Shown piece by piece: positions 1 to 35,431 of a stretch of DNA of 35,431 nucleotides. The notes under the pieces are model-generated. The model saw nothing but the letters and a program-made list of their open reading frames with translations, did no database searches and was not told the origin of the DNA. Origin of the DNA: a virus. Its lineage: Duplodnaviria; Heunggongvirae; Uroviricota; Caudoviricetes. The DNA is taken from the IMG/VR virus record IMGVR_UViG_3300018065_000012, one strand, 5' to 3'. How positions within the stretch are numbered: position 1 is the first letter of the stretch; the number at the start of each line of letters is the position of its first letter. Made by a program: the position numbers and the translations under genes.

Positions 1-417
1 GATGAAGGTTCACAAGGCAATCAAGGATGGCAAGGTTGGCAAGCAAGCGGTGGCGAAGAAAGAGCGTTGTTCTGTTGTTCGTTCTTTACTTCAAAGCGGT
101 CATACATTGAGTATTCACAAACAACGTGGGGTGCTGCTGCGGAATTCTGGTTTGCCGGTACAGACGTTGTAACGCCAGACATGATTGTTCTTATTGGTTC
201 AAGAAACGCAACGTCAGGCACAGCAGAAGTGCGAGTGTACGATGTAACGAATAATAATGAGATAGCATACATATCATGGACAACGGATGTGATGACGATT
301 TACAAGGATGAAAGTTTAACGAATTTGCCAGCAAGCGAGGCAATCCTTGAAATCCAAGTCAAGAAAAGTGCTGGTGGTGCTTCCAAAGTAAGATTGCATT
401 CGTTCAGGATGGAATAA
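1..417 (+). CDS. 5'-truncated hypothetical protein. Its C-terminal domain is paralogous to the C-terminus of the next gene.
   Basis: The reading frame is open from window position 1 with no stop before 417. The C-terminal VRVYDVTNNNEIAY...AILEIQVKKS resembles VRLRDTTNNNTVSE...AVIELQMKVS of the 421..1086 product. Confidence 0.5.
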   Translation, partial: DEGSQGNQGWQGWQASGGEERALFCCSFFTSKRSYIEYSQTTWGAAAEFWFAGTDVVTPDMIVLIGSRNATSGTAEVRVYDVTNNNEIAYISWTTDVMTIYKDESLTNLPASEAILEIQVKKSAGGASKVRLHSFRME

Positions 418-420
418 TCA

Positions 421-1086
421 ATGGGAACGAAAAAAACATATAGAATCTATTGTGAAACGGAAGTAAAGCAAGTCGAAGGGCCGACTATCCTTGACACTCC
501 TCCGACGTTGTGTCCAAACAATCCAGCGCATACGGTTGATGCTGCAAGCAAAACTGTACTTGAAGAATGGTGTATTGATAATCTTGAAGCAACAACTAAC
601 CCGACTGTTAATGACGACATCAATGACGGTTATGGAGTTGGGTCGAGATGGATTAATACAAATACGAGTAGAGAATTTTCATGTACGAGTAATGCTTCGG
701 GCAGTGCAAAATGGGTAGCACAAATTCAGCGGGAAATTCATTTTCCATGTGGTTCTTTGAATACGGGATATTCTGTAGTTCAAAATAACACGACGTATAC
801 AATGATTCGTTCAATCATTTTTCTTGGAACGAATATGATTGGGACGCCAATTGGAGTACAATACTATGCAGCTCCAAGCGGTGGTGGTACGATGGATGTT
901 CGGTTAAGAGATACGACAAATAACAATACAGTTTCGGAAAAGACAGGTATCACTTCTTTGGGGCTTCATACGGATTTATCAACAAGCAACTGGCCTGCGG
1001 GTCAGGCAGTTATTGAATTGCAGATGAAAGTTAGCCAAGAAGGTGAGACTGCGTATATTTCTGACGCTATAATCGGTTTTGCGTAA
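421..1086 (+). CDS. Hypothetical protein of paralog family A; possible fibre or receptor-binding-like protein.
   Basis: The ATG is 4 nt after the upstream stop. The N-terminus KKTYRIYCETE matches NEYRLYCYTE of the next gene, and the C-terminus matches the preceding gene. Confidence 0.55.
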   Translation: MGTKKTYRIYCETEVKQVEGPTILDTPPTLCPNNPAHTVDAASKTVLEEWCIDNLEATTNPTVNDDINDGYGVGSRWINTNTSREFSCTSNASGSAKWVAQIQREIHFPCGSLNTGYSVVQNNTTYTMIRSIIFLGTNMIGTPIGVQYYAAPSGGGTMDVRLRDTTNNNTVSEKTGITSLGLHTDLSTSNWPAGQAVIELQMKVSQEGETAYISDAIIGFA

Positions 1087-1097
1087 GAGGAATTCCA

Positions 1098-1856
1098 ATG
1101 ACAAAAGTGAATGAATACAGGCTCTATTGTTATACAGAGGCTACAAATGTCCTTGGTTGGGGTACTATCGCCCCGACTGCTTGTTATCACAACACAGAGC
1201 ATTCGATTGACCTTGACTCTATTGTCATTGTGGATAGTGTTGATGATGAAATAGTGCAAGCAGACATTATCGAGGAAAACGTACAAACAGGCGAGAGGTA
1301 TCAAGCAGAACAGTTCAACATTACTGCGTTAACAGGCTCGGACTGGCAGAGTTTCAACTTCAGTAATCCAATTCCTGTAACAGTCAAAAAGGGAACCATC
1401 TACGTGCATGACAATTGTGTGGGTGATGAATTTGAGTGCTTGATGTCCCCTGATACAATCATTGGAGTTATTACAGCAGATGTAGCAGCGGAAGCAACGG
1501 AGATAAGCGTTTCAGAAACGGTCATCAACAACATTTTCGTTGGCGCTGAAGTAAAACTTTTTGACGGTGTGAATCAAGACAATCTTGAACGTTGTATTGC
1601 AATAGATACGGATACGAACAAAATCACAGTGGAAACAGCAACCACGCATTCATTCTCAGCGAGTAGTCCGACGTATGTTCAAATGACAGTTTGCTTTGTG
1701 CATGACGTTAAAATCATAAACAATGCCGTCATTGAGTTGGGGGAGAATGCTATTAAGGGATTCCATTGGCCTGCAAATGTCGTCTTGCAATTACGATACA
1801 AAAACAATAATGGCGAGACGAAGAACATCGGTGCGCTTTTGGAGTATTATTACTAA
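1098..1856 (+). CDS. Hypothetical protein of paralog family A.
   Basis: A GAGGAA RBS sits upstream. The N-terminus is shared with the 421..1086 product. The ORF is 252 aa with no internal stops. Confidence 0.55.
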   Translation: MTKVNEYRLYCYTEATNVLGWGTIAPTACYHNTEHSIDLDSIVIVDSVDDEIVQADIIEENVQTGERYQAEQFNITALTGSDWQSFNFSNPIPVTVKKGTIYVHDNCVGDEFECLMSPDTIIGVITADVAAEATEISVSETVINNIFVGAEVKLFDGVNQDNLERCIAIDTDTNKITVETATTHSFSASSPTYVQMTVCFVHDVKIINNAVIELGENAIKGFHWPANVVLQLRYKNNNGETKNIGALLEYYY

Positions 1857-1857
1857 C

Positions 1858-2274
1858 ATGGCTCAAGGAAAAAGAAAACTCACAGCTTATATTTTTCTGG
1901 CGTTTGTATTTGGTCTTATCGCTTGGGATGTTTTTGTGGCAGTAAATGATGTTCCCGGCGATACGATAAGTGAAATAGTCCTATCTTGGACAGGACGTTT
2001 TTGTGTCGTTCCCTTTGCGGCTGGCGTTTTAATGGGACATATCTTCTGGACATTGAAAAAGAAACCTTCGAGATGGTTCACAATACCGATTCTCCTTGCT
2101 GTTACTGCTCTCTTGCTCGTGTGGGATATTGTAACGGTGTTGAAGATAAGCGAAAGTTTGTGCAAGGTTTGGCTGGCGAATCATCCCGTTGTCCCTTTGT
2201 TAGCGGGAACGGTTTGCGGTCATTTTCTTTGGGGCCAACCACAAATGATAGAGGAAAGTAAAGATGGCAACTGA
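1858..2274 (+). CDS. Small integral membrane protein with about four predicted TM helices.
   Basis: The ATG at 1858 is 2 nt after the previous stop. There are four hydrophobic stretches (LTAYIFLAFVFGLIAW, VVPFAAGVLMGHIFW, IPILLAVTALLLVW, VVPLLAGTVCGHFLW). The ORF-track N-terminal extension overlaps the upstream gene. Confidence 0.5.
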   Translation: MAQGKRKLTAYIFLAFVFGLIAWDVFVAVNDVPGDTISEIVLSWTGRFCVVPFAAGVLMGHIFWTLKKKPSRWFTIPILLAVTALLLVWDIVTVLKISESLCKVWLANHPVVPLLAGTVCGHFLWGQPQMIEESKDGN

Positions 2275-2458
2275 ATTTGTCCCCACCGTACAAGCAGACA
2301 TTGACATGATTACAAAGTTTGAAGGCAACACGATTCCAGTGTCAATCAAACTTCCTTCTGGAGCAGTTGTACCCACTCCTGATGCGGGTTGTGTATGGAG
2401 AGCAAAAGGCGGGAAGCTGATTTCAGAAAAAGGCTCAGTACAAAATGTAATGCGTTAA
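2264..2458 (+). CDS. Small hypothetical protein (64 aa).
   Basis: An AGGAAAG RBS precedes it, and its start overlaps the end of the previous gene. Confidence 0.35.
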   Translation: MATEFVPTVQADIDMITKFEGNTIPVSIKLPSGAVVPTPDAGCVWRAKGGKLISEKGSVQNVMR

Positions 2459-2487
2459 AATTTTTCTGTTATTTTTCGCTGCCAAGG

Positions 2488-2496
2488 TTGTATAAT
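2488..2496 (+). promoter_or_regulatory. Extended -10 promoter TTGTATAAT upstream of the glycosyltransferase operon.
   Basis: TGnTATAAT consensus in an intergenic gap 29 nt before a GGAGAA RBS. The same 9-mer is also at 7467, 9663 and 19456. Confidence 0.45.
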
Positions 2497-2524
2497 AAAG
2501 CACAACCTTTGGAGAATATGAACC

Positions 2525-5500
2525 ATGCCTATCGCTGGAATCAAAGTCTTCTTTGTCGGCAAATCGTGGAACCTATCTTACGACATCAAGACCTCTAAGC
2601 ATATCGCAAATTTGATGTCTGATATTGCACAGTTCAAGCCTGATGTCATTGTCACATCCGAGTTTACTCCCGGTGCCTTAAATGTTGCTGATTTTGAAAT
2701 ACGGAAGCGGTGGATTGAAGTTCCTCCCAATTCAGATAATGCTTCTGTTGGAAGAGCAATCGAATCCTGCTATGCGTCGAACATTTGGGGAGAGCATAAA
2801 TTTAGCAAGCAGAATCCACTTGTTACGGTCTACACGGGAACATATAACACAGGTGACTTCCTACGGGACACTTTTCAATCATTACGGGAACAATCCTATA
2901 CGAATTGGGAATGGTCTGTTGTTGATGATGAAAGCACAGATGGCACTTGGGAACGGCTTATTGAAATAGCCAAAGAAGACCATCGAGTACATCCAGTAAG
3001 AATCAAGCATAGTGGCAAGATTGGAGCGGTGAAAGACGTTGCGACTCGTCTTGCAAATGGCGTCTATCTGATTGAACTTGACCATGATGATATGCTGACT
3101 GACAATTGTATTCAGGAAGTCAGGAAGGCATTTGAAGAAAACCCCGATGTTGGTTTTGTTTATTCCAATTGTGCGTCGTTCTTTCAGGATGGTTCGCCGC
3201 ATCAGTTCACAGATAATTTTTGGAAGCCGAGATACAGGGAAACAGAATACCGTGGAAAGAAGTATTTGGAGTGTAGGAATCCTGACATCTATGACCGCTT
3301 TGGAGAAAACTATCAACAGCAATTTGGCTGGTTCTTAACCGTGGGGCCGAACCATGTGAGGTCTTATCGAGCAAGTGTTTTGAAGGAGTTGGGCGGCTAC
3401 AATCAACACTTACCTGTAGCGGATGATTGGGATGTATATGCGAGATTCTTTTTGAATTCCAAATGCCTTCATCTTGACAAGATGCTTTATCTGTATCGCT
3501 TTTTGGATAGTTGGTCAAATACGACATTCACTCGCAACAAGTCGATTCAAGACCATTTGGCTTTGGGGCATCATAACTATCGGAAAGCGTTTATCGACTT
3601 CAACAACAAACGTTTACAATCTGAGGAACAGTCTGGTAATGAAACAGATTTCGTTACCAAAAAACGAGGTGTTTCCGCTGTGATTCTTGACTGGAATACA
3701 ATGGGAGAAACGTTGCTTTGTGTTGAATCCCTGAAAGCTTGCTATCCCGATGTTGAAGTTGTACTGGTTCAGAATGGCAAGCACTTTGATTGTCCGAAAG
3801 CTGACAAGGTGATTCAACTCGAAATGAATGTTGGTTTCTCGGCTGGTGTGAATCGTGGTGTAATGGAAACGAGTGGAGAATTGTTACTGCTTTTGAATAA
3901 TGATACTGTGGTTGAGAAAGGCTTGCTTGAGAAGCTTGAGAAAGAACTGGATAATCCTGATGTTGGTGTAGTTGGCCCTTACTCGAACGAAGCGAAGTAT
4001 CCACAAGGAAATTACGAATCTCATGCTGTTCCAAGTTTAACACAAGATTTGGATACGCTTTCTGGTTTCTGCATGTTAATGAGGAAAGACTTGTTTGAGT
4101 GTGTTGGTGGATTTGACCCACGCTTGACGACGTTTGAAGATGACGATTTTTGCCTTAAGGTGCGGCAACAGTTTAGGTTGAAATGCCGTGTGGTTGGTGG
4201 TACTTGGCTACATCATAGTGGGCATAGTTCATTTAAGACGAATGACCTTGACGTATTTGAAGTGATGAAAGAGAACAAGCAGAAGTACCGTGAAAAACGT
4301 CCTCATGTTCGAGTAATTGCTTTGACATATAATGAGAAGAGAGCGTTACCGGAATTCATTAACCAGTTGAGCAGCATTACAAATGACTTCTGCTTTCTTG
4401 ACAACGGCTCTACGGATGGAACAGTTGAATGGCTGAAGGAAAACGGAAGGAAAGTAGTAGTTCGAGAAGACGCAATTGAATCATATAGTCAACGACGAAA
4501 TATGGCGCTTGATATATTCCGTGACGATGCTGCTGAATGGATTGTGATGATTGACCCCGACGAACGTTTGGACAGCAACACAATCAATCATTTTGAGGAA
4601 TTGCTTCAGGCTCCGTATGACATCTATCTCTCTCCGTTGTGGTCAAAGAATTACGACAATACCCAAACAGAATGGGTAGCAAAGCCGTTCCTGTTCCGAA
4701 ACAAACCTGAGATACGTTGGGTGTTTCCTGTCCACGAGAAGCTGATTGGTTCTCATTCTCAGGCGTTAGTAGTCAACGCTCGGAATACGCACGTCTTGGA
4801 ATTACATTCGAAAGAGCGGCGTCAAGAGAATGCGAAAAAGTATGGCGACAAAGACGCACCATTGAATCATCCAGACGCACATGGTTTTCCCATTCTGAAT
4901 TACGAACATAGGGATGATGACAGAATCAAGAAGGTGTATTTGGGGCCACTCGTTTCGGTTGTAGTTCCGACGTATGACAGGAAGGAACTGCTTGCCAAGG
5001 CATTAGCATCTATTGAAAAACAGGATTATTTGGCAATTGATCCGGTAGTAGTTGGTGATAATTGTCCAACGCTTGAACCTTCTGAACGCCAATATAATTT
5101 GCCGATAAATCATGGCGCTGGCGGGGCTGTTCCAAGGAATTACGCAATCATGTTGGCGGCTGGTGATTGGATAGCTTACTTGGATGACGATAATGAATGG
5201 GAACCATACCATTTGTCGAGTCTGATGAGAATAGTTCAAGAAGCCAATGTTGGTTTTGCATTCTCGTCGATGTCGGTGAATGGTAAAGCGATGATTTTTG
5301 CAGAGCCGAAGTTTGGGAGGATTGATACATCATGTGTAGTACATCGAAAAAGCCTGATACGGGATTTCGGTTGGTGGAATGATAGAATCAAAGCTGGTTA
5401 CGCACATGATTGGGAATTTTTCAGTCGATGGGTTGTTGGTAAAGTTCCTTGGGCAGCGACAATGTTTCCTACAGTGATTTACAATGCAGAGACTTCAGGA

Positions 5501-5533
5501 CAAAAGGAATTTCTTGAGAGAATGACGCAATGA
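2525..5533 (+). CDS. Multidomain glycosyltransferase with four tandem GT2 (GT-A fold) domains.
   Basis: There are four repeats of the GT2 N-terminal signature with DxD-type motifs: VTVYTGTYNTGDFL...VVDDESTDGT...ELDHDD; VSAVILDWNT...LLNNDTVV; VRVIALTYNEKRAL...LDNGSTDGT...IDPDE; VSVVVPTYDRKELL...YLDDDNEW. Confidence 0.85.
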   Translation: MPIAGIKVFFVGKSWNLSYDIKTSKHIANLMSDIAQFKPDVIVTSEFTPGALNVADFEIRKRWIEVPPNSDNASVGRAIESCYASNIWGEHKFSKQNPLVTVYTGTYNTGDFLRDTFQSLREQSYTNWEWSVVDDESTDGTWERLIEIAKEDHRVHPVRIKHSGKIGAVKDVATRLANGVYLIELDHDDMLTDNCIQEVRKAFEENPDVGFVYSNCASFFQDGSPHQFTDNFWKPRYRETEYRGKKYLECRNPDIYDRFGENYQQQFGWFLTVGPNHVRSYRASVLKELGGYNQHLPVADDWDVYARFFLNSKCLHLDKMLYLYRFLDSWSNTTFTRNKSIQDHLALGHHNYRKAFIDFNNKRLQSEEQSGNETDFVTKKRGVSAVILDWNTMGETLLCVESLKACYPDVEVVLVQNGKHFDCPKADKVIQLEMNVGFSAGVNRGVMETSGELLLLLNNDTVVEKGLLEKLEKELDNPDVGVVGPYSNEAKYPQGNYESHAVPSLTQDLDTLSGFCMLMRKDLFECVGGFDPRLTTFEDDDFCLKVRQQFRLKCRVVGGTWLHHSGHSSFKTNDLDVFEVMKENKQKYREKRPHVRVIALTYNEKRALPEFINQLSSITNDFCFLDNGSTDGTVEWLKENGRKVVVREDAIESYSQRRNMALDIFRDDAAEWIVMIDPDERLDSNTINHFEELLQAPYDIYLSPLWSKNYDNTQTEWVAKPFLFRNKPEIRWVFPVHEKLIGSHSQALVVNARNTHVLELHSKERRQENAKKYGDKDAPLNHPDAHGFPILNYEHRDDDRIKKVYLGPLVSVVVPTYDRKELLAKALASIEKQDYLAIDPVVVGDNCPTLEPSERQYNLPINHGAGGAVPRNYAIMLAAGDWIAYLDDDNEWEPYHLSSLMRIVQEANVGFAFSSMSVNGKAMIFAEPKFGRIDTSCVVHRKSLIRDFGWWNDRIKAGYAHDWEFFSRWVVGKVPWAATMFPTVIYNAETSGQKEFLERMTQ

Positions 5534-6525
5534 GTAATGACTACGACGAATTCAACAGTTGGAAAGCACTTCTCTATGCTGATAAGTGTCGGGCGATTTT
5601 GGATGGTAATTTTCTTCCTCCCGTTATGATCCATGTTTATCCGACAAACAAGTGTAATGGCAGATGCAATTTTTGCATAATGAAAACAGAACAAGAATAC
5701 AAAACAGAGTTGGAGAAGTCTGTTTTTGAAAGGCTCGTCCAATCCGCAAATGATATGGGCGTAAAAGGTTTGCAAATAACGGGTGGCGGAGAACCACTTT
5801 TGTATTCGCACCTTCATCATATTCAAAAATTCAACGGGTTCAAATTGTTAGCAACCAATGGCAGTTTTCTTACGCCTGAGATCGCTTCGATGTTTGATAG
5901 GATACGTGTGAGTTTGAATGCGGGAAATGCGAAAACACATTCAGCAGTTATGGGGCTAAATAATTTCAGTGAAGTTATTGTCAACATGAGGCGTGTTAAA
6001 AAGCATTGTCCAAACGTTACGATGGGCATTGGGTTTGTTTTGAGTTTTGATAATTGGCATGAGGTTTTCGATGTTTGTGAAATTGCTGACAGTGTTGGCG
6101 CTGACTTTGTTCATATCAGACCGGCCTTTTTTGCGGATAAAAAGAGAGACAAAAAGGTAAGAGAAATAGTTGAGGCGGCTTATCACCTTTGCGAAGCGGC
6201 AAAGAAGCGGAACATCGTCAAGGTGTTCGCTATCTCAGAGAAGTTTGATGGCTATTGGACAGAACGCAAATACAAGAAGTGTTTGGCTTCCCCTTTGAAT
6301 GCGGTTGTAACGGCTACAGGAGAATTGGTGCCGTGCCTTGATGTTTTTATTCGATTTGGAGATTTGAATAAGAATACGTTTGAGGAAATTTGGGGAAGCG
6401 AAGAACACAAAAAAGCAATTGCAAAGATTGAGATTGAGAAATGCCCTCGTTGTGTGATGACTAAACCAAACGAAATTATAGAAAACGTTTTCATCAAGAA
6501 CAAAATCTTGGCGGAGCTGCTATGA
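5530..6525 (+). CDS. Radical SAM enzyme with a C-terminal Cys-rich (SPASM/twitch-like) region.
   Basis: CNGRCNFC (CxxxCxxC) lies near the N-terminus after YPTNKCN. A glycine-rich GGGEPLL SAM-binding motif is present. C-terminal cysteines include CLDV...EKCPRCVM. There is ATGA start-stop overlap with the GT gene. Confidence 0.8.
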   Translation: MSNDYDEFNSWKALLYADKCRAILDGNFLPPVMIHVYPTNKCNGRCNFCIMKTEQEYKTELEKSVFERLVQSANDMGVKGLQITGGGEPLLYSHLHHIQKFNGFKLLATNGSFLTPEIASMFDRIRVSLNAGNAKTHSAVMGLNNFSEVIVNMRRVKKHCPNVTMGIGFVLSFDNWHEVFDVCEIADSVGADFVHIRPAFFADKKRDKKVREIVEAAYHLCEAAKKRNIVKVFAISEKFDGYWTERKYKKCLASPLNAVVTATGELVPCLDVFIRFGDLNKNTFEEIWGSEEHKKAIAKIEIEKCPRCVMTKPNEIIENVFIKNKILAELL

Positions 6526-7415
6526 AAATTGGAGTGATGTTTTCAGGAGTTACAGGAAACAACGGTGCTGATTACGTTGCTGAATTTCTTGGCAATGCTG
6601 TGTTGCTTGAAGGGCATGAACTGACTTATATCGGTTCAATGGGTGGCGAACAAACGCAAGACGTTCCTTCTGGGCTGGATGTCGTGATCAATTCTTCCGG
6701 ATTTGGTTTGACTCCTGCGCTTGTTGAACGGTTTAAGAAACGATGCAAATTCTTTCTTTGGACGTTCAATGATGAAATTCATTTCTGGCAAAGTCGGATA
6801 GGTTCAATCACAGAATTGGTTGATAAGCATTTCTGTTATACAAAAACGCATTCCTATGGTCATCACGTTGAATATCTCCCGCTTGCAGCAGATCATTCAA
6901 TTTATTTTCCGATTGAAGGCTGTAAGAAACGTTATGACATTTCCATGATTGGGGCAGCACATCCTTGGAGAACTCAATTTGCTCAAGAGATTAGTCGTTT
7001 CTTTCCAAACTGTAAATTCAGTTTCAATATGAGTATGACTGACCGGCAAATAAATCTGCTTTACAATATGACGCGTGTAGTGATTGCGCCGATGCAAGAT
7101 GGCGATCAATACAACGAACAAGTAGTATTTGGATGTCCTTGTCGCACGTTTGATGTTCCTGCTGCAAGAGCGTTTCAATTACAAGCATACCGATCTGGTT
7201 TGCATGATGTTCACGACAGCGAAGAAATCATTGTGGGGACAACATTAAAGAGCACAAAGGATATTTTTGAAGTCATTTCAGAATGGATTGACAAAATTCG
7301 ATATTACTTAGATGAAGAAAAAACGCGGAAGAACTTGGCCGAAAGGATGTATGGCGAGATTACGCATAAACACCTCTATACCCATAGATTAAGTAGTATT
7401 TTGGAATTTGTGTGA
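6522..7415 (+). CDS. Putative GT-B-fold glycosyltransferase (CgeB-like or glycosyl transferase group 1-like).
   Basis: ATGA overlap with the rSAM gene. The C-terminal half resembles GT1/CgeB family (ISMIGAAHPWR...NLLYNMTRVVIAPMQ). No definitive motif is present. Confidence 0.45.
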   Translation: MKIGVMFSGVTGNNGADYVAEFLGNAVLLEGHELTYIGSMGGEQTQDVPSGLDVVINSSGFGLTPALVERFKKRCKFFLWTFNDEIHFWQSRIGSITELVDKHFCYTKTHSYGHHVEYLPLAADHSIYFPIEGCKKRYDISMIGAAHPWRTQFAQEISRFFPNCKFSFNMSMTDRQINLLYNMTRVVIAPMQDGDQYNEQVVFGCPCRTFDVPAARAFQLQAYRSGLHDVHDSEEIIVGTTLKSTKDIFEVISEWIDKIRYYLDEEKTRKNLAERMYGEITHKHLYTHRLSSILEFV

Positions 7416-7466
7416 GAATCATATTTTGATTTTTTTGAAATATTTTTGGAATTTTCCGTTCGCGAG

Positions 7467-7475
7467 TTGTATAAT
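7467..7475 (+). promoter_or_regulatory. Extended -10 promoter TTGTATAAT driving the tmRNA precursor.
   Basis: It is 20 nt upstream of the mature tmRNA 5' end GGGGGCG, consistent with a short 5' leader removed by RNase P. Confidence 0.5.
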
Positions 7476-7494
7476 ATATCGTTCTTTGGAAAAT

Positions 7495-7849
7495 GGGGGC
7501 GTCATGGTATCGACTGGCGCTGATTGTAGCACGGTTGCGTGCCGAGGTCGCCGGTTGGCCTCGTTAAAAAACCGGCAACGCCATTCACTTGGCAACAGCT
7601 ACAAAATGGCGGCGTGAGTCGCTCGTCAACTTGATCGACGCCGATGGGTCAATGTTTGACGTAAATGCTTTCGGTTGACAGCTGGCAAAGACCGCTGACG
7701 ACTCGCGGAAAGACGTGGGCCGCGTAAAGGGGTGGAATTGCCTTTTGAGGCTTGTCCAGTGGGCCAAGAATAAAAACCACGGAATACGCACGTAGAAGCC
7801 TGTTACAAAAGTGAACAGGACGCGGGTTCGATTCCCGCCGCCTCCACTA
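7495..7849 (+). ncRNA. ssrA: tmRNA (SsrA) with a tRNA-Ala-like domain and an internal tag reading frame.
   Basis: The 5' GGGGGCG pairs with the 3' CGCCUCC, giving a G3.U70 wobble, followed by discriminator A. The T-arm is GCGGG-UUCGAUU-CCCGC. The D-analogue GGUAUCGAC and the PK1 region GCGUGCCGAGG...GGUUGGCCUCGUUAAAAA align closely to E. coli SsrA. The tag ORF at 7591..7617 is GGC AAC AGC TAC AAA ATG GCG GCG TGA, giving (A)GNSYKMAA. Confidence 0.88.
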
Positions 7850-7886
7850 TTAAAAAGTTTCGGGGCAAGCTCAGTGCTTGTCCAAA

Positions 7887-7929
7887 GGAAGGGGAGCTTT
7901 CGGCCCCAAACTCCCCTTCCGGTTCTTTG
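7887..7929 (+). terminator. Rho-independent terminator downstream of the tmRNA.
   Basis: A perfect 10-bp inverted repeat GGAAGGGGAG...CTCCCCTTCC with a 14-nt loop, followed by GGTTCTTTG. Confidence 0.6.
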
Positions 7930-8199
7930 ACAAAAATTTCATGCACGCTTCAAGGCAGGGATACTTCAATAGCGATATATAAATTGGAGTGGAGAAATCC
8001 TGACAGCACCGGAAAGACGGGCAAAGGTGGTGACTTCCTTAAAGTCAATGGCAACCGTGAAAAGAGGCGGTGACAGGCGTGGATAGACACGCACGGTAGC
8101 TTACATAATAAAATGTAAATGCCGTAAAACAGACAAAATTTCCTTGCTTGACTTTTGGTGCATAAATTTTTGTCTTACGTCTATTGGGAGGACGGCAAT

Positions 8200-8406
8200 A
8201 TGTACAAGATTGAACTATTGCGATCCAAGAGCAAAAGAAAGAATGAAAATTTCTATTGGCGCTTGATTTCAAGAGCGAATGGAAATATTCTTTCGACTGC
8301 GGAACCTTATGCGCGTCGTCCTTGGACAGTGATCAAGAATCTTGCCGGTGCCTTCAAAAGAGGCAAATGCATTATTGTTGACCTGTCCCAAAAGAAGAAG
8401 AAATAA
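8200..8406 (+). CDS. DUF1508 / YegP-like small protein.
   Basis: A GGGAGG RBS precedes the ATG. The sequence FYWRLISRANGNILSTAEPYARRPWTVIKNLAGAF matches the YegP/DUF1508 repeat pattern (FRLKA.NGEII..SEGY). Confidence 0.6.
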   Translation: MYKIELLRSKSKRKNENFYWRLISRANGNILSTAEPYARRPWTVIKNLAGAFKRGKCIIVDLSQKKKK

Positions 8407-8783
8407 GGTTTCCCTTGTTGGCCGAGGGCCGATGGTTCCTCATCGTCCTCTCCTCACTCTACGGGTGGAGCTGTTTGCATTTGGTTGGCAAGGGAAAAGT
8501 TTTCTAACCGGCATTATCAGTATCATGGCGCTGCCGGTTATATTTGTTCTTTGAAAAAATTCCAACACGCTTCAGTTGAGAGATACTTCTACTATCGGTT
8601 CTAAGGTAGCTTAGGTCAAACCCTGTTTCGGCAGGGAGACACAGTGAGGACAAAACTGGTAACAGTGAGTCCGCGTCAAAGGCAAAGCTTATGAAACTCA
8701 TACGCGTCGTGGCGGTGGGTGAGGCTTGTACTGGCAACCACACACGAAAATACTTTCAACGTTTTTTGGTGTTGGTGCTTTTT

Positions 8784-8848
8784 CCGGGTGTGCTTTGGGT
8801 ATCCCAAACTTGATCTCCGCGAACAAGTGCCTACGCACCCGGTTTTTT
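8784..8848 (+). terminator. Stem-loop plus U-tract (CCGGGTGTG...CGCACCCGG TTTTTT), possibly the 3' end of an ncRNA or an attenuator.
   Basis: A 9-bp stem with one G.U pair and a ~41-nt loop, followed by six T residues, lying immediately before the RBS of the 8866 gene. Confidence 0.4.
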
Positions 8849-8865
8849 AATGGTAAGGAGACATT

Positions 8866-9639
8866 ATGAAAAATGTGATTGAGAAATTTGCGCGAATGGG
8901 TGCACGGCTCAAAATCAACCAAACAGATCGTCCCGTACGCTTTCGCGCCAACAACGAGTTCCGCATTGACGTTTTGCGCGATAAGAATGGCGAATTTTTC
9001 GACATTCAAACGCAAGACATCGACATGAAAGTGCTTGATGTACAATCCGCAGATCGCCATTTGCTTTTGCGCGTTGGCGATGAAAACTTTCTCTGTGGTC
9101 ACGATGAACGTCAATGGTTTGTCGCTGGCGTGAAAACAAATGCGCCCACAGTCAAGAGAGCAAAGGAAGCGCTGAAACCACTTGGAGTGCGCTCTTCCGA
9201 ACGCAAGAATCGCGTCAAAGGAAAAAACAGAATCAAGCGGCATAACAAAGGTTCTATCCGACAAGGAGAATGGTTCTTTGTCCCTGAGCCAGATGCCAGA
9301 TTTAATGCGAATTTGATTCTCAGAAAAGAACCTTTGATGCGTGGCAACCGTGGCGGTGGAAAACCCCATATTGCGGAGGAACTTGTTCGCATGGGTGGAA
9401 CGACAGTTTATGTTAATCCCCGCCATCGCAACGGTCTGATGGAAAAGGAATACAAAAAACTTTTGGCAGAAACGCCTTCTGCGAAAAGGTGGCGCTGGCA
9501 AGTGATGAAGCGCGACCCAAGGGTTTACGTTCGCGGTAAAATTCGCCATCCCGATCACAAGACAGTAAAGCTTCAAGGATGGTATCGGGTTGAAGTCAAT
9601 GACGAAATTTTCAGCGAGCGAGTAGCTTTTCTTGATTAA
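8866..9639 (+). CDS. Hypothetical basic protein (257 aa).
   Basis: A strong AAGGAGA RBS precedes a long clean ORF. I recognise no motif. Confidence 0.6.
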   Translation: MKNVIEKFARMGARLKINQTDRPVRFRANNEFRIDVLRDKNGEFFDIQTQDIDMKVLDVQSADRHLLLRVGDENFLCGHDERQWFVAGVKTNAPTVKRAKEALKPLGVRSSERKNRVKGKNRIKRHNKGSIRQGEWFFVPEPDARFNANLILRKEPLMRGNRGGGKPHIAEELVRMGGTTVYVNPRHRNGLMEKEYKKLLAETPSAKRWRWQVMKRDPRVYVRGKIRHPDHKTVKLQGWYRVEVNDEIFSERVAFLD

Positions 9640-9643
9640 GTTC

Positions 9644-9671
9644 TTGAATTTTGTTCTTTGAGTTGTATAAT
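9644..9671 (+). promoter_or_regulatory. Sigma70-like promoter: TTGAAT, 16-nt spacer, TGTATAAT.
   Basis: The -35 TTGAAT is at 9644..9649 and TTGTATAAT at 9663..9671. It lies in an intergenic gap 47 nt before the ATG at 9718. Confidence 0.55.
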
Positions 9672-9717
9672 AATAGAGAAGTGTGTGCTTTGTCCTCTGC
9701 TAACTTTGGAGGAAATT

Positions 9718-10764
9718 ATGAGCCATTTTACTGTTCTGGTTCGGTTTTCCGATGCGTTCAAAAATTCTCATGGTGGCGTCCAGCAAGCTATAAACGAAAT
9801 GCTTGCGCCCTATCAAGAAAACAATATGGAAGACTGTCCAAAGGAGTTTCTTGAATTTAATGATGTTGAAAAGGAGTATCGGAAAAAGTACAAGGAAGAA
9901 TCACAGGAATTAGTCCGAATGCCAGATGGTAAATTGATTTCAAAATATAACGACCGATTCAAAAAGCTCAAAGATGGAAGCAAGTATTCATATGATCGCA
10001 TTATTCCTGATGATTGCGAGTTAGTTAACGTGCCTCACAACCAACATTACGCGACGTTTGAAAAATTCATGGAAGATTACGGTGATTATGAAAAAGACGA
10101 AAGTACGGGGAAATACGGCTATTGGGAAAATCCAAATGCCAAATGGGACTGGTTTCAAATTGGTGGCCGTTGGCAAGGTTGTTTGCACGTTAAGAAAGGG
10201 GCGCGAAGCGCAAAGAACGGCGAACCAAGTCTTTTAATGAAGGACCATAAATTTGAAGACGACAAAGTGGATGCTGCTCAAAAATGCGACATCGACTTTG
10301 AAGGTTGGAAAGCTGATACAGACAAACAACTTGAGGAATGGTGGAAGAAATATCAACAACTTTTGAAAGGGACGTTAAAAGAAGACGACAACCCTTTTTA
10401 CGGGATGCATTACGACCTTTGCCAAATGGGGTTGAGAGAAACGCCTGCGGTCAACGACAAAGAAATTGAAGCCGCAAGAAAAAAGTCCCCAAAGGATCGT
10501 TCAAAATGGCCTGAAGCAGTTTGGATGACAAAAGAGATTACAAAAGCCGAACTTGAAATAAACTACCGCTGGCGGTTTGAGTTCAACACTTATGCCGCCT
10601 GTACTGAAAAAGAGGGATGGCTTGAAAAAGGAAAAATGGGCTGGTTTGGTTGTAGCACTGATAAAAGCGAAGACAGGGAGAAATGGGGCAAAAGCTTTTT
10701 CAACCGTTTCTTCTTGAACGCACCGGAGGATGAATGGTTTGCAGTCGTTGACTGCCACATTTGA
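9718..10764 (+). CDS. Hypothetical acidic, Trp-rich protein (348 aa).
   Basis: A GGAGG RBS precedes the ATG and a promoter lies directly upstream. The YGYWENPNAKWDWFQIGGRWQG segment is distinctive but unrecognised. Confidence 0.6.
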   Translation: MSHFTVLVRFSDAFKNSHGGVQQAINEMLAPYQENNMEDCPKEFLEFNDVEKEYRKKYKEESQELVRMPDGKLISKYNDRFKKLKDGSKYSYDRIIPDDCELVNVPHNQHYATFEKFMEDYGDYEKDESTGKYGYWENPNAKWDWFQIGGRWQGCLHVKKGARSAKNGEPSLLMKDHKFEDDKVDAAQKCDIDFEGWKADTDKQLEEWWKKYQQLLKGTLKEDDNPFYGMHYDLCQMGLRETPAVNDKEIEAARKKSPKDRSKWPEAVWMTKEITKAELEINYRWRFEFNTYAACTEKEGWLEKGKMGWFGCSTDKSEDREKWGKSFFNRFFLNAPEDEWFAVVDCHI

Positions 10765-10828
10765 CCTTTCTTAAATTTTGGTTCCGCTTTGTGTGAGAGC
10801 GGTTCGCTTCTGTAGAAAGGAGAGTATT

Positions 10829-12658
10829 ATGGGTAGAATGAAAAAGTTGGCGAAGAACAAGGCGAAGACGGCACGGCTTCCGTCGGAACAGACAAACGCA
10901 ACGGTAAACCGCGCAGGCGGTGTTTCGTTTGATATTACCGTTCCGGCTATCAAGCTGATGACCATGACGGGTGGAAGCTTTTTCATGGAACCGCGTTATT
11001 ACGATGCGGACAAGTGCGTGCCAAAGCGCGAAGCTGGCGGAAAGCTTGGCAAGCTTCAAGAGCGTTTGAAACTGGCAAAGAACAAGTCGTTGGAAGGCAG
11101 TAAGGCGTTGAAAGAATCCAACGTCAATGAGTTGGATGAATTGTCCCGTGAGGTCATGGCAACTGCTTGGGATGTTCTGAACAGCGATAATCCGAGCGAC
11201 TTGCTGAAGATTGCCCACTGGCTGCGGCGTGAAATGAACATCAGAATGACGCCGCAAGTGCTGTTGGTGCTTGCGTCACAACATCCAAACGGAAAGCCTT
11301 TTGTACGCGAGTACACGCCGAAGATAATTGCGCGTCCGGATGAGATCAAGACGGTCATCCTGATGCACAGGTTTTTCTTTGGCATGAAGAACTTGAAGAA
11401 CTGCTTGCGTTACGGTCTGTCTGATGCTATGGCAAAGATGGGCGAGCGCGGCCTGATCAAGTATGAAGGCAAGGATTTTCCAAGCTGGAAGGACGTCCTT
11501 TTCATGGTTGCTCACGCGAAGGATTATCCGCTGAGCAAGCCAGTTGCGGAATACTTCATGTTTGGCAAGGTCAGTGATGAAGCTCCGATTGCTTCCGCAA
11601 GAAAGCAGTTGGCTGGTTGCAAGAAGCTTGGCACAAAGGCGAAGAATCTGATTTCTACGTCTTTTGCAAACTGGGAAGTCGTTTTGTCTCAGTTTGGTCA
11701 GACTGCGGAAAGCAAGAAGGAAGTTTGGGAATATCTTATCAAGGAAAATTTGGTCGGCTACATGGCCATGATGAGAAACCTGCGGAACGTCCTTCAGGCA
11801 GGAGTTGGCGGCGATACGGTCAAGCGTATCCACGACAAGCTGTCTGATCCAGAGCAGGTAAAGCGTTCCAGACAACTTCCTTTCCGTTTTGCGATGGCCG
11901 CAAAGGTGCTTGGTGCTGACTATGGTATCACTGATCGTTGGTACTATGATCGGGACGTAAGCAATCAAAAGTTTGAGTGCAATGAAAAGCACCGCAGTAT
12001 TATTCAGGATGCTTTGGAAAACGCTGCGGACGAAGCGGTGATCAATGTGCCTGAACTTCCGGGCGTGACTGCTGTGTTTGCAGATAACAGCGGTTCAATG
12101 TCGCAGATGGTCAGCGAAAAGAGCAAGGTGTCGTGCGCTTTGGCTGCAAATATGCTTGGTGGTATCGTGGCGAAGCGTTCAGCAAATGCTCGCGTCTGTG
12201 CCTTTGGTACGGATGTAAAAGAAGTCAACTACACGAAGCGGACGCGTGTGCTGGAGTTTGTCGGTAAGCTTGCAAAGGCCGAAACAAATGGCTGCTCCAC
12301 TAACACGCATCGTTGCGCTCAGTGGTTGATGAAGAACGGCATTGCCGCTGACCGTGTGATCATCCTCAGCGACATGCAGTGCTGGGATTCCCGTTCGGCA
12401 GGTAGCAGACGGGGGTTGTGGGGTTATAGTGATCAAAGTTTTGCTGATGAATGGTTCAAGTACAAGAAGTCAAACAAGGACACTTGGCTTCACTGCGTCA
12501 ACTTGAATGGATATGGAGATAGCATGGTTGACGACAAGTCCGACAAAGTGAACCTTGTTGGCGCGTTCAGCGAAAAGATTATCAGCATGCTTCTGGTCAC
12601 TGAAGGCGTAATGACGGACGCAGTTCCAACTCTTGAACAACTTAGAGAGAAGTGGTAA
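10829..12658 (+). CDS. rsr: Ro60/Rsr-like ribonucleoprotein with a TROVE domain and a C-terminal vWA domain.
   Basis: The N-terminal TNATVNRAGGVSFDI...TGGSFFMEPRYY follows the Ro60 TROVE pattern (compare human NSQDGYVWQV...FGSEGGTYYI). The C-terminal vWA has a MIDAS motif VFADNSGSMS with downstream T/D residues (GCSTN, ILSDMQ). An AGGAGAG RBS is present. Confidence 0.62.
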   Translation: MGRMKKLAKNKAKTARLPSEQTNATVNRAGGVSFDITVPAIKLMTMTGGSFFMEPRYYDADKCVPKREAGGKLGKLQERLKLAKNKSLEGSKALKESNVNELDELSREVMATAWDVLNSDNPSDLLKIAHWLRREMNIRMTPQVLLVLASQHPNGKPFVREYTPKIIARPDEIKTVILMHRFFFGMKNLKNCLRYGLSDAMAKMGERGLIKYEGKDFPSWKDVLFMVAHAKDYPLSKPVAEYFMFGKVSDEAPIASARKQLAGCKKLGTKAKNLISTSFANWEVVLSQFGQTAESKKEVWEYLIKENLVGYMAMMRNLRNVLQAGVGGDTVKRIHDKLSDPEQVKRSRQLPFRFAMAAKVLGADYGITDRWYYDRDVSNQKFECNEKHRSIIQDALENAADEAVINVPELPGVTAVFADNSGSMSQMVSEKSKVSCALAANMLGGIVAKRSANARVCAFGTDVKEVNYTKRTRVLEFVGKLAKAETNGCSTNTHRCAQWLMKNGIAADRVIILSDMQCWDSRSAGSRRGLWGYSDQSFADEWFKYKKSNKDTWLHCVNLNGYGDSMVDDKSDKVNLVGAFSEKIISMLLVTEGVMTDAVPTLEQLREKW

Positions 12659-12687
12659 ACAAAATTGTAAATCTCTTTCTGGTTTTT

Positions 12688-12722
12688 GCCCCTGTTGCCG
12701 GTGGTAGCAGGGGTATTTTCTT
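12688..12722 (+). terminator. Rho-independent terminator after rsr.
   Basis: GCCCCTG, a 13-nt loop, CAGGGGT, then ATTTTCTTT. Confidence 0.6.
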
Positions 12723-12739
12723 TAGACAGGGAGCGTGCA

Positions 12740-12976
12740 ATGAAAATGAAATGTCCGGGATGTGGTTCAGAAGAAAGTTTCACGATCAGCGCACATGCAA
12801 TAGTCAAAATTGATTCAGAGGGCAATGAAGGTTTTTCAGAGGATTTGAATTGGAGCGATGACGACGATTGTGAATGTGATGAGTGCAATTTTGCAGCCAA
12901 TGTCGGGAACTTCAAACAAACCGCCGAACGAGTACAAAAAGAAAATTATCATCCACAACAGTTAACTCTTTTCTAA
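12740..12976 (+). CDS. Small zinc-ribbon protein.
   Basis: A GGGAG RBS is present. Two Cys pairs (CPGCG and CECDECNF) flank an acidic stretch. Confidence 0.5.
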   Translation: MKMKCPGCGSEESFTISAHAIVKIDSEGNEGFSEDLNWSDDDDCECDECNFAANVGNFKQTAERVQKENYHPQQLTLF

Positions 12977-12998
12977 ATCAATTCTGAGGGAGGAAACA

Positions 12999-13523
12999 AT
13001 GGCAGAAGCAGTCAAAGCACCCGACGTATACAATTTGCAAACGAAATTGGGGATTTTTTTGGCGGGTAGTATCGAAATGGGAAAAGCCGAAAATTGGCAA
13101 GAACGTGTTACAAAAGGATTGCAGGATGAACAAGACATTGTCATTCTCAATCCCCGCCGTGACGACTGGGACAGCACGTGGACTCAAAGTATTAGCAATC
13201 CACAATTTTATGAACAGGTGACTTGGGAATTGCAGGCTCAAGAAGATGCCAACGTGATCGTGATGTATTTTGACCCGTCAACAAAATCTCCAATCACGCT
13301 CCTTGAGTTGGGAATTTTCTCGCAACACAAATTCACAAAAGACGGCCTGCCAAAGAAAATGATCGTATGTTGTCCAGAAGGTTTTTGGCGCAAAGGAAAC
13401 GTCGATATAACTTGCGAACGCTATGCTATTCAGCAGGTTTCGACGATTGATGAATTGGTTGAACAAACCAGAAAAGCTGCTACTGAAATCCTTACGCAAA
13501 AGCTGAGTAAAGCGTTGGAATAA
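12999..13523 (+). CDS. Nucleoside 2-deoxyribosyltransferase-like (Rossmann, DRTGG/Rcl/LOG-related) protein.
   Basis: GIFLAGSIEMG...VILNP...DW...VIVMYFDPSTKSPITLLELGIF matches the PF05014-type pattern (iYlAGp...D.GTafElGya). A strong GAGGGAGG RBS is present. Confidence 0.45.
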   Translation: MAEAVKAPDVYNLQTKLGIFLAGSIEMGKAENWQERVTKGLQDEQDIVILNPRRDDWDSTWTQSISNPQFYEQVTWELQAQEDANVIVMYFDPSTKSPITLLELGIFSQHKFTKDGLPKKMIVCCPEGFWRKGNVDITCERYAIQQVSTIDELVEQTRKAATEILTQKLSKALE

Positions 13524-13611
13524 TGGTGGTTTTGGACTGTTTTGTTCGCGTTCTTTTGCCTTTATGACCTTTGGATCATTTCTTCTTCTCTGTTGAAGAA
13601 AATGGGCCAAA

Positions 13612-13872
13612 ATGAAAACTTGGACGGTCTATCTCGTGATGTGTTCAGACAATACATTGTATTGCGGTTGCACGACTAATTTGCCATTGCGCATCAGGGT
13701 GCATAATCTGAAAAAGGGTGCGAAATATACACGTGGAAGATGCCCTGTAAAAGTTGTTGCCTTTGTAGAAAACTTATCTCACGGTGACGCGCTAAGGCTC
13801 GAAAGAAAAATCAAGAGTTTGCATAAGGATGAAAAAGTTCCGTTTCTGAAACGCTATAAGCCGACGCGGTAA
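13612..13872 (+). CDS. GIY-YIG domain protein (UPF0213 / YhbQ-like).
   Basis: WTVYLVMCSDNTLYCGCTTNLPLRIRVHN...AKYTRGRCPVKVVAFVE...ALRLERKIK fits the GIY-YIG core (Y..Y.G.T.nl.rR...H, R, E). Confidence 0.6.
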   Translation: MKTWTVYLVMCSDNTLYCGCTTNLPLRIRVHNLKKGAKYTRGRCPVKVVAFVENLSHGDALRLERKIKSLHKDEKVPFLKRYKPTR

Positions 13873-13988
13873 CTTTGGAGGCTTTTGTAAATACCTACAT
13901 AAAAAGTAATTACAGCAAAACAAAATCTCAACATGCATAATTCTTTTATATTTACACGTTTTATAGACAGAGTGTATGGAATCAACTG

Positions 13989-14576
13989 ATGCTGATAGAC
14001 ACTTTCACGTTGAATCGCATTACCGATACGTATGTAAGTGTCGCTTGGACAGCTACAGACCTTACGAAGACCTGTTGGCTTTACAACAATGGGATTTTGA
14101 TTGGTCAGTATCTTGACGGGACGACTCTTGCGCGTGAAGTTGAATTCAGCGTCAAAGAAGATCAATATCACTTGATTGAGATTCACGAAGCGCAAGGTGA
14201 TGATCCAGAAACAGGAATTGATGAAAGCGACCCCGTTGAAACAATTACAGTTGTTTACGAAGATTATGACTTAAAGTGGAATCGCGTTCCTGAAGCAGTT
14301 TATTACGAAATTTTTCATACTGTAGCAAATGGCGTTGAAAGGAAAATCAAAACCGTTTATCAACAAGATGATGTTTCTCTTTACATTCGTCCTGCTCCTG
14401 AGTTGGAACGCGAAGGCGGTATATGGCATCATTTCAGAGTTGAATCAGTCGACGAATGGGAAAACCGTTCCGTAAGAAAACAATGGCACTATTTTGTCTA
14501 TGGGAGACCACCTGTCCCAGAAAGCGTTATAGTGACGGGTGGAAGCGGAGTCTTTGATATCACGGTGAACTTGTAA
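13989..14576 (+). CDS. Hypothetical protein, possibly Ig/FN3-like and virion-associated.
   Basis: A 195-aa ORF at the start of a structural-looking block. The RBS is weak. Confidence 0.4.
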   Translation: MLIDTFTLNRITDTYVSVAWTATDLTKTCWLYNNGILIGQYLDGTTLAREVEFSVKEDQYHLIEIHEAQGDDPETGIDESDPVETITVVYEDYDLKWNRVPEAVYYEIFHTVANGVERKIKTVYQQDDVSLYIRPAPELEREGGIWHHFRVESVDEWENRSVRKQWHYFVYGRPPVPESVIVTGGSGVFDITVNL

Positions 14577-14592
14577 TTGGGAGAATATAATC

Positions 14593-15798
14593 ATGACGAT
14601 AAGGGCGGGTGATCTTCAATATTACTATCCAAATGCGCTTGGCTCCGCTGATGGACAATCCCTGACGGCGTTCAATGTTCAAGGTGGAAGTACGGCAAGA
14701 ACCATTAATAGCAACACGACAGAGGTAGATGATTACTGGAATGATGCTATCTTCGAAGGCTTGACAGGAACCAACGTTGAAGACCAATTGAATCACGTCC
14801 GCGATTATGCGCAAGCCAGCGGTGCAATTGAATTGGCAAATGAGCTTCCCGGCGTGCCTGTAATGCCCGCAACTTTCTATTTGATTCATATGGGAAAAGG
14901 AAGCGCATATCGTTCTGATCATCCAATTCCCGGTTTAAGCCCGACGGATACAGTTTCGCTTTCTGCTTCGTGTGCGATCAATTATGCATCCTTCACCAAT
15001 GGTGAAGGCGATGGTGAACTTGATTACACGAACACTGGCGACCTTCTACAGTGGAAGGCTCCCGGCGATTCTCTTGGCGCTGGCGTTACGATAACAGGCG
15101 ATGGAGAGGTAACTCTCTATTCTGCTGATGAATCAATGTATGCTCGCGTTCAAGTTGACTTTTCTGAATTGCCCGGTTCCGATCAACAAGATACGATCAC
15201 GCTTACACAACCCGTTGGCGAAGTTATTCCGAGCACAGAAGCGGTTCAATCTGAAACTGGAATCACCCGTTACGTTGCTGTTTTCTTCAAGAATATAAAC
15301 AGCGTGGATTCCATGAATGAACTTCACGCGTGGGTTGAACCACGCGTAAGCGCAAGCACCACGGCTGCTGGCGGGATAGGGACAACAGAAGGTACGCTGG
15401 CGGTGACAGATGCAAGTAGTATGCCTGCTCGTTCATTCTGGATTCTGAATGAAACGCTTGATGACTGTCGTTACGTAAAATATCGTTCGGGCAATACTTT
15501 GTATTGTTCTGCTGCTGGCGCGGGTTTGCGCGGAAAAACGGGGCAGACTTGGGTAACTACAAACGTAGTCAGTGTATGGGCTGATGTTGATTTGACAAAA
15601 CCTACGCTTGTTGCTGACGCGTTGCCTTCTGATTTGAGCATTTTGACGTATACAACACCTTTGACGTATGATGATGGTCTTGATTATGGAACGTTTTTAG
15701 CCGATGGGCTTGCGGCGATTGTAATGCGAGAAACGGTACTTGATACTGTTTATCCAATCGACAGTATCTTGACTCAGTTGAAACTTAAGTGGTGGTAG
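14593..15798 (+). CDS. Hypothetical virion structural protein (401 aa).
   Basis: A GGGAGAA RBS precedes a long ORF. It is adjacent to the fibre gene and rich in Gly/Thr/Ser. Confidence 0.5.
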   Translation: MTIRAGDLQYYYPNALGSADGQSLTAFNVQGGSTARTINSNTTEVDDYWNDAIFEGLTGTNVEDQLNHVRDYAQASGAIELANELPGVPVMPATFYLIHMGKGSAYRSDHPIPGLSPTDTVSLSASCAINYASFTNGEGDGELDYTNTGDLLQWKAPGDSLGAGVTITGDGEVTLYSADESMYARVQVDFSELPGSDQQDTITLTQPVGEVIPSTEAVQSETGITRYVAVFFKNINSVDSMNELHAWVEPRVSASTTAAGGIGTTEGTLAVTDASSMPARSFWILNETLDDCRYVKYRSGNTLYCSAAGAGLRGKTGQTWVTTNVVSVWADVDLTKPTLVADALPSDLSILTYTTPLTYDDGLDYGTFLADGLAAIVMRETVLDTVYPIDSILTQLKLKWW

Positions 15799-15799
15799 C

Positions 15800-16174
15800 A
15801 TGAAAATCAGTAAAAAGAAACCAAAAAATATGACGCCGGGTCAAATCAATAAGGAACTGGACAAGCTGAGCAAAGAATCGTCTAAATTGATGGACGACTT
15901 CATTGAGGCTGGTCGAGGTCGTGAGCGTCCTTCAGAGTATTTGAAGAAGTCGGACCCGCTGTCGTCGAAGGCACGAGCTTTATACGATAGGAAGACAGAT
16001 TTGCAGTTTGAAATCAAAAGAAGATATGGGCCAAACGCTCCTTCTCGTTTGCCCCTAAGACGAGGAAACGCAATGGACAATCGCAGAGTGGCTGCTGAGT
16101 TGGTGAAATTGGCGAAGACTCTGGTATCGAATCCAGAAGTTAAAGCGGCTGGTCGTGATTGTAAGTGTGAGTAA
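15800..16174 (+). CDS. Small basic protein with a C-terminal VAAELVKLAK motif.
   Basis: ATG follows 1 nt after the upstream stop. The C-terminus MDNRRVAAELVKLAKTLV matches the N-termini of the 23949 and 24379 products. Confidence 0.5.
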   Translation: MKISKKKPKNMTPGQINKELDKLSKESSKLMDDFIEAGRGRERPSEYLKKSDPLSSKARALYDRKTDLQFEIKRRYGPNAPSRLPLRRGNAMDNRRVAAELVKLAKTLVSNPEVKAAGRDCKCE

Positions 16175-16233
16175 TGGTTTATGCAACATGACAAGGCAAC
16201 CGAAGGGTTGTCTTGTTTTTTGAATGGTGAGTT

Positions 16234-19200
16234 ATGGCGGTTGACCCTTACTATGAGATGGCGGTCTTTCGAGACGCGGATTTAGAGGCTCTCCGCGCAA
16301 ATCTTGTATCTGCGTATGGGTTCCAATGTCTCACTGCGGGAGTTACAAGATACGATTATATGCGGCGAAACCCGTTGAGTGATACGGGAAATGTTGCCAT
16401 TTCAAGCGATAGGCCAAGCAATTTTTCCGGCTACAGTTTAGATTTCAGCACTGACTATGTAAGCATTACGGATGCTGCTCAAGATGGTTTGGACATCACC
16501 GGCGCAATGACGATAAGTTGTTGGGCGAAGATGGACTCAAATACATCCAGCGCTTACATTGTTGGAAAGTATGATTCTGGTAGTAGCAATTGCAGTTATT
16601 TGCTTTACAAGAGGTACAGTGGCGGCACGTATACTTTCAGATTTTATGTATCGGTTGATGGAATAGGCGCAAACACCGTCTGGGTTGAATCAGCTTCAGT
16701 TTCAATAAATACATGGTATCATATCGTTTGTCGTTACATACCAAGCACGGAGATTTCGATTTTCGTGAATGGTACTGAATACGTAGAAACAACGGGCATT
16801 CCTGCTTCCTTGTACAATGGCAGTGCTGATTTCATAGTTGGCGCTGGGAAAAGTAGCGGCACTCCTACTGCATATTTTGATGGGCACGTTTTTGCGCTTT
16901 ACATTTGGAACACGGATTTGTCCGATACTTTGGTGGACAAGCTTTACACGAACCCAAACCCATTGATACGTCCTGATGTCCGGCAGATGTGGCTTTTTAG
17001 AGGCTTTTGGCTTGACAGTACGATCGAGGCGTATGCTGATTATCTCCAAGCTGGATGGAGAATGGAAGAGGGTGGTGGTCGGCGCACAGATAGTGGTGGT
17101 GGTTATCTTTACTTGGATGTTAAATCAGGAAGCGTTGGGCAGACGACGGGGAAAAAAGGCTATGCGGCTTTGTTCAATGGAGGTTCAGCAAACCATTTGT
17201 ATAAAGCTTCTACGGCGTATCTCAAATTTGCAACAGACCCATTCACATTTTCATTCTGGATAAAGGCTGCGCATCCCGGTGGGGCTTTGTGGATTGGCGG
17301 AACGTATGCGTCAGGAAACGGAGAATTCCTTTACCTTCTGAACACTGATGGAACGATACGTTTTCGGGTTTATACTGACGGTGTTTCATATGTTGAATTT
17401 ACTTCAACAGATGCGATTAAAGATGATGATTGGTCGCATGTCGTTCTTCGCTTTACGCCCAGTACAGAGATGGCAATTTTCATTGATGGCGAAAAAAGCA
17501 TATACACAACAAGTATCCCAGCTACAATTTTTTCTGGGACTGCCGATTTCACAATTGGTGGTTATAGCACCGCCGCTTCTTTGGTTGGTGCAATGGATGA
17601 ATTTTTTATTTGGAGAGCTGCTTTATCTGACGCTGCTTGTGAGGCTCTTTACAACGACGGCTCTGGCGTAAGCTTTGAAAGGCCATACCGTTTTGGTGAT
17701 GCTACAATTCAACAACATGACCAATATTTTGACCGTGGCTATAAATTGGACGTACAAAATGGTTGGCGGCATGACCCGATTAGTTACAATTTCTTGTATA
17801 GGGGAGCTGCCAACCTTGAACCGGGAAGCGCTGTTGGATTAGATGACTATGCTGTTCAAACAAACCGCACAGCAGGCAGTGTTCGTTTGTATCAACCGGG
17901 ATATTCTTATGCTGATGGTCAAAGCAAAGTAACTATATCATGTTGGTTCAAGCAAGATGAAATAGGTTATAATGGTCTTATCGTTGGTGATGTTGGCACT
18001 GGAACTGTAGAAAAATGTAGTGTTGGAATCGATTCTACAAACAAACTTCGAGTGCGCATTTATGATAACGCGCAAAGAAATTTTCAATCAGTAAGTACGC
18101 TTACGGATACCGCAAGTTACCATCATTTAGTCCTTGCGGTTGACACTGAAAACCAAACTGTAAAGGCTTGGATTGATAATACGCTTTGGATTGATGACAC
18201 GGGAACCCTTTCGGGAAGTTCAATCACTACAGATACCAATGAAGTTCTTGTCGGCAGTGGTTATTTTGTTGGCGGTTTCTACTACAAGACGCAAGAAATC
18301 GATGAAATCTATATTTGGCATGAGGCTTTCACAGCTACTGAAGTTTCGGCGCTTTACAATTCTGGCGTAGGCAAATTCATTTTGCGTTTTGAAGGGCAAC
18401 AAGAATCTCAACTATCCATTAGCAGGGATATAAAAACGTTTCACCTTTCGGCTTTGGACGCGGAACGGGATTGGGTGCGTGAACTTCGCGAGAGCCAATT
18501 AATCGCTGAGCGCGGGATTTACAGGACAATTGAATCGTATCTTATTTCAGAACGGGATTGGTTGCGTAGCCTTCGTGAAAGTCAATTAATTGCTGAACGT
18601 GACATCTTCAAATACGTAGAATCAGAAATAATTGCTGATCGGTATATTCGCGCTATGAAGACTTCTGAAAACATTTTTGAGAGAGAATACCTTGTGCTAC
18701 AACAGTCTTTATTGAATGCGGAACGGAACATTTACACTTGGCACTATTCCGATGTTGATTCTGACAGAGCATATCGTGTTTTCAAGCCTTCTGACCTTGA
18801 TATGCTTCGTAGTTGGCGACAATTTATTGAAGTTGGTTCTGGGCCGGGAGCGGGTTTTGCCCGTCATCATTTTACTGTTTATGGGGCAGACGTATACATT
18901 GACGGTGTTTGGAAAGGCTTCATCGATTTTGATGATGGCGAAGATACGCTTCCAAATATTCCGGTTCCTGATGGAGATCACACGGTTGAAATAAGAATGT
19001 CAAAGTGGTTTTGGCCTCAATGTAGAACGACAAAACGAAGTTATTTTACTGTAACTGGTGGAGAGCTACAACCAGCACAAGTAATTCCGGCTGTCGCAAA
19101 TCTGGCAGCGGAAATTGTTCGTGCAAATGTTGTGCTAACGTGGAATGCGGATTGGAACGACGAGTTTACAGAACCGAGCTTTACTGGTTTTGGATTGTGG

Positions 19201-19431
19201 ACAAGTCCCACAACTCCTGTGAACATTTCCGGCGCACCGCTGACAACAATTTCCTACAGCGGGACAGAAGCTTTGTATCAAACTTCATATTCAGGCGTAG
19301 CAGCGGATCATTATGCTGCAATCGCAGGATACTTAGGTTCAGAACGCGGGACGTCTCAAGAAGTTTTTGTTGATTTCTGGACCACTGCGCCAATTTCTCC
19401 TCTCAATCAGCGTTTGGATGAAATGGAATAA
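16234..19431 (+). CDS. Large fibre / receptor-binding-like protein with three LamG (concanavalin A-like lectin) domains and a coiled-coil repeat region.
   Basis: Three repeats carry the LamG signature (ISCWAKMD...FDGHVFALYIWN; FSFWIKAAHPGG...MDEFFIWR; ISCWFKQDE...IDEIYIWH). A tandem ERDW.R.LRESQLIAER peptide repeat follows. The ORF is 1065 aa. Confidence 0.7.
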   Translation: MAVDPYYEMAVFRDADLEALRANLVSAYGFQCLTAGVTRYDYMRRNPLSDTGNVAISSDRPSNFSGYSLDFSTDYVSITDAAQDGLDITGAMTISCWAKMDSNTSSAYIVGKYDSGSSNCSYLLYKRYSGGTYTFRFYVSVDGIGANTVWVESASVSINTWYHIVCRYIPSTEISIFVNGTEYVETTGIPASLYNGSADFIVGAGKSSGTPTAYFDGHVFALYIWNTDLSDTLVDKLYTNPNPLIRPDVRQMWLFRGFWLDSTIEAYADYLQAGWRMEEGGGRRTDSGGGYLYLDVKSGSVGQTTGKKGYAALFNGGSANHLYKASTAYLKFATDPFTFSFWIKAAHPGGALWIGGTYASGNGEFLYLLNTDGTIRFRVYTDGVSYVEFTSTDAIKDDDWSHVVLRFTPSTEMAIFIDGEKSIYTTSIPATIFSGTADFTIGGYSTAASLVGAMDEFFIWRAALSDAACEALYNDGSGVSFERPYRFGDATIQQHDQYFDRGYKLDVQNGWRHDPISYNFLYRGAANLEPGSAVGLDDYAVQTNRTAGSVRLYQPGYSYADGQSKVTISCWFKQDEIGYNGLIVGDVGTGTVEKCSVGIDSTNKLRVRIYDNAQRNFQSVSTLTDTASYHHLVLAVDTENQTVKAWIDNTLWIDDTGTLSGSSITTDTNEVLVGSGYFVGGFYYKTQEIDEIYIWHEAFTATEVSALYNSGVGKFILRFEGQQESQLSISRDIKTFHLSALDAERDWVRELRESQLIAERGIYRTIESYLISERDWLRSLRESQLIAERDIFKYVESEIIADRYIRAMKTSENIFEREYLVLQQSLLNAERNIYTWHYSDVDSDRAYRVFKPSDLDMLRSWRQFIEVGSGPGAGFARHHFTVYGADVYIDGVWKGFIDFDDGEDTLPNIPVPDGDHTVEIRMSKWFWPQCRTTKRSYFTVTGGELQPAQVIPAVANLAAEIVRANVVLTWNADWNDEFTEPSFTGFGLWTSPTTPVNISGAPLTTISYSGTEALYQTSYSGVAADHYAAIAGYLGSERGTSQEVFVDFWTTAPISPLNQRLDEME
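18463..18636 (+). repeat. Tandem 87-bp (29-aa) repeat, two units plus degenerate further copies, inside the fibre gene.
   Basis: GAACGGGATTGG(G/T)TGCGT...CAATTAAT(C/T)GCTGA(G/A)CG recurs at 18463 and 18550, encoding ERDWVRELRESQLIAERGIY and ERDWLRSLRESQLIAERDIF. Confidence 0.6.
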
Positions 19432-19455
19432 TTATGTTAAAAACTTCTTTCCCGA

Positions 19456-19464
19456 TTGTATAAT
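19456..19464 (+). promoter_or_regulatory. Extended -10 promoter TTGTATAAT.
   Basis: It sits in an intergenic gap 44 nt upstream of the ATG at 19509. Confidence 0.45.
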
Positions 19465-19508
19465 AAACTGTGAACAACAACCGTCAACTTAAAAGTGAGG
19501 TTGAAAAG

Positions 19509-20264
19509 ATGAAATTGCTTCCTGAAAAAGTTTCCTATCGTGCCGTAATTGAATTGGTTGTAATTTTAGGGTTGAGTTTTGCCGTTGTTTTGATGTATTT
19601 TGGGAGCAGCAAAGGCGTCGAGACGTTCAAAAAGAAAATCATCAAAGACGAAAAATTCATGACAGAAGAGGGCACTTTGTATCTTGTTTACGAAGCAAAG
19701 GTTGAAAAGAAAACAAAAACATTTCAGGTAATGTCTCCTCTTCGGGTTATACAAGTTACTCAAGAAGTGCCAGTCAAAGGCGATGAAAGAATCAAAGTTG
19801 TTGAGCGTACTCAAGAAGTACCAGTCAAAGGCGACGAAAGAATCAAAGTTGTTGATCGTGTAATTGAAAAACCTGTTAAAACTAAGATTCCAAAAGTGAG
19901 AAGTTCTGATTTTGGTTTGAATCCTGATGGAAAGCCAGCAGATACAAAGGATGTTAAAAGTTCGCTAAAGCGCATTGAACAGATAAAAATTTTCACAGTT
20001 GGGATGCTCAACTCAAGAGAAGATGGAAAACAGCAGGCAAAGGAAATTTTAGCATTGAACGAGAAAATTGTATTTCTTGCGGAAACTTCTGAAAATTTAG
20101 GGGAATTCAGAAGGGGACTTCCGCCAGTGCTTCCAAAATTGTTCAAAATCTTGATCGAGGGCTACCGCGATTCGATGAACACAAATGATGGGGTGCTTGA
20201 GTTTGTCGAAGGGGTAATGGCCGCTTGCGGAAAAGCACTGGAATCAACTCCCGAATTACAATAG
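19509..20264 (+). CDS. Membrane-anchored protein with an N-terminal TM helix and an internal tandem repeat.
   Basis: A GTGAGG RBS is present. The hydrophobic segment is AVIELVVILGLSFAVVLMYF. QEVPVKGDERIKVV is duplicated. The ORF-track start at 19470 is too close to the promoter. Confidence 0.5.
   Translation: MKLLPEKVSYRAVIELVVILGLSFAVVLMYFGSSKGVETFKKKIIKDEKFMTEEGTLYLVYEAKVEKKTKTFQVMSPLRVIQVTQEVPVKGDERIKVVERTQEVPVKGDERIKVVDRVIEKPVKTKIPKVRSSDFGLNPDGKPADTKDVKSSLKRIEQIKIFTVGMLNSREDGKQQAKEILALNEKIVFLAETSENLGEFRRGLPPVLPKLFKILIEGYRDSMNTNDGVLEFVEGVMAACGKALESTPELQ
19758..19859 (+). repeat. Two tandem 51-bp repeats at about 94% identity.
   Basis: ACTCAAGAAGT(G/A)CCAGTCAAAGGCGA(T/C)GAAAGAATCAAAGTTGTTGA(G/T)CGT occurs twice. 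Confidence 0.7.
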
Positions 20265-20300
20265 CAATTCTTTGTACCACACATAGTTGCGACTTAAACG

Positions 20301-20336
20301 TTATGCGCTCTCAAAAGGAGCGCATAAATTTTTTAT
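20301..20336 (+). terminator. Rho-independent terminator.
   Basis: TTATGCGCTC, loop TCAAAAG, GAGCGCATAA, followed by ATTTTTT. Confidence 0.7.
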
Positions 20337-20340
20337 ATTT

Positions 20341-20350
20341 TTGTATATAG
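20341..20350 (+). promoter_or_regulatory. Possible variant promoter TTGTATATAG.
   Basis: It resembles the recurring TTGTATAAT motif and lies just after a terminator. The -10 is degenerate. Confidence 0.3.
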
Positions 20351-20528
20351 TAGAGCGTTGTGTGTTGAACGCTTTGGGGTGGAAGGAGGAATATCGAGAG
20401 AGCGCAACGCGACTGGGAATCTCGGAGTCATAACGCAATTATGGCGCAAAGATTGCCCTGTTTCAAAGCACAATTATTTTATATTTGGCAGTTATGTAGA
20501 AGTCACCTTTGAAAAACAGGGCACAACT

Positions 20529-21080
20529 ATGTCAGAACGCACAGAAGAGTTTAATTCCCTTGATCGTAAGATTGGCGAACTTGTTGGGCTGTTTTCTTCG
20601 ATTCCTGATCAAATCAATCTCATTTTTGAGAAGCTTGATAAGGAGAAAGAAAATAGGACTGAACAAGATCAAGCCCTTTTGCTTGAGTTGCGCTCCGCTG
20701 CTGAAGAATTGAAACGCATTCTTGAACGGGTCTCTGAACTTGAAACAAGAACAAAAGAAATCAGATGCGACGAACATCTAAAAGCAATCGACAAATTGAA
20801 AAAAGATGTGTCTGTGACGGCGAGTGTTGCAAAAGACCTTATACGCATTTTGGAAATAAAAAACGGACGGTCAAAATGGGTTGACGAAATTGACAAATCA
20901 ATCAAAGGCAATTATCAAGACTTGTCTCAAAAAATTGGAAGGCTCAAAACGAAAGTTGAGGAATTATCGAAAACAAGAAAAGACATCAAGACCATATTCA
21001 AATGGATAGGGGAGAAGGTTGCAACTATCGCAATCACCCTTTTAATCGCATGGCTGGCTCTTAAATTCGGGGTCAAGTAA
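20529..21080 (+). CDS. Coiled-coil protein with a C-terminal transmembrane anchor.
   Basis: Heptad-rich sequence (ELKRILERVSELETRTKEI...) precedes the C-terminal IAITLLIAWLALKFGV. The start is uncertain; the ORF is open back to 20358. Confidence 0.45.
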   Translation: MSERTEEFNSLDRKIGELVGLFSSIPDQINLIFEKLDKEKENRTEQDQALLLELRSAAEELKRILERVSELETRTKEIRCDEHLKAIDKLKKDVSVTASVAKDLIRILEIKNGRSKWVDEIDKSIKGNYQDLSQKIGRLKTKVEELSKTRKDIKTIFKWIGEKVATIAITLLIAWLALKFGVK

Positions 21081-21521
21081 ATGTGCAAAGCGTTTCTAAT
21101 AGGCGAATTTGAAAAGGGGACTCGCGAGGTTTTCCGGAACGAGCAACTGATCGAATGCAAAACGGGGTTAGAAGCGAGTCACTTGATAAAAGGTTTCCGG
21201 CCTGACTTGCTTGTTATCAAGGATGAATTGTCCGATGGTATTGCTACGAAGTTTGTTCGCGCTTGGCAGAGTGAAAGAAAATTGAATCGCGAAATAACCA
21301 AGGTTGTAATCTTGGGAACAGATATTGAAGAATCTCCCGAAATCAATGCCCTCGCTTTATCTGACGAAAGCGAAAGGGTTGAGATGCTGGAAAAGATTTT
21401 GGAAGAAATTAAGCGGCCACCTACGGATTCTGGAATAATGTATTTTATTAACAAGCTGGACGCTGTAAAAGTTCATCTTCAACGTACGAATGAGGAATTA
21501 CAAAAAGGACTTGAAAGTTAA
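21081..21521 (+). CDS. Receiver (REC/CheY-like) domain protein, possibly degenerate.
   Basis: KAFLIGEF...RPDLLVIKDELSDGIATKFVR...KVVILGTD resembles the beta-alpha REC pattern (DLvllDi.mp.mdG). Confidence 0.35.
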   Translation: MCKAFLIGEFEKGTREVFRNEQLIECKTGLEASHLIKGFRPDLLVIKDELSDGIATKFVRAWQSERKLNREITKVVILGTDIEESPEINALALSDESERVEMLEKILEEIKRPPTDSGIMYFINKLDAVKVHLQRTNEELQKGLES

Positions 21522-21532
21522 GGAGGGATACG

Positions 21533-21892
21533 ATGTCAGGAAAGTGGCAATATAGCCGTTGGGTTTGGAATATCGCACGATCGATGTTGACCAATCCCCC
21601 GTCAGCATCTGAAGTGGCTGCTACAGAAACATACATCAAAGTCTTTTGGGACGCTGGCGCACAAACAGGAACTCGTACATGGTTGAAAACGCCTTTCAAC
21701 AAGAAGGCTGTTTGGCAACCATCTGATTACATTGGTGATACTGATGTTGAACCAAGCCATGTTGATGTAGAAATGCTTGCCGTCGTTGCTCGTGATTTGA
21801 AGAAACATACACAATTCACTTCTACTGAACAAACTGCTTGTGACACGTTGATTTCAGCGACTGGAAATCGTCGCTATGGAGAAAACGTTTAA
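21533..21892 (+). CDS. Hypothetical protein (119 aa).
   Basis: A strong AGGAGGG RBS is present. Confidence 0.45.
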   Translation: MSGKWQYSRWVWNIARSMLTNPPSASEVAATETYIKVFWDAGAQTGTRTWLKTPFNKKAVWQPSDYIGDTDVEPSHVDVEMLAVVARDLKKHTQFTSTEQTACDTLISATGNRRYGENV

Positions 21893-21944
21893 TCAAGGTT
21901 TTGTTGCCTTGGCAGATAGATGAACATGATATAGGAGAGTTGAA

Positions 21945-22670
21945 ATGGCTAAGAAACAGACTGAAAAATGGGTTATGAAGCGTGGTATGCATCTTGGTTT
22001 CATAAAGCATACCGTCAAGATGGGAACGGTCGTTGAGCATCTTCCCGAAGAAGGGAAGCTGCGTATTGACGGGTTGTTGTTTGAAAGTACGAAGGATTTA
22101 CAGATTTTGATAAACAACAAGTGGGTAGAACCTTTCTCGAAGAAAGCAGCTCAAGTGCTTTCTCAAAAAGGTTCAGTGAAGGAGGAGGAAAGGGAACAGC
22201 GTATTGCAGGAATGAAAGAGACTCCAAAAGAAATGCCTGTTGTTCAATCGGATGCGGATGATCATGAAACTATCGACATCAGGCATACGATCAAACAGAA
22301 ACCAGAACCGCGAAAAAAAGACGATTCGATGAAAGTGATTCGCGGCGACGAAACAGCGGAAGAGCGGATTGCAAGGCTTCAAAGCGAAAAGACGCCTATG
22401 CCTATCGTCCAAGATGATAGTCTTGGATCAAGTGGCGTAAGTTTGAACGCCGGACAGGTTCAAACCAGAACCGCTGAAGACCATGAAAAACTTCGACAAG
22501 AAGGAAAAGAGAAAGCAGAAAAAGGTTTCACGGATAAACGCTTAAAAGGAGACAAAGCGTCTGAAGCAAAGCCCCGGAAGAAAGCAAAGAAAACGCGGAA
22601 GAAAGCAAGGAAGAAAAGCGAATTGTCAAGTTCAAAGAAACTCAAGAAACTTCCGCCAGTAAGCTTTTGA
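21945..22670 (+). CDS. Hypothetical protein with a Lys/Arg-rich C-terminal tail.
   Basis: A GGAGAG RBS is present. The C-terminus is PRKKAKKTRKKARKK. Confidence 0.5.
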   Translation: MAKKQTEKWVMKRGMHLGFIKHTVKMGTVVEHLPEEGKLRIDGLLFESTKDLQILINNKWVEPFSKKAAQVLSQKGSVKEEEREQRIAGMKETPKEMPVVQSDADDHETIDIRHTIKQKPEPRKKDDSMKVIRGDETAEERIARLQSEKTPMPIVQDDSLGSSGVSLNAGQVQTRTAEDHEKLRQEGKEKAEKGFTDKRLKGDKASEAKPRKKAKKTRKKARKKSELSSSKKLKKLPPVSF

Positions 22671-22681
22671 AAGGGTGAGTA

Positions 22682-22969
22682 ATGATTTTTCAATATCGTT
22701 GTGATAATTGCAATAAAATCGTTGAACGCGATTTTCGCATCGGCAAAGCAAAAAAGACCGTAAAGTGTGACACCTGTGAAAATGATTGTAAGCGCCATTA
22801 TGGGAAAGTTGACTTTGTTTTGAAAGGTTCGTGGGGCGGTTGGCCAAGTAAGAGTAAAAAGTTGAACCGCGAGATGACCAAGAAAAACAAAGACGCTGAG
22901 CGCCGGATGTGGAAAGAGCGCGGTGGCACGGAAGCAAGCGCAAACCCATTAATTGCGCAGGATCAATAG
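22682..22969 (+). CDS. FmdB-like zinc-ribbon protein.
   Basis: MIFQYRCDNCNK...VKCDTCEND fits the FmdB family (Y.Y.C..C...CxxC). Confidence 0.45.
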   Translation: MIFQYRCDNCNKIVERDFRIGKAKKTVKCDTCENDCKRHYGKVDFVLKGSWGGWPSKSKKLNREMTKKNKDAERRMWKERGGTEASANPLIAQDQ

Positions 22970-22981
22970 GAGTTTGTCATT

Positions 22982-23242
22982 ATGGATGAAAAAGAAAAGT
23001 TCATAATGTATCGCACCAGTGATATTTATTTTGCAAGCTTCCTTTGTGCGATTGATATATTCCTTGAATCAACAGTTAACGAAAAGAATGAAGCAGGTGG
23101 GAAAAAGGTGATCTTTGTTTTCAAAGTTCCGAAGAAGGATTTGGAACGATTGAAAGCAGGATTTTTTGGCGGCACTGCAACCGTGAAAGTTTCCAGATAC
23201 GTTCAAGCGATACGAAACCTCAAAAGCATGTGTTTCGTGTAG
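22982..23242 (+). CDS. Hypothetical protein (86 aa).
   Basis: An AGGAG RBS is present. Confidence 0.4.
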   Translation: MDEKEKFIMYRTSDIYFASFLCAIDIFLESTVNEKNEAGGKKVIFVFKVPKKDLERLKAGFFGGTATVKVSRYVQAIRNLKSMCFV

Positions 23243-23266
23243 TAATTGCTTATCATAAAGAGGGTT

Positions 23267-23917
23267 ATGACTAAAATCTGTTCTCACTGCAAAGTTTTGA
23301 AATCCATTGACTGCTTTGGGAAGAACAAAGGCTACAAAGATGGAATTCATGGTTGGTGTAAAGAATGTGCAAGGAAAAACAGAAAAGAGTCATACAAGCG
23401 AAATATAGAAAGTGAAAAGCAAAAGGCACTTGCGCTTCACCATAAACGTCAACAAAATGAACCTGAATATCGAGAACGTAGAAAAGCTTATCAAAAGGAG
23501 TACAATCAAGACTATATGAAGCGTCCTGAGACTCGCAAGAAGATGAGACGGTGGCATCAGAATTATATGAGTAATCACCGCAACAGAATCTCAAGACGCA
23601 TCAGTTTTCAAATTTGGTTTTCATTACGAGATAAGCTGGATAAAACAAATAGAAAGAATCGTCGTCATTGGGAAGATTTGGTAGACTTTAGCCTCGATCA
23701 ATTGGTAGCTCACTTAGAATCGCAATTTCATGGTGGGATGACTTGGGATAATTACGGCGGTGATATGGGTTGGCAAATTGATCATAAAACGCCTCGCACG
23801 TGGTTTGAGTTTGAATCGGAGAAAGATGAAGGATTCAAACAATGTTGGAAGCTGAAAAATTTACAACCAATGTGGTTGTCAGATAATGCTTCCAAAGGAA
23901 ACAGGCGTGCTGGTTAG
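23267..23917 (+). CDS. HNH endonuclease with an N-terminal Cys4 zinc-binding region.
   Basis: An AGAGGG RBS is present. The N-terminus has CSHC...WCKEC. The C-terminus QIDHKTPRTW...NLQPMWLSDNASKGN is an HNH motif (DH..P...N......N..K). Confidence 0.6.
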   Translation: MTKICSHCKVLKSIDCFGKNKGYKDGIHGWCKECARKNRKESYKRNIESEKQKALALHHKRQQNEPEYRERRKAYQKEYNQDYMKRPETRKKMRRWHQNYMSNHRNRISRRISFQIWFSLRDKLDKTNRKNRRHWEDLVDFSLDQLVAHLESQFHGGMTWDNYGGDMGWQIDHKTPRTWFEFESEKDEGFKQCWKLKNLQPMWLSDNASKGNRRAG

Positions 23918-23948
23918 CGTGTGTTTTGTATGATAAAGGGAAGAAATA

Positions 23949-24368
23949 ATGGACAAGCGCAAAGTAGCTGCTGAGTTGGTAAAGGTAGCCAGATTGCTAA
24001 CGGGTCAGGATAAGAAGGAAAAGGCTCAAGAACTGGCAACAGCACTCAAGCGTGTCAGGGGAATCAAAAACGGACAAGTTGATGATTTCTCAGGCAGCGA
24101 GTTTGTTCTGTTCGCAAATGGTGATGCTTCCAAATCTTCCAAAGGCGCACAGAAGAAGGCGTTTAATTGGGATGTTGCACCAAGGAAAGTGGCGGATGAA
24201 ATCAAGAAGCTGATTAAGAAGACAGACGGTGTGATGTTAAATTGGATGGATACGCCGAAGGCTGTTTATGAAGAGCAAGCAAAAGACCCACGGACGGGAA
24301 AGCGTGAGCGTTTGAATATTGGCTTTGACAATGACTATATCAAGTTCGAGGTCTACGTTTCAGGTTAA
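23949..24368 (+). CDS. Small protein with an N-terminal MDKRKVAAELVKVARLL motif.
   Basis: An RBS is present. The first 32 nt are identical to the start of the next gene. Confidence 0.5.
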   Translation: MDKRKVAAELVKVARLLTGQDKKEKAQELATALKRVRGIKNGQVDDFSGSEFVLFANGDASKSSKGAQKKAFNWDVAPRKVADEIKKLIKKTDGVMLNWMDTPKAVYEEQAKDPRTGKRERLNIGFDNDYIKFEVYVSG

Positions 24369-24378
24369 GGGGAATACA

Positions 24379-24726
24379 ATGGACAAGCGCAAAGTAGCTG
24401 CTGAGTTGGTGAAGATTGCTAAACGTCTGACTGCGGCAAGAATGAAAATAAAGCCAGAGGATTATAAGATACTGAAAAGTTTTCTTGATAAGGCAGTGAG
24501 AAAGATTGGTAAGGACAAGCTTGCAGAATATAAAGAGAAACTGAAAACAAACCCGAAAGTACGTGATGCGGATATGCGTTTTCGTTGGGACTTGCTTCAT
24601 GCTTCTCGTATTAAGATTGGCGATGGAAAAGGAATGAGGGGCGATGTTGAATTATACGGTTACATGAATGACAATCAGATCGATACGGCACTGAAAACAT
24701 ACATCAAATCAAAGAAATTGGATTGA
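24379..24726 (+). CDS. Small protein, tandem paralog at its N-terminus (MDKRKVAAELVKIAKRL).
   Basis: An AAGGGGAA RBS is present. The ATG at 24379 falls inside a longer ORF-track ORF. Confidence 0.5.
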   Translation: MDKRKVAAELVKIAKRLTAARMKIKPEDYKILKSFLDKAVRKIGKDKLAEYKEKLKTNPKVRDADMRFRWDLLHASRIKIGDGKGMRGDVELYGYMNDNQIDTALKTYIKSKKLD

Positions 24727-24741
24727 CTAAGGAAGTGACAT

Positions 24742-25497
24742 ATGGCAGTATTTCCCGGCTCGTATGTTCCAATTGGCGCATCTTCCAATGCGCGCGTTAA
24801 TGAAATTGTCGACAACATGTTGACCCCACATTTGTTGAACTTTCGGCAAATTAGCGTTTACGACGAACAAGCAAAGCGAGTGTCGGCAACTGTTTTCAAA
24901 CTAACGTATCCGAATTGGAATGATGCGTTTTCTGTCGTTGTTCATCTGAATGAACTTCAAATAGTAACACCCGCAAGCATCGACTATATCTTAGGAACAG
25001 TTACGCTTGCGGCTGCTACAACGGATCTGGATAGGGTCACTGTAACTTACAACATTGATTGGTTTCCTGTTGGTGTGCTTGCTGGGTTCATTTATCAAGC
25101 TATTGATGTGATTAACAACTCCGGCGTATCATCTGCTACGAATTACACAATTGCAGATGCGCCTCAGAATTGGGATGGTGTAATTACCGATCTTGTTGTT
25201 GCAATGTGTATGGAAAAGCTTTTGCTTGACTATGACCTTTGGTATGGTCGGGTCATCTTTGCAATTGGAGCAAATGAGCTTAACGAAGGTGGCGGAGATG
25301 TTGTTGGCGCGATTGAGACGATCAAGGGCAACGCCGATGAACGTGCAAAGACAGCTTTGGATAATGAGAAATTCAAGATCGGAAATTTGCTTGCTCCGCC
25401 AACGCAAACATACTATGCGGCAGTACGTGGAATAGGAAGAACAGGAGCGCACAATTACGGCAAGTTGCGGGGATGGAAGTCGAACAAATACCTCTGA
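24742..25497 (+). CDS. Hypothetical protein, possibly structural (251 aa).
   Basis: An AAGGAAG RBS is present. Confidence 0.5.
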   Translation: MAVFPGSYVPIGASSNARVNEIVDNMLTPHLLNFRQISVYDEQAKRVSATVFKLTYPNWNDAFSVVVHLNELQIVTPASIDYILGTVTLAAATTDLDRVTVTYNIDWFPVGVLAGFIYQAIDVINNSGVSSATNYTIADAPQNWDGVITDLVVAMCMEKLLLDYDLWYGRVIFAIGANELNEGGGDVVGAIETIKGNADERAKTALDNEKFKIGNLLAPPTQTYYAAVRGIGRTGAHNYGKLRGWKSNKYL

Positions 25498-25554
25498 TTG
25501 AGAATTACCGTTTGACGAGATGATGAAATTACTCAGTGTTTAAGGAGAAAAAAA

Positions 25555-25815
25555 ATGACTCGCGAACAACGTATCAAAGTTGCAAAGCGTTTGGTAAGGC
25601 TTGCAAAAGAGATGAACGCACAAGGGCCACAAAGAATCAGGCGTCGAGAAACAGGAATGGGTCCATTGATTACCAAGCTGATCGACGAGACGGGTGGAGA
25701 TGTTGCAAAAATGCTTACTGCGGTAATTATGGCAGGACAAAAGGCAGGCAAAATTCCTTCTGGCGGCACGGCAAAAATGATTACCAAATTACAGCAGGCT
25801 TTGAAAGCTATCTAA
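25555..25815 (+). CDS. Small protein with an N-terminal IKVAKRLVRLAKEM motif.
   Basis: A strong AGGAGAAAAAAA RBS is present. Confidence 0.45.
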   Translation: MTREQRIKVAKRLVRLAKEMNAQGPQRIRRRETGMGPLITKLIDETGGDVAKMLTAVIMAGQKAGKIPSGGTAKMITKLQQALKAI

Positions 25816-25826
25816 AGGGAATTGAA

Positions 25827-26162
25827 ATGGACGATAACAGCATCTCAAAAGAATTGGCAAATATCAGTCAAATTATTGATTCCGCACGCTTGCTTGAACT
25901 TGTTCGAAAAGAAGTTGGGACAGCGATGCAGGGCAAGCAGGCAATGGTTATTGGCGGAGAACTTTCTGATAAGCCAAATTATGATGTCGTTGTTATCCAT
26001 CACTCAGGCAAAGATGGCAATGGTGTGATCACACGTCGTTTGCGAGACGCTGTTGAAGATATTGAGATTACAAATCTTGACAACATGGTTGATAACATGC
26101 TTGGCATACGTTACAAACAGGAAAAGACGCCGGATGTATCTAAAACCAACAGCGCTGGTTGA
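25827..26162 (+). CDS. Hypothetical protein (111 aa).
   Basis: An AAGGGAA RBS is present, and the ATG is in frame with the 25536 ORF. Confidence 0.4.
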   Translation: MDDNSISKELANISQIIDSARLLELVRKEVGTAMQGKQAMVIGGELSDKPNYDVVVIHHSGKDGNGVITRRLRDAVEDIEITNLDNMVDNMLGIRYKQEKTPDVSKTNSAG

Positions 26163-27066
26163 TGGCGATAAAGTTGCTATCATTACGCCTTCTTCTCCGA
26201 TTACGTCGACTAAGGCAATTCAGTCTGCGTTGCCTGTCTTTGTAGAATGTGGCTTGGAGCCTGTTCTTGGTCCCAATTTGAGAAATTTACGTTCTGACGC
26301 TTGGAATTCTGCTCCTGTTGATCAACGTATTCATGAAATAGATTGGGCCTTTAGCGACAATACTATTTCTGCCGTATGTGTGAGTGAAGGCGGTTATTCT
26401 GCGATAGAACTGTTACCTTATATCCCTTACGACTTGATTCGCAAAACGCGTAAACCATTCATGGGGATGTCTGATATTACAGTTATCAACAATGCAATTT
26501 TGCGTTGTTCCGGGCTGGTAAACTTTTGCGGCCCAAATATTCGTATTCGCGAGAAAAAGCCCCTTGATGAGCAAAATCTTAAACACGCACTTATGCTACT
26601 CAAGCTTGATTCTGAATGGCACAATGATCCTTTTTCAGATTGTTCATTACCGCGTTGCGTCTGCGGTGGAATTGTTCGGGGAACTTCAATTGGCGGAAAC
26701 TTGACTTTGTTCACGGCGTTGATAGGAACGCCATTTTTGCCAGAATTGGAAGGCGCAATTTTATTTTTGGAAGATACTCAGGCAGGTGGTTACGAAGTTT
26801 CAGCTTGCTTGAATCAGCTTGAATTGGCTGGGGTTTTTGAAAAAGTTGGCGGCGTTGTTTTTGGAGAATTTGTCGAACGGCCAGAACGACAGGATTCAGA
26901 TGTTTCTGTTGAGGACGTAGTTGTTCGATTCTTTGAAGATAAATTGCCTTGCGTTTTCGGAATGAACTTCAGTCATGGCGAGACGGTTGCGAACGTTCCG
27001 CTTGGGGTGGAAACTTCTTTGGACGCTGAGAGCTGTATGGTTATGTTTGGAAATCCCTTTTCATGA
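26134..27066 (+). CDS. LD-carboxypeptidase (peptidase S66; LdcA / MccF-like).
   Basis: LVDGDKVAIITPSS is present. The Ser motif is GMSDITVINNAIL, the Glu motif is ILFLEDTQAGGYEV and the His motif is NFSHGETVANVPLG. The start is taken at the internal Met after an AGGAAAAG RBS. Confidence 0.72.
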   Translation: MYLKPTALVDGDKVAIITPSSPITSTKAIQSALPVFVECGLEPVLGPNLRNLRSDAWNSAPVDQRIHEIDWAFSDNTISAVCVSEGGYSAIELLPYIPYDLIRKTRKPFMGMSDITVINNAILRCSGLVNFCGPNIRIREKKPLDEQNLKHALMLLKLDSEWHNDPFSDCSLPRCVCGGIVRGTSIGGNLTLFTALIGTPFLPELEGAILFLEDTQAGGYEVSACLNQLELAGVFEKVGGVVFGEFVERPERQDSDVSVEDVVVRFFEDKLPCVFGMNFSHGETVANVPLGVETSLDAESCMVMFGNPFS

Positions 27067-27446
27067 AACCAAAGCTGAAAAAAACCGTTCTTGCTATCAA
27101 AAGCGTAAAGGTAAAGACCTCAAAGGGAAAAGAATTTTCCATTGAATTTACTCTTTACAAAAAAGCAGGCTATATCAGTGGCGTTTGTAATTGGAAGTTG
27201 GACGGGGAAGAGAATTCAGATCAACGGACGTTTGGTCGTGTTGGGAACGCTAACGTAAAAGAGTTGATCGCTGATTGGGTTAATGAAATATTGCAACAGG
27301 TAGGAACAGAAACCGATGTTGAAAATGGTTGGGATGCTTCTGGAGAAATCAAGTCGCTTGAAAAAGTTTTACCAGCAGAGTTGAAACCGACTAAGCAGAT
27401 AGCTAAAGAACTTGTTAAGATTGCGAGAGAAATATGCCAGATGTAA
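27063..27446 (+). CDS. Small protein with a C-terminal KELVKIAREI motif.
   Basis: There is ATGA overlap with the upstream gene. Confidence 0.45.
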   Translation: MKPKLKKTVLAIKSVKVKTSKGKEFSIEFTLYKKAGYISGVCNWKLDGEENSDQRTFGRVGNANVKELIADWVNEILQQVGTETDVENGWDASGEIKSLEKVLPAELKPTKQIAKELVKIAREICQM

Positions 27447-27919
27447 GTCCAACAACAGGTGAAGCCTATTACAGCGGCACTTGGGAAGACGTGCGCAATC
27501 TTTGTAAGGTTTTGAAGATTGGCAGTGGGCGGCTCGCATTGATAGACCAAAAGCTTGTTGAGTTTTATCAGGAACAGGTTGATCGTGAAATCGATGGAGA
27601 ACTTGAACAATATTATTATGTCCCATTACGTTCGTACAATATGTATCGCCCGGTTGATTCAACGACAATTTCCGTATTTCCGGGAGCGATACGTTCATTA
27701 GCTCGGCATTGGGCTGCTGGCGCTCTATTGATGAGCGAGTTTCAAGACCTTGATCCAAACGCAAATGAAGGTGCCACGACTTATATTACGGAGAGCAAAC
27801 AAAAGCTTTATGATTTTATGCGCTTTCAAAAACGTATTCCCGGACAAACTTGGAAACACAATTTGCGAACGATGCCTCCAACAATGGCACCGGGGTTCAA
27901 CCCAGAACCGGAATGGTAA
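27434..27919 (+). CDS. Hypothetical protein (161 aa).
   Basis: A GAGAGAAA RBS is present, and the gene overlaps the end of the upstream gene. Confidence 0.45.
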   Translation: MPDVSPTTGEAYYSGTWEDVRNLCKVLKIGSGRLALIDQKLVEFYQEQVDREIDGELEQYYYVPLRSYNMYRPVDSTTISVFPGAIRSLARHWAAGALLMSEFQDLDPNANEGATTYITESKQKLYDFMRFQKRIPGQTWKHNLRTMPPTMAPGFNPEPEW

Positions 27920-27920
27920 T

Positions 27921-29069
27921 ATGAGACGTTGTGCTCAAAAGGAAGAATTGTCGCCAGCTGAAAAAGCAAAGCGCGTGAAAAAGCGCACTGATGGCGTAAA
28001 GAATATTGCTGATAATTTGCAGAGTTTACGACGTAAATTGAATCAAGAATTGAACTCTGGTGATGAGAAAGAACGTTTGGTCGCTCTTGTTATTAGCGTA
28101 ATGGACAAAACCGCTGAACGCGTAGGAAATGAAGAGTCAGCGGAAAACAATCACCTTGGCGTTACAGGATTCAAGAAAAAGAATATTTCCGTGGAAGGCA
28201 ATACAGTAAAGCTTTCCTATACGGGAAAATCCGGCGTCAAGCATGAAAAGGATTTCACGGACAAAAAACTTGCACCGATGATTTCTGATTTGTTGAAACA
28301 GACAAAAGGCGAAGACAGTTTTGTGTTCGAAACGCCTGATGGATTCAAAATTAAATCGGATCAGGTTACGCGATTTCTGAAGCCATTTGACATTAAGCCA
28401 AAAGATATTCGCGGCTATGCAGCAAACCGATACATGATTCGCTCTTTGAAGCGTCGTGGAATTGAACCTGATGAGAAGGAACGCAAAAAACGGTTTTTGG
28501 AAACGCTCAAAGATGTTGCTGAGCGGGTTGGTCACACGCCATCAATGCTCCGGAATTCCTATTTGCTTCCCGATCTGGAAGACAAATATATCAAGCACGG
28601 AAAGGTGGTTGAATTGGATCGCAAGGCAAGTATTGATGAAAAAGCTATTATTGCCCGTTTGATGGCTCCACCGGGAATAGGAATGAACCAAAATGAGTTG
28701 GGTGGCGAAGCTCGTCCTAAAGATCATGTCGTGGATAACACTGTTGAAGTTCGTATCATAACGTTTGATGAATTACGGGATATGATGGATAGGTTGACAA
28801 AATCAGCTTGCTTATATTATGCTGGAATAGAAGACGTCTTGAAAAAATACTCGCAGAAAAATAAGGCTTGGTATTATGATAAGAAGAGTCAAACTTTCAC
28901 TGCGGATGCTTCTGATTTAGGCCGTGGAACTTGGAAAGACCCTTGGAATCGTTCGATCAGAGACAGTTGGATTAGCCCAATTCGAGACAGAGAGGGCGAC
29001 ATCCAGAAATGGACAGGGCATACAACGGTCAAGGGTGAAAAGATAAATCTAACGATTTTCAATGACTGA
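27921..29069 (+). CDS. Type IB DNA topoisomerase (poxvirus/bacterial TopIB family).
   Basis: The N-domain reads DKTAERVGNEESAENNHLGVTGFKKKNI...YTGKSGVKHEKDF. The C-domain RVGHTPSMLRNSYLLP contains the catalytic-Tyr motif (compare TPAV.RKSYIHP). Confidence 0.62.
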   Translation: MRRCAQKEELSPAEKAKRVKKRTDGVKNIADNLQSLRRKLNQELNSGDEKERLVALVISVMDKTAERVGNEESAENNHLGVTGFKKKNISVEGNTVKLSYTGKSGVKHEKDFTDKKLAPMISDLLKQTKGEDSFVFETPDGFKIKSDQVTRFLKPFDIKPKDIRGYAANRYMIRSLKRRGIEPDEKERKKRFLETLKDVAERVGHTPSMLRNSYLLPDLEDKYIKHGKVVELDRKASIDEKAIIARLMAPPGIGMNQNELGGEARPKDHVVDNTVEVRIITFDELRDMMDRLTKSACLYYAGIEDVLKKYSQKNKAWYYDKKSQTFTADASDLGRGTWKDPWNRSIRDSWISPIRDREGDIQKWTGHTTVKGEKINLTIFND

Positions 29070-29080
29070 GGAGAAGAGAA

Positions 29081-29311
29081 ATGAATGAAGTCGTTGGGGA
29101 ATTAGTAAAAATTGCGAAAATTTTACTTGCTGCCGAAGGCGACAAATGCGGTCCAAAAGGTTGTATCCGAAAAATTAAGGGTGGTTATGGAATCATGTCT
29201 GGAAAAACGGGCAAACTTTGGGGAACAGAAGACGGCGGAAAGGCAAGAGTTTACAAAACGAAAGAAATCGCTGAGGATGTTTTGAAACGCTACCATGGCT
29301 GGGGATTTTAA
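29081..29311 (+). CDS. Small protein with an N-terminal VGELVKIAKILL motif.
   Basis: A strong AGGAGAAGAGAA RBS is present. Confidence 0.45.
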   Translation: MNEVVGELVKIAKILLAAEGDKCGPKGCIRKIKGGYGIMSGKTGKLWGTEDGGKARVYKTKEIAEDVLKRYHGWGF

Positions 29312-29335
29312 CGTAAGTACAGACAGGTAAAGTAG

Positions 29336-29914
29336 ATGTACACAAACGCGTCAAATATTGTCAAAACGCTCATCCGAATGTTAGAAAATAATTTGGAGAA
29401 CATTAATTGCGTTGTGCACTATTACGAGGATAAAAATTTGACTTTGTGGGAAGGAATGCGCCGGACTTTGCCTGCCGACGCCTTCCCAGCGTTTGAGATT
29501 GAGCCGACGTCTGGTTCTAATAGTTGGTTCGCAACCCGTTCTCAGATGCCACGTTACAGCTTCAACTGTACTCTGACGGTTTTGAATGATAATGAGGATT
29601 ATGGGGTTGAATATATTTCATCTGTTGCAACAGCATTGATTGAGGTGATGACTGACCCGGCAAACTTACAACTTCGCGTTGTAAATGAAGTGAGATGGTC
29701 TCCAAACACTGGGTTGTGTGACACATACATCACAGATAGTTTGGTAGAAAGCGTGACGTACAATTCCGCAAAAGAGGGTACCATAAGGACTTGCGAGTTT
29801 GATTGGTTCGCAATGGTTCATGAGCCGTATCCTGATACGCATTTTTGGGTATTTTTCTCGAATACGCCTGAACCAGTGGAGGTTCGGCCCCGAAACAAAA
29901 TTTTGCCGCCATGA
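29336..29914 (+). CDS. Hypothetical protein (192 aa).
   Basis: The ORF has a plausible RBS. Confidence 0.45.
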   Translation: MYTNASNIVKTLIRMLENNLENINCVVHYYEDKNLTLWEGMRRTLPADAFPAFEIEPTSGSNSWFATRSQMPRYSFNCTLTVLNDNEDYGVEYISSVATALIEVMTDPANLQLRVVNEVRWSPNTGLCDTYITDSLVESVTYNSAKEGTIRTCEFDWFAMVHEPYPDTHFWVFFSNTPEPVEVRPRNKILPP

Positions 29915-29961
29915 CGTTGCATAATTTTTTTATATTCGCCTATTAAGTGGAGAGCTTGTAC

Positions 29962-30213
29962 ATGGATTCTGCGGGTGTTTACAACGCTATTCGGCGTGAA
30001 AAGCCTCTTGACAAGGTAAACAGCGCTATCAAGAAAGGCACTGTTGTTTGGAATAATAACAGGAAAATTTTGATCGATTTGATGATTGAAAATGATGTCG
30101 ACGCGGCTGCGAAAAACGTAAAGCTGCTTCCAAAACAAATTGATCAATTGAGTGAAGAAATCATGAAGTACCGAATGGCAATTTTGAGCGTAGCGTTTTC
30201 TATGGGGAATTAA
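29962..30213 (+). CDS. Hypothetical protein (83 aa).
   Basis: A GGAGAG RBS is 7 nt upstream of the ATG at 29962. The ORF-track GTG at 29947 is less likely. Confidence 0.4.
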   Translation: MDSAGVYNAIRREKPLDKVNSAIKKGTVVWNNNRKILIDLMIENDVDAAAKNVKLLPKQIDQLSEEIMKYRMAILSVAFSMGN

Positions 30214-30453
30214 ATGGACCCCGCAACGAAAGATTACGTCAGGCTCAAGGTTGTTTGGAAGCTGAAAGATATTCAGAAAAACCTTGGGGTGATGAAACGG
30301 GAAGCATTGATTCTGCAACGTTTCACCGGACAGAACTTAACTGATTTGCAAATTATGGACGCTTTGGAAACGGCTGACAAAAACGCTCAAGAAGCTTTGA
30401 AAACTTTAACAACCTTAAAAAAAGATGTACATGGCTTTCTAAGGAGGATATGA
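30214..30453 (+). CDS. Hypothetical protein (79 aa).
   Basis: The ATG is 1 nt after the upstream stop. Confidence 0.4.
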   Translation: MDPATKDYVRLKVVWKLKDIQKNLGVMKREALILQRFTGQNLTDLQIMDALETADKNAQEALKTLTTLKKDVHGFLRRI

Positions 30454-30454
30454 G

Positions 30455-31222
30455 ATGGGACTCATTCAGAGCAGTGTCCTGTTAGGTATTGCGGACCGTT
30501 GCGCTTATCAATACGGTGTGATTGCAGAAAATTGGGATAGCATCAACGTCACGGGTGGTGGTTACTATTTCCAGCGCGTCACAGCAACAGATGATCCTGA
30601 TGTTGAAATCCCTCTATTGAACACATACTACCTACTGGACACTGAGGGGTTCAACCTTGAGAACATGATCAAGTCAGGTCTTCCAAAGCTTTTGACCGTG
30701 GTCACTGCTATGGATGCCCATTTCAGTCGCGTTGGTCACACTGGCGGTTGGGACAGTTATCTCAATGCCGACGCTGAACGCGTCAGTGATTATTTCAACA
30801 TGGTCTATCACGCGGCAAAAAGCGTTTATATGCTTGCCAATAATGTTTTCTCGGAAGATGAAAACGTCTTCGGAACTTTCACCGGGGCACCTGTCTTTAC
30901 TGATGGCGTTGACTATGGTGATGGTTCTTGGGAGAATTATGCAGATGGAAGTCAATTTGCCCCAACGCAATTAAGTATTGTCGTCGAAACAGGCGCAACA
31001 GCTTCAAACCTTGTGGTAACGTTGAACGTGAAGAATGCACAGAATCAACCTACGACAGTTCAAAACTCAGTACCTCTAAACGGCGGTGTAGGAACTTCAG
31101 TGGACATGGGAACAGCAAATGACCGTTTCCTTGATGTTACCGGCGTTGTGATTGATAGTGGTTCTTTAGCAGGTGGTAATGTGAAAATTATCAATAAAGT
31201 AGAACGCGCAGTTGCTCCGTAA
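30455..31222 (+). CDS. Hypothetical virion protein (255 aa).
   Basis: An AAGGAGG RBS is present. Confidence 0.5.
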   Translation: MGLIQSSVLLGIADRCAYQYGVIAENWDSINVTGGGYYFQRVTATDDPDVEIPLLNTYYLLDTEGFNLENMIKSGLPKLLTVVTAMDAHFSRVGHTGGWDSYLNADAERVSDYFNMVYHAAKSVYMLANNVFSEDENVFGTFTGAPVFTDGVDYGDGSWENYADGSQFAPTQLSIVVETGATASNLVVTLNVKNAQNQPTTVQNSVPLNGGVGTSVDMGTANDRFLDVTGVVIDSGSLAGGNVKIINKVERAVAP

Positions 31223-31262
31223 TGATCGCCAAGGGAAAGAACTAAACAGGAGGATATGAACC

Positions 31263-32375
31263 ATGGCAATGGGATACATGGGATTTGCAAAATTTTATCT
31301 TCAGTCATCTGGAGGTTCTCCAAGCAGCCCGCTCTTGCTGCTTGCGACTGGAGCCAGCGTCAACCTGACCCTTGAACCGATCATGTCAACAGCAGTCTGG
31401 GGCGCTGGTTGGTATAATGCGGCGTCGACATCCCACTACGCGGATGGCGCGTTGCGTTATGAAGGTTCAATTGATATCGAGCTTCAGGGTACGAATGACC
31501 TTTGGAATTTCGTACGTGACTGGGGCATCGAATATCGTGCCTTCCCGATGAGTGCTGATATCAGCCCAGACGGACGGCGTGTTTATTCATTCTACACGGC
31601 AGGTGATTATACTCTGGGAAGTCACGCAGAGAATTCATTCACCAATGCGGGAATGTATTGCACGTCTCTTGGTTTCAGCACATCAGAAGGCTCTTTTGTC
31701 ACTGTGTCTTGCGGTGCTGTAGGTTTGGAACGCGTCTTTGCGTTGACCGGCAAGAAGTATATTGAAAACCGTGCCGGTATTACAACGTGCGATGAGTTGA
31801 TGACGACGTTCCCATTGAATCCATCTTCAGCAAATATTTCTCCTATTCCGTTCTGGCGCACCAATGCAAACTTGCTTGACCTTGGCGTTACTTCATATCC
31901 AACGTACCCGACATATACTCCGTTTGTAAGCGGTACCGTGTTCCAAGCTGACCTTGAGACAATTGAATGGTCGGTAGATGTTACAAACAACCAAGTCATT
32001 CTGTATACGTGCGATGGAACGCGCGAAGCTACAGCTGTATTGATGGGTACAATGGATGTGTCTGGTTCAGTGACGCTGTTCTCTGTAGACGGTGTGTTTG
32101 ACCCGATTCTTGGTCCGACTGGAACAGAAGGAACGGAAGACAACCCATACTTGTATGCTCAACGTACAATTTTCCGCGTTGAGATTCAGCGTTCACCGGC
32201 TTCAGCAAACCCAGTTTATATTGAGTTGCCTGCCGTTCTTGTCACGGCTGATGACTATGGTTTGAAGGGGCAGAACGATGTAACCAGTCGTGGTTTCACG
32301 ATTCAGGGCTTGGGTGGCCGCTGTCAGAGCGGTGGAACGATTTATCCTCCATGCATGATGTCACAAGCGACGTAA
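31263..32375 (+). CDS. Hypothetical structural protein (370 aa), paralogous to the next gene.
   Basis: An AGGAGG RBS is present. The N-terminus MAMGYMGFA and the TSLGFSTSEGSFVTVS...LER segment resemble MAVGYEGAA and TSVNFNAAEGSAVTGS...IER of the 32379 product. Confidence 0.55.
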   Translation: MAMGYMGFAKFYLQSSGGSPSSPLLLLATGASVNLTLEPIMSTAVWGAGWYNAASTSHYADGALRYEGSIDIELQGTNDLWNFVRDWGIEYRAFPMSADISPDGRRVYSFYTAGDYTLGSHAENSFTNAGMYCTSLGFSTSEGSFVTVSCGAVGLERVFALTGKKYIENRAGITTCDELMTTFPLNPSSANISPIPFWRTNANLLDLGVTSYPTYPTYTPFVSGTVFQADLETIEWSVDVTNNQVILYTCDGTREATAVLMGTMDVSGSVTLFSVDGVFDPILGPTGTEGTEDNPYLYAQRTIFRVEIQRSPASANPVYIELPAVLVTADDYGLKGQNDVTSRGFTIQGLGGRCQSGGTIYPPCMMSQAT

Positions 32376-32378
32376 ATA

Positions 32379-33278
32379 ATGGCAGTAGGATATGAAGGCG
32401 CAGCACTGATAGGGTCCGAATTGATTCTCTGTACTGGATTGGATATTCCAGAAGGAGAATCTCGGTTAGATTCAGCAGGTGCGTTTCGCGGAAGTTTTGA
32501 TCTCTCTGAATCCATTTCAGATGTCCACGCCTATGATTGGCCAGAAAACAATGGTAGTGTTAGTTTTGAAGCAAACACTAACATTGTCACTTTTTTGAAA
32601 AGCTGGATGGGAAGCAGAGATGAATCAAAAACCGTTCAGATGTATCCTGATGGCGGGTCTGCGCAGCAGTTTAATGAATGTTTTTGGACTTCCGTCAATT
32701 TCAACGCTGCGGAAGGATCAGCAGTAACGGGTTCGCTTGACTTTGTAGCGATTGAACGATCTTCTGAAGCAATTGCAAACAACTACATTAGCAACCGAAA
32801 CGGACGGTTACAAGATGGAACGATTCCGGGATACAATTCAAGCGCTTTAAGCAGTTCGCAGCTGGGCGCTTTTGCTGGCGGAGTTTCTGGCGGAGACGTA
32901 CAACCAGTTCCTTACTGGCTTGGCGTTTTAATCAGTTCAGAAATGATCCCCAGCAATTCTAAGATAACAAGTTGGTCCGTTACCATCAATCAGGAAGTTG
33001 TCAAGTATTTCAAATGCGAAGGACTTTATACCGAAGCAGTTGCGCCGTTCCGCGTTGGGATTGGGGCTGTAACAGTTGAGCTTCAAGTTGAGTTGTACGT
33101 TGTCTCTTCGTCGTATGTTGTTCAACAAGATGTAAACGATTTGACAGTAGATATTGGCGGCGTAACTATTGGGATGAGCGATTTGGAACTTCAGAATCAC
33201 GCGCAAAACATAGCAACAGGGAGTGATCTAACGTCAGTAGAAATGACGTATGCTGTTCACGGTTTATCTGTAGCTTGA
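32379..33278 (+). CDS. Hypothetical structural protein (299 aa), paralogous to the preceding gene.
   Basis: It starts 3 nt after the upstream stop and shares sequence with the 31263 product. Confidence 0.5.
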   Translation: MAVGYEGAALIGSELILCTGLDIPEGESRLDSAGAFRGSFDLSESISDVHAYDWPENNGSVSFEANTNIVTFLKSWMGSRDESKTVQMYPDGGSAQQFNECFWTSVNFNAAEGSAVTGSLDFVAIERSSEAIANNYISNRNGRLQDGTIPGYNSSALSSSQLGAFAGGVSGGDVQPVPYWLGVLISSEMIPSNSKITSWSVTINQEVVKYFKCEGLYTEAVAPFRVGIGAVTVELQVELYVVSSSYVVQQDVNDLTVDIGGVTIGMSDLELQNHAQNIATGSDLTSVEMTYAVHGLSVA

Positions 33279-33332
33279 TTCCCGGCGAATTTTGCCGGAT
33301 AATATGATATGAGATATGATATGAAAGATAAA

Positions 33333-33394
33333 GGCACAGGATAGGTCTCAACAGATCACGCTGTCGTGATTGAGATTTGTCCTGTGCCTTTTTC
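33333..33394 (+). terminator. Strong rho-independent terminator with a long interrupted hairpin.
   Basis: GGCACAGGA...TCCTGTGCC forms the outer stem, with inner helices TCTCAA/TTGAGA and ATCACG/CGTGAT, then TTTTTC. Confidence 0.65.
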
Positions 33395-33417
33395 ATTGCC
33401 CTGATTGGGAGAATATG

Positions 33418-33909
33418 ATGGCCAAGAAAGTGATACCCAAGACAGAAAATTTACCCAGCAAGCCGGAAAGCGAACAGCGTGTTGACGAAAAAATAAGTAA
33501 GCCCGGCAAGTTTGAAATTACGGATGATGAAAATTTCACAGTAAAGATTCCAGTAAAGACAACTGAAAAACGTTGGGTGGTTATTGAAAACGAAAAGCAA
33601 GCAGATGAAACGCACGAAGTTGTTTTCAGGATGTGGAGTTACGAGGAAGAAATCCAATTGAGAAAAGAAGCTACAACATACGATGCAATGAAGCGGATGC
33701 ACTTTGTTGACAATGATAAACTGAACCGCTTGAAACTTCAAACGCTTTTGAAATCTTGGTCATTTGAAAAGGACAATCCAAGATTGAAAATTCTACACGT
33801 CAATGGAACCATGGTTGACGAAGTTTGGAAAATGGTGATGAAGCTTCATCCGAACATTTTGAGATACATAATTGACAGGATGAACAATGTACTTGAATAT
33901 AACGGATGA
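33418..33909 (+). CDS. Hypothetical acidic protein, possibly chaperone-like.
   Basis: A GGGAG RBS is 6 nt upstream of the ATG at 33418. The ORF-track start at 33370 lies inside the terminator. Confidence 0.5.
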   Translation: MAKKVIPKTENLPSKPESEQRVDEKISKPGKFEITDDENFTVKIPVKTTEKRWVVIENEKQADETHEVVFRMWSYEEEIQLRKEATTYDAMKRMHFVDNDKLNRLKLQTLLKSWSFEKDNPRLKILHVNGTMVDEVWKMVMKLHPNILRYIIDRMNNVLEYNG

Positions 33910-34621
33910 CGAACAAATACGCAAAGAATACGAGTTGTTTGCTGGCGGCGATGATATCAAAATAAGCATCAACGCAAAGAAGCACGGAAAAAGCTTTTTG
34001 CCGGACCCAGATGGAAAAATTGTCTTGTGGGCAAAATTTCGCAAAATGACGGTTGAGAATTATTGGTTCATTGAAAAGCTGATGAAGTTTGAAGTTGAGC
34101 GGGATAAGCACGTTGAAGTTGAATACGATATGGAAGAAGGGAAAAGACAAATTCTTCGCTTTCAATTGACTGGCTGGAATTTGCCCTTGGAATTGAGATT
34201 TGATGAAAACGATTATTTAACAGAAGACTGTTTGAAAGAAGTTTTACATTTGCCCGCTCCGCTTGTGGGAGTTTTTGTTGACAAGTTTATTGACACCTAC
34301 ACTGTTTCATATGATGAACAAACGGAAATTGATAAACAATGCGCGTCTCTTTTTGCAAGGAACAGCCGTGGCGTGGAAAATGCTTGCGAAGCGGTTACGT
34401 TGTTTTGCGTTCTTGGAAACATGTGGGAGAAATTTGGGATTAACCGTTTTCAATTGAAAAACCTTCCTTACAAAGAGTATGTGATGATGCGCATGGTTTT
34501 GTCGCGTGAAATTGATAAGCAGCGGGCAGAGGTTGCTTCGAGAAAGCGTAAAGGTGCGACCAAGATTGCAGGTGCTGGTGGAAAAGTACGACCAAGCAAA
34601 GGCGTGACGGTTGAGGGCTGA
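33887..34621 (+). CDS. Hypothetical protein that overlaps the 3' end of the previous gene by 23 nt.
   Basis: A 244-aa ORF in a different frame from 33418..33909. Confidence 0.45.
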   Translation: MYLNITDDEQIRKEYELFAGGDDIKISINAKKHGKSFLPDPDGKIVLWAKFRKMTVENYWFIEKLMKFEVERDKHVEVEYDMEEGKRQILRFQLTGWNLPLELRFDENDYLTEDCLKEVLHLPAPLVGVFVDKFIDTYTVSYDEQTEIDKQCASLFARNSRGVENACEAVTLFCVLGNMWEKFGINRFQLKNLPYKEYVMMRMVLSREIDKQRAEVASRKRKGATKIAGAGGKVRPSKGVTVEG

Positions 34622-34623
34622 AG

Positions 34624-35409
34624 ATGGCAGTAGAAGTCAAAAAACTGGGGTTTTCTGGCGCTGGAGTCGTTGATAACGTTCAAGTACTCATCACTGCCGG
34701 AACCTTGACAAAAGAGCGTAATATCCCTTATACAACGCCATTGTCGCTTCCCAAGCCAACAGGAATTACAGGTTCAGTTTCCAGAACCAAAGTCAGGTAT
34801 GCTGATGGAACGTATATTGTCAATGGGAGTATTTCGTTTGACTTGAGCGCTTCTTCTGTGTCCCTGATGACTAAAAACAGGATGCTAAAGCGTGGATATC
34901 AATTCCCTGTAAGGGTTTATGATGGCGAACAGGGCTATCAATGTTCGTGGTGTTACGTGACTTCAATTTCTTTGACGGGGAGCGTTGGTGGTTTGATCAC
35001 GGCTTCTGTGAGCTTTGTTTCAAGAGGTGATTGGATTGAAGTGACTGGCGCTGGAAGTTTCATTGGATCGGAGGAGCCGCTGGGTTATTGGGCTTCAGGG
35101 AATAGCAATGTCCGCGATTGGACGTTTAACTATAATCAACCTGCTGATCCTATTTATTTGAACGGCGATGAACTTTGGCCGCGTTACATCAAGGTCGGAT
35201 TGATCGACTACACACTTGACGTGACAACCTACGATGAAGTGTTGGCTCATAATACACTGCTGATTTATTCAGCGTCTTTTTCGTTAACAGGAAATTCAAG
35301 GACAAGGTCTTACAACTTTAATGGGACAACGGATTTGGGAACGTTCACTCACTCTTTTGAATCTTCCGGTCAACCCGGCGACGGGTCGGATGCGGTCATT
35401 ATTAACTAA
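34624..35409 (+). CDS. Hypothetical structural protein (261 aa).
   Basis: A GAGGG RBS is present. The next gene starts at 35421 and is cut by the window end. Confidence 0.5.
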   Translation: MAVEVKKLGFSGAGVVDNVQVLITAGTLTKERNIPYTTPLSLPKPTGITGSVSRTKVRYADGTYIVNGSISFDLSASSVSLMTKNRMLKRGYQFPVRVYDGEQGYQCSWCYVTSISLTGSVGGLITASVSFVSRGDWIEVTGAGSFIGSEEPLGYWASGNSNVRDWTFNYNQPADPIYLNGDELWPRYIKVGLIDYTLDVTTYDEVLAHNTLLIYSASFSLTGNSRTRSYNFNGTTDLGTFTHSFESSGQPGDGSDAVIIN

Positions 35410-35431
35410 GGAGAATTACGATGGCAGAAGA

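Follow-up and report, generated by a model that had tools for sequence, protein, structure and literature searches.

Chloroviruses and Mimivirus glycosylate their virions autonomously, using multi-domain glycosyltransferases (GTs), and Mimivirus L230 modifies collagen, the glycosylation of which comes after side-chain hydroxylation both in animals and in Mimivirus. Radical SAM enzymes take part in some thymidine hypermodification pathways. In C. difficile, SgtA, a soluble GT-A enzyme encoded beside bclA3, attaches O-GlcNAc to Thr residues of the BclA3 collagen repeats, and the glycan is subsequently extended (PMC7157674). Mycobacteriophage virions are reported to be glycosylated by phage GTs (Freeman 2023), and phage GTs are likewise reported to decorate DNA with mono- to oligosaccharides (Pyle 2024). 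The GTs of pelagimyophage 'host recognition clusters', and similar GT/radical SAM cassettes near tail fibres, have been read as agents of host-surface remodelling (PMC7029224).

We analysed a window of 35,431 nucleotides that forms one end of a 338-kb phage contig and carries a three-gene operon encoding a tetra-GT2 fusion, a radical SAM enzyme and a compact GT-B enzyme. Judging from sequence and gene context, we propose with moderate confidence that this cassette is a cytoplasmic, phage-encoded protein-glycosylation module for collagen-like tail fibres of the virion. The features of the region are:

1-417, plus strand: 3' end of a giant collagen-like tail-fibre gene, encoding the C-terminal globular domain, cut by the window and contig end (match to a protein of relative L001)
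421-1086, plus strand: small fibre-like protein, 221 aa, candidate fibre accessory or acceptor (fibre homology; conserved in relative L011)
1098-1856, plus strand: second small fibre-like protein, 252 aa, with an N-terminal module of ~48 aa (shared module)
1831-2274, plus strand: small membrane protein, 147 aa, 3-4 transmembrane (TM) segments, directly 5' of the fusion gene (hydropathy)
2264-2458, plus strand: ORF of 64 aa, conserved in the relative with 77% identity
2487-2497, plus strand: promoter-like motif GTTGTATAATA, 38 nt 5' of the operon start (repeat statistics)
2525-5533, plus strand: tetra-GT2 fusion, 1002 aa, soluble (Pfam, per-domain PDB matches, motif conservation)
2525-2806, plus strand: N-domain of the fusion, aa 1-94
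2807-3604, plus strand: domain D1 of the fusion, aa 95-360
3677-4294, plus strand: domain D2 of the fusion, aa 385-590
4307-4924, plus strand: domain D3 of the fusion, aa 595-800
4937-5530, plus strand: domain D4 of the fusion, aa 805-1002
5530-6525, plus strand: radical SAM enzyme, 331 aa, one auxiliary-cluster Cys set, twitch-like (Pfam, Cys conservation)
6522-7415, plus strand: compact GT-B glycosyltransferase, 297 aa, CgeB / Glyco_trans_1_2 type (Pfam, predicted fold)
7466-7476, plus strand: promoter-like motif GTTGTATAATA, 29 nt 5' of the tmRNA, overlapping a sigma-70-type site at 7446-7475
7495-7849, plus strand: phage-encoded tmRNA, a neighbour and not a cassette member (Rfam RF00023)

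The gene content and the translational coupling described in an earlier sequence-only reading of this DNA were both recovered, the three ORFs being joined by ATGA overlaps at 5530-5533 and 6522-6525. That reading had also assigned the operon its own promoter and placed a tmRNA promoter behind it. In agreement with this, the promoter-like 11-mer GTTGTATAATA precedes both the operon and the tmRNA; it occurs four times (at 2487, 7466, 9662 and 19455), always on the plus strand and upstream of genes, compared to 0.49 copies expected by chance, and none of 100 shuffles yielded four. A generic sigma-70 scan performed at chance level, its single call being the site before the tmRNA. The tmRNA 3' of the operon is a full-length match to RF00023 (model positions 1-374; 125.2 bits, cut-off 47); ARAGORN did not call it at 7495-7849, and it is absent from the corresponding position in L011. 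The operon had been described as self-contained, which holds only in part, because the genes of the four-TM protein and of the collagen-like fibre are conserved beside it.

The phage setting assumed previously is supported by the collagen-like tail fibre, tail-tube paralogues, the 338-kb contig, IMG/VR relatives and a portal gene in relatives; host LPS/EPS genes in a chromosomal context had been named as the opposite case, and the cassette instead lies on a phage contig, in a fibre/structural region. Its three genes are embedded in a structural gene module, so that GT genes stand next to virion genes, the arrangement taken as a sign of virion-protein glycosylation. The collagen-like fibre gene is immediately 5' of the cassette here, in L011 (77% identity) and in relative L005 (57% identity), and a portal gene lies just 3' of the cassette in L005. 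Window positions 67-417 match residues 1779-1894 of a 1894-aa protein of L001 with 97% identity. This protein contains ~465 Gly-X-Y triplets, from which a fibre length of ~400 nm was estimated; the triplets are chiefly G-N/V-Q, with only about 24 G-x-T, and the protein matches PHROG tail-fibre and collagen-like minor-tail families (E 1e-274). The C-terminal half of the 221-aa protein is homologous to the fibre C-terminal domain (29% identity, E 3e-11), and its N-terminal 48 aa are common to the 252-aa protein, which had no match in Pfam or PHROG. Across loci, collagen-like ORFs were found within 10 kb of 10 of the 12 distinct fusion loci and of 20 of the 45 clusters of stand-alone D1-type GT2, compared to 0 of 63 controls (Fisher p = 8e-13), i.e., clusters of phage loci for which the radical SAM enzyme was the seed, with the fusion loci left out. 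As a rule, these ORFs have the same orientation and lie 0.2-1.3 kb upstream.

The claim of four GT2 domains in one polypeptide was upheld: PF00535 hits it in four distinct segments (E 1e-63; 214.7 bits, cut-off 23.3), and each quarter of the fusion, queried alone, retrieves GT2 structures from PDB. The four DxD variants reported earlier, ELDHDD (184-189), LLNNDT (about 460) with FEDDD (538), IDPDE (677) and LDDDN (887), are all invariant or nearly so in 34-44 homologues; thus, all four domains look active, a prediction made from motif conservation. The fusion is not the singular oddity for which it had been taken: its architecture is unusual, yet it belongs to a widespread uncharacterised family of over 100 protein clusters, many on contigs of 100-512 kb, and is no unique event. 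The best matches of the D3 family profile are GmaR (1.9e-16), ThuS (1.4e-10) and SunS (3.5e-9), GT2 enzymes that glycosylate proteins or peptides directly (GmaR is a flagellin O-GlcNAc transferase); D3 is also matched by the NCBIfam SunS-family and by PF13704, and it is closer to protein GTs than to enzymes of the GtrB or DPMS type.

In the second gene, CNGRCNFC corresponds to C42/C46/C49 (CX3CX2C), invariant in 117 sequences, and this motif together with PF04055 (52 bits, cut-off 29.5; E 1e-13) confirms the radical SAM identity. The SPASM label attached to it previously stands in part: PF13186 matches (36 bits, cut-off 21.5), but a full SPASM domain with two clusters and seven Cys (CX9-15GX4C...CX2CX5CX3C...C) was rejected, as the only invariant C-terminal Cys in the 117 homologues are 251, 269, 305 and 308. 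Four Cys fit one auxiliary cluster and, combined with the PF13186 match, point to a putative reduced, twitch-like form. Assignment to the RiPP maturases was likewise rejected: no RRE/PqqD-like domain was found in the enzyme, the core of which begins at about residue 30 after a single N-terminal helix; no curated NCBIfam family, maturases included, was reached (best match 75 bits, cut-off 380); and the neighbours are GTs. The earlier suggestion had been an unusual sugar or peptide modification; given the four C-terminal Cys, consistent with one auxiliary cluster, and the lack of a RiPP recognition domain, a sugar-modifying role is favoured and a peptide-modifying role is less likely. The 526 IMG/VR relatives of the enzyme are located among GTs, and within 4 kb of the relatives at 74 distinct IMG/VR loci we counted GT2 (28), GT2-like (13), Anp1-like GT-A (9), GT4 (12) and CgeB-like GT (9), several of these loci also carrying capsid or portal genes. 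One of the gene clusters that hold cellular relatives is archaeal, serves N-glycosylation and includes AglB/STT3; another is a nonulosonic-acid cluster.

The third protein was correctly recognised as a CgeB-like GT (PF13524, 43 bits, cut-off 25); DUF3880, the CgeB N-terminal domain, scores 18.1 bits against a cut-off of 25.2. Its AlphaFold model has a complete compact GT-B fold with two Rossmann domains (pLDDT 90.6) and retrieves GT4-like GT-B enzymes in Foldseek at E 1e-9 to 1e-5. Its partnership with the radical SAM enzyme is constant, and the two behave like one unit: their genes occur on the same contigs across the small GT-B family, are present without the fusion in L010, L013 and L014, and are duplicated as a tandem pair in L033. 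The 147-aa membrane protein is conserved in this clade, and in L005, L011 and L091 the gene for its homologue lies directly against the fusion gene or overlaps it; the protein had no Pfam match, and GtrA (PF04138) was not detected.

It is conceivable, although rather unlikely, that the enzymes build or modify an envelope polysaccharide of the host (O-antigen, capsule or teichoic-acid-like) during infection, which would block superinfection or alter receptors. Several observations suit such host-surface remodelling: PHROG labels on cassette matches include 'GtrB-like O-antigen conversion'; D1 and D4 find their best PDB relatives among enzymes of polysaccharides or lipid-linked glycans (K4CP chondroitin synthase, TarS/TarP, PglI), with WcaA/TuaG-type enzymes also near; a conserved 3-4 TM protein is encoded directly 5' of the fusion; and there is literature precedent in GT and radical SAM cassettes near tail fibres (PMC7029224). 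The same relatives, labels and membrane protein, along with the few G-x-T triplets, count against fibre glycosylation. However, none of the three cassette enzymes has TM segments by hydropathy, all being soluble; GtrA/GtrC and export machinery (priming phosphoglycosyl transferase, flippase, polymerase, ligase) were not seen in the Pfam annotation of the flanks; D3 resembles protein GTs; and the tight, specific linkage of D1-type GTs to collagen-like fibre genes would be left unexplained. This linkage, and the placement of the cassette in the fibre/structural region, also argue against DNA hypermodification, in which an oligosaccharide with a radical-modified sugar would be attached to hydroxymethylated phage bases and help to evade restriction, and which we consider very improbable. 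A scan of 36 ORFs in the window (35 kb of the 338-kb contig) revealed neither a hydroxymethylase nor a kinase nor any other base-modification gene, the cellular relatives of the radical SAM enzyme belong to protein/glycan pathways, and DNA carrying a chain of five or more sugars would have no precedent. In favour of DNA hypermodification are the glycosylated phage DNA and the thymidine pathways mentioned above, a TM-score of 0.69 between the GT-B model and T4 alpha-glucosyltransferase, which is non-specific, and a Nuc_deoxyri_tr2 protein encoded 5.6 kb downstream.

The radical SAM enzyme might, alternatively, act on the fibre protein and not on a sugar, altering a side chain or forming a cross-link that makes or stabilises a glycosylation site, with the GTs then glycosylating the fibre. 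An oxygen-independent analogue of collagen lysyl/prolyl hydroxylation would be one example. Collagen is hydroxylated before it is glycosylated, and the sequence and fold neighbours of the enzyme include the maturases SuiB, SkfB, anSME and PqqE; nevertheless, we regard this as quite unlikely, considering that outside the fusion loci none of the 63 clusters of relatives has collagen-like neighbours whereas GT neighbours are present, that there is no RRE or other substrate-docking domain and a single auxiliary cluster, that relatives occur in sugar-nucleotide clusters, and that the pairing with the GT-B is constant.

The sequence-only reading had offered virion-protein glycosylation, host-surface decoration and DNA modification without choosing; the evidence favours virion-protein glycosylation, and specifically that of collagen-like fibres, over the other two, short of proof. 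From the gene content, domain identities, motif conservation, predicted folds and genomic associations we infer as follows what the acceptor is, in which order the enzymes act and what chemistry they perform. The soluble tetra-GT2 protein would serve as an assembly line, in which a protein-directed domain begins the glycan. Candidates for this step are D1, with its link to collagen-like genes, and D3, with its resemblance to GmaR, ThuS and SunS; the remaining GT2 domains would each lengthen the chain by a single sugar, drawing on nucleotide-sugars of the host. Ser/Thr residues in the fibre are the likely acceptors, e.g., within G-x-T triplets, as is the case for BclA3. Using 5'-deoxyadenosyl radical chemistry with one auxiliary [4Fe-4S] cluster, the twitch-type radical SAM enzyme would tailor a sugar, either as a nucleotide-sugar or within the glycan as it grows; the reaction could be a dehydrogenation, dehydration, epimerisation or decarboxylation. 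The compact GT-B would transfer, or cap with, the tailored sugar. The outcome would be ~400 nm fibres covered by an unusual, phage-specific glycan, a coat for which there is no earlier description in phages of this kind. A bolder possibility, to which we assign a low probability, is that the radical SAM enzyme and the GT-B form an unrecognised, largely virus-borne unit that converts a common nucleotide-sugar of the host, in a single step, into a radical-modified sugar and installs this on virion proteins. With D1-type GT2, this unit would constitute a phage 'collagen glycosylation code' for very long tail fibres, maybe with a new linkage, e.g., to Asn/Gln-rich G-N-Q triplets and not to Thr.

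Compared to known systems, the cassette shares with those of chloroviruses, Mimivirus and mycobacteriophages the use of virus-encoded, cytoplasmic, ER-independent GTs on virion proteins, some with several catalytic domains, and with phage virion glycosylation systems the location of GT genes beside structural genes. The targets in those viruses are capsid, tail-tube or fibril proteins, and the likeness established is at the level of the GT-A/GT-B fold; unlike the cassette, none of those systems is known to include a radical SAM enzyme. The twitch-type sugar enzymes BlsE, DesII and BtrN have only 14-19% identity to the cassette enzyme, against which peptide maturases score as well. GmaR, SunS and ThuS (PF13704) match D3 over the catalytic domain, including the DxD region, whereas D3 is set within a four-domain chain and has no counterpart of their C-terminal TPR or peptide-binding parts. 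The gtrABC modules of temperate phages resemble the cassette in the phage-borne GT2 gene beside a small multi-TM protein and in the PHROG labels; however, assignment to this serotype-conversion type was rejected, since the cassette has no Pfam match to GtrA (PF04138), no TM anchor on the GT2 fusion and no GtrC-like gene, and it is fibre-linked and carried by a huge lytic-type phage, not a temperate one. Finally, the SgtA-BclA3 system, like B. anthracis BclA, has a GT-A/GT2 gene adjoining that of a collagen-like protein, a comparison that draws on the published description of SgtA. It differs from the cassette in that the latter lacks a TPR domain, faces fibre repeats rich in G-N/V-Q and not GPT, and serves, instead of a spore surface, what is probably a phage virion fibre, with four fused GT2 domains to which a radical SAM enzyme and a GT-B are added.

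The cassette consists of three genes, which are arranged as follows:

2525-5533, + strand, tetra-GT2 fusion (1002 aa)
5530-6525, + strand, radical SAM enzyme (331 aa)
6522-7415, + strand, compact GT-B protein (297 aa)

An ATGA overlap at each junction bears out the translational coupling proposed in the sequence-only reading. Pfam searches recovered the four claimed GT2 modules of the first product as separate Glycos_transf_2 stretches (E = 1e-63), found Radical_SAM and SPASM matches in the second, and assigned the third, predicted to be a CgeB-like glycosyltransferase, a Glyco_trans_1_2 domain of the CgeB type. The earlier annotation of the cassette is essentially correct, and the observation is real. 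None of the three proteins reached an NCBIfam equivalog, and no transmembrane segments were found in any of them.

The 11-mer GTTGTATAATA is present in the window in four copies (one with a single mismatch), at 2487, 7466, 9662 and 19455, all on the + strand and each closely upstream of a gene (the operon, the tmRNA and two others). The number expected by chance is 0.49, and four copies were attained in none of 100 shuffles. The copy at 2487 is located in the loop of a AAGGTTGT/ACAACCTT inverted repeat. Judging by sequence, the 11-mer is probably the -10 promoter consensus of the phage; because it recurs upstream of genes, including both the operon and the tmRNA, the operon appears to own a promoter, as had been suggested, and of the same type as that of the tmRNA. 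A generic scan for sigma-70 promoters and terminators yielded counts equal to those of shuffles, and the sole sigma-70 site called precedes the tmRNA. The tmRNA is full-length (7495-7849, + strand; Rfam, 125 bits), and the reading frame of its tag region ends in ...GNSYKMAA; ARAGORN reported neither tRNA nor tmRNA, although Rfam detects the latter.

The search with the fusion yielded 348 matches, and the best 120 clusters all scored at least ~900 bits; many of these 120 are ~1000 aa long, with alignments over the whole length at 45-77% identity, and contigs of 100-512 kb are the source of many. In longer versions, Glyco_tranf_2_5 or methyltransferase domains are added. Thus, the fusion, described earlier as an unusual single polypeptide, belongs to a large family and is not a singleton, but its architecture is a new element. 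All four DxD-type motifs (ELDHDD, NxD with EDDD, DPDE and LDDDN) are retained in 44 full-length members and, therefore, all four domains (D1-D4) are probably catalytic. The best PDB relatives of D1 are the chondroitin synthase K4CP, GalT1 and TarP/TarS, and those of D4 are PglI, TarS and GalT1; D2 had a single weak match. The family profile of D3 matched best the flagellin O-GlcNAc transferase GmaR (1.9e-16), followed by ThuS (1.4e-10) and SunS (3.5e-9), all of which are GT2 enzymes that directly glycosylate proteins or peptides. Among INPHARED phages, the cassette DNA (2400-7500) had no megablast match, and tblastn with the fusion or the radical SAM enzyme as query detected distant matches only (at most 33% identity), none of them with the same architecture in a cultured phage; the region matched in S-CRM01 is without fibre context and proved uninformative.

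The genes upstream of the operon link it to a collagen-like fibre. The segment 67-417 encodes the C-terminal domain of a fibre gene cut by the contig end; the complete protein, found in the near-identical contig L001 from another sample, has 1894 aa with ~465 Gly-X-Y triplets, of which most are G-N/V-Q and ~24 are G-x-T, and its PHROG matches are to tail-fibre and "collagen like minor tail" families (E = 1e-274). At the usual collagen rise, this triplet count would correspond to a rod of about 400 nm. Two fibre-like proteins follow, of 221 aa (421-1086) and 252 aa (1098-1856), which have a common 48-aa N-terminal module, and one of them also carries the C-terminal domain of the fibre. In L001 (7897-8562), the 221-aa gene, intact in the window, is split into ORFs of 86 and 83 aa; the fibre accessory genes thus differ between samples. 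The small upstream proteins, including a four-transmembrane (4-TM) protein, and 20 further ORFs of the window are mostly without a Pfam or PHROG match. The order of collagen-like fibre, small proteins, 4-TM protein, fusion, radical SAM enzyme and GT-B is preserved in a relative of 77% identity (L011) and, in essence, in one of 57% identity (L005), in which a portal gene then follows. The latter gene (14444-17512 of L005, a 225-kb relative) contains an intein (Phage_portal and Intein_splicing).

We called an ORF collagen-like if its G-X-Y triplets formed runs of 8 or more and numbered 16 or more in all, and recorded such ORFs within 10 kb. Such an ORF was found near the fusion in 10 of 12 distinct loci, and near stand-alone D1-type GT2s in 20 of 45 clusters, compared to 0 of 63 control loci, i.e., viral loci seeded with the radical SAM enzyme and lacking the fusion (Fisher p = 8e-13 for the collagen association). 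The linkage of the GT2 proteins to collagen-like fibres is strong statistically and was previously unreported. The comparison of the D1-type clusters with the control ties it to the D1-type GT2, and not to the radical SAM enzyme. Viral contigs of IMG/VR commonly encode stand-alone D1-type proteins, which measure ~400-430 aa and have ~105 additional residues at the N-terminus; where a collagen-like ORF (of up to 1800 aa) accompanies them, it usually lies 0.2-1.3 kb upstream in the same orientation.

In the radical SAM enzyme, the CX3CX2C motif (C42, C46, C49) is invariant among 117 homologues, whereas in the C-terminal part exactly four cysteines (C251, C269, C305, C308) are fully or almost fully conserved. 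This number would allow a single auxiliary cluster, the arrangement of twitch enzymes, and is too small for the seven-cysteine SPASM motif; the proposed radical SAM/SPASM assignment therefore holds for the CX3CX2C motif and the Pfam SPASM match, but not for the seven-cysteine motif. Fold searches with the AlphaFold model (pLDDT 95, core from about residue 30) returned top neighbours within ~4 Z units of one another, at 13-19% identity; no curated NCBIfam family was approached, and a sequence search of the PDB gave weak N-terminal matches only. The predicted fold indicates the SPASM/twitch group but not the substrate of the enzyme.

More can be learned about the role of this enzyme from gene context than from the fold. 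From its 526 relatives in IMG/VR, we took 74 distinct loci and counted same-strand genes up to 4 kb away; the commonest types were:

Neighbours of radical SAM relatives (number of the 74 loci)
GT2: 28
GT2-like: 13
Anp1-like GT-A: 9
B12-radical SAM: 8
GT4: 7 + 5
CgeB-like GT: 5 + 4

Capsid and portal genes are also found near these relatives. A RiPP maturase was rejected, because the neighbours are glycosyltransferases and the AlphaFold model contains no RRE domain. A protein-directed role of the radical SAM enzyme appears improbable, given its neighbourhood statistics and the lack of a docking domain. A screen of 185,579 species genomes, insensitive because it used one peptide pattern, placed the family on three MAG contigs only. 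A relative of 45% identity is encoded within a complete-looking N-glycosylation cluster of a Pacearchaeota MAG (L008, 293-kb contig, 4927-15326), together with a flippase, GT2s, Alg13/14, a GT4-family priming enzyme (Glycos_transf_4) and STT3/AglB, which suggests a hitherto unstudied radical step in the synthesis of an archaeal N-glycan. Another cellular relative belongs to a nonulosonic-acid cluster (NeuB, CMP-transferase, 2-epimerase, DegT).

The GT-B family, a small one, comprises 23 clusters, members of which share contigs with radical SAM relatives. The model (pLDDT 90.6) has a complete yet compact GT-B fold resembling the retaining GT4-type enzymes MshA, sucrose-phosphate synthase and PimA, as well as T4 alpha-glucosyltransferase, at ~10% identity. 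The radical SAM and GT-B genes are paired without the fusion in three loci (L010, L013, L014), and in L033 (10028-14128) the pair is tandemly duplicated as a unit (radical SAM, CgeB-like GT-B, radical SAM, GT-B) 3' of a 1274-aa multi-GT2 protein. Most likely, the two enzymes act on the same sugar.

The source of the cassette is a huge phage. A 338-kb metagenomic contig carries the gene for the identical 1002-aa protein at its end, and a 36-kb contig of a different sample carries it as well; all long ORFs of the window lie on one strand. They include:

10829-12658, + strand, Ro60/TROVE and vWA protein (also in L011)
12999-13523, Nuc_deoxyri_tr2 protein
16234-19431, protein of virion structural type with three Laminin_G_3 domains (1065 aa)
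26053-27066, LD-carboxypeptidase (Peptidase_S66)
27750-29069, type IB topoisomerase
31263-33278, two adjacent tail-tube paralogues

A chromosomal LPS/EPS locus was rejected, since structural genes of a phage are present and the viral contigs are huge. In L011, Ro60 starts 292 bp after the GT-B gene, and the block from ~7416 to ~10800 (the tmRNA and 2-3 ORFs) is absent, indicating an insertion in the window or a loss in L011. A permissive Rfam scan of 7400-14000 gave no credible Y RNA beside Ro60. Some fusion and radical SAM homologues (P0092, P0094, L170) are binned as Phycisphaerae, Planctomycetota and Planctomycetales MAGs, which is either a hint of the host or mis-binning of phage contigs.

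Three functions had been suggested from sequence, and the present results narrow them, with moderate confidence, to virion (fibre) glycosylation. Homology, structure predictions and gene neighbourhood together give about an even chance that the cassette forms a cytoplasmic line for the glycosylation of protein, with the collagen-like fibres of the virion as its target. The glycan would be primed by a protein-directed GT2 domain, either D1 (by association) or D3 (by homology), and extended by the remaining GT2 domains; the radical SAM enzyme would tailor a sugar, and its GT-B partner would install it. Three observations speak for remodelling of the host surface: the PHROG labels, the kinship of D1 and D4 with polysaccharide-type enzymes, and the conservation of the small membrane protein. 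However, no priming, flipping or ligating component was found and the collagen linkage would be left unexplained; we consider this function unlikely. Hypermodification of DNA is more doubtful still: the 35-kb window, about one tenth of the 338-kb contig, contains no acceptor-forming enzyme.

If fibre glycosylation is correct, huge phages own a multi-step protein-glycosylation line for fibres hundreds of nanometres long, virus-autonomous glycosylation, familiar from mycobacteriophages and giant eukaryotic viruses, extends also to a broad group of uncultured phages, and an orphan, mostly viral radical SAM family with hundreds of members gains a place in glycan chemistry. Host recognition, resistance to proteases and the environment, and immune visibility could depend on the glycans of the fibre. 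The pairing of a D1-type GT2 with a collagen-like gene would serve as a simple genomic marker for such systems, and the compact pair of radical SAM enzyme and GT-B is a candidate for glyco-engineering and a possible source of new sugar chemistry.

Virus-autonomous glycosylation of virions is known in chloroviruses and Mimivirus, and reportedly occurs in mycobacteriophages (Freeman 2023). Virus-encoded virion glycosylation is thus known, whereas the tetra-GT2 architecture, the orphan radical SAM enzyme, apparently of the twitch type, with its mini GT-B, and the collagen linkage are new. In the literature on glycosyltransferases and radical SAM enzymes of huge phages, we found no study of this cassette. 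Cassettes of this kind, with glycosyltransferase and radical SAM genes in the vicinity of tail-fibre genes, were interpreted in pelagimyophages as host O-chain modification (PMC7029224) and in a cyanophage as "antibiotic synthesis" (PMC12801897); if the fibre reading holds, such routine labels, including "LPS modification", would call for caution. The closest functional precedent for the glycosylation of fibres is SgtA of C. difficile, a GT-A enzyme whose gene adjoins bclA3 and which O-GlcNAcylates threonine in the collagen repeats of BclA3 (PMC7157674).

Follow-up and report, generated by a model that had tools for sequence, protein, structure and literature searches.

A tmRNA gene carried by an uncultivated large phage upstream of a Ro60 ortholog

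The reason why phages carry genes for tmRNA (SsrA) has so far been largely a matter of speculation. tmRNAs have been reported in huge phages (Al-Shayeb et al. 2020, PMC7162821), phage G provides an example of a phage-encoded tmRNA (PMC12484599), and a census recovered phage tmRNAs from 402 of 18,146 genomes, or ~2.3% (Buchholz et al. 2022, PMC9004378). A survey of jumbo phages (Iyer et al. 2021, PMC7824862) describes RNA repair as counter-defence, in which RNA cleaved by host effectors is mended with a set of tRNAs and RNA ligases, to which some of these phages add a TROVE protein and its tRNA-like partner. Here we analysed a tmRNA gene within a 35,431-nucleotide stretch of viral DNA, referred to as the window, which a sequence-only reading had described as holding a phage-encoded tmRNA, a rare feature. 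Phage tmRNAs are indeed a minority feature of large phages, but they are already known and well documented in the census and the huge-phage genomes cited above, and the gene of the window adds one case. Our analysis indicates that the gene is very probably a genuine one-piece tmRNA (SsrA) gene of an uncultivated phage of ~340 kb, most likely working as tmRNAs do.

A covariance-model search, proposed in the sequence-only reading as a check on its claim of a complete tmRNA, bore that claim out. The Rfam tmRNA model (RF00023) matched the window at 7495-7849 (+) with 125.2 bits, against a gathering score of 47 (E 9e-49), and the match covered model positions 1-374 of 374, which makes it full length. 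Models of the two tmRNA ends also matched in nhmmer (5' end, E 3e-16; 3' end, E 1e-18), and the Rfam and nhmmer results together place the mature body at 7495-7846 (+), 352 nt from G1 to the discriminator A at 7846. The core elements were legible directly in the sequence. The acceptor stem (+ strand; 7495-7501, GGGGGCG, with 7839-7845, CGCCUCC) joins the 5' and 3' ends by 7 bp, carries G3·U at position 3, and was unchanged in the tmRNAs of the window and of the phage contigs L250 and L007 (n = 3). The T-arm (7822-7838, +, GCGGG-UUCGAUU-CCCGC) has a loop of the GUUCRANYC type and was the sole T-arm motif in the whole window. The tRNA-like domain had been called textbook, which stands for G3·U, the T-arm and the discriminator A and fails for the 3' terminus, since the gene ends ...CCUCC-A-CUA, with genomic CUA (7847-7849) in place of CCA. 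The discriminator A is followed by UUU in L250, and CCA is encoded in L007 and L284. The 3' CCA is absent from many bacterial tmRNA and tRNA genes and can be added after transcription, so its absence from the gene does not exclude membership of the tmRNA family. The span 7467-7929, given earlier for the tmRNA, corresponds to the whole transcription unit; once processed, the RNA would comprise 7495-7846 with CCA appended. A permuted (two-piece) tmRNA was also considered and rejected, as its model reached 30 bits, under the gathering score, and merely reused the T-arm.

Much of the internal structure of a tmRNA is likewise present. The 5' strand of helix 2 (7512-7542, +) pairs with 7788-7820, and PK1 (7543-7576, +), immediately upstream of the tag, is built from CGAGG/CCUCG (7543-7547 with 7559-7563) and GCCGGUU/AACCGGC (7550-7556 with 7570-7576). 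Hairpin H5 (7608-7623, +, GGCGGC-GUGA-GUCGCU) follows, holding the stop codon of the tag in its loop, and the PK2 stem region (7624-7661, +, CGUCAA/UUGACG and UUGAUC/GGGUCAA) was placed from the Rfam alignment and direct complementarity. PK3 and PK4 aligned poorly to RF00023 (alignment accuracy 0.64), and several of their pairs were non-canonical. Covariation was counted over three phage tmRNAs (window, L250 and L007) on a structure derived from the window sequence itself, with PK2-PK4 outside the counts because their alignment to the relatives was too gapped. The results showed pairing in 87.6% of cells across these three sequences compared to 38-50% (about 40%) with slid partners, and changes on both sides in 13 of 46 pairs compared to 2-6 in the slid controls; none of 500 shuffles reached 13. 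In helix 2, 9 of the 23 pairs changed on both sides. Stem 1 of PK1 was invariant among the phage tmRNAs and stem 2 covaried (GCCGG/CCGGC vs GUCAG/CUGAC in L007). The tmRNA of L250, ~75% identical to that of the window, forms H5 as GGCUGC-UUGA-GCAGCC, with a compensatory change from G-C to U-A.

The tag frame, taken from the Rfam alignment, lies at 7591-7617 (+) and reads GGC AAC AGC TAC AAA ATG GCG GCG TGA, encoding (A)GNSYKMAA*. It has no start codon, resumes on GGC, and ends with a hydrophobic residue and Ala-Ala, followed by the UGA stop in the loop of H5. At the aligned position L250 encodes GENTYKMAA* with the same UGA stop; the two tags have the C-terminus YKMAA in common and differ by an in-frame 3-nt indel and by two changes of GCG to GCT, both synonymous for Ala. 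The tag as read from the letters alone was thus recovered from the family alignment and is conserved in a relative. The compensatory pairs and the conserved tag frame demonstrate selection on the gene both as RNA and as message. The MAA end had been regarded as an oddity against the usual LAA, which did not hold up: 16 of ~214 sampled bacterial tmRNAs, mostly from Planctomycetota, have tags ending in MAA, encoded tags of 8 residues exist among the same sample, and comparable bacterial tags include GKNYALAA, ADNYALAA and ANADYRMAA. Both the MAA end and the 8-residue length of the window tag are within the natural bacterial range.

The gene is flanked by its own expression signals. A sigma-70-type promoter (7446-7475, +) consists of a -35-like TTGGAA (7446-7451), an 18-nt spacer and TATAAT (7470-7475), and a promoter scan of the upstream region scored 10 of 12 matches. 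The TATAAT is contained in TTGTATAAT at 7467-7475, which occurs four times in the window, always on the + strand (2488, 7467, 9663 and 19456), compared with 0.27 copies expected; none of 100 shuffles reached four. The copies also resemble one another upstream, where each is T-rich and has a -35-like hexamer of the form TTGRAW, and the recurrence of TTGTATAAT at three other + strand sites agrees with the earlier claim that the tmRNA uses the same promoter as neighbouring phage genes. The 5' leader (7476-7494, +) would be ~12 nt long if transcription starts near 7482, as judged from the distance between the -10 hexamer and G1. The 3' trailer (7863-7929, +) forms hairpins at 7863-7883 and 7887-7920, together worth -32.5 kcal/mol in ViennaRNA, followed by GGUUCUUUG. 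The terminator claimed for the unit was partly borne out, as two strong hairpins and a U-rich tail are present but a simple scan for consensus terminators made no + strand call at the trailer; we therefore describe it as a terminator-like, candidate terminator.

tmRNA genes commonly serve as integration sites, which raises the alternative that the window holds a host chromosomal ssrA with a phage-like element integrated there. Two loci of that kind resembled relatives at first and were then rejected as such: L008, which begins inside a truncated att-type tmRNA, and L209/L041, a bacterial-type tmRNA (tag ANADYAL..) followed by foreign-looking genes. The window gene is full length, bears the promoter motif found elsewhere in the window and was found in identical form (100%) on six metagenome contigs, one of which, ENA ERZ27256780 k141_931436, is 338,319 bp long and has same-strand genes on both sides of it. 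All genes of the window lie on one strand; two encode Phage_tube_2 proteins, and others a virion structural protein, a GIY-YIG homing endonuclease and endonuclease VII. Searches of the sizeable window ORFs recovered no integrase, and the 3' end of the tmRNA is not duplicated in the window, where the sole repeat is a 14-nt chance match. Orthologous tmRNAs occupy different genomic positions in the related phages L250, where the gene stands beside an array of 10 tRNAs, and L284, and the L007 phage contig also carries a tmRNA, orthologous or analogous. The close relative L283 has the same flanking genes and lacks the whole tmRNA block at the corresponding position. None of the sampled bacterial tmRNAs matched that of the window beyond the conserved ends. 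These results essentially refute the integration-site explanation, which we consider extremely improbable, and the earlier claims of a phage-borne gene with neither integrase nor att-like duplication both stand. The search for related phages thus succeeded among phage contigs (L250, L284 and L007 carry tmRNAs) but not in GenBank, where megablast found no close relatives among phages; with blastn, mycobacteriophages matched over ~70 nt at the tRNA-like end and no further. The conserved 3' block was considered as a lineage marker and dropped, since it occurs on >119 metagenome and >120 genome contigs from many phyla and is uninformative on the donor.

ARAGORN is the standard route of phage tmRNA annotation, also within Pharokka. 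The sequence-only reading had named it as a means of verifying the gene, and in that role it failed: at default settings no tmRNA was called in the window or the source contigs, and at lowered thresholds both tRNA-like halves were found with a spurious tag and the pseudogene label 'tmRNAp'. The call was not rescued by changing CUA to CCA, K/M to A/L, the stop codon or the resume codon one at a time; the cause lies in how ARAGORN scores the tag and resume region as a whole, not in one feature. The L250 ortholog was mis-tagged by the same program. Surveys of phage tmRNAs relied on ARAGORN (PMC7162821, PMC9004378), and because it misses the window gene and mis-tags that of L250, the published rates (2.3%) are probably underestimates. 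Catalogues of phage tags may hold errors, and covariance-model scans would correct the under-counting.

The pseudogene label with its unplaced tag could also mean that the gene is a decaying, non-functional relic captured from a host. The loss of CCA (CUA here, UUU in L250), the weakness of PK3 and PK4 against the model and the lack of a tmRNA at the corresponding position of the close relative L283 would fit such decay. A relic would not be expected to keep its helices by compensatory changes when the gene is only ~75% identical between phages, nor to hold on to its tag length class, stop and terminal YKMAA where the tag has diverged by an in-frame indel and silent substitutions. The gene also has a promoter and a terminator-like end of its own and is identical in six independent assemblies, and an encoded CCA is also missing from many bacterial tmRNA and tRNA genes. 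We therefore consider decay very unlikely and treat the gene as a probably functional tmRNA.

The most informative context of the tmRNA, missed by the sequence-only reading, lies downstream, where Ro60 and Rtc/Ro60-associated genes are found. A first non-coding unit (7944-8199, +) opens with a 24-nt motif, CACGCTTCA-N6-RGATACTTC (7944-7967), contains conserved hairpins at ~8045-8095 and is conserved with L250, including a compensatory change. A second copy of the motif (8566-8589) opens non-coding unit 2 (8566-8865, +), which is 85% identical to L250 over 65 nt; RNAalifold paired its 5' motif with a 3' segment, with some compensatory pairs but a single-sequence MFE z-score of only -0.8, so that a stable fold of the motif-headed units is a possibility at most. 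The motif is confined to the region downstream of the tmRNA, and when considered as a sigma-54 promoter it fitted poorly by eye. A 68-aa ORF (8200-8406, +), called on the source contigs, follows unit 1 and matched DUF1508 at a Pfam E of 0.003, below the cutoff.

Unit 2 is followed by a gene for a 257-aa protein (8866-9639, +) whose family is uncharacterised and occurs with RtcB, with Ro60 and in tRNA/tmRNA islands. The family has the motifs LCGHDERHWF, RQGEWFF and IRHPDHKT. Among the 4151 homologs are members that adjoin TROVE in Fuerstiella, separated from it by two T-arm elements, follow RtcB under RtcR in L249, or follow the bacterial tmRNA in L209/L041. Homologs in 29 viral contigs lie in tRNA-rich islands, five with an Rfam-confirmed tmRNA and sometimes with RtcB. 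The AF2 model of the protein was confident (pLDDT 90.8) and found no fold match in the PDB. A family of >4,000 proteins that is modelled with confidence yet resembles no known fold, it is a candidate new RNA repair component. The 257-aa homologs and the tag type hint that the host may belong to the Planctomycetota, for which, to our knowledge, very few phages are known. The next gene (9718-10764, +) has its own TTGTATAAT promoter at 9663 and encodes a 348-aa protein of phrog_10079 (PHROG E 9e-43) with 1114 homologs; a role in RNA repair was considered and set aside, as in Paenibacillus its homolog belongs to a prophage replication module and its fold found no match, and we treat it as unrelated cargo.

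The Ro60 ortholog (609 aa; 10829-12658, +, the start coordinate being taken from gene calls on the source contigs) matched TROVE (4e-24), vWA_Ro60 (3e-9) and phrog_850 'RNA-binding protein' (1e-43), and lies ~3 kb downstream of the tmRNA. In three divergent contigs (window, L007 and L284) a tmRNA precedes Ro60 by 1-3 kb, and this gene pair is all that the window and L007 have in common. This arrangement raises the alternative that the tmRNA-shaped RNA is mainly a partner or client of Ro60, such as a Y-RNA-like tether or quality-control substrate, or a decoy for host factors. The recurrence of the pair in contigs that share little else favours such a role, as does the tRNA-like module carried by Ro60-binding bacterial Y RNAs (PMC4201824); a tRNA-like element adjoins Ro60 in L007, L284 and L285, and the sole T-arm of the window is that of the tmRNA. 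Between the tmRNA and Ro60, neither YrlA nor any other Rfam family was detected at E up to 5, nor was a T-arm motif, and the window may hold a Y RNA of a non-YrlA type. The tag ORF, constrained as a protein and closed by a canonical degron, would be superfluous in a pure Ro60 partner. Furthermore, no Ro60 lies within 10 kb of the orthologous tmRNA that L250 keeps, the known Ro60 phages Cane17 and CcrColossus have no tmRNA annotated beside Ro60, and other candidate non-coding units of the window could serve Ro60. A main role as Ro60 partner or decoy is thus unlikely, and ribosome rescue remains the preferred function of the tmRNA.

In ribosome rescue, host RNA polymerase would transcribe the tmRNA as its own unit from the sigma-70-type promoter, RNase P would trim the ~12-nt leader, and the 3' trailer would be removed. 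Host CCA-adding enzyme would then build or repair the CCA, a step needed because the gene encodes CUA, and host AlaRS would charge the RNA via G3·U. Together with SmpB and EF-Tu, the charged tmRNA would enter ribosomes stalled on broken or stop-less mRNAs; alanylation, binding of SmpB and EF-Tu, and trans-translation are activities predicted for it. Translation would resume on GGC, add (A)GNSYKMAA and end at the UGA in the H5 loop, releasing the ribosome, and the C-terminal MAA would mark the product for ClpXP-type proteolysis. AlaRS, SmpB and EF-Tu are not encoded in the 35-kb window, where no CCA-adding enzyme or tRNA gene was found either, so the tmRNA would depend on what the host supplies or on genes in the rest of the phage genome. 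The phage could benefit in that ribosomes stay free for use when its own takeover of the host, or RNA-targeting host defences, cut mRNAs and tRNAs.

The tmRNA shares a movable block with the gene for an Rtc/Ro60-associated protein and precedes Ro60, which suggests that it is part of a phage RNA damage-control island. More tentatively, the tmRNA, two or three non-coding units with the 24-nt motif, the 257-aa protein and Ro60 could form a movable damage-response cassette against RNA-cutting defences, in which the tmRNA would free stalled ribosomes and Ro60 and its partners would clear or repair structured RNAs, with Ro60 possibly acting on the tmRNA or the motif-headed RNAs; we regard this cassette as possible and, on present evidence, somewhat doubtful. 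The adjacency of the tmRNA to Ro60 and to the 257-aa gene points to a joint use of ribosome rescue and RNA repair or surveillance in the course of infection. As the reason for tmRNA carriage has been largely speculative, the Ro60/Rtc link supplies a testable idea.

Compared with known systems, the gene resembles bacterial SsrA (RF00023) in its tRNA-like domain with G3·U, T-arm and discriminator A, long helix 2 and PK1, and in its Gly/Ala-type resume codon, hydrophobic-Ala-Ala tag end and stop in the H5 loop. It differs in being carried by a phage, encoding no CCA and going unrecognised by ARAGORN, and its tag, with 8 encoded residues and Lys at -4, is among the shorter ones of the range. Like the tmRNAs of large and huge phages, it is complete and belongs to a genome of >200 kb with other translation- or RNA-related genes; unlike them, it forms a separate unit from promoter to terminator-like end, with no tRNAs in 35 kb. 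A link between tmRNA and Ro60 or an Rtc/Ro60-associated gene is unmentioned in PMC7162821, PMC9004378 and PMC12484599. The locus shares with Ro60-Y RNA modules (Chen et al. 2014, PMC4201824) a Ro60 with TROVE and vWA domains and non-coding sequence upstream, but lacks a detectable YrlA-type tRNA-like element in the window. The rsr-yrlBA-rtcBA operon (PMC7790460) is close in that 257-aa homologs accompany RtcB or Ro60 elsewhere, whereas the window is without RtcB, RtcA and RtcR, and the tmRNA is not part of the described operon. With regard to jumbo-phage RNA repair (PMC7824862), tmRNA is unmentioned in that survey and no RtcB, RtcA, RtcR or RNA ligase was found among the window ORFs, but relatives of the 257-aa protein lie in the tRNA islands of huge phages, sometimes together with RtcB.

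The tmRNA covariance model RF00023 matched the window at 7495-7849 on the plus strand with 125.2 bits (gathering score, 47; E = 9e-49), covering all 374 model positions, and was the sole Rfam family over threshold in the 35 kb. The locus belongs to the tmRNA family and is complete, as the sequence-only reading had claimed. Its structure is that of a tmRNA: a 7-bp acceptor stem (GGGGGCG/CGCCUCC) with the G3·U pair, the T-arm (GCGGG-UUCGAUU-CCCGC), a discriminator A at 7846 and both stems of PK1 were read from the sequence. The tRNA-like domain, earlier called textbook, fits that description except at its end, where the gene finishes in A-CUA, so that CCA is not encoded. In the register of the Rfam alignment, the tag frame at 7591-7617 reads GGC AAC AGC TAC AAA ATG GCG GCG TGA and yields the proposed tag (A)GNSYKMAA. 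The stop codon lies in the loop of the 6-bp hairpin H5 (GGCGGC-GUGA-GUCGCU), the placement found in canonical tmRNAs. The stems of PK2 were visible, and the alignment to relatives was very gapped across PK2-PK4.

ARAGORN, proposed earlier as a check, reported no tmRNA, whether in the window or in the source contigs identical to it. At relaxed thresholds it placed both tRNA-like halves at exactly 7495-7847, with a spurious "GKDR*" tag and the label pseudogene. Detection was not restored by changing CUA to CCA, by altering the resume codon or the stop codon, or by replacing K/M with A/L. For the tmRNA of L250 (7736-8104), a related phage recovered in the same series of samples, ARAGORN gave the implausible tag VRVETTLGFLHALV*. 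Where lists and counts of phage tmRNA tags are based on ARAGORN only, errors and omissions are likely.

The tmRNA was identical on six independent contigs, and the search for related phage genomes that had been suggested yielded further phage tmRNAs in L250 (118 bits), in another relative, L284 (111 bits), and in L007 (129 bits), a viral contig of 63% GC that has only the tmRNA and Ro60 in common with the window. The L250 tmRNA was ~75% identical to that of the window, and its aligned tag, GGC GAA AAC ACT TAC AAA ATG GCT GCT TGA (GENTYKMAA*), differed by one in-frame codon indel, an S to T change and two synonymous Ala changes, with the stop unchanged; judged from this alignment, such differences are those expected of a translated frame. 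We then scored 46 base pairs of helix 2, both PK1 stems, H5 and the T-arm in three tmRNAs, using the structure derived from the window itself. Pairing was retained in 87.6% of cells, compared with 38-50% when the 3' partners were slid, and both sides had changed in 13 pairs, compared with 2-6 in the slid controls; none of 500 shuffles reached as many. Both the helices and the tag are under selection. With these results beside the pseudogene label from ARAGORN, a decaying relic is very improbable, and a working tmRNA is the best-supported reading, which we regard as likely.

The motif TTGTATAAT, which contains the -10 element, has four copies in the window, all on the plus strand (2488, 7467, 9663 and 19456), against an expected 0.27; none of 100 shuffles attained four. 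Three copies lie upstream of ORFs and one upstream of the tmRNA, which bears out the earlier claim of a promoter shared with neighbouring phage genes. Common to the copies are T-rich upstream sequence and -35-like TTGRAW hexamers. The 19 nt between the end of the -10 element and G1 of the tmRNA imply a leader of ~12 nt, a probable RNase P substrate. The trailer folds as two hairpins (7863-7883 and 7887-7920; -32.5 kcal/mol jointly) followed by GGUUCUUUG. Because a simple consensus scan did not score these hairpins as a terminator, we call the 3' end terminator-like, where a terminator had been claimed earlier. A second promoter-like motif class, GCATAAWTTTTTTATATT, distinct from that of TTGTATAAT, was found close upstream of ORFs at 13935, 20322 and 29919, with a similar copy at 8160, and may represent another temporal class of transcription.

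A working tmRNA would be transcribed by the host polymerase from the sigma-70-type promoter, matured by RNase P, 3' processing and CCA addition, and charged by AlaRS via G3·U. SmpB and EF-Tu, supplied by the host or by genes elsewhere in the phage genome, would deliver it to stalled ribosomes, where addition of AGNSYKMAA would lead to ClpXP-type degradation and ribosome recycling.

We compared the tag with those assigned by ARAGORN to ~214 bacterial tmRNAs. The results showed that 16 ended in MAA, mostly from Planctomycetota (AESNLAMAA, ANPQFSMAA, ADSNLQMAA and others), with ANADYRMAA also among the MAA-ending tags, and that another huge-phage tmRNA carries AEPVLMAA; MAA in place of LAA is therefore not the oddity it had been taken for. 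Bacterial tags with eight encoded residues (ADNYALAA, GKNYALAA) and with an initial Gly (GNNNYALAA) also exist.

All substantial ORFs of the window are on the plus strand, with uniform GC skew, in agreement with the same-strand phage-like genes noted earlier on both sides of the tmRNA. They encode two Phage_tube_2 proteins, a Laminin_G_3 "virion structural protein", endonuclease VII, a GIY-YIG homing endonuclease, topoisomerase IB, a nucleoside deoxyribosyltransferase and a large glycosyltransferase/radical-SAM operon. These genes were also found on a contig of 338,319 bp, and several IMG/VR contigs of 330-340 kb carry related ones. The sizeable ORFs included no integrase, SmpB or CCA-adding enzyme, no duplicate of the tmRNA 3' end was found, as the earlier reading had held for integrase and att-like repeats, and none of the sampled bacterial tmRNAs resembled the window tmRNA outside the conserved ends. 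The tmRNA is phage-borne, and its being a host ssrA used as an att site is essentially excluded by this evidence.

Several other features of the window were recorded. The operon directly 5' of the tmRNA (2525-7415) is conserved in the relatives L250 and L283; its products are a 1002-aa protein carrying three GT2 glycosyltransferase domains, a radical SAM/SPASM enzyme and a GT1-like glycosyltransferase. The GIY-YIG ORF (13612-13872) is present in the window and L003 and missing at the same site in the otherwise near-identical L001, L002 and L004, a polymorphism typical of a mobile homing endonuclease. The topoisomerase IB catalytic core, of eukaryotic/poxvirus type, lies at 27750-29069 (Pfam, 1e-22), near an LD-carboxypeptidase gene (26053-27066). 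Three paralogous 60-nt segments (16064-16123, 23940-23999 and 24370-24429), at or near ORF starts, encode roughly MDKRKVAAELVK..., and ORF 19470-20264 contains a 51-nt tandem duplication (19757-19858; 94% identical).

Downstream of the tmRNA lie ~1 kb of mostly non-coding DNA, the 257-aa ORF (8866-9639), the 348-aa ORF (phrog_10079) and a Ro60 ortholog with TROVE and vWA_Ro60 domains (10829-12658). The 257-aa family has 4151 detectable members, with ~50-55% identity in Planctomycetota chromosomes and invariant motifs including LCGHDERHWF, RQGEWFF and IRHPDHKT. The member in Fuerstiella marisgermanici directly precedes a TROVE gene, from which two T-arm elements separate it; on a 116-kb bacterial contig another member comes after RtcB, and RtcR is divergent upstream; at one bacterial locus a member directly follows ssrA. 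Homologs on 29 IMG/VR contigs (most 100-527 kb) sit in tRNA-rich islands (up to 46 tRNAs/20 kb), with an Rfam-confirmed same-strand tmRNA within 10 kb in five distinct loci (L260/261, L266, L276, L280 and L281), RtcB in three loci and Ro60 in two. At 15130-15741 of L276, a 416-kb contig, the tmRNA match (80 bits) borders a group I intron match (91 bits) with a slight overlap, suggesting an intron-interrupted phage tmRNA gene. Neither the 257-aa nor the 348-aa protein gave a fold match; the latter, which is widespread in phages and occurs in replication modules, was not counted as part of an RNA system.

No YrlA-type tRNA-like RNA was detectable near the window Ro60. A 24-nt motif, CACGCTTCA-N6-RGATACTTC, occurs in the window (7944-7967 and 8566-8589), L250 (8472, 8832 and 9298), L283 (9808) and L284 (3979), confined in these four related phages to the non-coding DNA separating the tmRNA from the 257-aa/Ro60 genes (expected, <0.1 per locus). 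A/T-rich sequence precedes the copies, and TTGGTG plus a T-run follows ~200-230 nt downstream. Orthologous copies of the units are conserved, with a few compensatory pairs and a fold z-score of only -0.8. The motif could be a private promoter or mark the 5' ends of ~220-nt RNAs, candidate Ro60 partners.

We surveyed loci with close homologs of the window Ro60. L284 has the order tmRNA, 107-aa ORF, 90-nt tRNA-Met(CAT)-like element and Ro60, and L007 the order tmRNA, tRNA-Met, two T-arm elements and Ro60. At 4388-12484 of L285 (345 kb) are a CCA-adding-type nucleotidyltransferase with an HD domain, a 2H-family protein, an 89-nt tRNA-Met(CAT)-like element, Ro60 and, directly after it, ClpP, the first two within 6 kb of this pair; this is another RNA-repair-like island of a huge phage, with no tmRNA within 10 kb. 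L250 carries the tmRNA and 257-aa gene together by an array of 10 tRNAs; they lie 5' of a different gene block, and no Ro60 gene was found within 10 kb. In L283, a clear relative sharing the GT2, radical-SAM and GT1 genes, only 290 nt separate GT1 from Ro60 (9709-10001), without tmRNA, 257-aa or 348-aa genes. These arrangements indicate that the tmRNA and the 257-aa gene move together and that the tmRNA is often, not always, beside Ro60; a Ro60-centred role in place of ribosome rescue is unlikely. Given the short L283 gap, window 7440-10765, with the tmRNA, the non-coding units and the 68-aa, 257-aa and 348-aa genes, looks like an inserted cassette. The 257-aa homologs, the MAA-type tags and Candidatus Brocadiia, source of the only taxon-named close Ro60 homolog, are only suggestive of a possible Planctomycetota host.

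Phage tmRNAs have been reported in 402 of 18,146 phage genomes (PMC9004378), in huge phages together with SmpB (PMC7162821) and in phage G (PMC12484599). Proposed roles include support of ongoing translation and the sensing of host state (PMC7162821) and, early in infection, the recycling of host protein (PMC9004378). RNA repair systems of jumbo phages, among them TROVE proteins with tRNA-like partners, have been proposed to act against RNA-cutting host effectors, in a survey that does not mention tmRNA (PMC7824862); the neighbourhood described here favours a link to RNA damage. Phage Ro60 with adjacent Y RNAs is documented (PMC4201824), and no tmRNA is annotated within 6 kb of Ro60 in the annotated phages Cane17 and CcrColossus. 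Relative to these systems, the recurring neighbourhood of tmRNA, 257-aa family and Ro60, its cassette-like mobility, the possible Planctomycetota host and the failure of ARAGORN on this phage lineage are new and, so far, only partly established.

Follow-up and report, generated by a model that had tools for sequence, protein, structure and literature searches.

Y RNAs are partners of Ro60, those of metazoans included, and their second domain decides what Ro60 is tethered to. To our knowledge, a tRNA mimic is the sole second domain that has been described for bacterial Y RNAs. YrlA RNAs (RF02553) are bacterial and phage Y RNA-like RNAs encoded beside rsr/Ro60; a YUAY motif has been described in them, and GNCGAA(N0-1)G near the 5' end is the proposed Rsr contact (Chen et al. 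2014, PMC4201824). Thermus phage phiLo encodes two further RNAs of this kind, Yrl1 and Yrl2, which are bound by phiLo Ro60 (PMC12135203; PDB 9L5Y).

The window is the whole stretch of DNA that was analysed, the 35,431 nucleotides of virus record IMGVR_UViG_3300018065_000012 (Caudoviricetes). Two of its genes are needed at the outset.

8866..9639, + strand: gene of a 257-aa protein, syntenic with the RNAs described below
10778..12658, + strand: gene of a Ro60/TROVE protein, the presumed partner of those RNAs (TROVE E = 3.9e-24, vWA_Ro60 E = 3.1e-9)

The JGI gene call starts Ro60 at about 10829. Its only relative in the PDB, the Ro60 of Thermus phage phiLo, is distant (E = 7e-7), and tblastn against isolated phages reached at most ~28% identity, so that no cultured relative is available. 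Megablast of positions 7400-12700 against isolated phages gave no match, and neither the 257-aa protein nor a neighbouring 368-aa protein matched any Pfam, NCBIfam, PHROG-function or PDB sequence.

An earlier note on this DNA had proposed the whole gap at 8407-8865 as a candidate structured ncRNA, possibly a Y RNA tied to Ro60. Comparison of sequences leads us to a modified reading, to which we assign a probability of roughly 0.7: winB, within this gap, and its paralogue winA, in the gap before it, would be virus-restricted Y RNA-like RNAs with a basal module that docks Ro60 and an apical adaptor or decoy domain; what is left of the gap would be accessory. The gap divides into three parts, namely hairpin X with a terminator-like hairpin, the putative winB gene, and a three-way hairpin with U6. 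Thus the proposal of one ncRNA survives for 8562-8775, whereas the remainder of the 459 nt forms separate hairpins.

7941..8163, + strand: winA, paralogue of winB that shares its basal module but not its apical domain
8409..8497, + strand: hairpin X, long, with CAUCGUCCUCUCCUCACUCUACGGG in its loop (8441-8465); z = -4.15
8505..8553, + strand: terminator-like hairpin UAACCGGCA/UGCCGGUUA (8505-8540), then U-rich AUUUGUUCUUUG
8562..8775, + strand: winB, candidate Y RNA-like ncRNA gene of the H69-type subclass, ~214 nt between outer base pairs
8562..8589, + strand: winB 5' basal module, comprising S1 CCAACAC (8562-8568), GCUUCA (8569-8574), S2 GUUGAGAG (8575-8582) and AUACUUC (8583-8589)
8753..8775, + strand: winB 3' basal module, comprising S2' CUUUCAAC (8753-8760), loop strand GUUUUUUG (8761-8768) and S1' GUGUUGG (8769-8775)
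8776..8785, + strand: U-rich tail UGCUUUUUCC, directly 3' of winB S1'
8784..8848, + strand: three-way hairpin with a 9-bp closing stem (8784-8792/8834-8842), then U6 (8843-8848)

Much of the earlier description of the gap was confirmed. It is rich in hairpins, CCCTGTTTCGGCAGGG (8621-8636) and CTAAGGTAGCTTAG (8601-8614) being present as described, and it folds better than shuffled sequence over 8405-8553 (z = -4.15), over 8555-8850 (z = -2.2) and over 8780-8856, the three-way hairpin (z = -2.76; -25.2 kcal/mol). The second gap does so too (7931-8135, z = -3.4). The 9-bp stem followed by six T residues is where it had been reported. CAGTGAG does occur twice, and the 9-mer GGTAGCTTA is common to both gaps (8095-8103 and 8605-8613); neither repeat carries weight on its own. 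No tRNA or tmRNA was found within 7850-8900 by ARAGORN or Rfam models, the tmRNA of the window (7495-7849) lying outside the gap.

The loop sequence of hairpin X is kept in locus L126, in a hairpin with a different stem sequence, and the loop motif had no match elsewhere in an IMG/VR scan. Inverted repeats had raised the idea that hairpin X and the hairpin after it are antisense to the tag region of tmRNA; this was rejected because the duplex energies were no better than those of shuffles in either the window or L126.

Several observations tie winB to winA. A 36-nt direct repeat (7932-7967 and 8554-8589, 75% identical), together with a matching 3' motif, links the two gaps. The 5' motif of winB matches that of the wider family exactly, and exact family 5' motifs stand at 7944 and 8566, two in the window against 0.04 expected. 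A position weight matrix for the 3' loop was built from other family members only, the window's own sequences being left out. Across ~70,800 window positions it scored 8150 (winA, 16.7 bits) best and 8761 (winB, 15.7 bits) second, against a best background score of 10.7 bits, and these top two positions are exactly those predicted by pairing. This matrix replaced a covariance model of the basal module that did not bridge the 170-nt apical insert; its top-ranked matches were the two 5' halves (E = 0.011 and E = 0.047), but the 3' side was misaligned. In winA, S1 is AUGCAC/GUGCAU and S2 is AGGCAGGG/CCUUGCUU; S1 comprises 6 and 7 bp in winA and winB, respectively, with 8/8 pairs in S2 of both, and an unconstrained fold recovers the two stems in each RNA. 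An orthologue of winA is present in L126. A U run lies straight 3' of S1' in most family members, and the tail at 8776..8785 may be the 3' end or terminator of winB.

In the basal module shared across the family, a closing stem is followed by an asymmetric internal loop, with GCUUCA on one strand and the 8-nt GNYUWUYG on the other, and then by an 8-bp stem and (A/U)UACUUC. We defined membership by CACGCUUCA-N8-NUACUUC ... N8-GNYUWUYG-GUG, with the 3' motif placed by S1/S2 pairing and an 8-nt loop; winB and winA both possess the 5' motif and the positioned 3' motif. Searching the gaps by blastn against loci of the 257-aa protein returned short matches only, one of which (L025) led to the shared motif. 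Seventy-one distinct copies were verified, nearly all in metagenomic or viral contigs, and a 3' partner with the exact 8-nt loop accompanied 71/105 motif instances compared with 54/2100 shuffled controls.

The check for covariation across homologues suggested in the earlier note came out in favour of a structured RNA. In the 71 copies, S1 and S2 show standard pairs in 95.8% of cells, a proportion that, like the invariance of the 5' motif, is partly a product of gathering the set by exact 5' pattern and pairing filter; slid controls paired in only 39-56%. Changes on both sides were seen in 9 of the 14 pairs (200 cells), which 0/500 shuffles reached. The many G-U pairs place the RNA on the + strand. 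Such conservation also bears on the coding potential of the gap, in which the earlier note had seen no credible ORF. Its longest ORFs encode 79 aa (8504-8743, minus strand) and 70 aa (8342-8554, + strand), and would be the candidates if the gap encoded a small protein. Neither has a Pfam match at E<=0.1, conservation tracks base pairing with G-U pairs rather than codons, and apical length varies from 19 to 190 nt among members, leaving a small protein a negligible chance.

The family is essentially restricted to viruses, with 1 verified copy in 596 Gb of cellular genomes against >115 metagenomic stretches. Copies are abundant, often in multi-copy arrays inside tRNA arrays, and many lie on large (>100 kb) viral contigs. 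Against the constant basal module, the carried domain varies: it may be a short loop, may hold a YrlA-like T arm, closed acceptor stem or D arm, or may be rRNA-like. A T arm is present in 42 of the 73 classified siblings, 16 of these 42 having a D arm as well. A tRNA-like domain is absent from both winA and winB, and no match was found for the apical domain of winA.

The hairpins around winB raise the question of whether the gap is merely a cis-acting leader or terminator, controlling read-through into the 257-aa, 348/368-aa and Ro60 genes, with no separate RNA gene. Terminator-like hairpins at 8505-8553 and 8784-8848 would suit this; the latter ends 17 nt short of the downstream start codon, and a hairpin with a T run likewise precedes the homologous gene in L126. 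A weak -10-like TATATT (8539-8544) and the motif GTTCTTTGA (8546-8554) coincide in part with the 8505..8553 element, for which a terminator or a promoter role may be proposed. No clear sigma-70 promoter was found upstream of winA or winB, a point against separate RNA genes, and the lack of a strong promoter between winB and the downstream gene speaks for a leader. We also considered GTTCTTTG as a Bacteroidetes-type -7 promoter; it does not fit the consensus TAnnTTTG. However, dozens of further copies of the RNA module occur away from these genes, within tRNA arrays; several H69-type siblings are preceded, at a distance of 8-14 nt, by a TGTATAAT box of their own; and in L126 the H69-type RNA precedes a 68-aa gene, not the 257-aa gene directly. 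A purely cis-acting element is therefore highly improbable. In the preferred reading of winB as an RNA gene, these conserved and terminator-like hairpins upstream, and the terminator-like three-way hairpin downstream, would be accessory.

The position of the RNAs points to Ro60. winB ends 2.0 kb and winA 2.6 kb upstream of the TROVE ORF, all on the + strand, and Ro60 adjoins a family RNA in five further loci (L112, L029, L025, L147 and L174). Starting from 39 viral Ro60 loci, we found 11 RNAs in 9 loci on the Ro60 strand and 0 on the control strand. These loci all fall in a clade whose Ro60 proteins are 44-51% identical to that of the window, and the RNAs mostly lie 0.1-0.9 kb upstream of Ro60 (~1.7-2.1 kb at one locus). 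A 253-kb contig with RNA arrays (L028 and L034) also encodes Ro60 (L216). The link is an enrichment and not a strict rule, since most family copies lie in tRNA arrays with no Ro60 within the few kb of flank examined.

This distribution could also be taken to mean that the structured RNA is real and independent of Ro60. It would then be a decoy or modulator imitating parts of the translation apparatus, namely tRNA in the majority of siblings and the 23S helix-69 region here. Such an RNA might absorb host nucleases, toxins or modification enzymes, or disturb ribosome assembly or function. The absence of a Ro60 gene from the examined flanks of most copies favours this, as do the mimicry of tRNA or rRNA by the variable part and the existence of a variant H69-type RNA in which the basal loop differs. 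Yet the part that stays constant is the basal stem, which matches the Ro-binding stem of YrlA in position and geometry; the copies nearest Ro60 are often minimal, with little beyond the basal module; the RNAs near Ro60 are without exception on its strand; and the contig with the largest arrays encodes Ro60. We consider independence from Ro60 unlikely, and retain the reading in which the phage Ro60, whose gene lies 2 kb downstream, would dock on the basal module. This docking is proposed by analogy with the Y RNA stem of other Ro60 proteins.

The apical domain of winB resembles the helix 68-70 region of 23S rRNA, and few parts of the large ribosomal subunit are as conserved, or as central to its function, as the helix-69 region.

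8590..8614, + strand: winB rRNA-like segment UACUAUCGGUUCUAAGGUAGCUUAG, from alignment to E. coli 23S
8736..8739, + strand: 3' strand AACC of S3, pairing with GGUU (8597-8600) in a helix-69-like stem, from RNAalifold

Within this segment, CGGUUCUAAGGUAGC (8596-8610) is identical to E. coli 23S 1920-1934 at 14/15 positions, a stretch that in 23S comprises the helix-69 3' strand and the helix-70 5' strand; a longer alignment gives 19/22 with a 2-nt gap. This overturns the argument that had first suggested a Y RNA. The stretch GGTTCTAAGGTAGC, likened in the earlier note to the vertebrate Y RNA 5' stem, is indeed present (8597-8610), but it lies in the apical domain and not in the Ro-binding stem. 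As GGUUCUAAGGUAGC it matches 23S rRNA 1921-1934 at 13/14 positions, so that 23S rRNA explains it better than the metazoan Y RNA sequence GGUCCGAAGGUAGU; the real terminal stem is formed by 8562-8589 with 8753-8775. Comparison of winA, hairpin X and the terminator region with E. coli 16S and 23S rRNA gave no convincing match.

winB shares this domain with nine relatives. The H69-type subclass was defined by (CUAUAA)CGGYYCUAAGGUAGC after UACUUC and, before S2', by (G/A)NCC(G/A) pairing with the CGGYY strand; in winB, these are represented by CGGUUCUAAGGUAGC and by AACC pairing with GGUU. Sibling L160 is identical to 23S 1914-1934 at 21/21 positions, and L164 has 38 identities across E. coli 23S 1893-1934, including 1897-1914. 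In each of the nine siblings, the Y stem is surrounded by the two halves of the helix-69 region, placed in permuted order. This order of the halves of the helix-68/69/70 junction means that the basal stem emerges at the tip of the helix-69 loop. winB is among the most degenerate members, its 5'-strand half of the region being barely recognisable and the surroundings of the S3 3' strand forming a degenerate 23S 1897-1914. RNAalifold of the subclass independently predicted S1, S2 and S3, with S3 pairs of GC, GC, UG/CG/UA and UA/CG; the pair counts of a helix-70-like hairpin in these RNAs showed no covariation. Compared with the 23S junction, H69-type RNAs thus keep the helix-69 stem with compensatory changes. 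They differ in the permuted order of the halves, which the Y stem connects at the tip of the helix-69 loop, in having only a tetraloop for the helix-70 loop and in lacking the rest of domain IV.

IMG/VR scans for GGTTCTAAGGTAGCT and for TACTTC-N3-10-GGYYCTAAGGTA returned almost only chance matches in coding DNA, the exceptions being L030/L031 and a variant family in L269, L276 and L281.

Resemblance to 23S rRNA could also arise from selection on DNA, the rRNA-like stretch being carried as the target of homing endonucleases, as a relic or as a trap, with CTATAACGGTYCTAAGGTAGC as the candidate cut site. I-CeuI-type homing endonucleases cut 23S rRNA genes at a recognition site with CTATAACGGTCCTAAGGTAGC as its presumed core. 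The ORFs found most often beside family members are homing-endonuclease-like (HNH and others), and the 21/21 match in L160 covers an I-CeuI-type site. A recognition site in DNA, however, needs no covarying RNA pairing, and the other helix-69 half lies >100 nt away in the DNA, positioned for precisely such pairing. Furthermore, 0/10 H69-type members are interrupted at the site, and its left part (TAAC) is replaced by the CUUC of the family. We regard selection on DNA as very unlikely, and return to the apical domain as part of a Y RNA-like RNA.

In that capacity, the domain may serve as an adaptor or decoy that offers an rRNA-like surface to a host factor recognising the helix-69 region; alternatively, it may gate the access of Ro60 to RNA. 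A broader proposal, which we put forward only tentatively, is that the family members are modular adaptors, each a constant Ro60-docking stem with an interchangeable look-alike of tRNA or of 23S helix 68/69/70, steering or shielding Ro60. If so, the rRNA type would be the first Y RNA to mimic ribosomal RNA; no description of an rRNA look-alike in Y or YrlA-like RNAs was found in the literature searched. Ro60 and a recruited exonuclease would then be steered towards, or shielded from, factors or RNAs that recognise helix 69, with RluD or RlmH, ribosome-assembly or ribosome-splitting factors and the 30S subunit as candidate targets. The permuted helix-69 domain leads to testable predictions about the host contacts of phage Ro60 particles.

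Among known systems, the metazoan Y RNA (RF00019) resembles winB and winA in having a terminal stem formed from both ends with an internal loop or bulge. It differs in that its bulged helix, GGUCCGA/UUGACC, is absent from the winB terminal stem, and there was no Rfam match.

The likeness to YrlA is closer. The window RNAs lie within about 4 kb of the Ro60 gene on the same strand, base pairing between their two ends creates a long stem broken by an asymmetric internal loop with 5-6 nt on one side and 8 nt on the other, and the second stem is followed by a YUAY-type motif, which reads UUAC in siblings and AUAC in winB and winA. The tRNA-like siblings order T arm, closed acceptor-like stem and D arm as YrlA does, and alignments of mid-size siblings to the Rfam YrlA model score 21-45 bits, several of them spanning the full length. 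All family scores nevertheless fall below the gathering score of 69 bits. The Rfam search that the earlier note had advised gave no Y_RNA or YrlA match in window positions 7850-8900 even at E<=10, the tmRNA being the sole match in the window at the gathering threshold. None of ~40 phage or metagenomic loci scanned, Ro60-adjacent ones included, reached the YrlA threshold. Because 13 more distant phage Ro60 loci gave no YrlA match at threshold either, they were of no use as a control. GNCGAA(N)G is absent; the conserved loop is instead CACGCUUCAG / GNYUWUYG-GUG, and in winB, winA and the whole family CACGCUUCAG stands at the equivalent position, with only a central CG in common. The lack of a tRNA-like domain in winB and winA, the near absence of the phage family from cellular genomes and its frequent multi-copy arrays within tRNA arrays also set it apart. 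The earlier suggestion of a Y RNA tied to Ro60 therefore stands on a covarying family of YrlA layout upstream of same-clade Ro60 genes, while its GGUUCUAAGGUAGC argument does not hold and the published Ro-site motif is absent.

Yrl1 and Yrl2 of phiLo are, like winB and winA, phage-encoded Y-like RNAs upstream of a phage Ro60 gene, two per locus and each stem-bulge-stem. They were picked by a CGAA motif (PMC12135203) that is absent from the window RNAs, and no rRNA-like domain has been reported for them.

Finally, Fuerstiella marisgermanici, a member of the Planctomycetota and hence of the group of likely hosts, has three tandem RNAs (L287 8816-9212) of the same layout, flanked by a homologue of the 257-aa protein on one side and a TROVE gene on the other. 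They share the UUACUUC/AUACUUC motif, an 8-9-bp second stem and the flanking protein family with the phage RNAs, and their loop strand GACGGUGCAG agrees with CACGCUUCAG at 7/10 positions. In contrast to the phage family they are cellular, with loops of YGGUGCA opposite GRYGAUUUC, a T arm in 3/3 and a closed acceptor-like stem and D arm in 2/3, and the Fuerstiella Ro60 is 29% identical to that of the window. The phage RNAs would represent a virus-restricted branch with a different conserved docking loop and at least three kinds of apical domain on one constant stem. Together, GNCGAA(N)G of YrlA, GACGGUGCAG of the Planctomycete and CACGCUUCAG of the phages would provide a natural series of docking loops for the study of Ro60-RNA recognition.

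The gap at 8407-8865 is flanked by a 68-aa ORF (8200-8406) and a 257-aa ORF (8866-9639), and every gene in the window is encoded on the + strand. The earlier note had described this gap as structured and non-coding. This was borne out: its ORFs do not exceed 79 aa and gave no Pfam match, and all of the strings quoted from it are present in the window. A search of 7850-8900 against Rfam, even at E<=10, returned nothing relevant. The features considered here are as follows.

7495-7849, + strand: full-length tmRNA gene (Rfam RF00023, 125 bits)
7941-8163, + strand: winA, Y RNA-like gene in the second non-coding gap (S1 7941-7946/8158-8163; S2 7953-7960/8142-8149)
8562-8775, + strand: winB, Y RNA-like gene in the studied gap (S1 8562-8568/8769-8775; S2 8575-8582/8753-8760)
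10778-12658, + strand: TROVE/Ro60 ORF (TROVE E = 3.9e-24; Ro60 vWA E = 3.1e-9)

A direct repeat of 36 nt (7932-7967 and 8554-8589) links the two gaps. A weak blastn match revealed the same words in the viral contig L025, where a Ro60 gene of 48% identity lies approximately 600 nt downstream. Three collections were searched with the pattern CACGCTTCA-N5-GNGN-TACTTC. Nine stretches were found in IMG/VR and at least 115 in JGI metagenomes, the latter often multi-copy and inside tRNA arrays. Bacterial and archaeal genomes (596 Gb) gave only 14 matches; in 13 of these the rest of the structure was absent, and the 14th was a 3.2-kb scaffold in a MAG bin. Thus, the RNA family is essentially confined to viral and metagenomic DNA.

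The variable 8 nt of the 5' motif have a complementary 8-nt strand 19-190 nt further downstream. After this strand come an 8-nt loop and GUG, with further bases complementary to those preceding the motif. The resulting basal module comprises a closing stem (S1), an internal loop and a second stem (S2). The 3' partner was present in 71 of 105 instances, compared with 54 of 2100 when the downstream sequence was shuffled, and its loop is conserved as GNYUWUYG despite lying outside the search key. In a fixed-length alignment of the 71 distinct copies, S1 and S2 were 95.8% paired, a figure partly built in, as is the invariance of the 5' motif, by collection with the exact 5' pattern and a pairing filter. 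The covariation, the slid and shuffled-partner controls and the conserved 3' loop were not built in. Covariation across homologues, proposed earlier as a check, was found in both basal stems: nine of the 14 pairs had changed on both sides (200 cells), a level reached by none of 500 shuffles, and pairing fell to 39-56% once the partner was shifted by 1-3 columns. G-U pairs are frequent and the RNA strand is therefore +.

Both window copies belong to this family. A weight matrix for the 3' loop and GUG, built from 69 other members with the window copies excluded, gave its two highest scores at 8150 (16.7 bits) and 8761 (15.7 bits), the next best among ~70,800 positions being 10.7; base pairing to the 5' motifs (7944 and 8566) demands exactly these two positions. 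When the two spans were folded without constraints, S1 and S2 were recovered in each. A U run follows each gene, and both may be transcribed as discrete RNAs. The apical domain of winA bears no resemblance to tRNA or to E. coli 16S or 23S rRNA. Its orthologue in the related locus L126 (~3640-3350, minus strand) has a 44-nt block in common with it, GAUGGCRACCGURAAAAGARRCGGUGACAGGYGUGGAUAGACAC.

Ro60 genes adjoin RNA copies in five other loci (L112, 60% identical; L029, L025, L147 and L174), and Ro60 is the most recurrent neighbour apart from homing-endonuclease-like ORFs. Conversely, an alignment of the Ro60 clade was used to find 39 viral Ro60 loci, which were then searched for the RNA. Eleven RNAs were present in nine loci, all on the Ro60 strand and none on the opposite strand, mostly 100-900 nt upstream of Ro60 (~1.7-2.1 kb for the two copies of locus L224). 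All nine loci fall in a clade 44-51% identical to the Ro60 of the window. When the search started from the 3' motif instead, most of the same copies were found again, with the 5' motif turning up unprompted. On a 253-kb contig with RNA arrays (L028, L034), Ro60 is encoded elsewhere (L216); because contigs are short, its absence beside most other copies says little. Ro60 binds the terminal stem of Y RNA, chiefly the 5' strand (as cited in PMC4201824). From this precedent and the genomic association, we infer that phage Ro60 would dock on the basal module.

Among the proteins encoded near family members, homing-endonuclease-like ORFs are the most frequent, and tRNA arrays with Y-like RNAs (L096, L100, L126, L129, L142 and others) are rich in HNH-type and other such ORFs. 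Ribozyme matches occur in the same RNA-rich regions of L030 (12687-12763) and L129 (10175-10244): a type-P5 twister just above threshold (38.0 vs 37.6 bits) and an HDV-like match below it (36.8 bits; threshold 44). The tmRNA gene lies just upstream of winA and winB, and tmRNA is also found near Y-like RNAs in L025, L030 and L126; ARAGORN missed the copy at 7495-7849. At L025 3793-4750, a 168-aa ORF (4224-4730) directly follows a tmRNA match and precedes a second tmRNA 3'-terminal sequence (CCCGCCGCCTCCACCA), an arrangement resembling insertion of a mobile element at the tmRNA gene end.

The earlier note had likened GGUUCUAAGGUAGC to the vertebrate Y RNA 5' stem. Its proposal of a Y-RNA-type RNA holds as to kind, but this argument fails: GGUUCUAAGGUAGC lies in the apical domain of winB, outside the Ro-binding stem, and is instead a 23S rRNA-like segment (13/14 positions). 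Ten members including winB (H69-type) have (CUAUAA)CGGYYCUAAGGUAGC in common after UACUUC. The nine of full length were aligned and compared with E. coli 23S rRNA (L207).

Matches of H69-type members to E. coli 23S rRNA (locus, 23S positions, identities)
L160, 1914-1934, 21/21
L164, 1914-1934, 20/21
L186, 1913-1933, 20/21
L030, 1917-1934, 17/18
winB, 1920-1934, 14/15

Near the 3' ends of the same RNAs is a GUAAACGUCAGCCGUAAC-like sequence corresponding to 23S 1897-1914. When the 3' part of L164 was joined to its 5' part, 38 identities were obtained over 23S 1893-1934, with a 9-nt insertion at the basal-stem site. RNAalifold independently predicted the helix-69 stem (CGGUY with RNCCG), in which the variable pairs are UG/CG/UA and UA/CG; the helix-70-like hairpin CUAAG-GUAG-CUUAG showed no covariation among H69-type members. 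With the 1914-1934-like part 5' and the 1897-1914-like part 3', the apical domain of these members is thus a circularly permuted helix-68/69/70 junction whose break point is the tip of the helix-69 loop. The rRNA-like domain may have a function. winB is a degenerate member: one side matches 23S at 19/22 with a 2-nt gap, and of the other only AACC (8736-8739) remains, paired with GGUU (8597-8600). A variant H69-type RNA with the same AUACUUC occurs in L269 (~10945-11230), L276 and L281. It has an even longer 23S match (AACUAUAACGGUCCUAAGGUA, 21/21 by eye) and different basal loops (UAGUAA opposite GAAAUUUCU), with no Ro60 gene in the fetched flanks. Searches of literature of partial coverage yielded no account of the present family, nor of any Y RNA that mimics rRNA.

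Other elements accompany the two genes.

8409-8497, + strand: long hairpin (z = -4.15) showing a CAUCGUCCUCUCCUCACUCUACGGG loop
8505-8540: hairpin, then U-rich run
8784-8842: three-way hairpin, then U6, ending 17 nt before the next gene's start codon
752, 7481, 7922, 8546 and 9653, + strand: GTTCTTTGR

The loop sequence of the first hairpin was found again only in L126, the closest related locus, in a hairpin of different stem sequence and position (~3832-3740, minus strand); IMG/VR gave no further copy. This CU-rich loop, CAUCGUCCUC(UC)CUCACUCUACGGG, contains CCUCC, like an anti-Shine-Dalgarno, and its position relative to genes differs between the window and L126. A hairpin and T run comparable to those at 8784-8842 precede the homologous gene in L126. 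In several H69-type siblings, S1 is preceded at 8-14 nt by a TGTATAAT box; for winB the only candidate is TATATT (8539-8544), whose -35 is poor, and no promoter was found upstream of winA. Five copies of GTTCTTTGR lie on the + strand and none on the - strand, against 1.2 expected for the two strands together. Four of them are intergenic, one each before the tmRNA, winA, winB and a 368-aa ORF; in the first three cases the motif ends 5-8 nt before the RNA. Similar words precede RNAs in L126 and L269, and the motif may be a promoter element, transcript start or processing signal. At 9640-9720, the TTG start (9658) of the 368-aa ORF falls within a GTTCTTTGA motif, and a TTGTATAAT box comes after this motif. 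JGI annotation of a matching contig starts this ORF near 9718 (348 aa) and Ro60 at ~10829, not 10778.

The 257-aa protein has no known domain. Among its 4149 homologues, many are ~53% identical and encoded in Planctomycetota chromosomes, which hints at this host phylum. Homologues lie at L287 8001-8810 (Fuerstiella marisgermanici) and at L290 4001-4807; in a genome other than that of F. marisgermanici, the homologue adjoins an RNA 2'-phosphotransferase (PTS_2-RNA) gene.

In F. marisgermanici, the gene directly upstream of three tandem RNAs encodes the homologue of the 257-aa protein, and a 634-aa TROVE gene comes after the RNAs. These RNAs are laid out as in the phage family (stem, YGGUGCA, 8-9-bp stem, UUACUUC/AUACUUC, T arm), with a closed stem and D arm after the T arm in two of the three. 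Their loop strand GACGGUGCAG agrees by eye with the phage strand at 7/10 positions and with GNCGAAG at 5/7; they are a cellular intermediate. The Rfam YrlA consensus (RF02553) has the geometry of the phage family: a 6-bp closing stem, a 5-nt loop opposite an 8-nt loop, a 7-bp stem and CUA, enclosing a T arm, closed stem, D arm and return strands. A T arm was present in 42 of 73 classified siblings, 16 of which also have a D arm. The YrlA model scored such siblings at 21-45 bits, several over their full length (L142 42.8, L112 40.5, L096 39.5), all below the gathering score of 69. The proposed Rsr contact of YrlA, GNCGAA(N)G (PMC4201824), is replaced by CACGCUUCAG, and its YUAY motif is UUAC in siblings and AUAC in winB and winA. 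Given the YrlA layout, sub-threshold scores, replaced motif and cellular intermediate, we file the family as a divergent Y/YrlA branch outside RF02553. The best-supported reading makes winB an adaptor RNA of Y/YrlA-like type that is associated with Ro60 and belongs to a new branch restricted to viruses, with a permuted 23S helix-69-like apical domain. In YrlA, the Y stem stands in place of the tRNA anticodon stem, an arrangement analogous to the H69-type permutation.

Follow-up and report, generated by a model that had tools for sequence, protein, structure and literature searches.

Ro60 and its Y RNAs form particles that are conserved from bacteria to humans, and human Ro60 is a major autoantigen in lupus and Sjogren disease. 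Proteins of this type characteristically hold Y RNA on their outer surface and take up the ends of misfolded RNAs in a central cavity. The role of the variable part of the Y RNA is understood in very few cases, and a Ro60-like gene on a large phage contig raises the question of which RNAs such a protein might bind there and to what end. The stretch of DNA analysed here (35,431 nucleotides, hereafter the window) comes from a giant, uncultivated phage and is part of a 338-kb contig, ENA ERZ27256780 k141_931436, and its phage context, as proposed in a preliminary description, is supported by a tail tube gene, by open reading frames that all lie on one strand and are mostly unannotated, and by relatives that are themselves IMG/VR viral contigs. 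That description had also proposed a Ro60/Rsr-type TROVE-vWA protein about 3 kb from a tmRNA, and had predicted a partner RNA nearby. We take the locus to be a phage-borne Ro60 ribonucleoprotein module, a reading to which we assign a probability of roughly 0.7 with the Y-like RNAs and their inferred roles included. Ro60 proteins with Y RNAs are already known in phages, and the window would add a further member with a new Y RNA variant, whose function we infer.

The protein gene and the element that follows it are:

10829..12658, plus strand: coding sequence of a Ro60/Rsr ortholog, 609 amino acids plus stop, with a predicted N-terminal TROVE HEAT-repeat ring and a C-terminal vWA domain with MIDAS motif DNSGS...T491...D515
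12687..12725, plus strand: intrinsic-terminator-like hairpin, 13 pairs plus a U-rich tail, 29 nt past the Ro60 stop codon (terminator scan)

The reading frame as listed spans 10778..12658 (+), and the ATG at 10829, which yields the 609-residue product, is preceded by a Shine-Dalgarno sequence (AAGGAG, 10817-10822) 6 nt to its 5' side and was the start picked by gene callers on six public contigs, whose products are 100% identical to the window protein. The motifs quoted in favour of the original assignment are all present (VNRAGGVSFDI at residues 26-36, GGSFFMEPRYY at 48-58 and DNSGSMS at 419-425), and they coincide with positions at which all 38 homologs agree: N27, R28, A29, G30 and G31, then F51, E54, P55 and Y58, and a complete MIDAS (D419, S421, S423, T491 and D515), among 70 invariant columns in all. 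Both domains exceed their Pfam cutoffs, TROVE (PF05731) at 3.6e-24 (86 bits versus 23) and vWA_Ro60 (PF25045) at 3e-9 (37.5 bits versus 27.7); PHROG 850 ('RNA-binding protein') matches at 1e-43, and a profile search of the PDB returned Ro60s alone, the best being that of Thermus phage phiLo (2e-24). The AlphaFold2 model (pLDDT 84, pTM 0.85, with low confidence at residues 61-73, 91-93, 368-379 and 523-534) has the Ro60 fold, in that all 13 of its top Foldseek matches in the PDB are Ro60s (Xenopus, human, Deinococcus and phiLo), aligned over their full length with TM-scores of 0.66-0.77 as normalised to the target. The 609-residue protein is thus a Ro60/Rsr ortholog, modelled as an alpha-solenoid (HEAT-repeat) ring with a vWA/MIDAS domain, and by itself it is ordinary. 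Dozens of distinct large viral contigs, on which synteny is conserved, encode full-length homologs with 43-68% identity. Of the cellular Rsr proteins tested, the closest has 30% identity, and a search of 185,579 genomes of cellular species turned up essentially nothing from the clade, the one match being a 2.9-kb MAG scaffold.

Upstream of Ro60 lies a compact cluster of RNA genes, followed by an open reading frame of a family that recurs beside RNA-repair genes:

7446..7475, plus strand: sigma-70-like promoter (TTGGAA-18-TATAAT), 10 of 12 positions in a consensus scan, 20 nt upstream of the tmRNA
7495..7849, plus strand: tmRNA, Rfam RF00023, 125 bits against a gathering score of 47, full-length model
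7939..8167, plus strand: Y-RNA-like gene 1 (candidate), model R2, 48.8 bits, E 1e-10, full length
8200..8406, plus strand: small 68-aa ORF between the two Y-like RNAs, gene-called on public contigs
8561..8778, plus strand: Y-RNA-like gene 2 (candidate), model R2, 51.3 bits, E 2e-11, full length
8784..8848, plus strand: terminator-like element, 9-bp G+C-rich stem CCGGGUGUG / CGCACCCGG, branched loop, then UUUUUU
8866..9639, plus strand: ORF257, 257-aa protein, fold without assignment

The tmRNA is where it had been proposed to be, its 3' end lying 2,979 nt upstream of the Ro60 ATG. Its tRNA-like domain has the acceptor stem GGGGGCG/CGCCUCC with a G:U pair at position 3 (G3:U70), its body fits RF00023, and its tag reading frame, GNSYKMAA* in translation (7591-7617), ends in a stop; the 3' end reads ...CUCCACUA and CCA is not encoded. 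The gene was detected by Rfam only, ARAGORN having reported neither tRNA nor tmRNA in the window. Of 24 distinct related loci, 16 have a same-strand tmRNA, and a tRNA-Met(CAT) stands directly upstream of TROVE in 16 of 30; the window has no tRNA-Met by either ARAGORN or Rfam. The promoter at 7446-7475, a consensus match only, may drive the whole RNA gene cluster, which is closed just 5' of ORF 8866 by the terminator-like element, a consensus-level call that was read from the sequence, reappears in the minimum free energy (MFE) fold of 8400-8866, and is missed by a simple terminator scan because its loop exceeds 8 nt. The 68-aa ORF has weak DUF1508 (YegP-like) similarity (Pfam E 0.004, below cutoff) and is kept in two related loci, L009 and L010 (tblastn to L010, 41% identity, E 8e-8). 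ORF257 belongs to a large, mainly planctomycete family, is 50-55% identical to planctomycete proteins, and is probably an accessory of an RNA-repair or quality-control module. Two motifs that do not vary in it, CGHDER and HPDH, suggest a metal site. No RtcB, RtcA or RtcR gene lies within the window. The label of RNA-quality-control island, which the preliminary description had applied to the locus, is an interpretive one, and it gains support because bacterial members of the ORF257 family adjoin TROVE, RtcB/RtcR or Tpt1 genes. The remaining ORF upstream of Ro60, 9718-10764 (phrog_10079), was set aside as a module member, since its product is of a generic phage type and not consistently linked to TROVE.

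For 254 bacteria and 22 phages, Y RNAs are on record no further than 4 kb from Ro60 and in the same orientation (PMC4201824), and the expectation of a partner RNA can be judged against that pattern. In the window the Rfam Y RNA and YrlA models recovered nothing, whether at the gathering threshold or at E<=10, and the two RNAs described below match no Rfam family at all, even when 7850-8870 (1 kb) is searched by itself at E<=10; a custom covariance model was needed. A first model built from minimal copies (R1) could not span inserts of 160-170 nt and scored 11.6 bits in the window; its successor (R2) was rebuilt from matches with longer inserts, so that it spans the window copies, and was derived from related loci only, with no window sequence in it. 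R2 yields the two Y-RNA-like genes listed above, 2.0-2.9 kb upstream of 10829 on the same strand as Ro60, from which they are separated by the terminator-like element and two ORFs (one being 9718-10764). The third-best match in the window scores 11.9 bits, versus 51.3 and 48.8 for these two. The predicted partner was thereby found, in duplicate, and both genes appear to be previously unrecognised, with add-on modules that seem unusual.

Common to the two RNAs is a core in which an outer stem and an inner stem of 8 bp flank an internal loop, CUUCA / GAUUAUUGG, and to which GAUACUUC also belongs. In gene 1 the outer stem is UGCAC/GUGCA and the internal loop CUUCA / GACUUUUGG, followed by an 8-bp inner stem and GAUACUUC; the core encloses an inner module of ~170 nt made of tandem hairpins with GAAAGA, GAAAAGAG and GAUAGA loops, a class (C, GRAAGA-loop hairpins) that gene 1 has in common with loci L007, L021, L028, L094 and L099. 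The MFE fold of gene 1 independently yields the outer and inner stems (z = -4.9). In gene 2 the outer stem is CCAACA/UGUUGG, the loop CUUCA / GUUUUUUGG, and the inner stem GUUGAGAG/CUUUCAAC, then GAUACUUC; both stems again appear in the MFE fold. Its inner module of ~160 nt is unlike that of gene 1 and is common to L094/L095 only, with a match to L094 1044-1164 (nhmmer, E 1.5e-7). Two other readings of these elements were abandoned: nothing supports a CsrA-like interpretation of the GRAAGA hairpins, and a hairpin at 7868-7935, in which a human-Y-RNA-like stem can be seen by eye (UUGUCCAAAGG / CUUUGACAA), is not conserved, has no model support and amounts to two simple hairpins after the tmRNA.

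The core itself is well supported by comparative evidence. Its motif CTTCA-N7-GATACTTC occurs twice in the window, where none is expected by chance, and in 15 distinct related loci, on the plus strand in all of them; a phage promoter was ruled out as its explanation because the sequences on either side of it form two covarying helices and conservation extends to the 3' partner motif. Among 14 minimal copies, 94.8% of positions are paired (slid controls, ~40%) with compensatory changes in 12 of 15 pairs, and among 74-75 core sequences including those of the window, 93.5% are paired versus 60% when shuffled, with compensatory changes in 15 of 15 pairs, these percentages being somewhat inflated because the alignments were partly selected for complementarity or fitted to the model. 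The covariation score of the 75-match alignment is 0.94 versus 0.27. The core lies on the TROVE strand in 111/111 matches in TROVE-bearing loci, with 80/80 in a count of close loci and 16/16 in a count of distant ones, and in a pattern scan of the whole of IMG/VR the seven loci with model-validated copies were exactly the seven that contain TROVE. At least six kinds of inner module are carried on the one core, often several per genome; the tRNA-like domain and the tandem GRAAGA-loop hairpins are two of them, the others being a minimal loop and three or more larger domains. The family extends across uncultivated large phages, a cultured actinophage and a planctomycete chromosome.

How these RNAs relate to known Y RNAs is best seen by comparison with YrlA and YrlB, the bacterial partners of Rsr (Salmonella rsr-yrlBA-rtcBA; RF02553; PMC4201824, PMC7790460). 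Placement within 4 kb and on the same strand is common to both systems, as is a terminal stem bearing the protein-binding site with a modular second domain inside; in the core, two covarying helices flank a conserved internal loop, in agreement with the MFE folds of both window RNAs. The Salmonella locus has RNA-repair genes, and the window locus is tied to RNA repair through the ORF257 family. The two differ in sequence, for the window RNAs read GWUACUUC where YrlA has GNCGAAN0-1G, and they have in addition an outer stem and the CUUCA / GAUUAUUGG loop. Neither the bacterial (GNCGAAN0-1G) nor the metazoan (GGUCCGA) Ro60-contact motif occurs literally in either window RNA, and neither has a T arm, acceptor-like stem or D arm by sequence, MFE fold or Rfam. 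YrlB, a Y RNA without a tRNA-like domain, offers a precedent for such RNAs. At a YrlA gathering score of 69 bits, no window match appears at E<=10 and sister copies reach 28-40 bits; the window RNAs are not YrlA by current definitions.

A connection to YrlA is nevertheless seen in the sister copies, some of which carry the tRNA-like module inside the same core (L011 1372-1511; L100 3880-4020 and 5103-5242). Rfam YrlA aligns full-length to these T/acceptor/D copies (L011, 40.5 bits; L100, 34.8 bits), and in that alignment the YrlA-contact position reads GRG-AUACUUC or GGG-UUACUUC, so that the position is related and the sequence is not. The module is likewise present in core copies of the cultured Arthrobacter phage Atuin (6935-7077), whose core surrounds a Ro-like gene and in one copy overlaps a YrlA match, and of the planctomycete Fuerstiella (5817-5957 and 5967-6103). 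The rsr locus of Fuerstiella contains the core four times, twice with canonical T and D arms, and places an ORF257 family member, the Y RNA core and rsr side by side.

Given these relationships, it is reasonable to postulate the following course of events. A single transcript that begins at the 7446-7475 promoter, stops at the 8784-8848 terminator and contains the tmRNA, Y-like RNA 1, the small ORF and Y-like RNA 2, would be processed into separate RNAs. Ro60 would then bind the core of each Y-like RNA through the inner stem, GAUACUUC and the CUUCA / GAYUWUUGG internal loop; GAUACUUC occupies the position of the GNCGAA(N)G Rsr site in YrlA. The variable module may act as a tether or gate that brings Ro60 to a different partner, comparable to the pairing of Y RNA and PNPase in Deinococcus and phiLo, and the particle would be aimed at structured, misfolded or damaged RNAs during infection. 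Its targets may well be RNAs of the translation apparatus, because it lies beside a tmRNA and a member of the RtcB/Tpt1-linked ORF family and, in relatives, beside a tRNA-Met(CAT). It would likely come into play when the host or stress has damaged RNAs and ribosomes have stalled. Hosts resembling Planctomycetota are the probable source of the module, given the side-by-side arrangement in Fuerstiella. The recurrent ties of phage Ro60 to tmRNA, to tRNA-Met and to a family that neighbours RtcB/Tpt1 point to viral management of damaged translation RNAs.

A bolder extension of this scheme, which we offer only tentatively, would have the core serve as a universal Ro60 handle and the swappable modules as phage RNA adaptors, each steering the Ro60 ring to another target in host or phage. 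Both window adaptors would have lost the tRNA-like domain and, with the tmRNA and ORF257, would make up a viral system, undescribed until now, through which RNA repair, RNA decay and the rescue of ribosomes are reprogrammed in Planctomycetota-like hosts. Were this so, the hairpin-array module would recruit or sequester a multimeric RNA-binding protein. In any case, the family constitutes a natural experiment in which one covarying Ro60-type core bears at least six inner modules, and these modules are testable candidates for new Ro60 tethering partners.

The RYPER of Deinococcus radiodurans is the model for a Y RNA module that tethers Ro60 to an exoribonuclease. Its Ro60 ortholog (Rsr, with Yrn1 and PNPase; PDB 2NVO) is a fold match to the window protein; unlike RYPER, the window has no identified PNPase gene or PNPase-binding module, and its RNAs have no sequence similarity to Yrn1. 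In the phiLo system, phage Ro60 binds two upstream Yrl RNAs and host PNPase in a ternary complex that its authors read as hijacking (PMC12135203). The phiLo protein phiRo60, with Yrl1/Yrl2 (PDB 9KOP, 9L5Y), resembles that of the window in its ring plus vWA and in its two Y-like genes upstream, and it is among the top fold matches as well as the best profile match, but it has ~500 aa versus 609. The Yrl RNAs had been chosen for their bulged CGAA motif (PMC12135203), where the window core has GAUACUUC, a second conserved internal loop and large modules that are not tRNA-like; no tmRNA is reported at the phiLo locus, in contrast to that of the window.

The phiLo complex also lends substance to the alternative that deserves the most attention, namely counter-defence, in which Ro60/Y-RNA particles would capture or retarget a host factor such as PNPase, or a protein that binds GRAAGA hairpins, and so disable immunity or remodel RNA decay. 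The presence of several module classes on one core, often in one genome, fits adaptors for different host targets, and the near-absence of the Ro60 clade from cellular genomes suggests a virus-specific adaptation. Against this, PADLOC had no match for Ro60 or its neighbours, and neither Pfam nor PADLOC gave an anti-defence signature at the locus; moreover, the recurring tmRNA, tRNA-Met and RtcB/Tpt1-linked family point to repair or rescue of translation RNAs. We consider counter-defence unlikely as the principal function, and it and the RNA-quality-control reading are not mutually exclusive.

It is improbable, in our estimation, that the core is instead a cis-acting processing or regulatory structure of tRNA/tmRNA clusters (a platform for RNase P or RNase E, or a leader) that is not a Ro60 ligand and accompanies TROVE by gene placement. 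Minimal copies do end 1-15 nt 5' of a tRNA (L090, L093, L094, L099 and L027), the copy at Atuin 4329-4400 is followed by tRNA-Trp at 4402, many copies stand directly upstream of the TROVE start codon in the manner of a leader, and in cultured phages tRNA arrays surround the Ro-like genes. However, validated copies in the IMG/VR scan occur at TROVE loci only, although phages that lack Ro60 commonly have tRNA clusters; the core also holds YrlA-type modules and is aligned full-length by Rfam YrlA; and it flanks rsr in a cellular genome, that of Fuerstiella, with no tRNA cluster there. The window copies adjoin neither a tRNA nor the Ro60 start, which argues for trans-acting RNAs. Finally, that Ro60 is a recently captured host passenger gene with no role in infection, beside unrelated structured RNAs, is very improbable indeed, for although ORF 8866-9639 is host-like (50-55% identity) and Fuerstiella has a comparable gene order, the syntenic 43-68% homologs on viral contigs, the 70 invariant columns with the MIDAS residues among them, the strong Shine-Dalgarno sequence and the 30% identity to the closest cellular Rsr tested all speak against it.

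The ribonucleoprotein reading favoured here has parallels in two cultured phages. Bacillus phage G encodes a TROVE protein (gp540) among tRNA genes, with a tmRNA (gp553) and a tRNA-Met ~3 kb from TROVE, and the Ro-like gp111 of Atuin sits amid tRNA genes with four GWUACUUC core copies around it. Both proteins are 25-27% identical to the window Ro60, and both phages have full tRNA arrays, whereas the window lacks tRNA genes altogether. A large share of Y RNAs escapes the current Rfam models, and in the database records of such phages the Y-like RNAs carry no annotation. Ro-like genes are themselves annotated in more than 100 phage genomes.

The 609-aa protein encoded at 10829-12658(+) is a Ro60/Rsr-type TROVE-vWA protein, as the preliminary description had proposed, and on this point Pfam, PHROGs, the PDB profile search and the predicted fold agree. 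The mechanical ORF spans 10778..12658(+), and a Shine-Dalgarno sequence (AAGGAG) stands 6 nt 5' of the ATG at 10829; the same start was picked by gene callers in six public contigs, the longest of 338,319 bp, whose product is identical (P0001). Pfam TROVE and vWA_Ro60 scored above their cutoffs (86 bits against 23, and 37.5 bits against 27.7), the ORF belongs to PHROGs family 850 ('RNA-binding protein'), and a family profile run against all PDB sequences retrieved Ro60 proteins only, foremost that of Thermus phage phiLo (E 2e-24). The motifs originally quoted, including the MIDAS, are present and occupy invariant columns in an alignment of 38 homologs, as does the full MIDAS set D419/S421/S423/T491/D515. 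The AlphaFold2 model (pLDDT 84, pTM 0.85) recovers the Ro60 fold, since its 13 best PDB matches are the Ro60s of Xenopus, human, Deinococcus and phiLo, all aligned end to end (TM-scores 0.66-0.77, normalised to the target); the next matches are generic vWA domains with E-values about 10 orders of magnitude weaker. Because both a TROVE profile match and a Ro60-like fold were obtained, neither of the outcomes named beforehand as telling against this identity occurred.

Ro-like genes were found by tblastn in 128 deposited phage genomes, each <30% identical to that of the window and many annotated as 'Ro-like RNA binding protein', so a Ro60 gene in a phage is of a kind already known, and the window carries a new, divergent member of it. 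IMG/VR viral contigs as long as 250 kb, and metagenome contigs as long as 345 kb, encode kin of this protein that are 43-68% identical to it; among 185,579 cellular species with one genome each, the only match was a single 2.9-kb MAG scaffold. TROVE proteins of jumbo phages have been noted before (PMC7824862), and phage Ro60 with upstream Y-like RNAs has already been described (PMC4201824, PMC12135203).

The approximately 1 kb between the tmRNA and the ORF at 8866 is without a convincing long ORF, and the sequence CTTCA-N7-GATACTTC is repeated exactly at 7948 and 8570 (two observed, none expected by chance). It also occurs in 15 distinct related loci, on the TROVE strand each time, and alignment of these instances revealed the motif to be a piece of a structured RNA, the core of which reads, in order:

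5' half: outer stem 5' strand (5-7 bp); C(N)CUUCA; inner stem 5' strand (8 bp)
Middle: (G)AUACUUC or (G)UUACUUC; then a variable insert
3' half: inner stem 3' strand; GAUUAUUGG-like sequence; outer stem 3' strand

In 14 minimal copies 94.8% of cells are paired, as against 37-47% in slid controls, with compensatory changes in 12 of the 15 pairs. Across 75 matches including those of the window, an alignment fitted to the model and whose earliest instances were picked partly for complementarity, the figure is 93.5% (60% shuffled, ~40% slid) and all 15 core pairs show compensatory changes. A covariance model of the 14 minimal copies (R1) gave 48 matches in close loci, plus 16 in distant ones with TROVE identity of no more than 27-35%, throughout on the TROVE strand and mostly within 0.5 kb upstream of the TROVE gene. 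As long inserts exceed the span of R1, the model was rebuilt (R2) from its 48 matches, none window-derived. With filters off, just two R2 matches in the 35-kb window are significant; each spans the full model and lies on the + strand, and the third-best scores 11.9 bits. The RNA cluster comprises:

7446-7475: sigma-70-like promoter (consensus match)
7495-7849, + strand: tmRNA (Rfam, 125 bits)
7939-8167, + strand: Y-like RNA copy 1 (R2 48.8 bits, E 1e-10)
8561-8778, + strand: Y-like RNA copy 2 (R2 51.3 bits, E 2e-11)
8784-8848: hairpin and U-run, end of the cluster

Both helices were recovered in unconstrained MFE folds of both RNAs. The partner RNA anticipated near Ro60 does exist, and with it the earlier interpretation as a whole is supported, although the suggested route through Rfam Y RNA/YrlA models matched neither copy and it was the custom R2 that found both. 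Furthermore, the whole of IMG/VR was scanned with a loose sequence pattern, free of TROVE-centred sampling, which returned 101 loci; R2, run on 80, validated core copies in seven, and tblastn of all 101 placed a same-strand TROVE gene in exactly those seven. Together these results establish that the Y-like RNA family exists, has the structure given above and is associated with TROVE genes.

In certain core copies the insert consists of a T arm, a closed acceptor-like stem and a D arm, and Rfam YrlA aligns over its full length to such copies, below the gathering score (40.5 bits in one related locus, L011; 34.8 and 29 bits in another, L100). In the Rfam alignment, the inner stem and AUACUU are the counterpart of YrlA 'ggCgaAUGCuu', the Rsr site that Chen et al. 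2014 (PMC4201824) give as GNCGAAN0-1G. R2 also matched four times around the annotated Ro-like gene of the cultured Arthrobacter phage Atuin, one of these matches overlapping one of YrlA. In the planctomycete Fuerstiella marisgermanici, a chromosomal TROVE gene (634 aa) is flanked by another four R2 matches, two of which have T and D arms of canonical form. On these comparisons, the core is a lineage variant of the Ro60-binding stem of YrlA. The two window RNAs are not YrlA by current definitions, as they have neither T nor D arm, no literal GNCGAAN0-1G motif and no Rfam match; Salmonella YrlB, a Y RNA despite having no tRNA-like domain, offers a precedent, and their cores are evidently homologous to those of Y RNAs and predicted to work likewise.

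The module of copy 2 is a 160-nt domain found elsewhere in L094/L095 only. That of copy 1 (class C) is a tandem array of 3-5 short hairpins with covarying stems and conserved loops (GAAAGA, GGAAGA or CAAAGA) closed by G-C, the spacers often being UGG or UGAC, and has the look of a multivalent protein-binding array. It is common to the window and five related loci:

Window 8000-8100 (inside 7939-8167)
L007 4180-4290
L021 5590-5700
L028 915-1000
L094 5010-5090
L099 5580-5660

A 68-aa ORF between the two Y-like RNAs (8200-8406), weakly similar to DUF1508/YegP, is conserved in L009 and L010, to which the window is most closely related.

The tmRNA noticed near Ro60 is real; it has a G:U at acceptor position 3 and the tag frame GNSYKMAA*, and CCA is not encoded, since its 3' end reads ...CUCCACUA. 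ARAGORN made no call here, nor at the Rfam-called tmRNAs of L094, L096 and L100. A same-strand tmRNA is present in 16 of 24 distinct related loci searched, which demonstrates its recurrent linkage to the Ro60 cluster. Two related viral contigs have Rfam Twister-P5 ribozyme matches above the gathering score a few kb 5' of their tmRNA/Ro60 cluster (L097 2182-2270; L094 3439-3515).

The usual order in relatives is tmRNA, long Y-like RNA, minimal Y-like RNA, tRNA-Met(CAT) and TROVE, TROVE being directly preceded by tRNA-Met in 16 of 30 loci; Bacillus phage G likewise has TROVE, tRNA-Met and tmRNA within 5 kb. The tRNA-Met is absent from the window, where two ORFs, one of them (9718-10764) a generic phage protein, stand in its place between the Y-like RNAs and Ro60. 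Minimal copies stop 5-15 nt before the tRNA in relatives and 1-3 nt before tRNAs in Atuin (L268), the tRNA in the window's clade usually being tRNA-Met(CAT):

L090 5769-5837, then tRNA at 5843
L094 5140-5211, then tRNA at 5217
L099 5703-5768, then tRNA at 5775
L268 4329-4400, then tRNA-Trp at 4402
L268 6631-6705, then tRNA-Thr at 6707

This proximity suggests that RNase P, in cleaving a joint Y-tRNA precursor, sets the Y RNA 3' end. In several related phages the cluster includes a pair of tRNA(CAT) genes, which may be initiator tRNA-Met, elongator tRNA-Met or tRNA-Ile2:

L027 317-393 and 1647-1723
L090 4700-4776 and 5843-5917
L094 3261-3337 and 5217-5293

By eye, the tRNA(CAT) of L097 has a U1:U72 mismatch.

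By analogy with the Xenopus Ro-Y RNA structure (1YVP), Deinococcus Rsr-Yrn1-PNPase and phiLo (PMC12135203), we infer that Ro60 would bind the conserved core of the Y-like RNAs while the variable module tethers or gates its ring toward a partner, by which the RNP could be aimed at structured or damaged RNAs; given the neighbouring genes, those of the translation apparatus are the presumed targets. At the level of consensus matches, the promoter-like sequence and the terminal hairpin with its U-run suggest a single RNA-cluster transcript that would be processed afterwards. Within the searchable literature, a scope outside which the supplementary tables of Chen 2014 fall, we found neither the extended core with its second conserved loop, nor the use of the core as one handle shared by six or more classes of module, nor the window's two non-tRNA-like, Rfam-invisible modules. 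The conserved tmRNA, Y RNA, tRNA-Met and Ro60 order in a large uncultivated phage clade, and the family of the 257-aa ORF at 8866-9639(+), were likewise not found in the searchable literature.

Every long ORF of the window is on the + strand, and the majority are without a family match; those matched on this strand include:

Phage tail tube protein
LD-carboxypeptidase
LamG-repeat protein, 1065 aa
Nucleoside deoxyribosyltransferase-like protein
GIY-YIG protein

A possible cassette for modifying glycans or nucleotides lies directly 5' of the tmRNA, where 2525-7415 encodes a 1002-aa protein with 3-4 glycosyltransferase domains (GT2), a radical SAM/SPASM enzyme (weak pVip-like PADLOC matches) and a GT1-like protein. 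At 27750-29069 lies the catalytic core of a eukaryotic-type (type IB) DNA topoisomerase (Pfam Topoisom_I, 1.4e-22), here in a phage context.

Follow-up and report, generated by a model that had tools for sequence, protein, structure and literature searches.

A short amphipathic helix recurs on otherwise unrelated proteins of uncultured huge phages and may serve as a docking tag

Results

The window carries six copies of one peptide

The DNA analysed here (35,431 nucleotides, hereafter the window) forms one end of a metagenomic contig of 338 kb from an uncultured huge phage. An earlier note on its letters had pointed to a terminal helix shared by at least six small proteins, and the six copies that it listed indeed lie on real plus-strand ORFs. 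The carriers, their copies of the peptide (hereafter the tag) and a neighbouring enzyme gene are as follows; bit scores come from a profile HMM built on 148 instances.

15800..16174, plus strand: g15800, 124 aa, in which an N-terminal part of 97 aa runs in frame into a Met-led tag and a 14-aa tail
16073-16129, plus strand: tag copy 1, MDNRRVAAELVKLAKTLVS, within g15800-16174; 33.7 bits
23949..24368, plus strand: g23949, 139 aa, an ORFan cargo behind an N-terminal tag
23949-24005, plus strand: tag copy of g23949, MDKRKVAAELVKVARLLTG, residues 1-19; 33.0 bits
24379..24726, plus strand: g24379, 115 aa, a tag ahead of a complete phrog_9817-like domain
24379-24441, plus strand: tag copy of g24379, MDKRKVAAELVKIAKRLTAAR, residues 1-21; 33.8 bits
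25555..25815, plus strand: g25555, 86 aa, tagged at the N-terminus
25555-25620, plus strand: tag copy of g25555, MTREQRIKVAKRLVRLAKEMNA, residues 1-22, variant IKVAKRLVRLAKEM; 25.8 bits
27063..27446, plus strand: g27063, 127 aa, tag at the C-terminal end
27393-27443, plus strand: tag copy of g27063, KQIAKELVKIAREICQM*, end of g27063-27446; 26.1 bits
27921..29069, plus strand: topoisomerase IB (TopoIB), untagged in this genome
29081..29311, plus strand: g29081, 76 aa, tagged at the N-terminus
29081-29134, plus strand: tag copy of g29081, MNEVVGELVKIAKILLAA, residues 1-18; 19.9 bits

The HMM found exactly six copies in the window, at 19.9-33.8 bits, and the best-scoring non-carrier ORF on either strand reached 3.9 bits. 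The pattern [LIVM][LIVMA][KR][LIVM]A[KR] also matched six times in the annotated window proteome, with 6/6 matches at protein termini where 0.05 were expected. A chance origin of the six-copy motif is rejected, because 5000 residue shuffles yielded a mean of 0.21 matches (maximum 4) and because of the gap down to the next ORF in the HMM scan. A seventh, degenerate tag at the start of g25827 (MDDNSISKELANISQII) was unsupported, at 0 bits in that scan. Stripped of the motif, the six carriers gave no BLAST match to one another.

Two copies had been described as C-terminal. Both are present, but the copy in g15800 lies 14 residues short of the end. A separate in-frame ATG (16073), with GAGGA 7 nt before it, makes this copy look like an N-terminal tag joined in frame behind a 97-aa protein; it shares 78% nucleotide identity, RBS region included, with the copy at 24370-24429. 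This gene is the last ahead of a strong terminator-like hairpin (16190-16217) and is absent from the relative L024. The copy in g27063 is, on sequence comparison, terminal through truncation of the protein, because homologs in the relatives L023 and L024 run on beyond the equivalent helix into another domain. Conservation in homologs, on which the earlier note had staked its proposal, was borne out: the syntenic ortholog of g25555 in L023 (L023_1483, 70% identity) keeps the tag. For g23949, a search of 5.8 billion proteins returned a single homolog, 97% identical.

The tag is widespread in related phages and absent from reference collections

The motif HMM proposed in the earlier note revealed far more carriers than that note had seen. 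Around homologs of the window's tail-tube-like gene we found 46 distinct carriers in 36 unrelated sequence clusters (the clustering covered 43), and on the non-coding strand of these loci the scan gave 0 matches at >=8 bits. A profile from the six window copies alone, each about 20 residues long, matched 91 proteins at E<=1e-3 among 1.84 billion representatives (best E 5.5e-14), about 70 of the 91 aligned at residues 1-20, and at least 90 protein clusters of this library carry the tag. A recurrent terminal helix on otherwise unrelated proteins is thereby strongly supported, and the total of unrelated tagged proteins in related metagenomic phages exceeds 100. Tag density ranges from 6 copies in 35 kb (the window) to ~11 in 11 kb (L113) and ~20 in 14 kb (L112). 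Most copies begin at residues 1-8; C-terminal copies occur in a GNAT enzyme of L113, at L113 5818-6108 and in L094, and internal copies also exist, so the tag is not strictly N-terminal. Dense arrays of small tagged genes in L108 and L112 resemble early host-takeover regions of large phages.

Neither Pfam-A 2025 nor NCBIfam 20 returned a match covering the tag. PHROGs v4 gave no significant match covering it, the best being that of g25555 to phrog_14921 only (19 residues, weak, E = 0.033). SAP, Rho_N/HeH-like and other known domains were considered as the identity of the tag and dropped, there being no Pfam, PHROG or NCBIfam match. A profile search of PDB sequences found no solved structure with the tag (best E = 0.56). 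Among 50,697 phage records, tblastn with the tube protein, with the tag alone or with the tag and the 'KYLKEHPDADKSKH' module found no match, and the tag with a zinc ribbon gave chance-level matches only (E about 0.2-0.4); by these records the clade shows no relationship to the giant phages in culture. Across 185,579 cellular species genomes (596 Gb) there were 73 pattern matches, at or below a rough chance estimate and none confirmed, and the tag is essentially absent from cellular genomes. In IMG/VR, the exact pattern AKELVKxAKEL matched once, probably irrelevantly, and an exact 17-nt motif search gave only chance-level matches unrelated to the motif. Full-text literature searches with the tag and a second motif found no paper, and the tag looks like an undescribed element in the databases and literature searched.

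The tag is a short amphipathic helix conserved as a peptide

The tag consensus is M-[DN]-x-x-K-[VI]-A-x-E-L-V-K-[LI]-A-K-E-L-[TV]-[AG], 16-19 residues long and far better conserved than the remainder of its carriers. Among the 46 carriers, A11 is present in all, L7 in 45, A4 in 44 and E6 in 36; the g25555 family lacks both conserved Glu residues. The peptide is an amphipathic helix of roughly four turns and two heptads, (V-A-x-E-L-V-K)(L-A-K-E-L-T/V-A/G), with hydrophobic doublets at positions 3-4, 7-8, 10-11 and 14-15 and small residues after the helix. The nearly invariant Ala and Leu would form the core of one face, flanked by aliphatics and opposed by Lys, Arg and Glu, and the short small-residue run would tether the helix to unrelated cargo domains. 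An AF2 model of g24379 has a helix at residues 3-21, a break at 22-25 and an independently folded domain (pLDDT ~95), for which no fold match was found in the PDB. The single-sequence model of g23949 also places a helix at 3-18, at low confidence, in a model that is otherwise unusable (pLDDT 42).

These heptads, with Ala/Leu at a/d and hydrophobic e/g positions, could instead reflect generic self-association, in which a short coiled coil lets carriers dimerise, oligomerise or bundle together with no separate receptor. Multi-copy proteins could then cross-link, and a mixed bundle would account for the likeness of all copies within a genome. However, two heptads with Ala at 'a' are probably too short and small-cored for a stable autonomous coiled coil, the invariant small residues suggest a tight fit in a partner groove, and the whole set has been kept in genomes that are very distant from one another. 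We consider self-association unlikely, though it deserves some weight.

We also considered an in-plane amphipathic helix that would send carriers to the host membrane or DNA. The hydrophobic moment is high (0.54-0.77 in five of the six window copies, 0.40 in g29081), net charge is +2 to +4, and the membrane-targeting helices of MinD and FtsA likewise act at either terminus. Such helices, however, accept almost any hydrophobic residue, whereas here one Leu and two Ala hardly vary; Glu is conserved at two positions, and mean hydrophobicity, only 0.35 in g29081, is near or below zero in the other five copies. A membrane or nucleoid destination is accordingly improbable in our judgement.

At the invariant positions Ala is encoded by all four of its codons and Leu by five, and tag copies within one genome have only 52-65% of third bases in common (35-48% differ). 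Because synonymous codons are mixed at invariant residues and third bases have diverged, the sequences point to purifying selection on the tag peptide. The same mixing led us to reject a DNA or RNA element in place of a peptide. Similarity at the DNA level, from a recombination cassette boundary or a recent duplication or gene conversion and with no peptide function, fits some local features: g23949 and g24379 share 32 identical nucleotides at their starts, as first noted, with unrelated sequence beyond (27% identity); a 60-nt similarity among three copies takes in the RBS region; and replacement in a variable slot is cassette-like. Against it, besides the codon evidence, the motif persists between loci that share no more than about 43-50% identity in their tube proteins. 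The recombinational shuffling once suggested for the motif therefore holds for the tandem pair and fails in general, where synonymous sites have diverged; as a general explanation a DNA-level origin is largely refuted and highly improbable.

The tag is a modular add-on

Most homologs of g24379 are untagged and begin at MKI[TK]xEDY. The tag appears to have been added to a pre-existing domain, because g24379 keeps that ancestral Met internally at the joint (..LTAAR-MKIKPEDY..). TopoIB orthologs in L023 and L024 have the tag directly ahead of the catalytic domain. Since this enzyme is untagged in the window and most g24379 homologs are untagged, the tag is, as far as sequence comparison goes, a modular add-on demonstrably joined to existing domains. 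In three close relatives, carriers fill differing slots between conserved backbone genes; the slot between TopoIB and g29336, which is variable and holds g29081 here, accommodates four different tagged cargos across relatives. The g29081 cargo (GDKCGPKGCIRK..GKTGKLW..) is found again in library protein P0170, where it makes up the third tagged module. The recognisable cargos of the tag are an ADP-ribosyltransferase exoenzyme domain (5.3e-13), TopoIB and GNAT (acetyltransferase). Short products that bear Cys also occur among the tagged ones (zinc-ribbon modules, g29081 and the tail of g15800).

Fusion proteins contain two to four tag copies, one ahead of each module, and the tag embeds two A-x-E triplets (A4-x-E6 in 36/46 copies, A11-x-E13 in 22/46). 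These could be sites for a protease of the T4 gp21 or phiKZ gp175 type that frees the modules of polyprotein-like fusions; prohead proteases of giant phages cut AXE/SXE (PMC5694885). A cleavage site, however, needs about three residues and not 16 conserved ones, the g25555 family does without both Glu, and the DNA examined, which is part of each genome, showed no protease gene. As the main role of the tag we give processing a low probability, and it would be compatible with a docking tag, not an alternative to it.

A radical SAM/SPASM gene in the window raised the possibility of a leader for a RiPP (a ribosomally made, post-translationally modified peptide), recognised by the products of the genes at 2525-7415 (radical SAM/SPASM and glycosyltransferase), with the variable parts, some short and Cys-bearing, as core peptides. 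Yet some cargos are folded enzymes of 250-400 aa and one is a domain of 90 aa whose fold is predicted with confidence; the tag is also found C-terminally and internally, and most tagged loci have no nearby maturase. Position 16 is A in 18, G in 12 and S in 8 copies, with no fixed GG; no consistent double-glycine site, C39 peptidase or ABC transporter was seen. We regard a RiPP leader as extremely improbable.

Discussion

A conserved, modular, multi-copy peptide, selected as a peptide and restricted to the coding strand, recurs in these phage contigs. We favour, tentatively and at slightly less than an even chance, a portable address or docking helix through which a common receptor recruits the carriers to one place, most likely the assembling virion. 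Docking to a common partner is what we infer; the virion as destination is speculative. One conserved phage (or host) protein would recognise the tag and bring numerous accessory proteins that evolve fast, along with a few enzymes, to the same site; cargos taken into the virion would be delivered into the next host, as in T4 with its capsid-targeting sequence (CTS), possibly after processing at the embedded A-x-E sites. The targeting, packaging or docking role first suggested for the helix fits what the sequences predict: an amphipathic helix with a small-residue linker, located at one terminus or the other, with enzymes such as an ADP-ribosyltransferase among its cargos. The recognisable cargos, all enzymes that could act on host targets, also speak for docking.

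The main alternative destination would be another phage-built assembly or compartment. Against the virion, the surroundings of the window genes are tail-like (PF18906 tube paralogs), with no head genes adjacent; C-terminal and internal copies argue against a strictly N-terminal, cleaved propeptide; and dozens of tagged genes per genome, against T4's handful, argue against a T4-like arrangement. The likeness of the L108 and L112 arrays to early host-takeover regions would favour an intracellular hub over packaging. A broader proposal is that uncultured huge phages use a hitherto unrecognised protein-addressing code, in which one helix at either terminus or between modules marks dozens of proteins per genome (most genes in some 10-14-kb islands) for one receptor, with the virion as the most plausible destination and the carriers as an injected effector set. 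This is possible, but we put it well below an even chance.

Most huge-phage genes are ORFans that offer no functional handle, and the tag supplies one. It would place more than 100 unrelated proteins in one functional class, with the same route and the same partner; it allows that partner to be found by pull-down or structure prediction, and it foretells which of the accessory proteins move together. Whatever the destination, the strength of conservation shows an important interaction, undescribed in the databases and papers searched. If the addressing code is real, sequence data could reveal the 'injectome' of uncultured phages, and foreign cargo could be loaded by means of the tag; a virion destination would provide phage engineering with a compact loading signal that is defined by its sequence.

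Several known systems offer parallels. In AKAPs, an amphipathic helix with obligatory small residues fits the dimerisation/docking groove of PKA RII, and the unrelated carriers are many. We propose an analogous mechanism, one hydrophobic face entering a hub groove, although the hydrophobic spacing differs and AKAPs are eukaryotic, with no homology. The microcompartment encapsulation peptide is an amphipathic helix of ~18 residues that docks to a shell protein from either terminus. Like encapsulin and microcompartment cargo peptides, the tag is a short terminal peptide flexibly linked to unrelated cargos; it differs in consensus, in its tailed-phage context and in a much higher copy number per genome. 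No BMC-H/P or encapsulin shell gene was found by Pfam in 18 window ORFs, by PHROGs in 16 window ORFs or by Pfam in the called genes of L108-L113, all partial genomes.

Unrelated eCIS/PVC toxins reportedly share an N-terminal loading region and are encoded beside contractile-tail-like structural genes (work ascribed to Jiang 2022 and Kreitz 2023). The window carriers similarly sit among tail-tube paralogs. The lumen of a phage tail is normally occupied by the tape measure protein. Unlike the eCIS signals, which are about 50 residues long, disordered and poorly conserved, the tag is a short, sharply conserved helix.

The head-protein propeptides of phiKZ, SPN3US and 201phi2-1 also belong to large phages and have an A/S/G-x-E cleavage motif, of which the tag holds two as A-x-E, and the N-termini of paralogous head proteins are conserved (PMC5694885). 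SPN3US gp53 and gp54 have an identical 15-residue N-terminus with an AXE protease motif, AXE-12 (PMC5694885). Unlike the tag, one helix on dozens of unrelated proteins, most such propeptides exceed 100 residues and are family-specific.

The T4 CTS has a sequence of approximately MKTYQEFIAE; by eye, the tag consensus MD[KN]xK[VI]AxELVK[LI]AKEL does not resemble it. The CTS is found only at the N-terminus and is cleaved off at L/I-x-E, unlike the tag with its C-terminal and internal copies; the tag has far more carriers per genome, and their packaging is only proposed. In T4 the ADP-ribosyltransferase Alt is packaged through its N-terminal CTS (PMC5694885), and the CTS is portable to foreign proteins (PMC3012670, PMC5694885). 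As with the CTS of Alt and the internal proteins IPI-III, a terminal peptide of 10-20 residues is the sole shared part of diverse, fast-evolving accessory proteins that include an ADP-ribosyltransferase (PMC3012670, PMC5694885). The six window carriers show a short peptide on unrelated proteins of one phage, and here too the carrier genes occupy polymorphic slots. If the virion is the destination, an entire uncultured clade would be using the principle of the T4 CTS, on a much larger scale.

A shared helix at the ends of otherwise unrelated proteins

All genes in the window lie on the + strand, and six of the small proteins they encode, g15800, g23949, g24379, g25555, g27063 and g29081 (named by gene start), carry the terminal peptide that the earlier note had described at these positions (hereafter the tag: MDKRKVAKELVKLAKELTAG, with the variant type IKVAKRLVRLAKEM). 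The core expression [LIVM][LIVMA][KR][LIVM]A[KR] matched six times in the 43 annotated window proteins, always at a terminus (0.05 expected), and 5000 residue shuffles produced a mean of 0.21 matches and a maximum of 4, none reaching 6. A motif HMM (148 instances) recovered exactly six window copies at 19.9–33.8 bits, and no other ORF on either strand exceeded 3.9 bits. Outside the motif, the six proteins were indeed without mutual similarity, and Pfam and NCBIfam held no family for them. The sole exception is g24379, residues 22–111 of which match phrog_9817, a profile that starts after the motif.

The two copies described as C-terminal were correctly placed but are special cases. The copy in g15800 has its own in-frame ATG with GAGGA 7 nt upstream, resembling the purine-rich sites before other tagged genes, and shares 68–78% nucleotide identity, upstream region included, with the starts of g23949 and g24379; it has the appearance of a tag-led gene joined to the end of a 97-aa protein and retaining no more than 14 residues of cargo. 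The tag of g27063 is terminal by truncation, because this protein stops 4 residues past the helix and its homologs in two related metagenomic loci (L023 and L024) run on into a further domain. Genuine C-terminal copies occur outside the window. Next to g25555, the long ORF 25536–26162 is a composite that in its first part runs across g25555 in a different frame; within it, 25827–26162 (111 aa) is the real gene, with a homolog in L024 at 7370–7687.

Directly after g15800, a terminator-like hairpin (16190–16217; 12-bp stem and T-tail) marks the end of a transcription unit starting near 13935. The 18-nt element GCAYAATTnTTTTATATT recurs in intergenic regions, with four copies (0.06 expected):

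13935–13952, + strand, 18-nt intergenic element
20322–20339, + strand, 18-nt intergenic element
20468–20485, + strand, 18-nt intergenic element
29919–29936, + strand, 18-nt intergenic element

TAGA or TGGA lies about 12 nt downstream of every copy, and the element probably serves as a promoter specific to the phage. A strong terminator-like hairpin (20301–20327) overlaps the copy at 20322. Within g19470, two tandem 51-nt repeats (19757–19858; 94% identical) encode a repeated 17-aa unit, TQEVPVKGDERIKVVER.

The tag in related phages is conserved as a peptide

A contig of 338,319 bp (ENA ERZ27256780 k141_931436) encodes a protein identical to the tail-tube-like g31263, and the window is the end of this contig; the source is therefore an uncultured huge phage. 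Among 50,697 deposited phage records, neither the window DNA nor its tube protein had a match. The tube gene is one of three paralogs (g31263, g32379 and g34624, in 31263–33278 and 34624–35409) whose homologs carry PF18906, g32379 being about 25% identical to g31263. Also recognisable near the carriers are genes for an HNH endonuclease, an LD-carboxypeptidase, a topoisomerase IB and a LamG fibre-like protein. Auxiliary genes at 2525–7415 and 10778–13523 encode a triple GT2 glycosyltransferase fusion (1002 aa), a radical SAM/SPASM protein, a GT1-like protein, a Ro60/TROVE-vWA RNA-binding protein (626 aa) and a nucleoside 2-deoxyribosyltransferase-like protein.

We ran a motif HMM on every stop-to-stop ORF, on both strands, of three IMG/VR loci and of 80 metagenome loci surrounding homologs of the tube protein. 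On the coding strand there were 63 matches at ≥8 bits (51 of them ≥12 bits), on the opposite strand none at ≥8 bits. These matches collapse to 46 distinct carriers; once the first 22 residues were removed, the 43 of comparable length fell into 36 BLAST clusters. Of the 33 loci of at least 10 kb, 14 contain the tag, which is missing from the loci with the most distant tube proteins. In several relatives (L023 at 9222, L029, L033 and L040), a tagged gene is inserted right behind the first tube gene.

The aligned copies have the consensus M-[DN]-[RN]-x-[RK]-[VI]-A-x-E-L-[VL]-[KR]-[LIV]-A-[KR]-E-L-[VLT]-[AGS], with A11 present in 46/46, L7 in 45/46, A4 in 44/46, E6 in 36/46 and L14 in 34/46. Most copies have Met 2–5 residues ahead of the helix and small residues behind it. 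The invariant Ala positions use all four codons about equally, Leu uses five, and within one genome identical residues share their third base in only 52–65% of cases, so conservation acts on the peptide rather than on DNA or RNA and does not reflect recent copying. The recombinational shuffling suggested earlier holds locally, for the tandem pair g23949 and g24379, whose starts share 32 identical nucleotides before identity falls to 27%, but not in general, as synonymous sites have diverged. A cassette boundary acting at the DNA level is thus very improbable.

A profile from the six window copies alone, scored against 1.84 billion representative proteins, matched 91 at E≤1e-3 (best 5.5e-14), about 70 of them at residues 1–20. 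Their N-termini are strikingly uniform (MD[KN]xK[VI]A[KSG]ELVK[LI]AKEL[TV][AG]). At least two copies occur in 25 of the matched proteins, with one module after each copy; Met stands just upstream of 16/37 internal copies, which suggests fusion of adjacent tag-led genes. One of the matched proteins belongs to a row of seven consecutive tag-led genes in locus L108; two further contigs are also dense in copies, L112 (a 166-kb contig) with about 20 in 14 kb and L113 with about 11 in 11 kb. Across 185,579 cellular species genomes the pattern was at or below a rough chance estimate, searches of cultured phages and PDB sequences gave no meaningful match, and full-text literature searches returned nothing on the tag.

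In L108, the tag-led genes (9211–12043) lie immediately downstream of about 35 head-to-tail paralogs (12–8716; JGI Ga0255798_10000897) of a 60–85-aa Cys-rich family (MLKKELCKKCWN...CP...PPSKCPYYLE).

Tags are added to existing proteins and their cargos turn over

Homologs of the g24379 cargo mostly have MKI[TK]xEDY as their very start, while g24379 and two relatives have a 21–30-residue tag ahead of it and g24379 retains the ancestral Met (..LTAAR-MKIKPEDY..); the tag was therefore added to a pre-existing protein. Likewise, the topoisomerase IB bears a tag right before its catalytic domain in L023 and L024 and has an untagged start in the window. This enzyme (27921–29069; PF01028, 1.4e-22) is of eukaryotic type, unusual in phages.

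Backbone genes are syntenic among the window, L023 and L024 (g24742 is 83% and 68% identical to its counterparts), with tagged genes in different slots. In the slot between the topoisomerase gene and g29336, the window has g29081, L023 a fused module of 109 aa and L024 two different genes, and the cargos are all unrelated; the g29081 cargo reappears as the third tagged module of library protein P0170.

Recognisable cargos are the topoisomerase, an ADP-ribosyltransferase exoenzyme domain, many zinc ribbons and a GNAT acetyltransferase tagged at its C-terminus; all others are ORFans. A RiPP leader is barely credible as a reading of the tag. Carrier C32 of L062 (410 aa) consists, in order, of a tag, the ADP-ribosyltransferase domain (PF03496, 5.3e-13), a second tag and a small domain also found in four tagged proteins (C28, C37, C38 and C43). 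One zinc-ribbon module, ADTFKCPECGTKVLEQTGYCVKCKKKV, recurs directly behind the tag in P0125, P0127, P0132, P0135, P0150, P0151, P0155, P0160 and P0209 and in L108 at 10591 and 11354. In many proteins the tag is directly followed by a second conserved peptide, xEFPTQ[DE]AxDKYLKEHPDADKSKHxVKK (P0122, P0123, P0126, P0145, P0195, P0208 and C32, with up to three repeats in P0195), for which we found no matching family and no paper in the literature searched.

The predicted helix has a possible docking face

An AlphaFold2 model of g24379 (12-sequence alignment) has a helix at residues 3–21 (pLDDT 70–84), a break at 22–25 and then a confident domain (pLDDT about 95), which matched no fold in the PDB. 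Hydrophobic positions 3–4, 7–8, 10–11 and 14–15 line up in a single broad stripe centred on Ala-Leu-Ala-Leu, opposite a face of Lys, Arg and Glu. The hydrophobic moment is 0.54–0.77 in five window copies, whose mean hydrophobicity is near zero or negative, and 0.40 in g29081, whose mean is 0.35; net charge is 0 to +4. Such amphipathicity might serve membrane or nucleoid targeting, a role we regard as improbable: obligatory small residues one heptad apart speak for a helix that packs closely against a protein surface and would be less expected for lipid binding. Self-association of the helix is rather unlikely; judging from what is generally known of coiled coils, a stable autonomous one would probably not form from two heptads that have Ala at 'a'.

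Proposed role and comparison with known systems

The anatomy of the tag is best explained as a portable docking or address helix with a common partner, since the helix is sharply conserved, carries a small-residue linker, joins unrelated cargos at either terminus, occurs in many copies per genome with rapid cassette turnover and is confined to phage contigs. One partner would recognise the tag on all of these cargos. The earlier observation is confirmed and reaches much further than first described, and its interpretation holds in part: the shared portable module stands, and its targeting or docking role stays a proposal.

By analogy, the most likely destination would be the virion, loaded with accessory or effector proteins. 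The closest logic is that of the T4 capsid-targeting sequence (CTS): the T4 internal proteins and the ADP-ribosyltransferase Alt have in common only a 10–20-residue N-terminal peptide, which steers them into the prohead (PMC3012670, PMC5694885), and the tag is likewise a terminal peptide on unrelated cargos. In giant phages, conserved N-termini contain AXE protease motifs (PMC5694885); two A-x-E triplets lie within the tag. These triplets could also mark a pure processing signal, to which we give little credence. Unlike a simple T4 CTS, the tag has C-terminal and internal copies; these, together with a tail-like neighbourhood, very many carriers and gene arrays resembling early regions, disfavour a simple CTS. 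That a terminal peptide can target unrelated cargos is known in principle; none of the resources searched describes this tag, the clade that has it, the scale of its use or its freedom of position.
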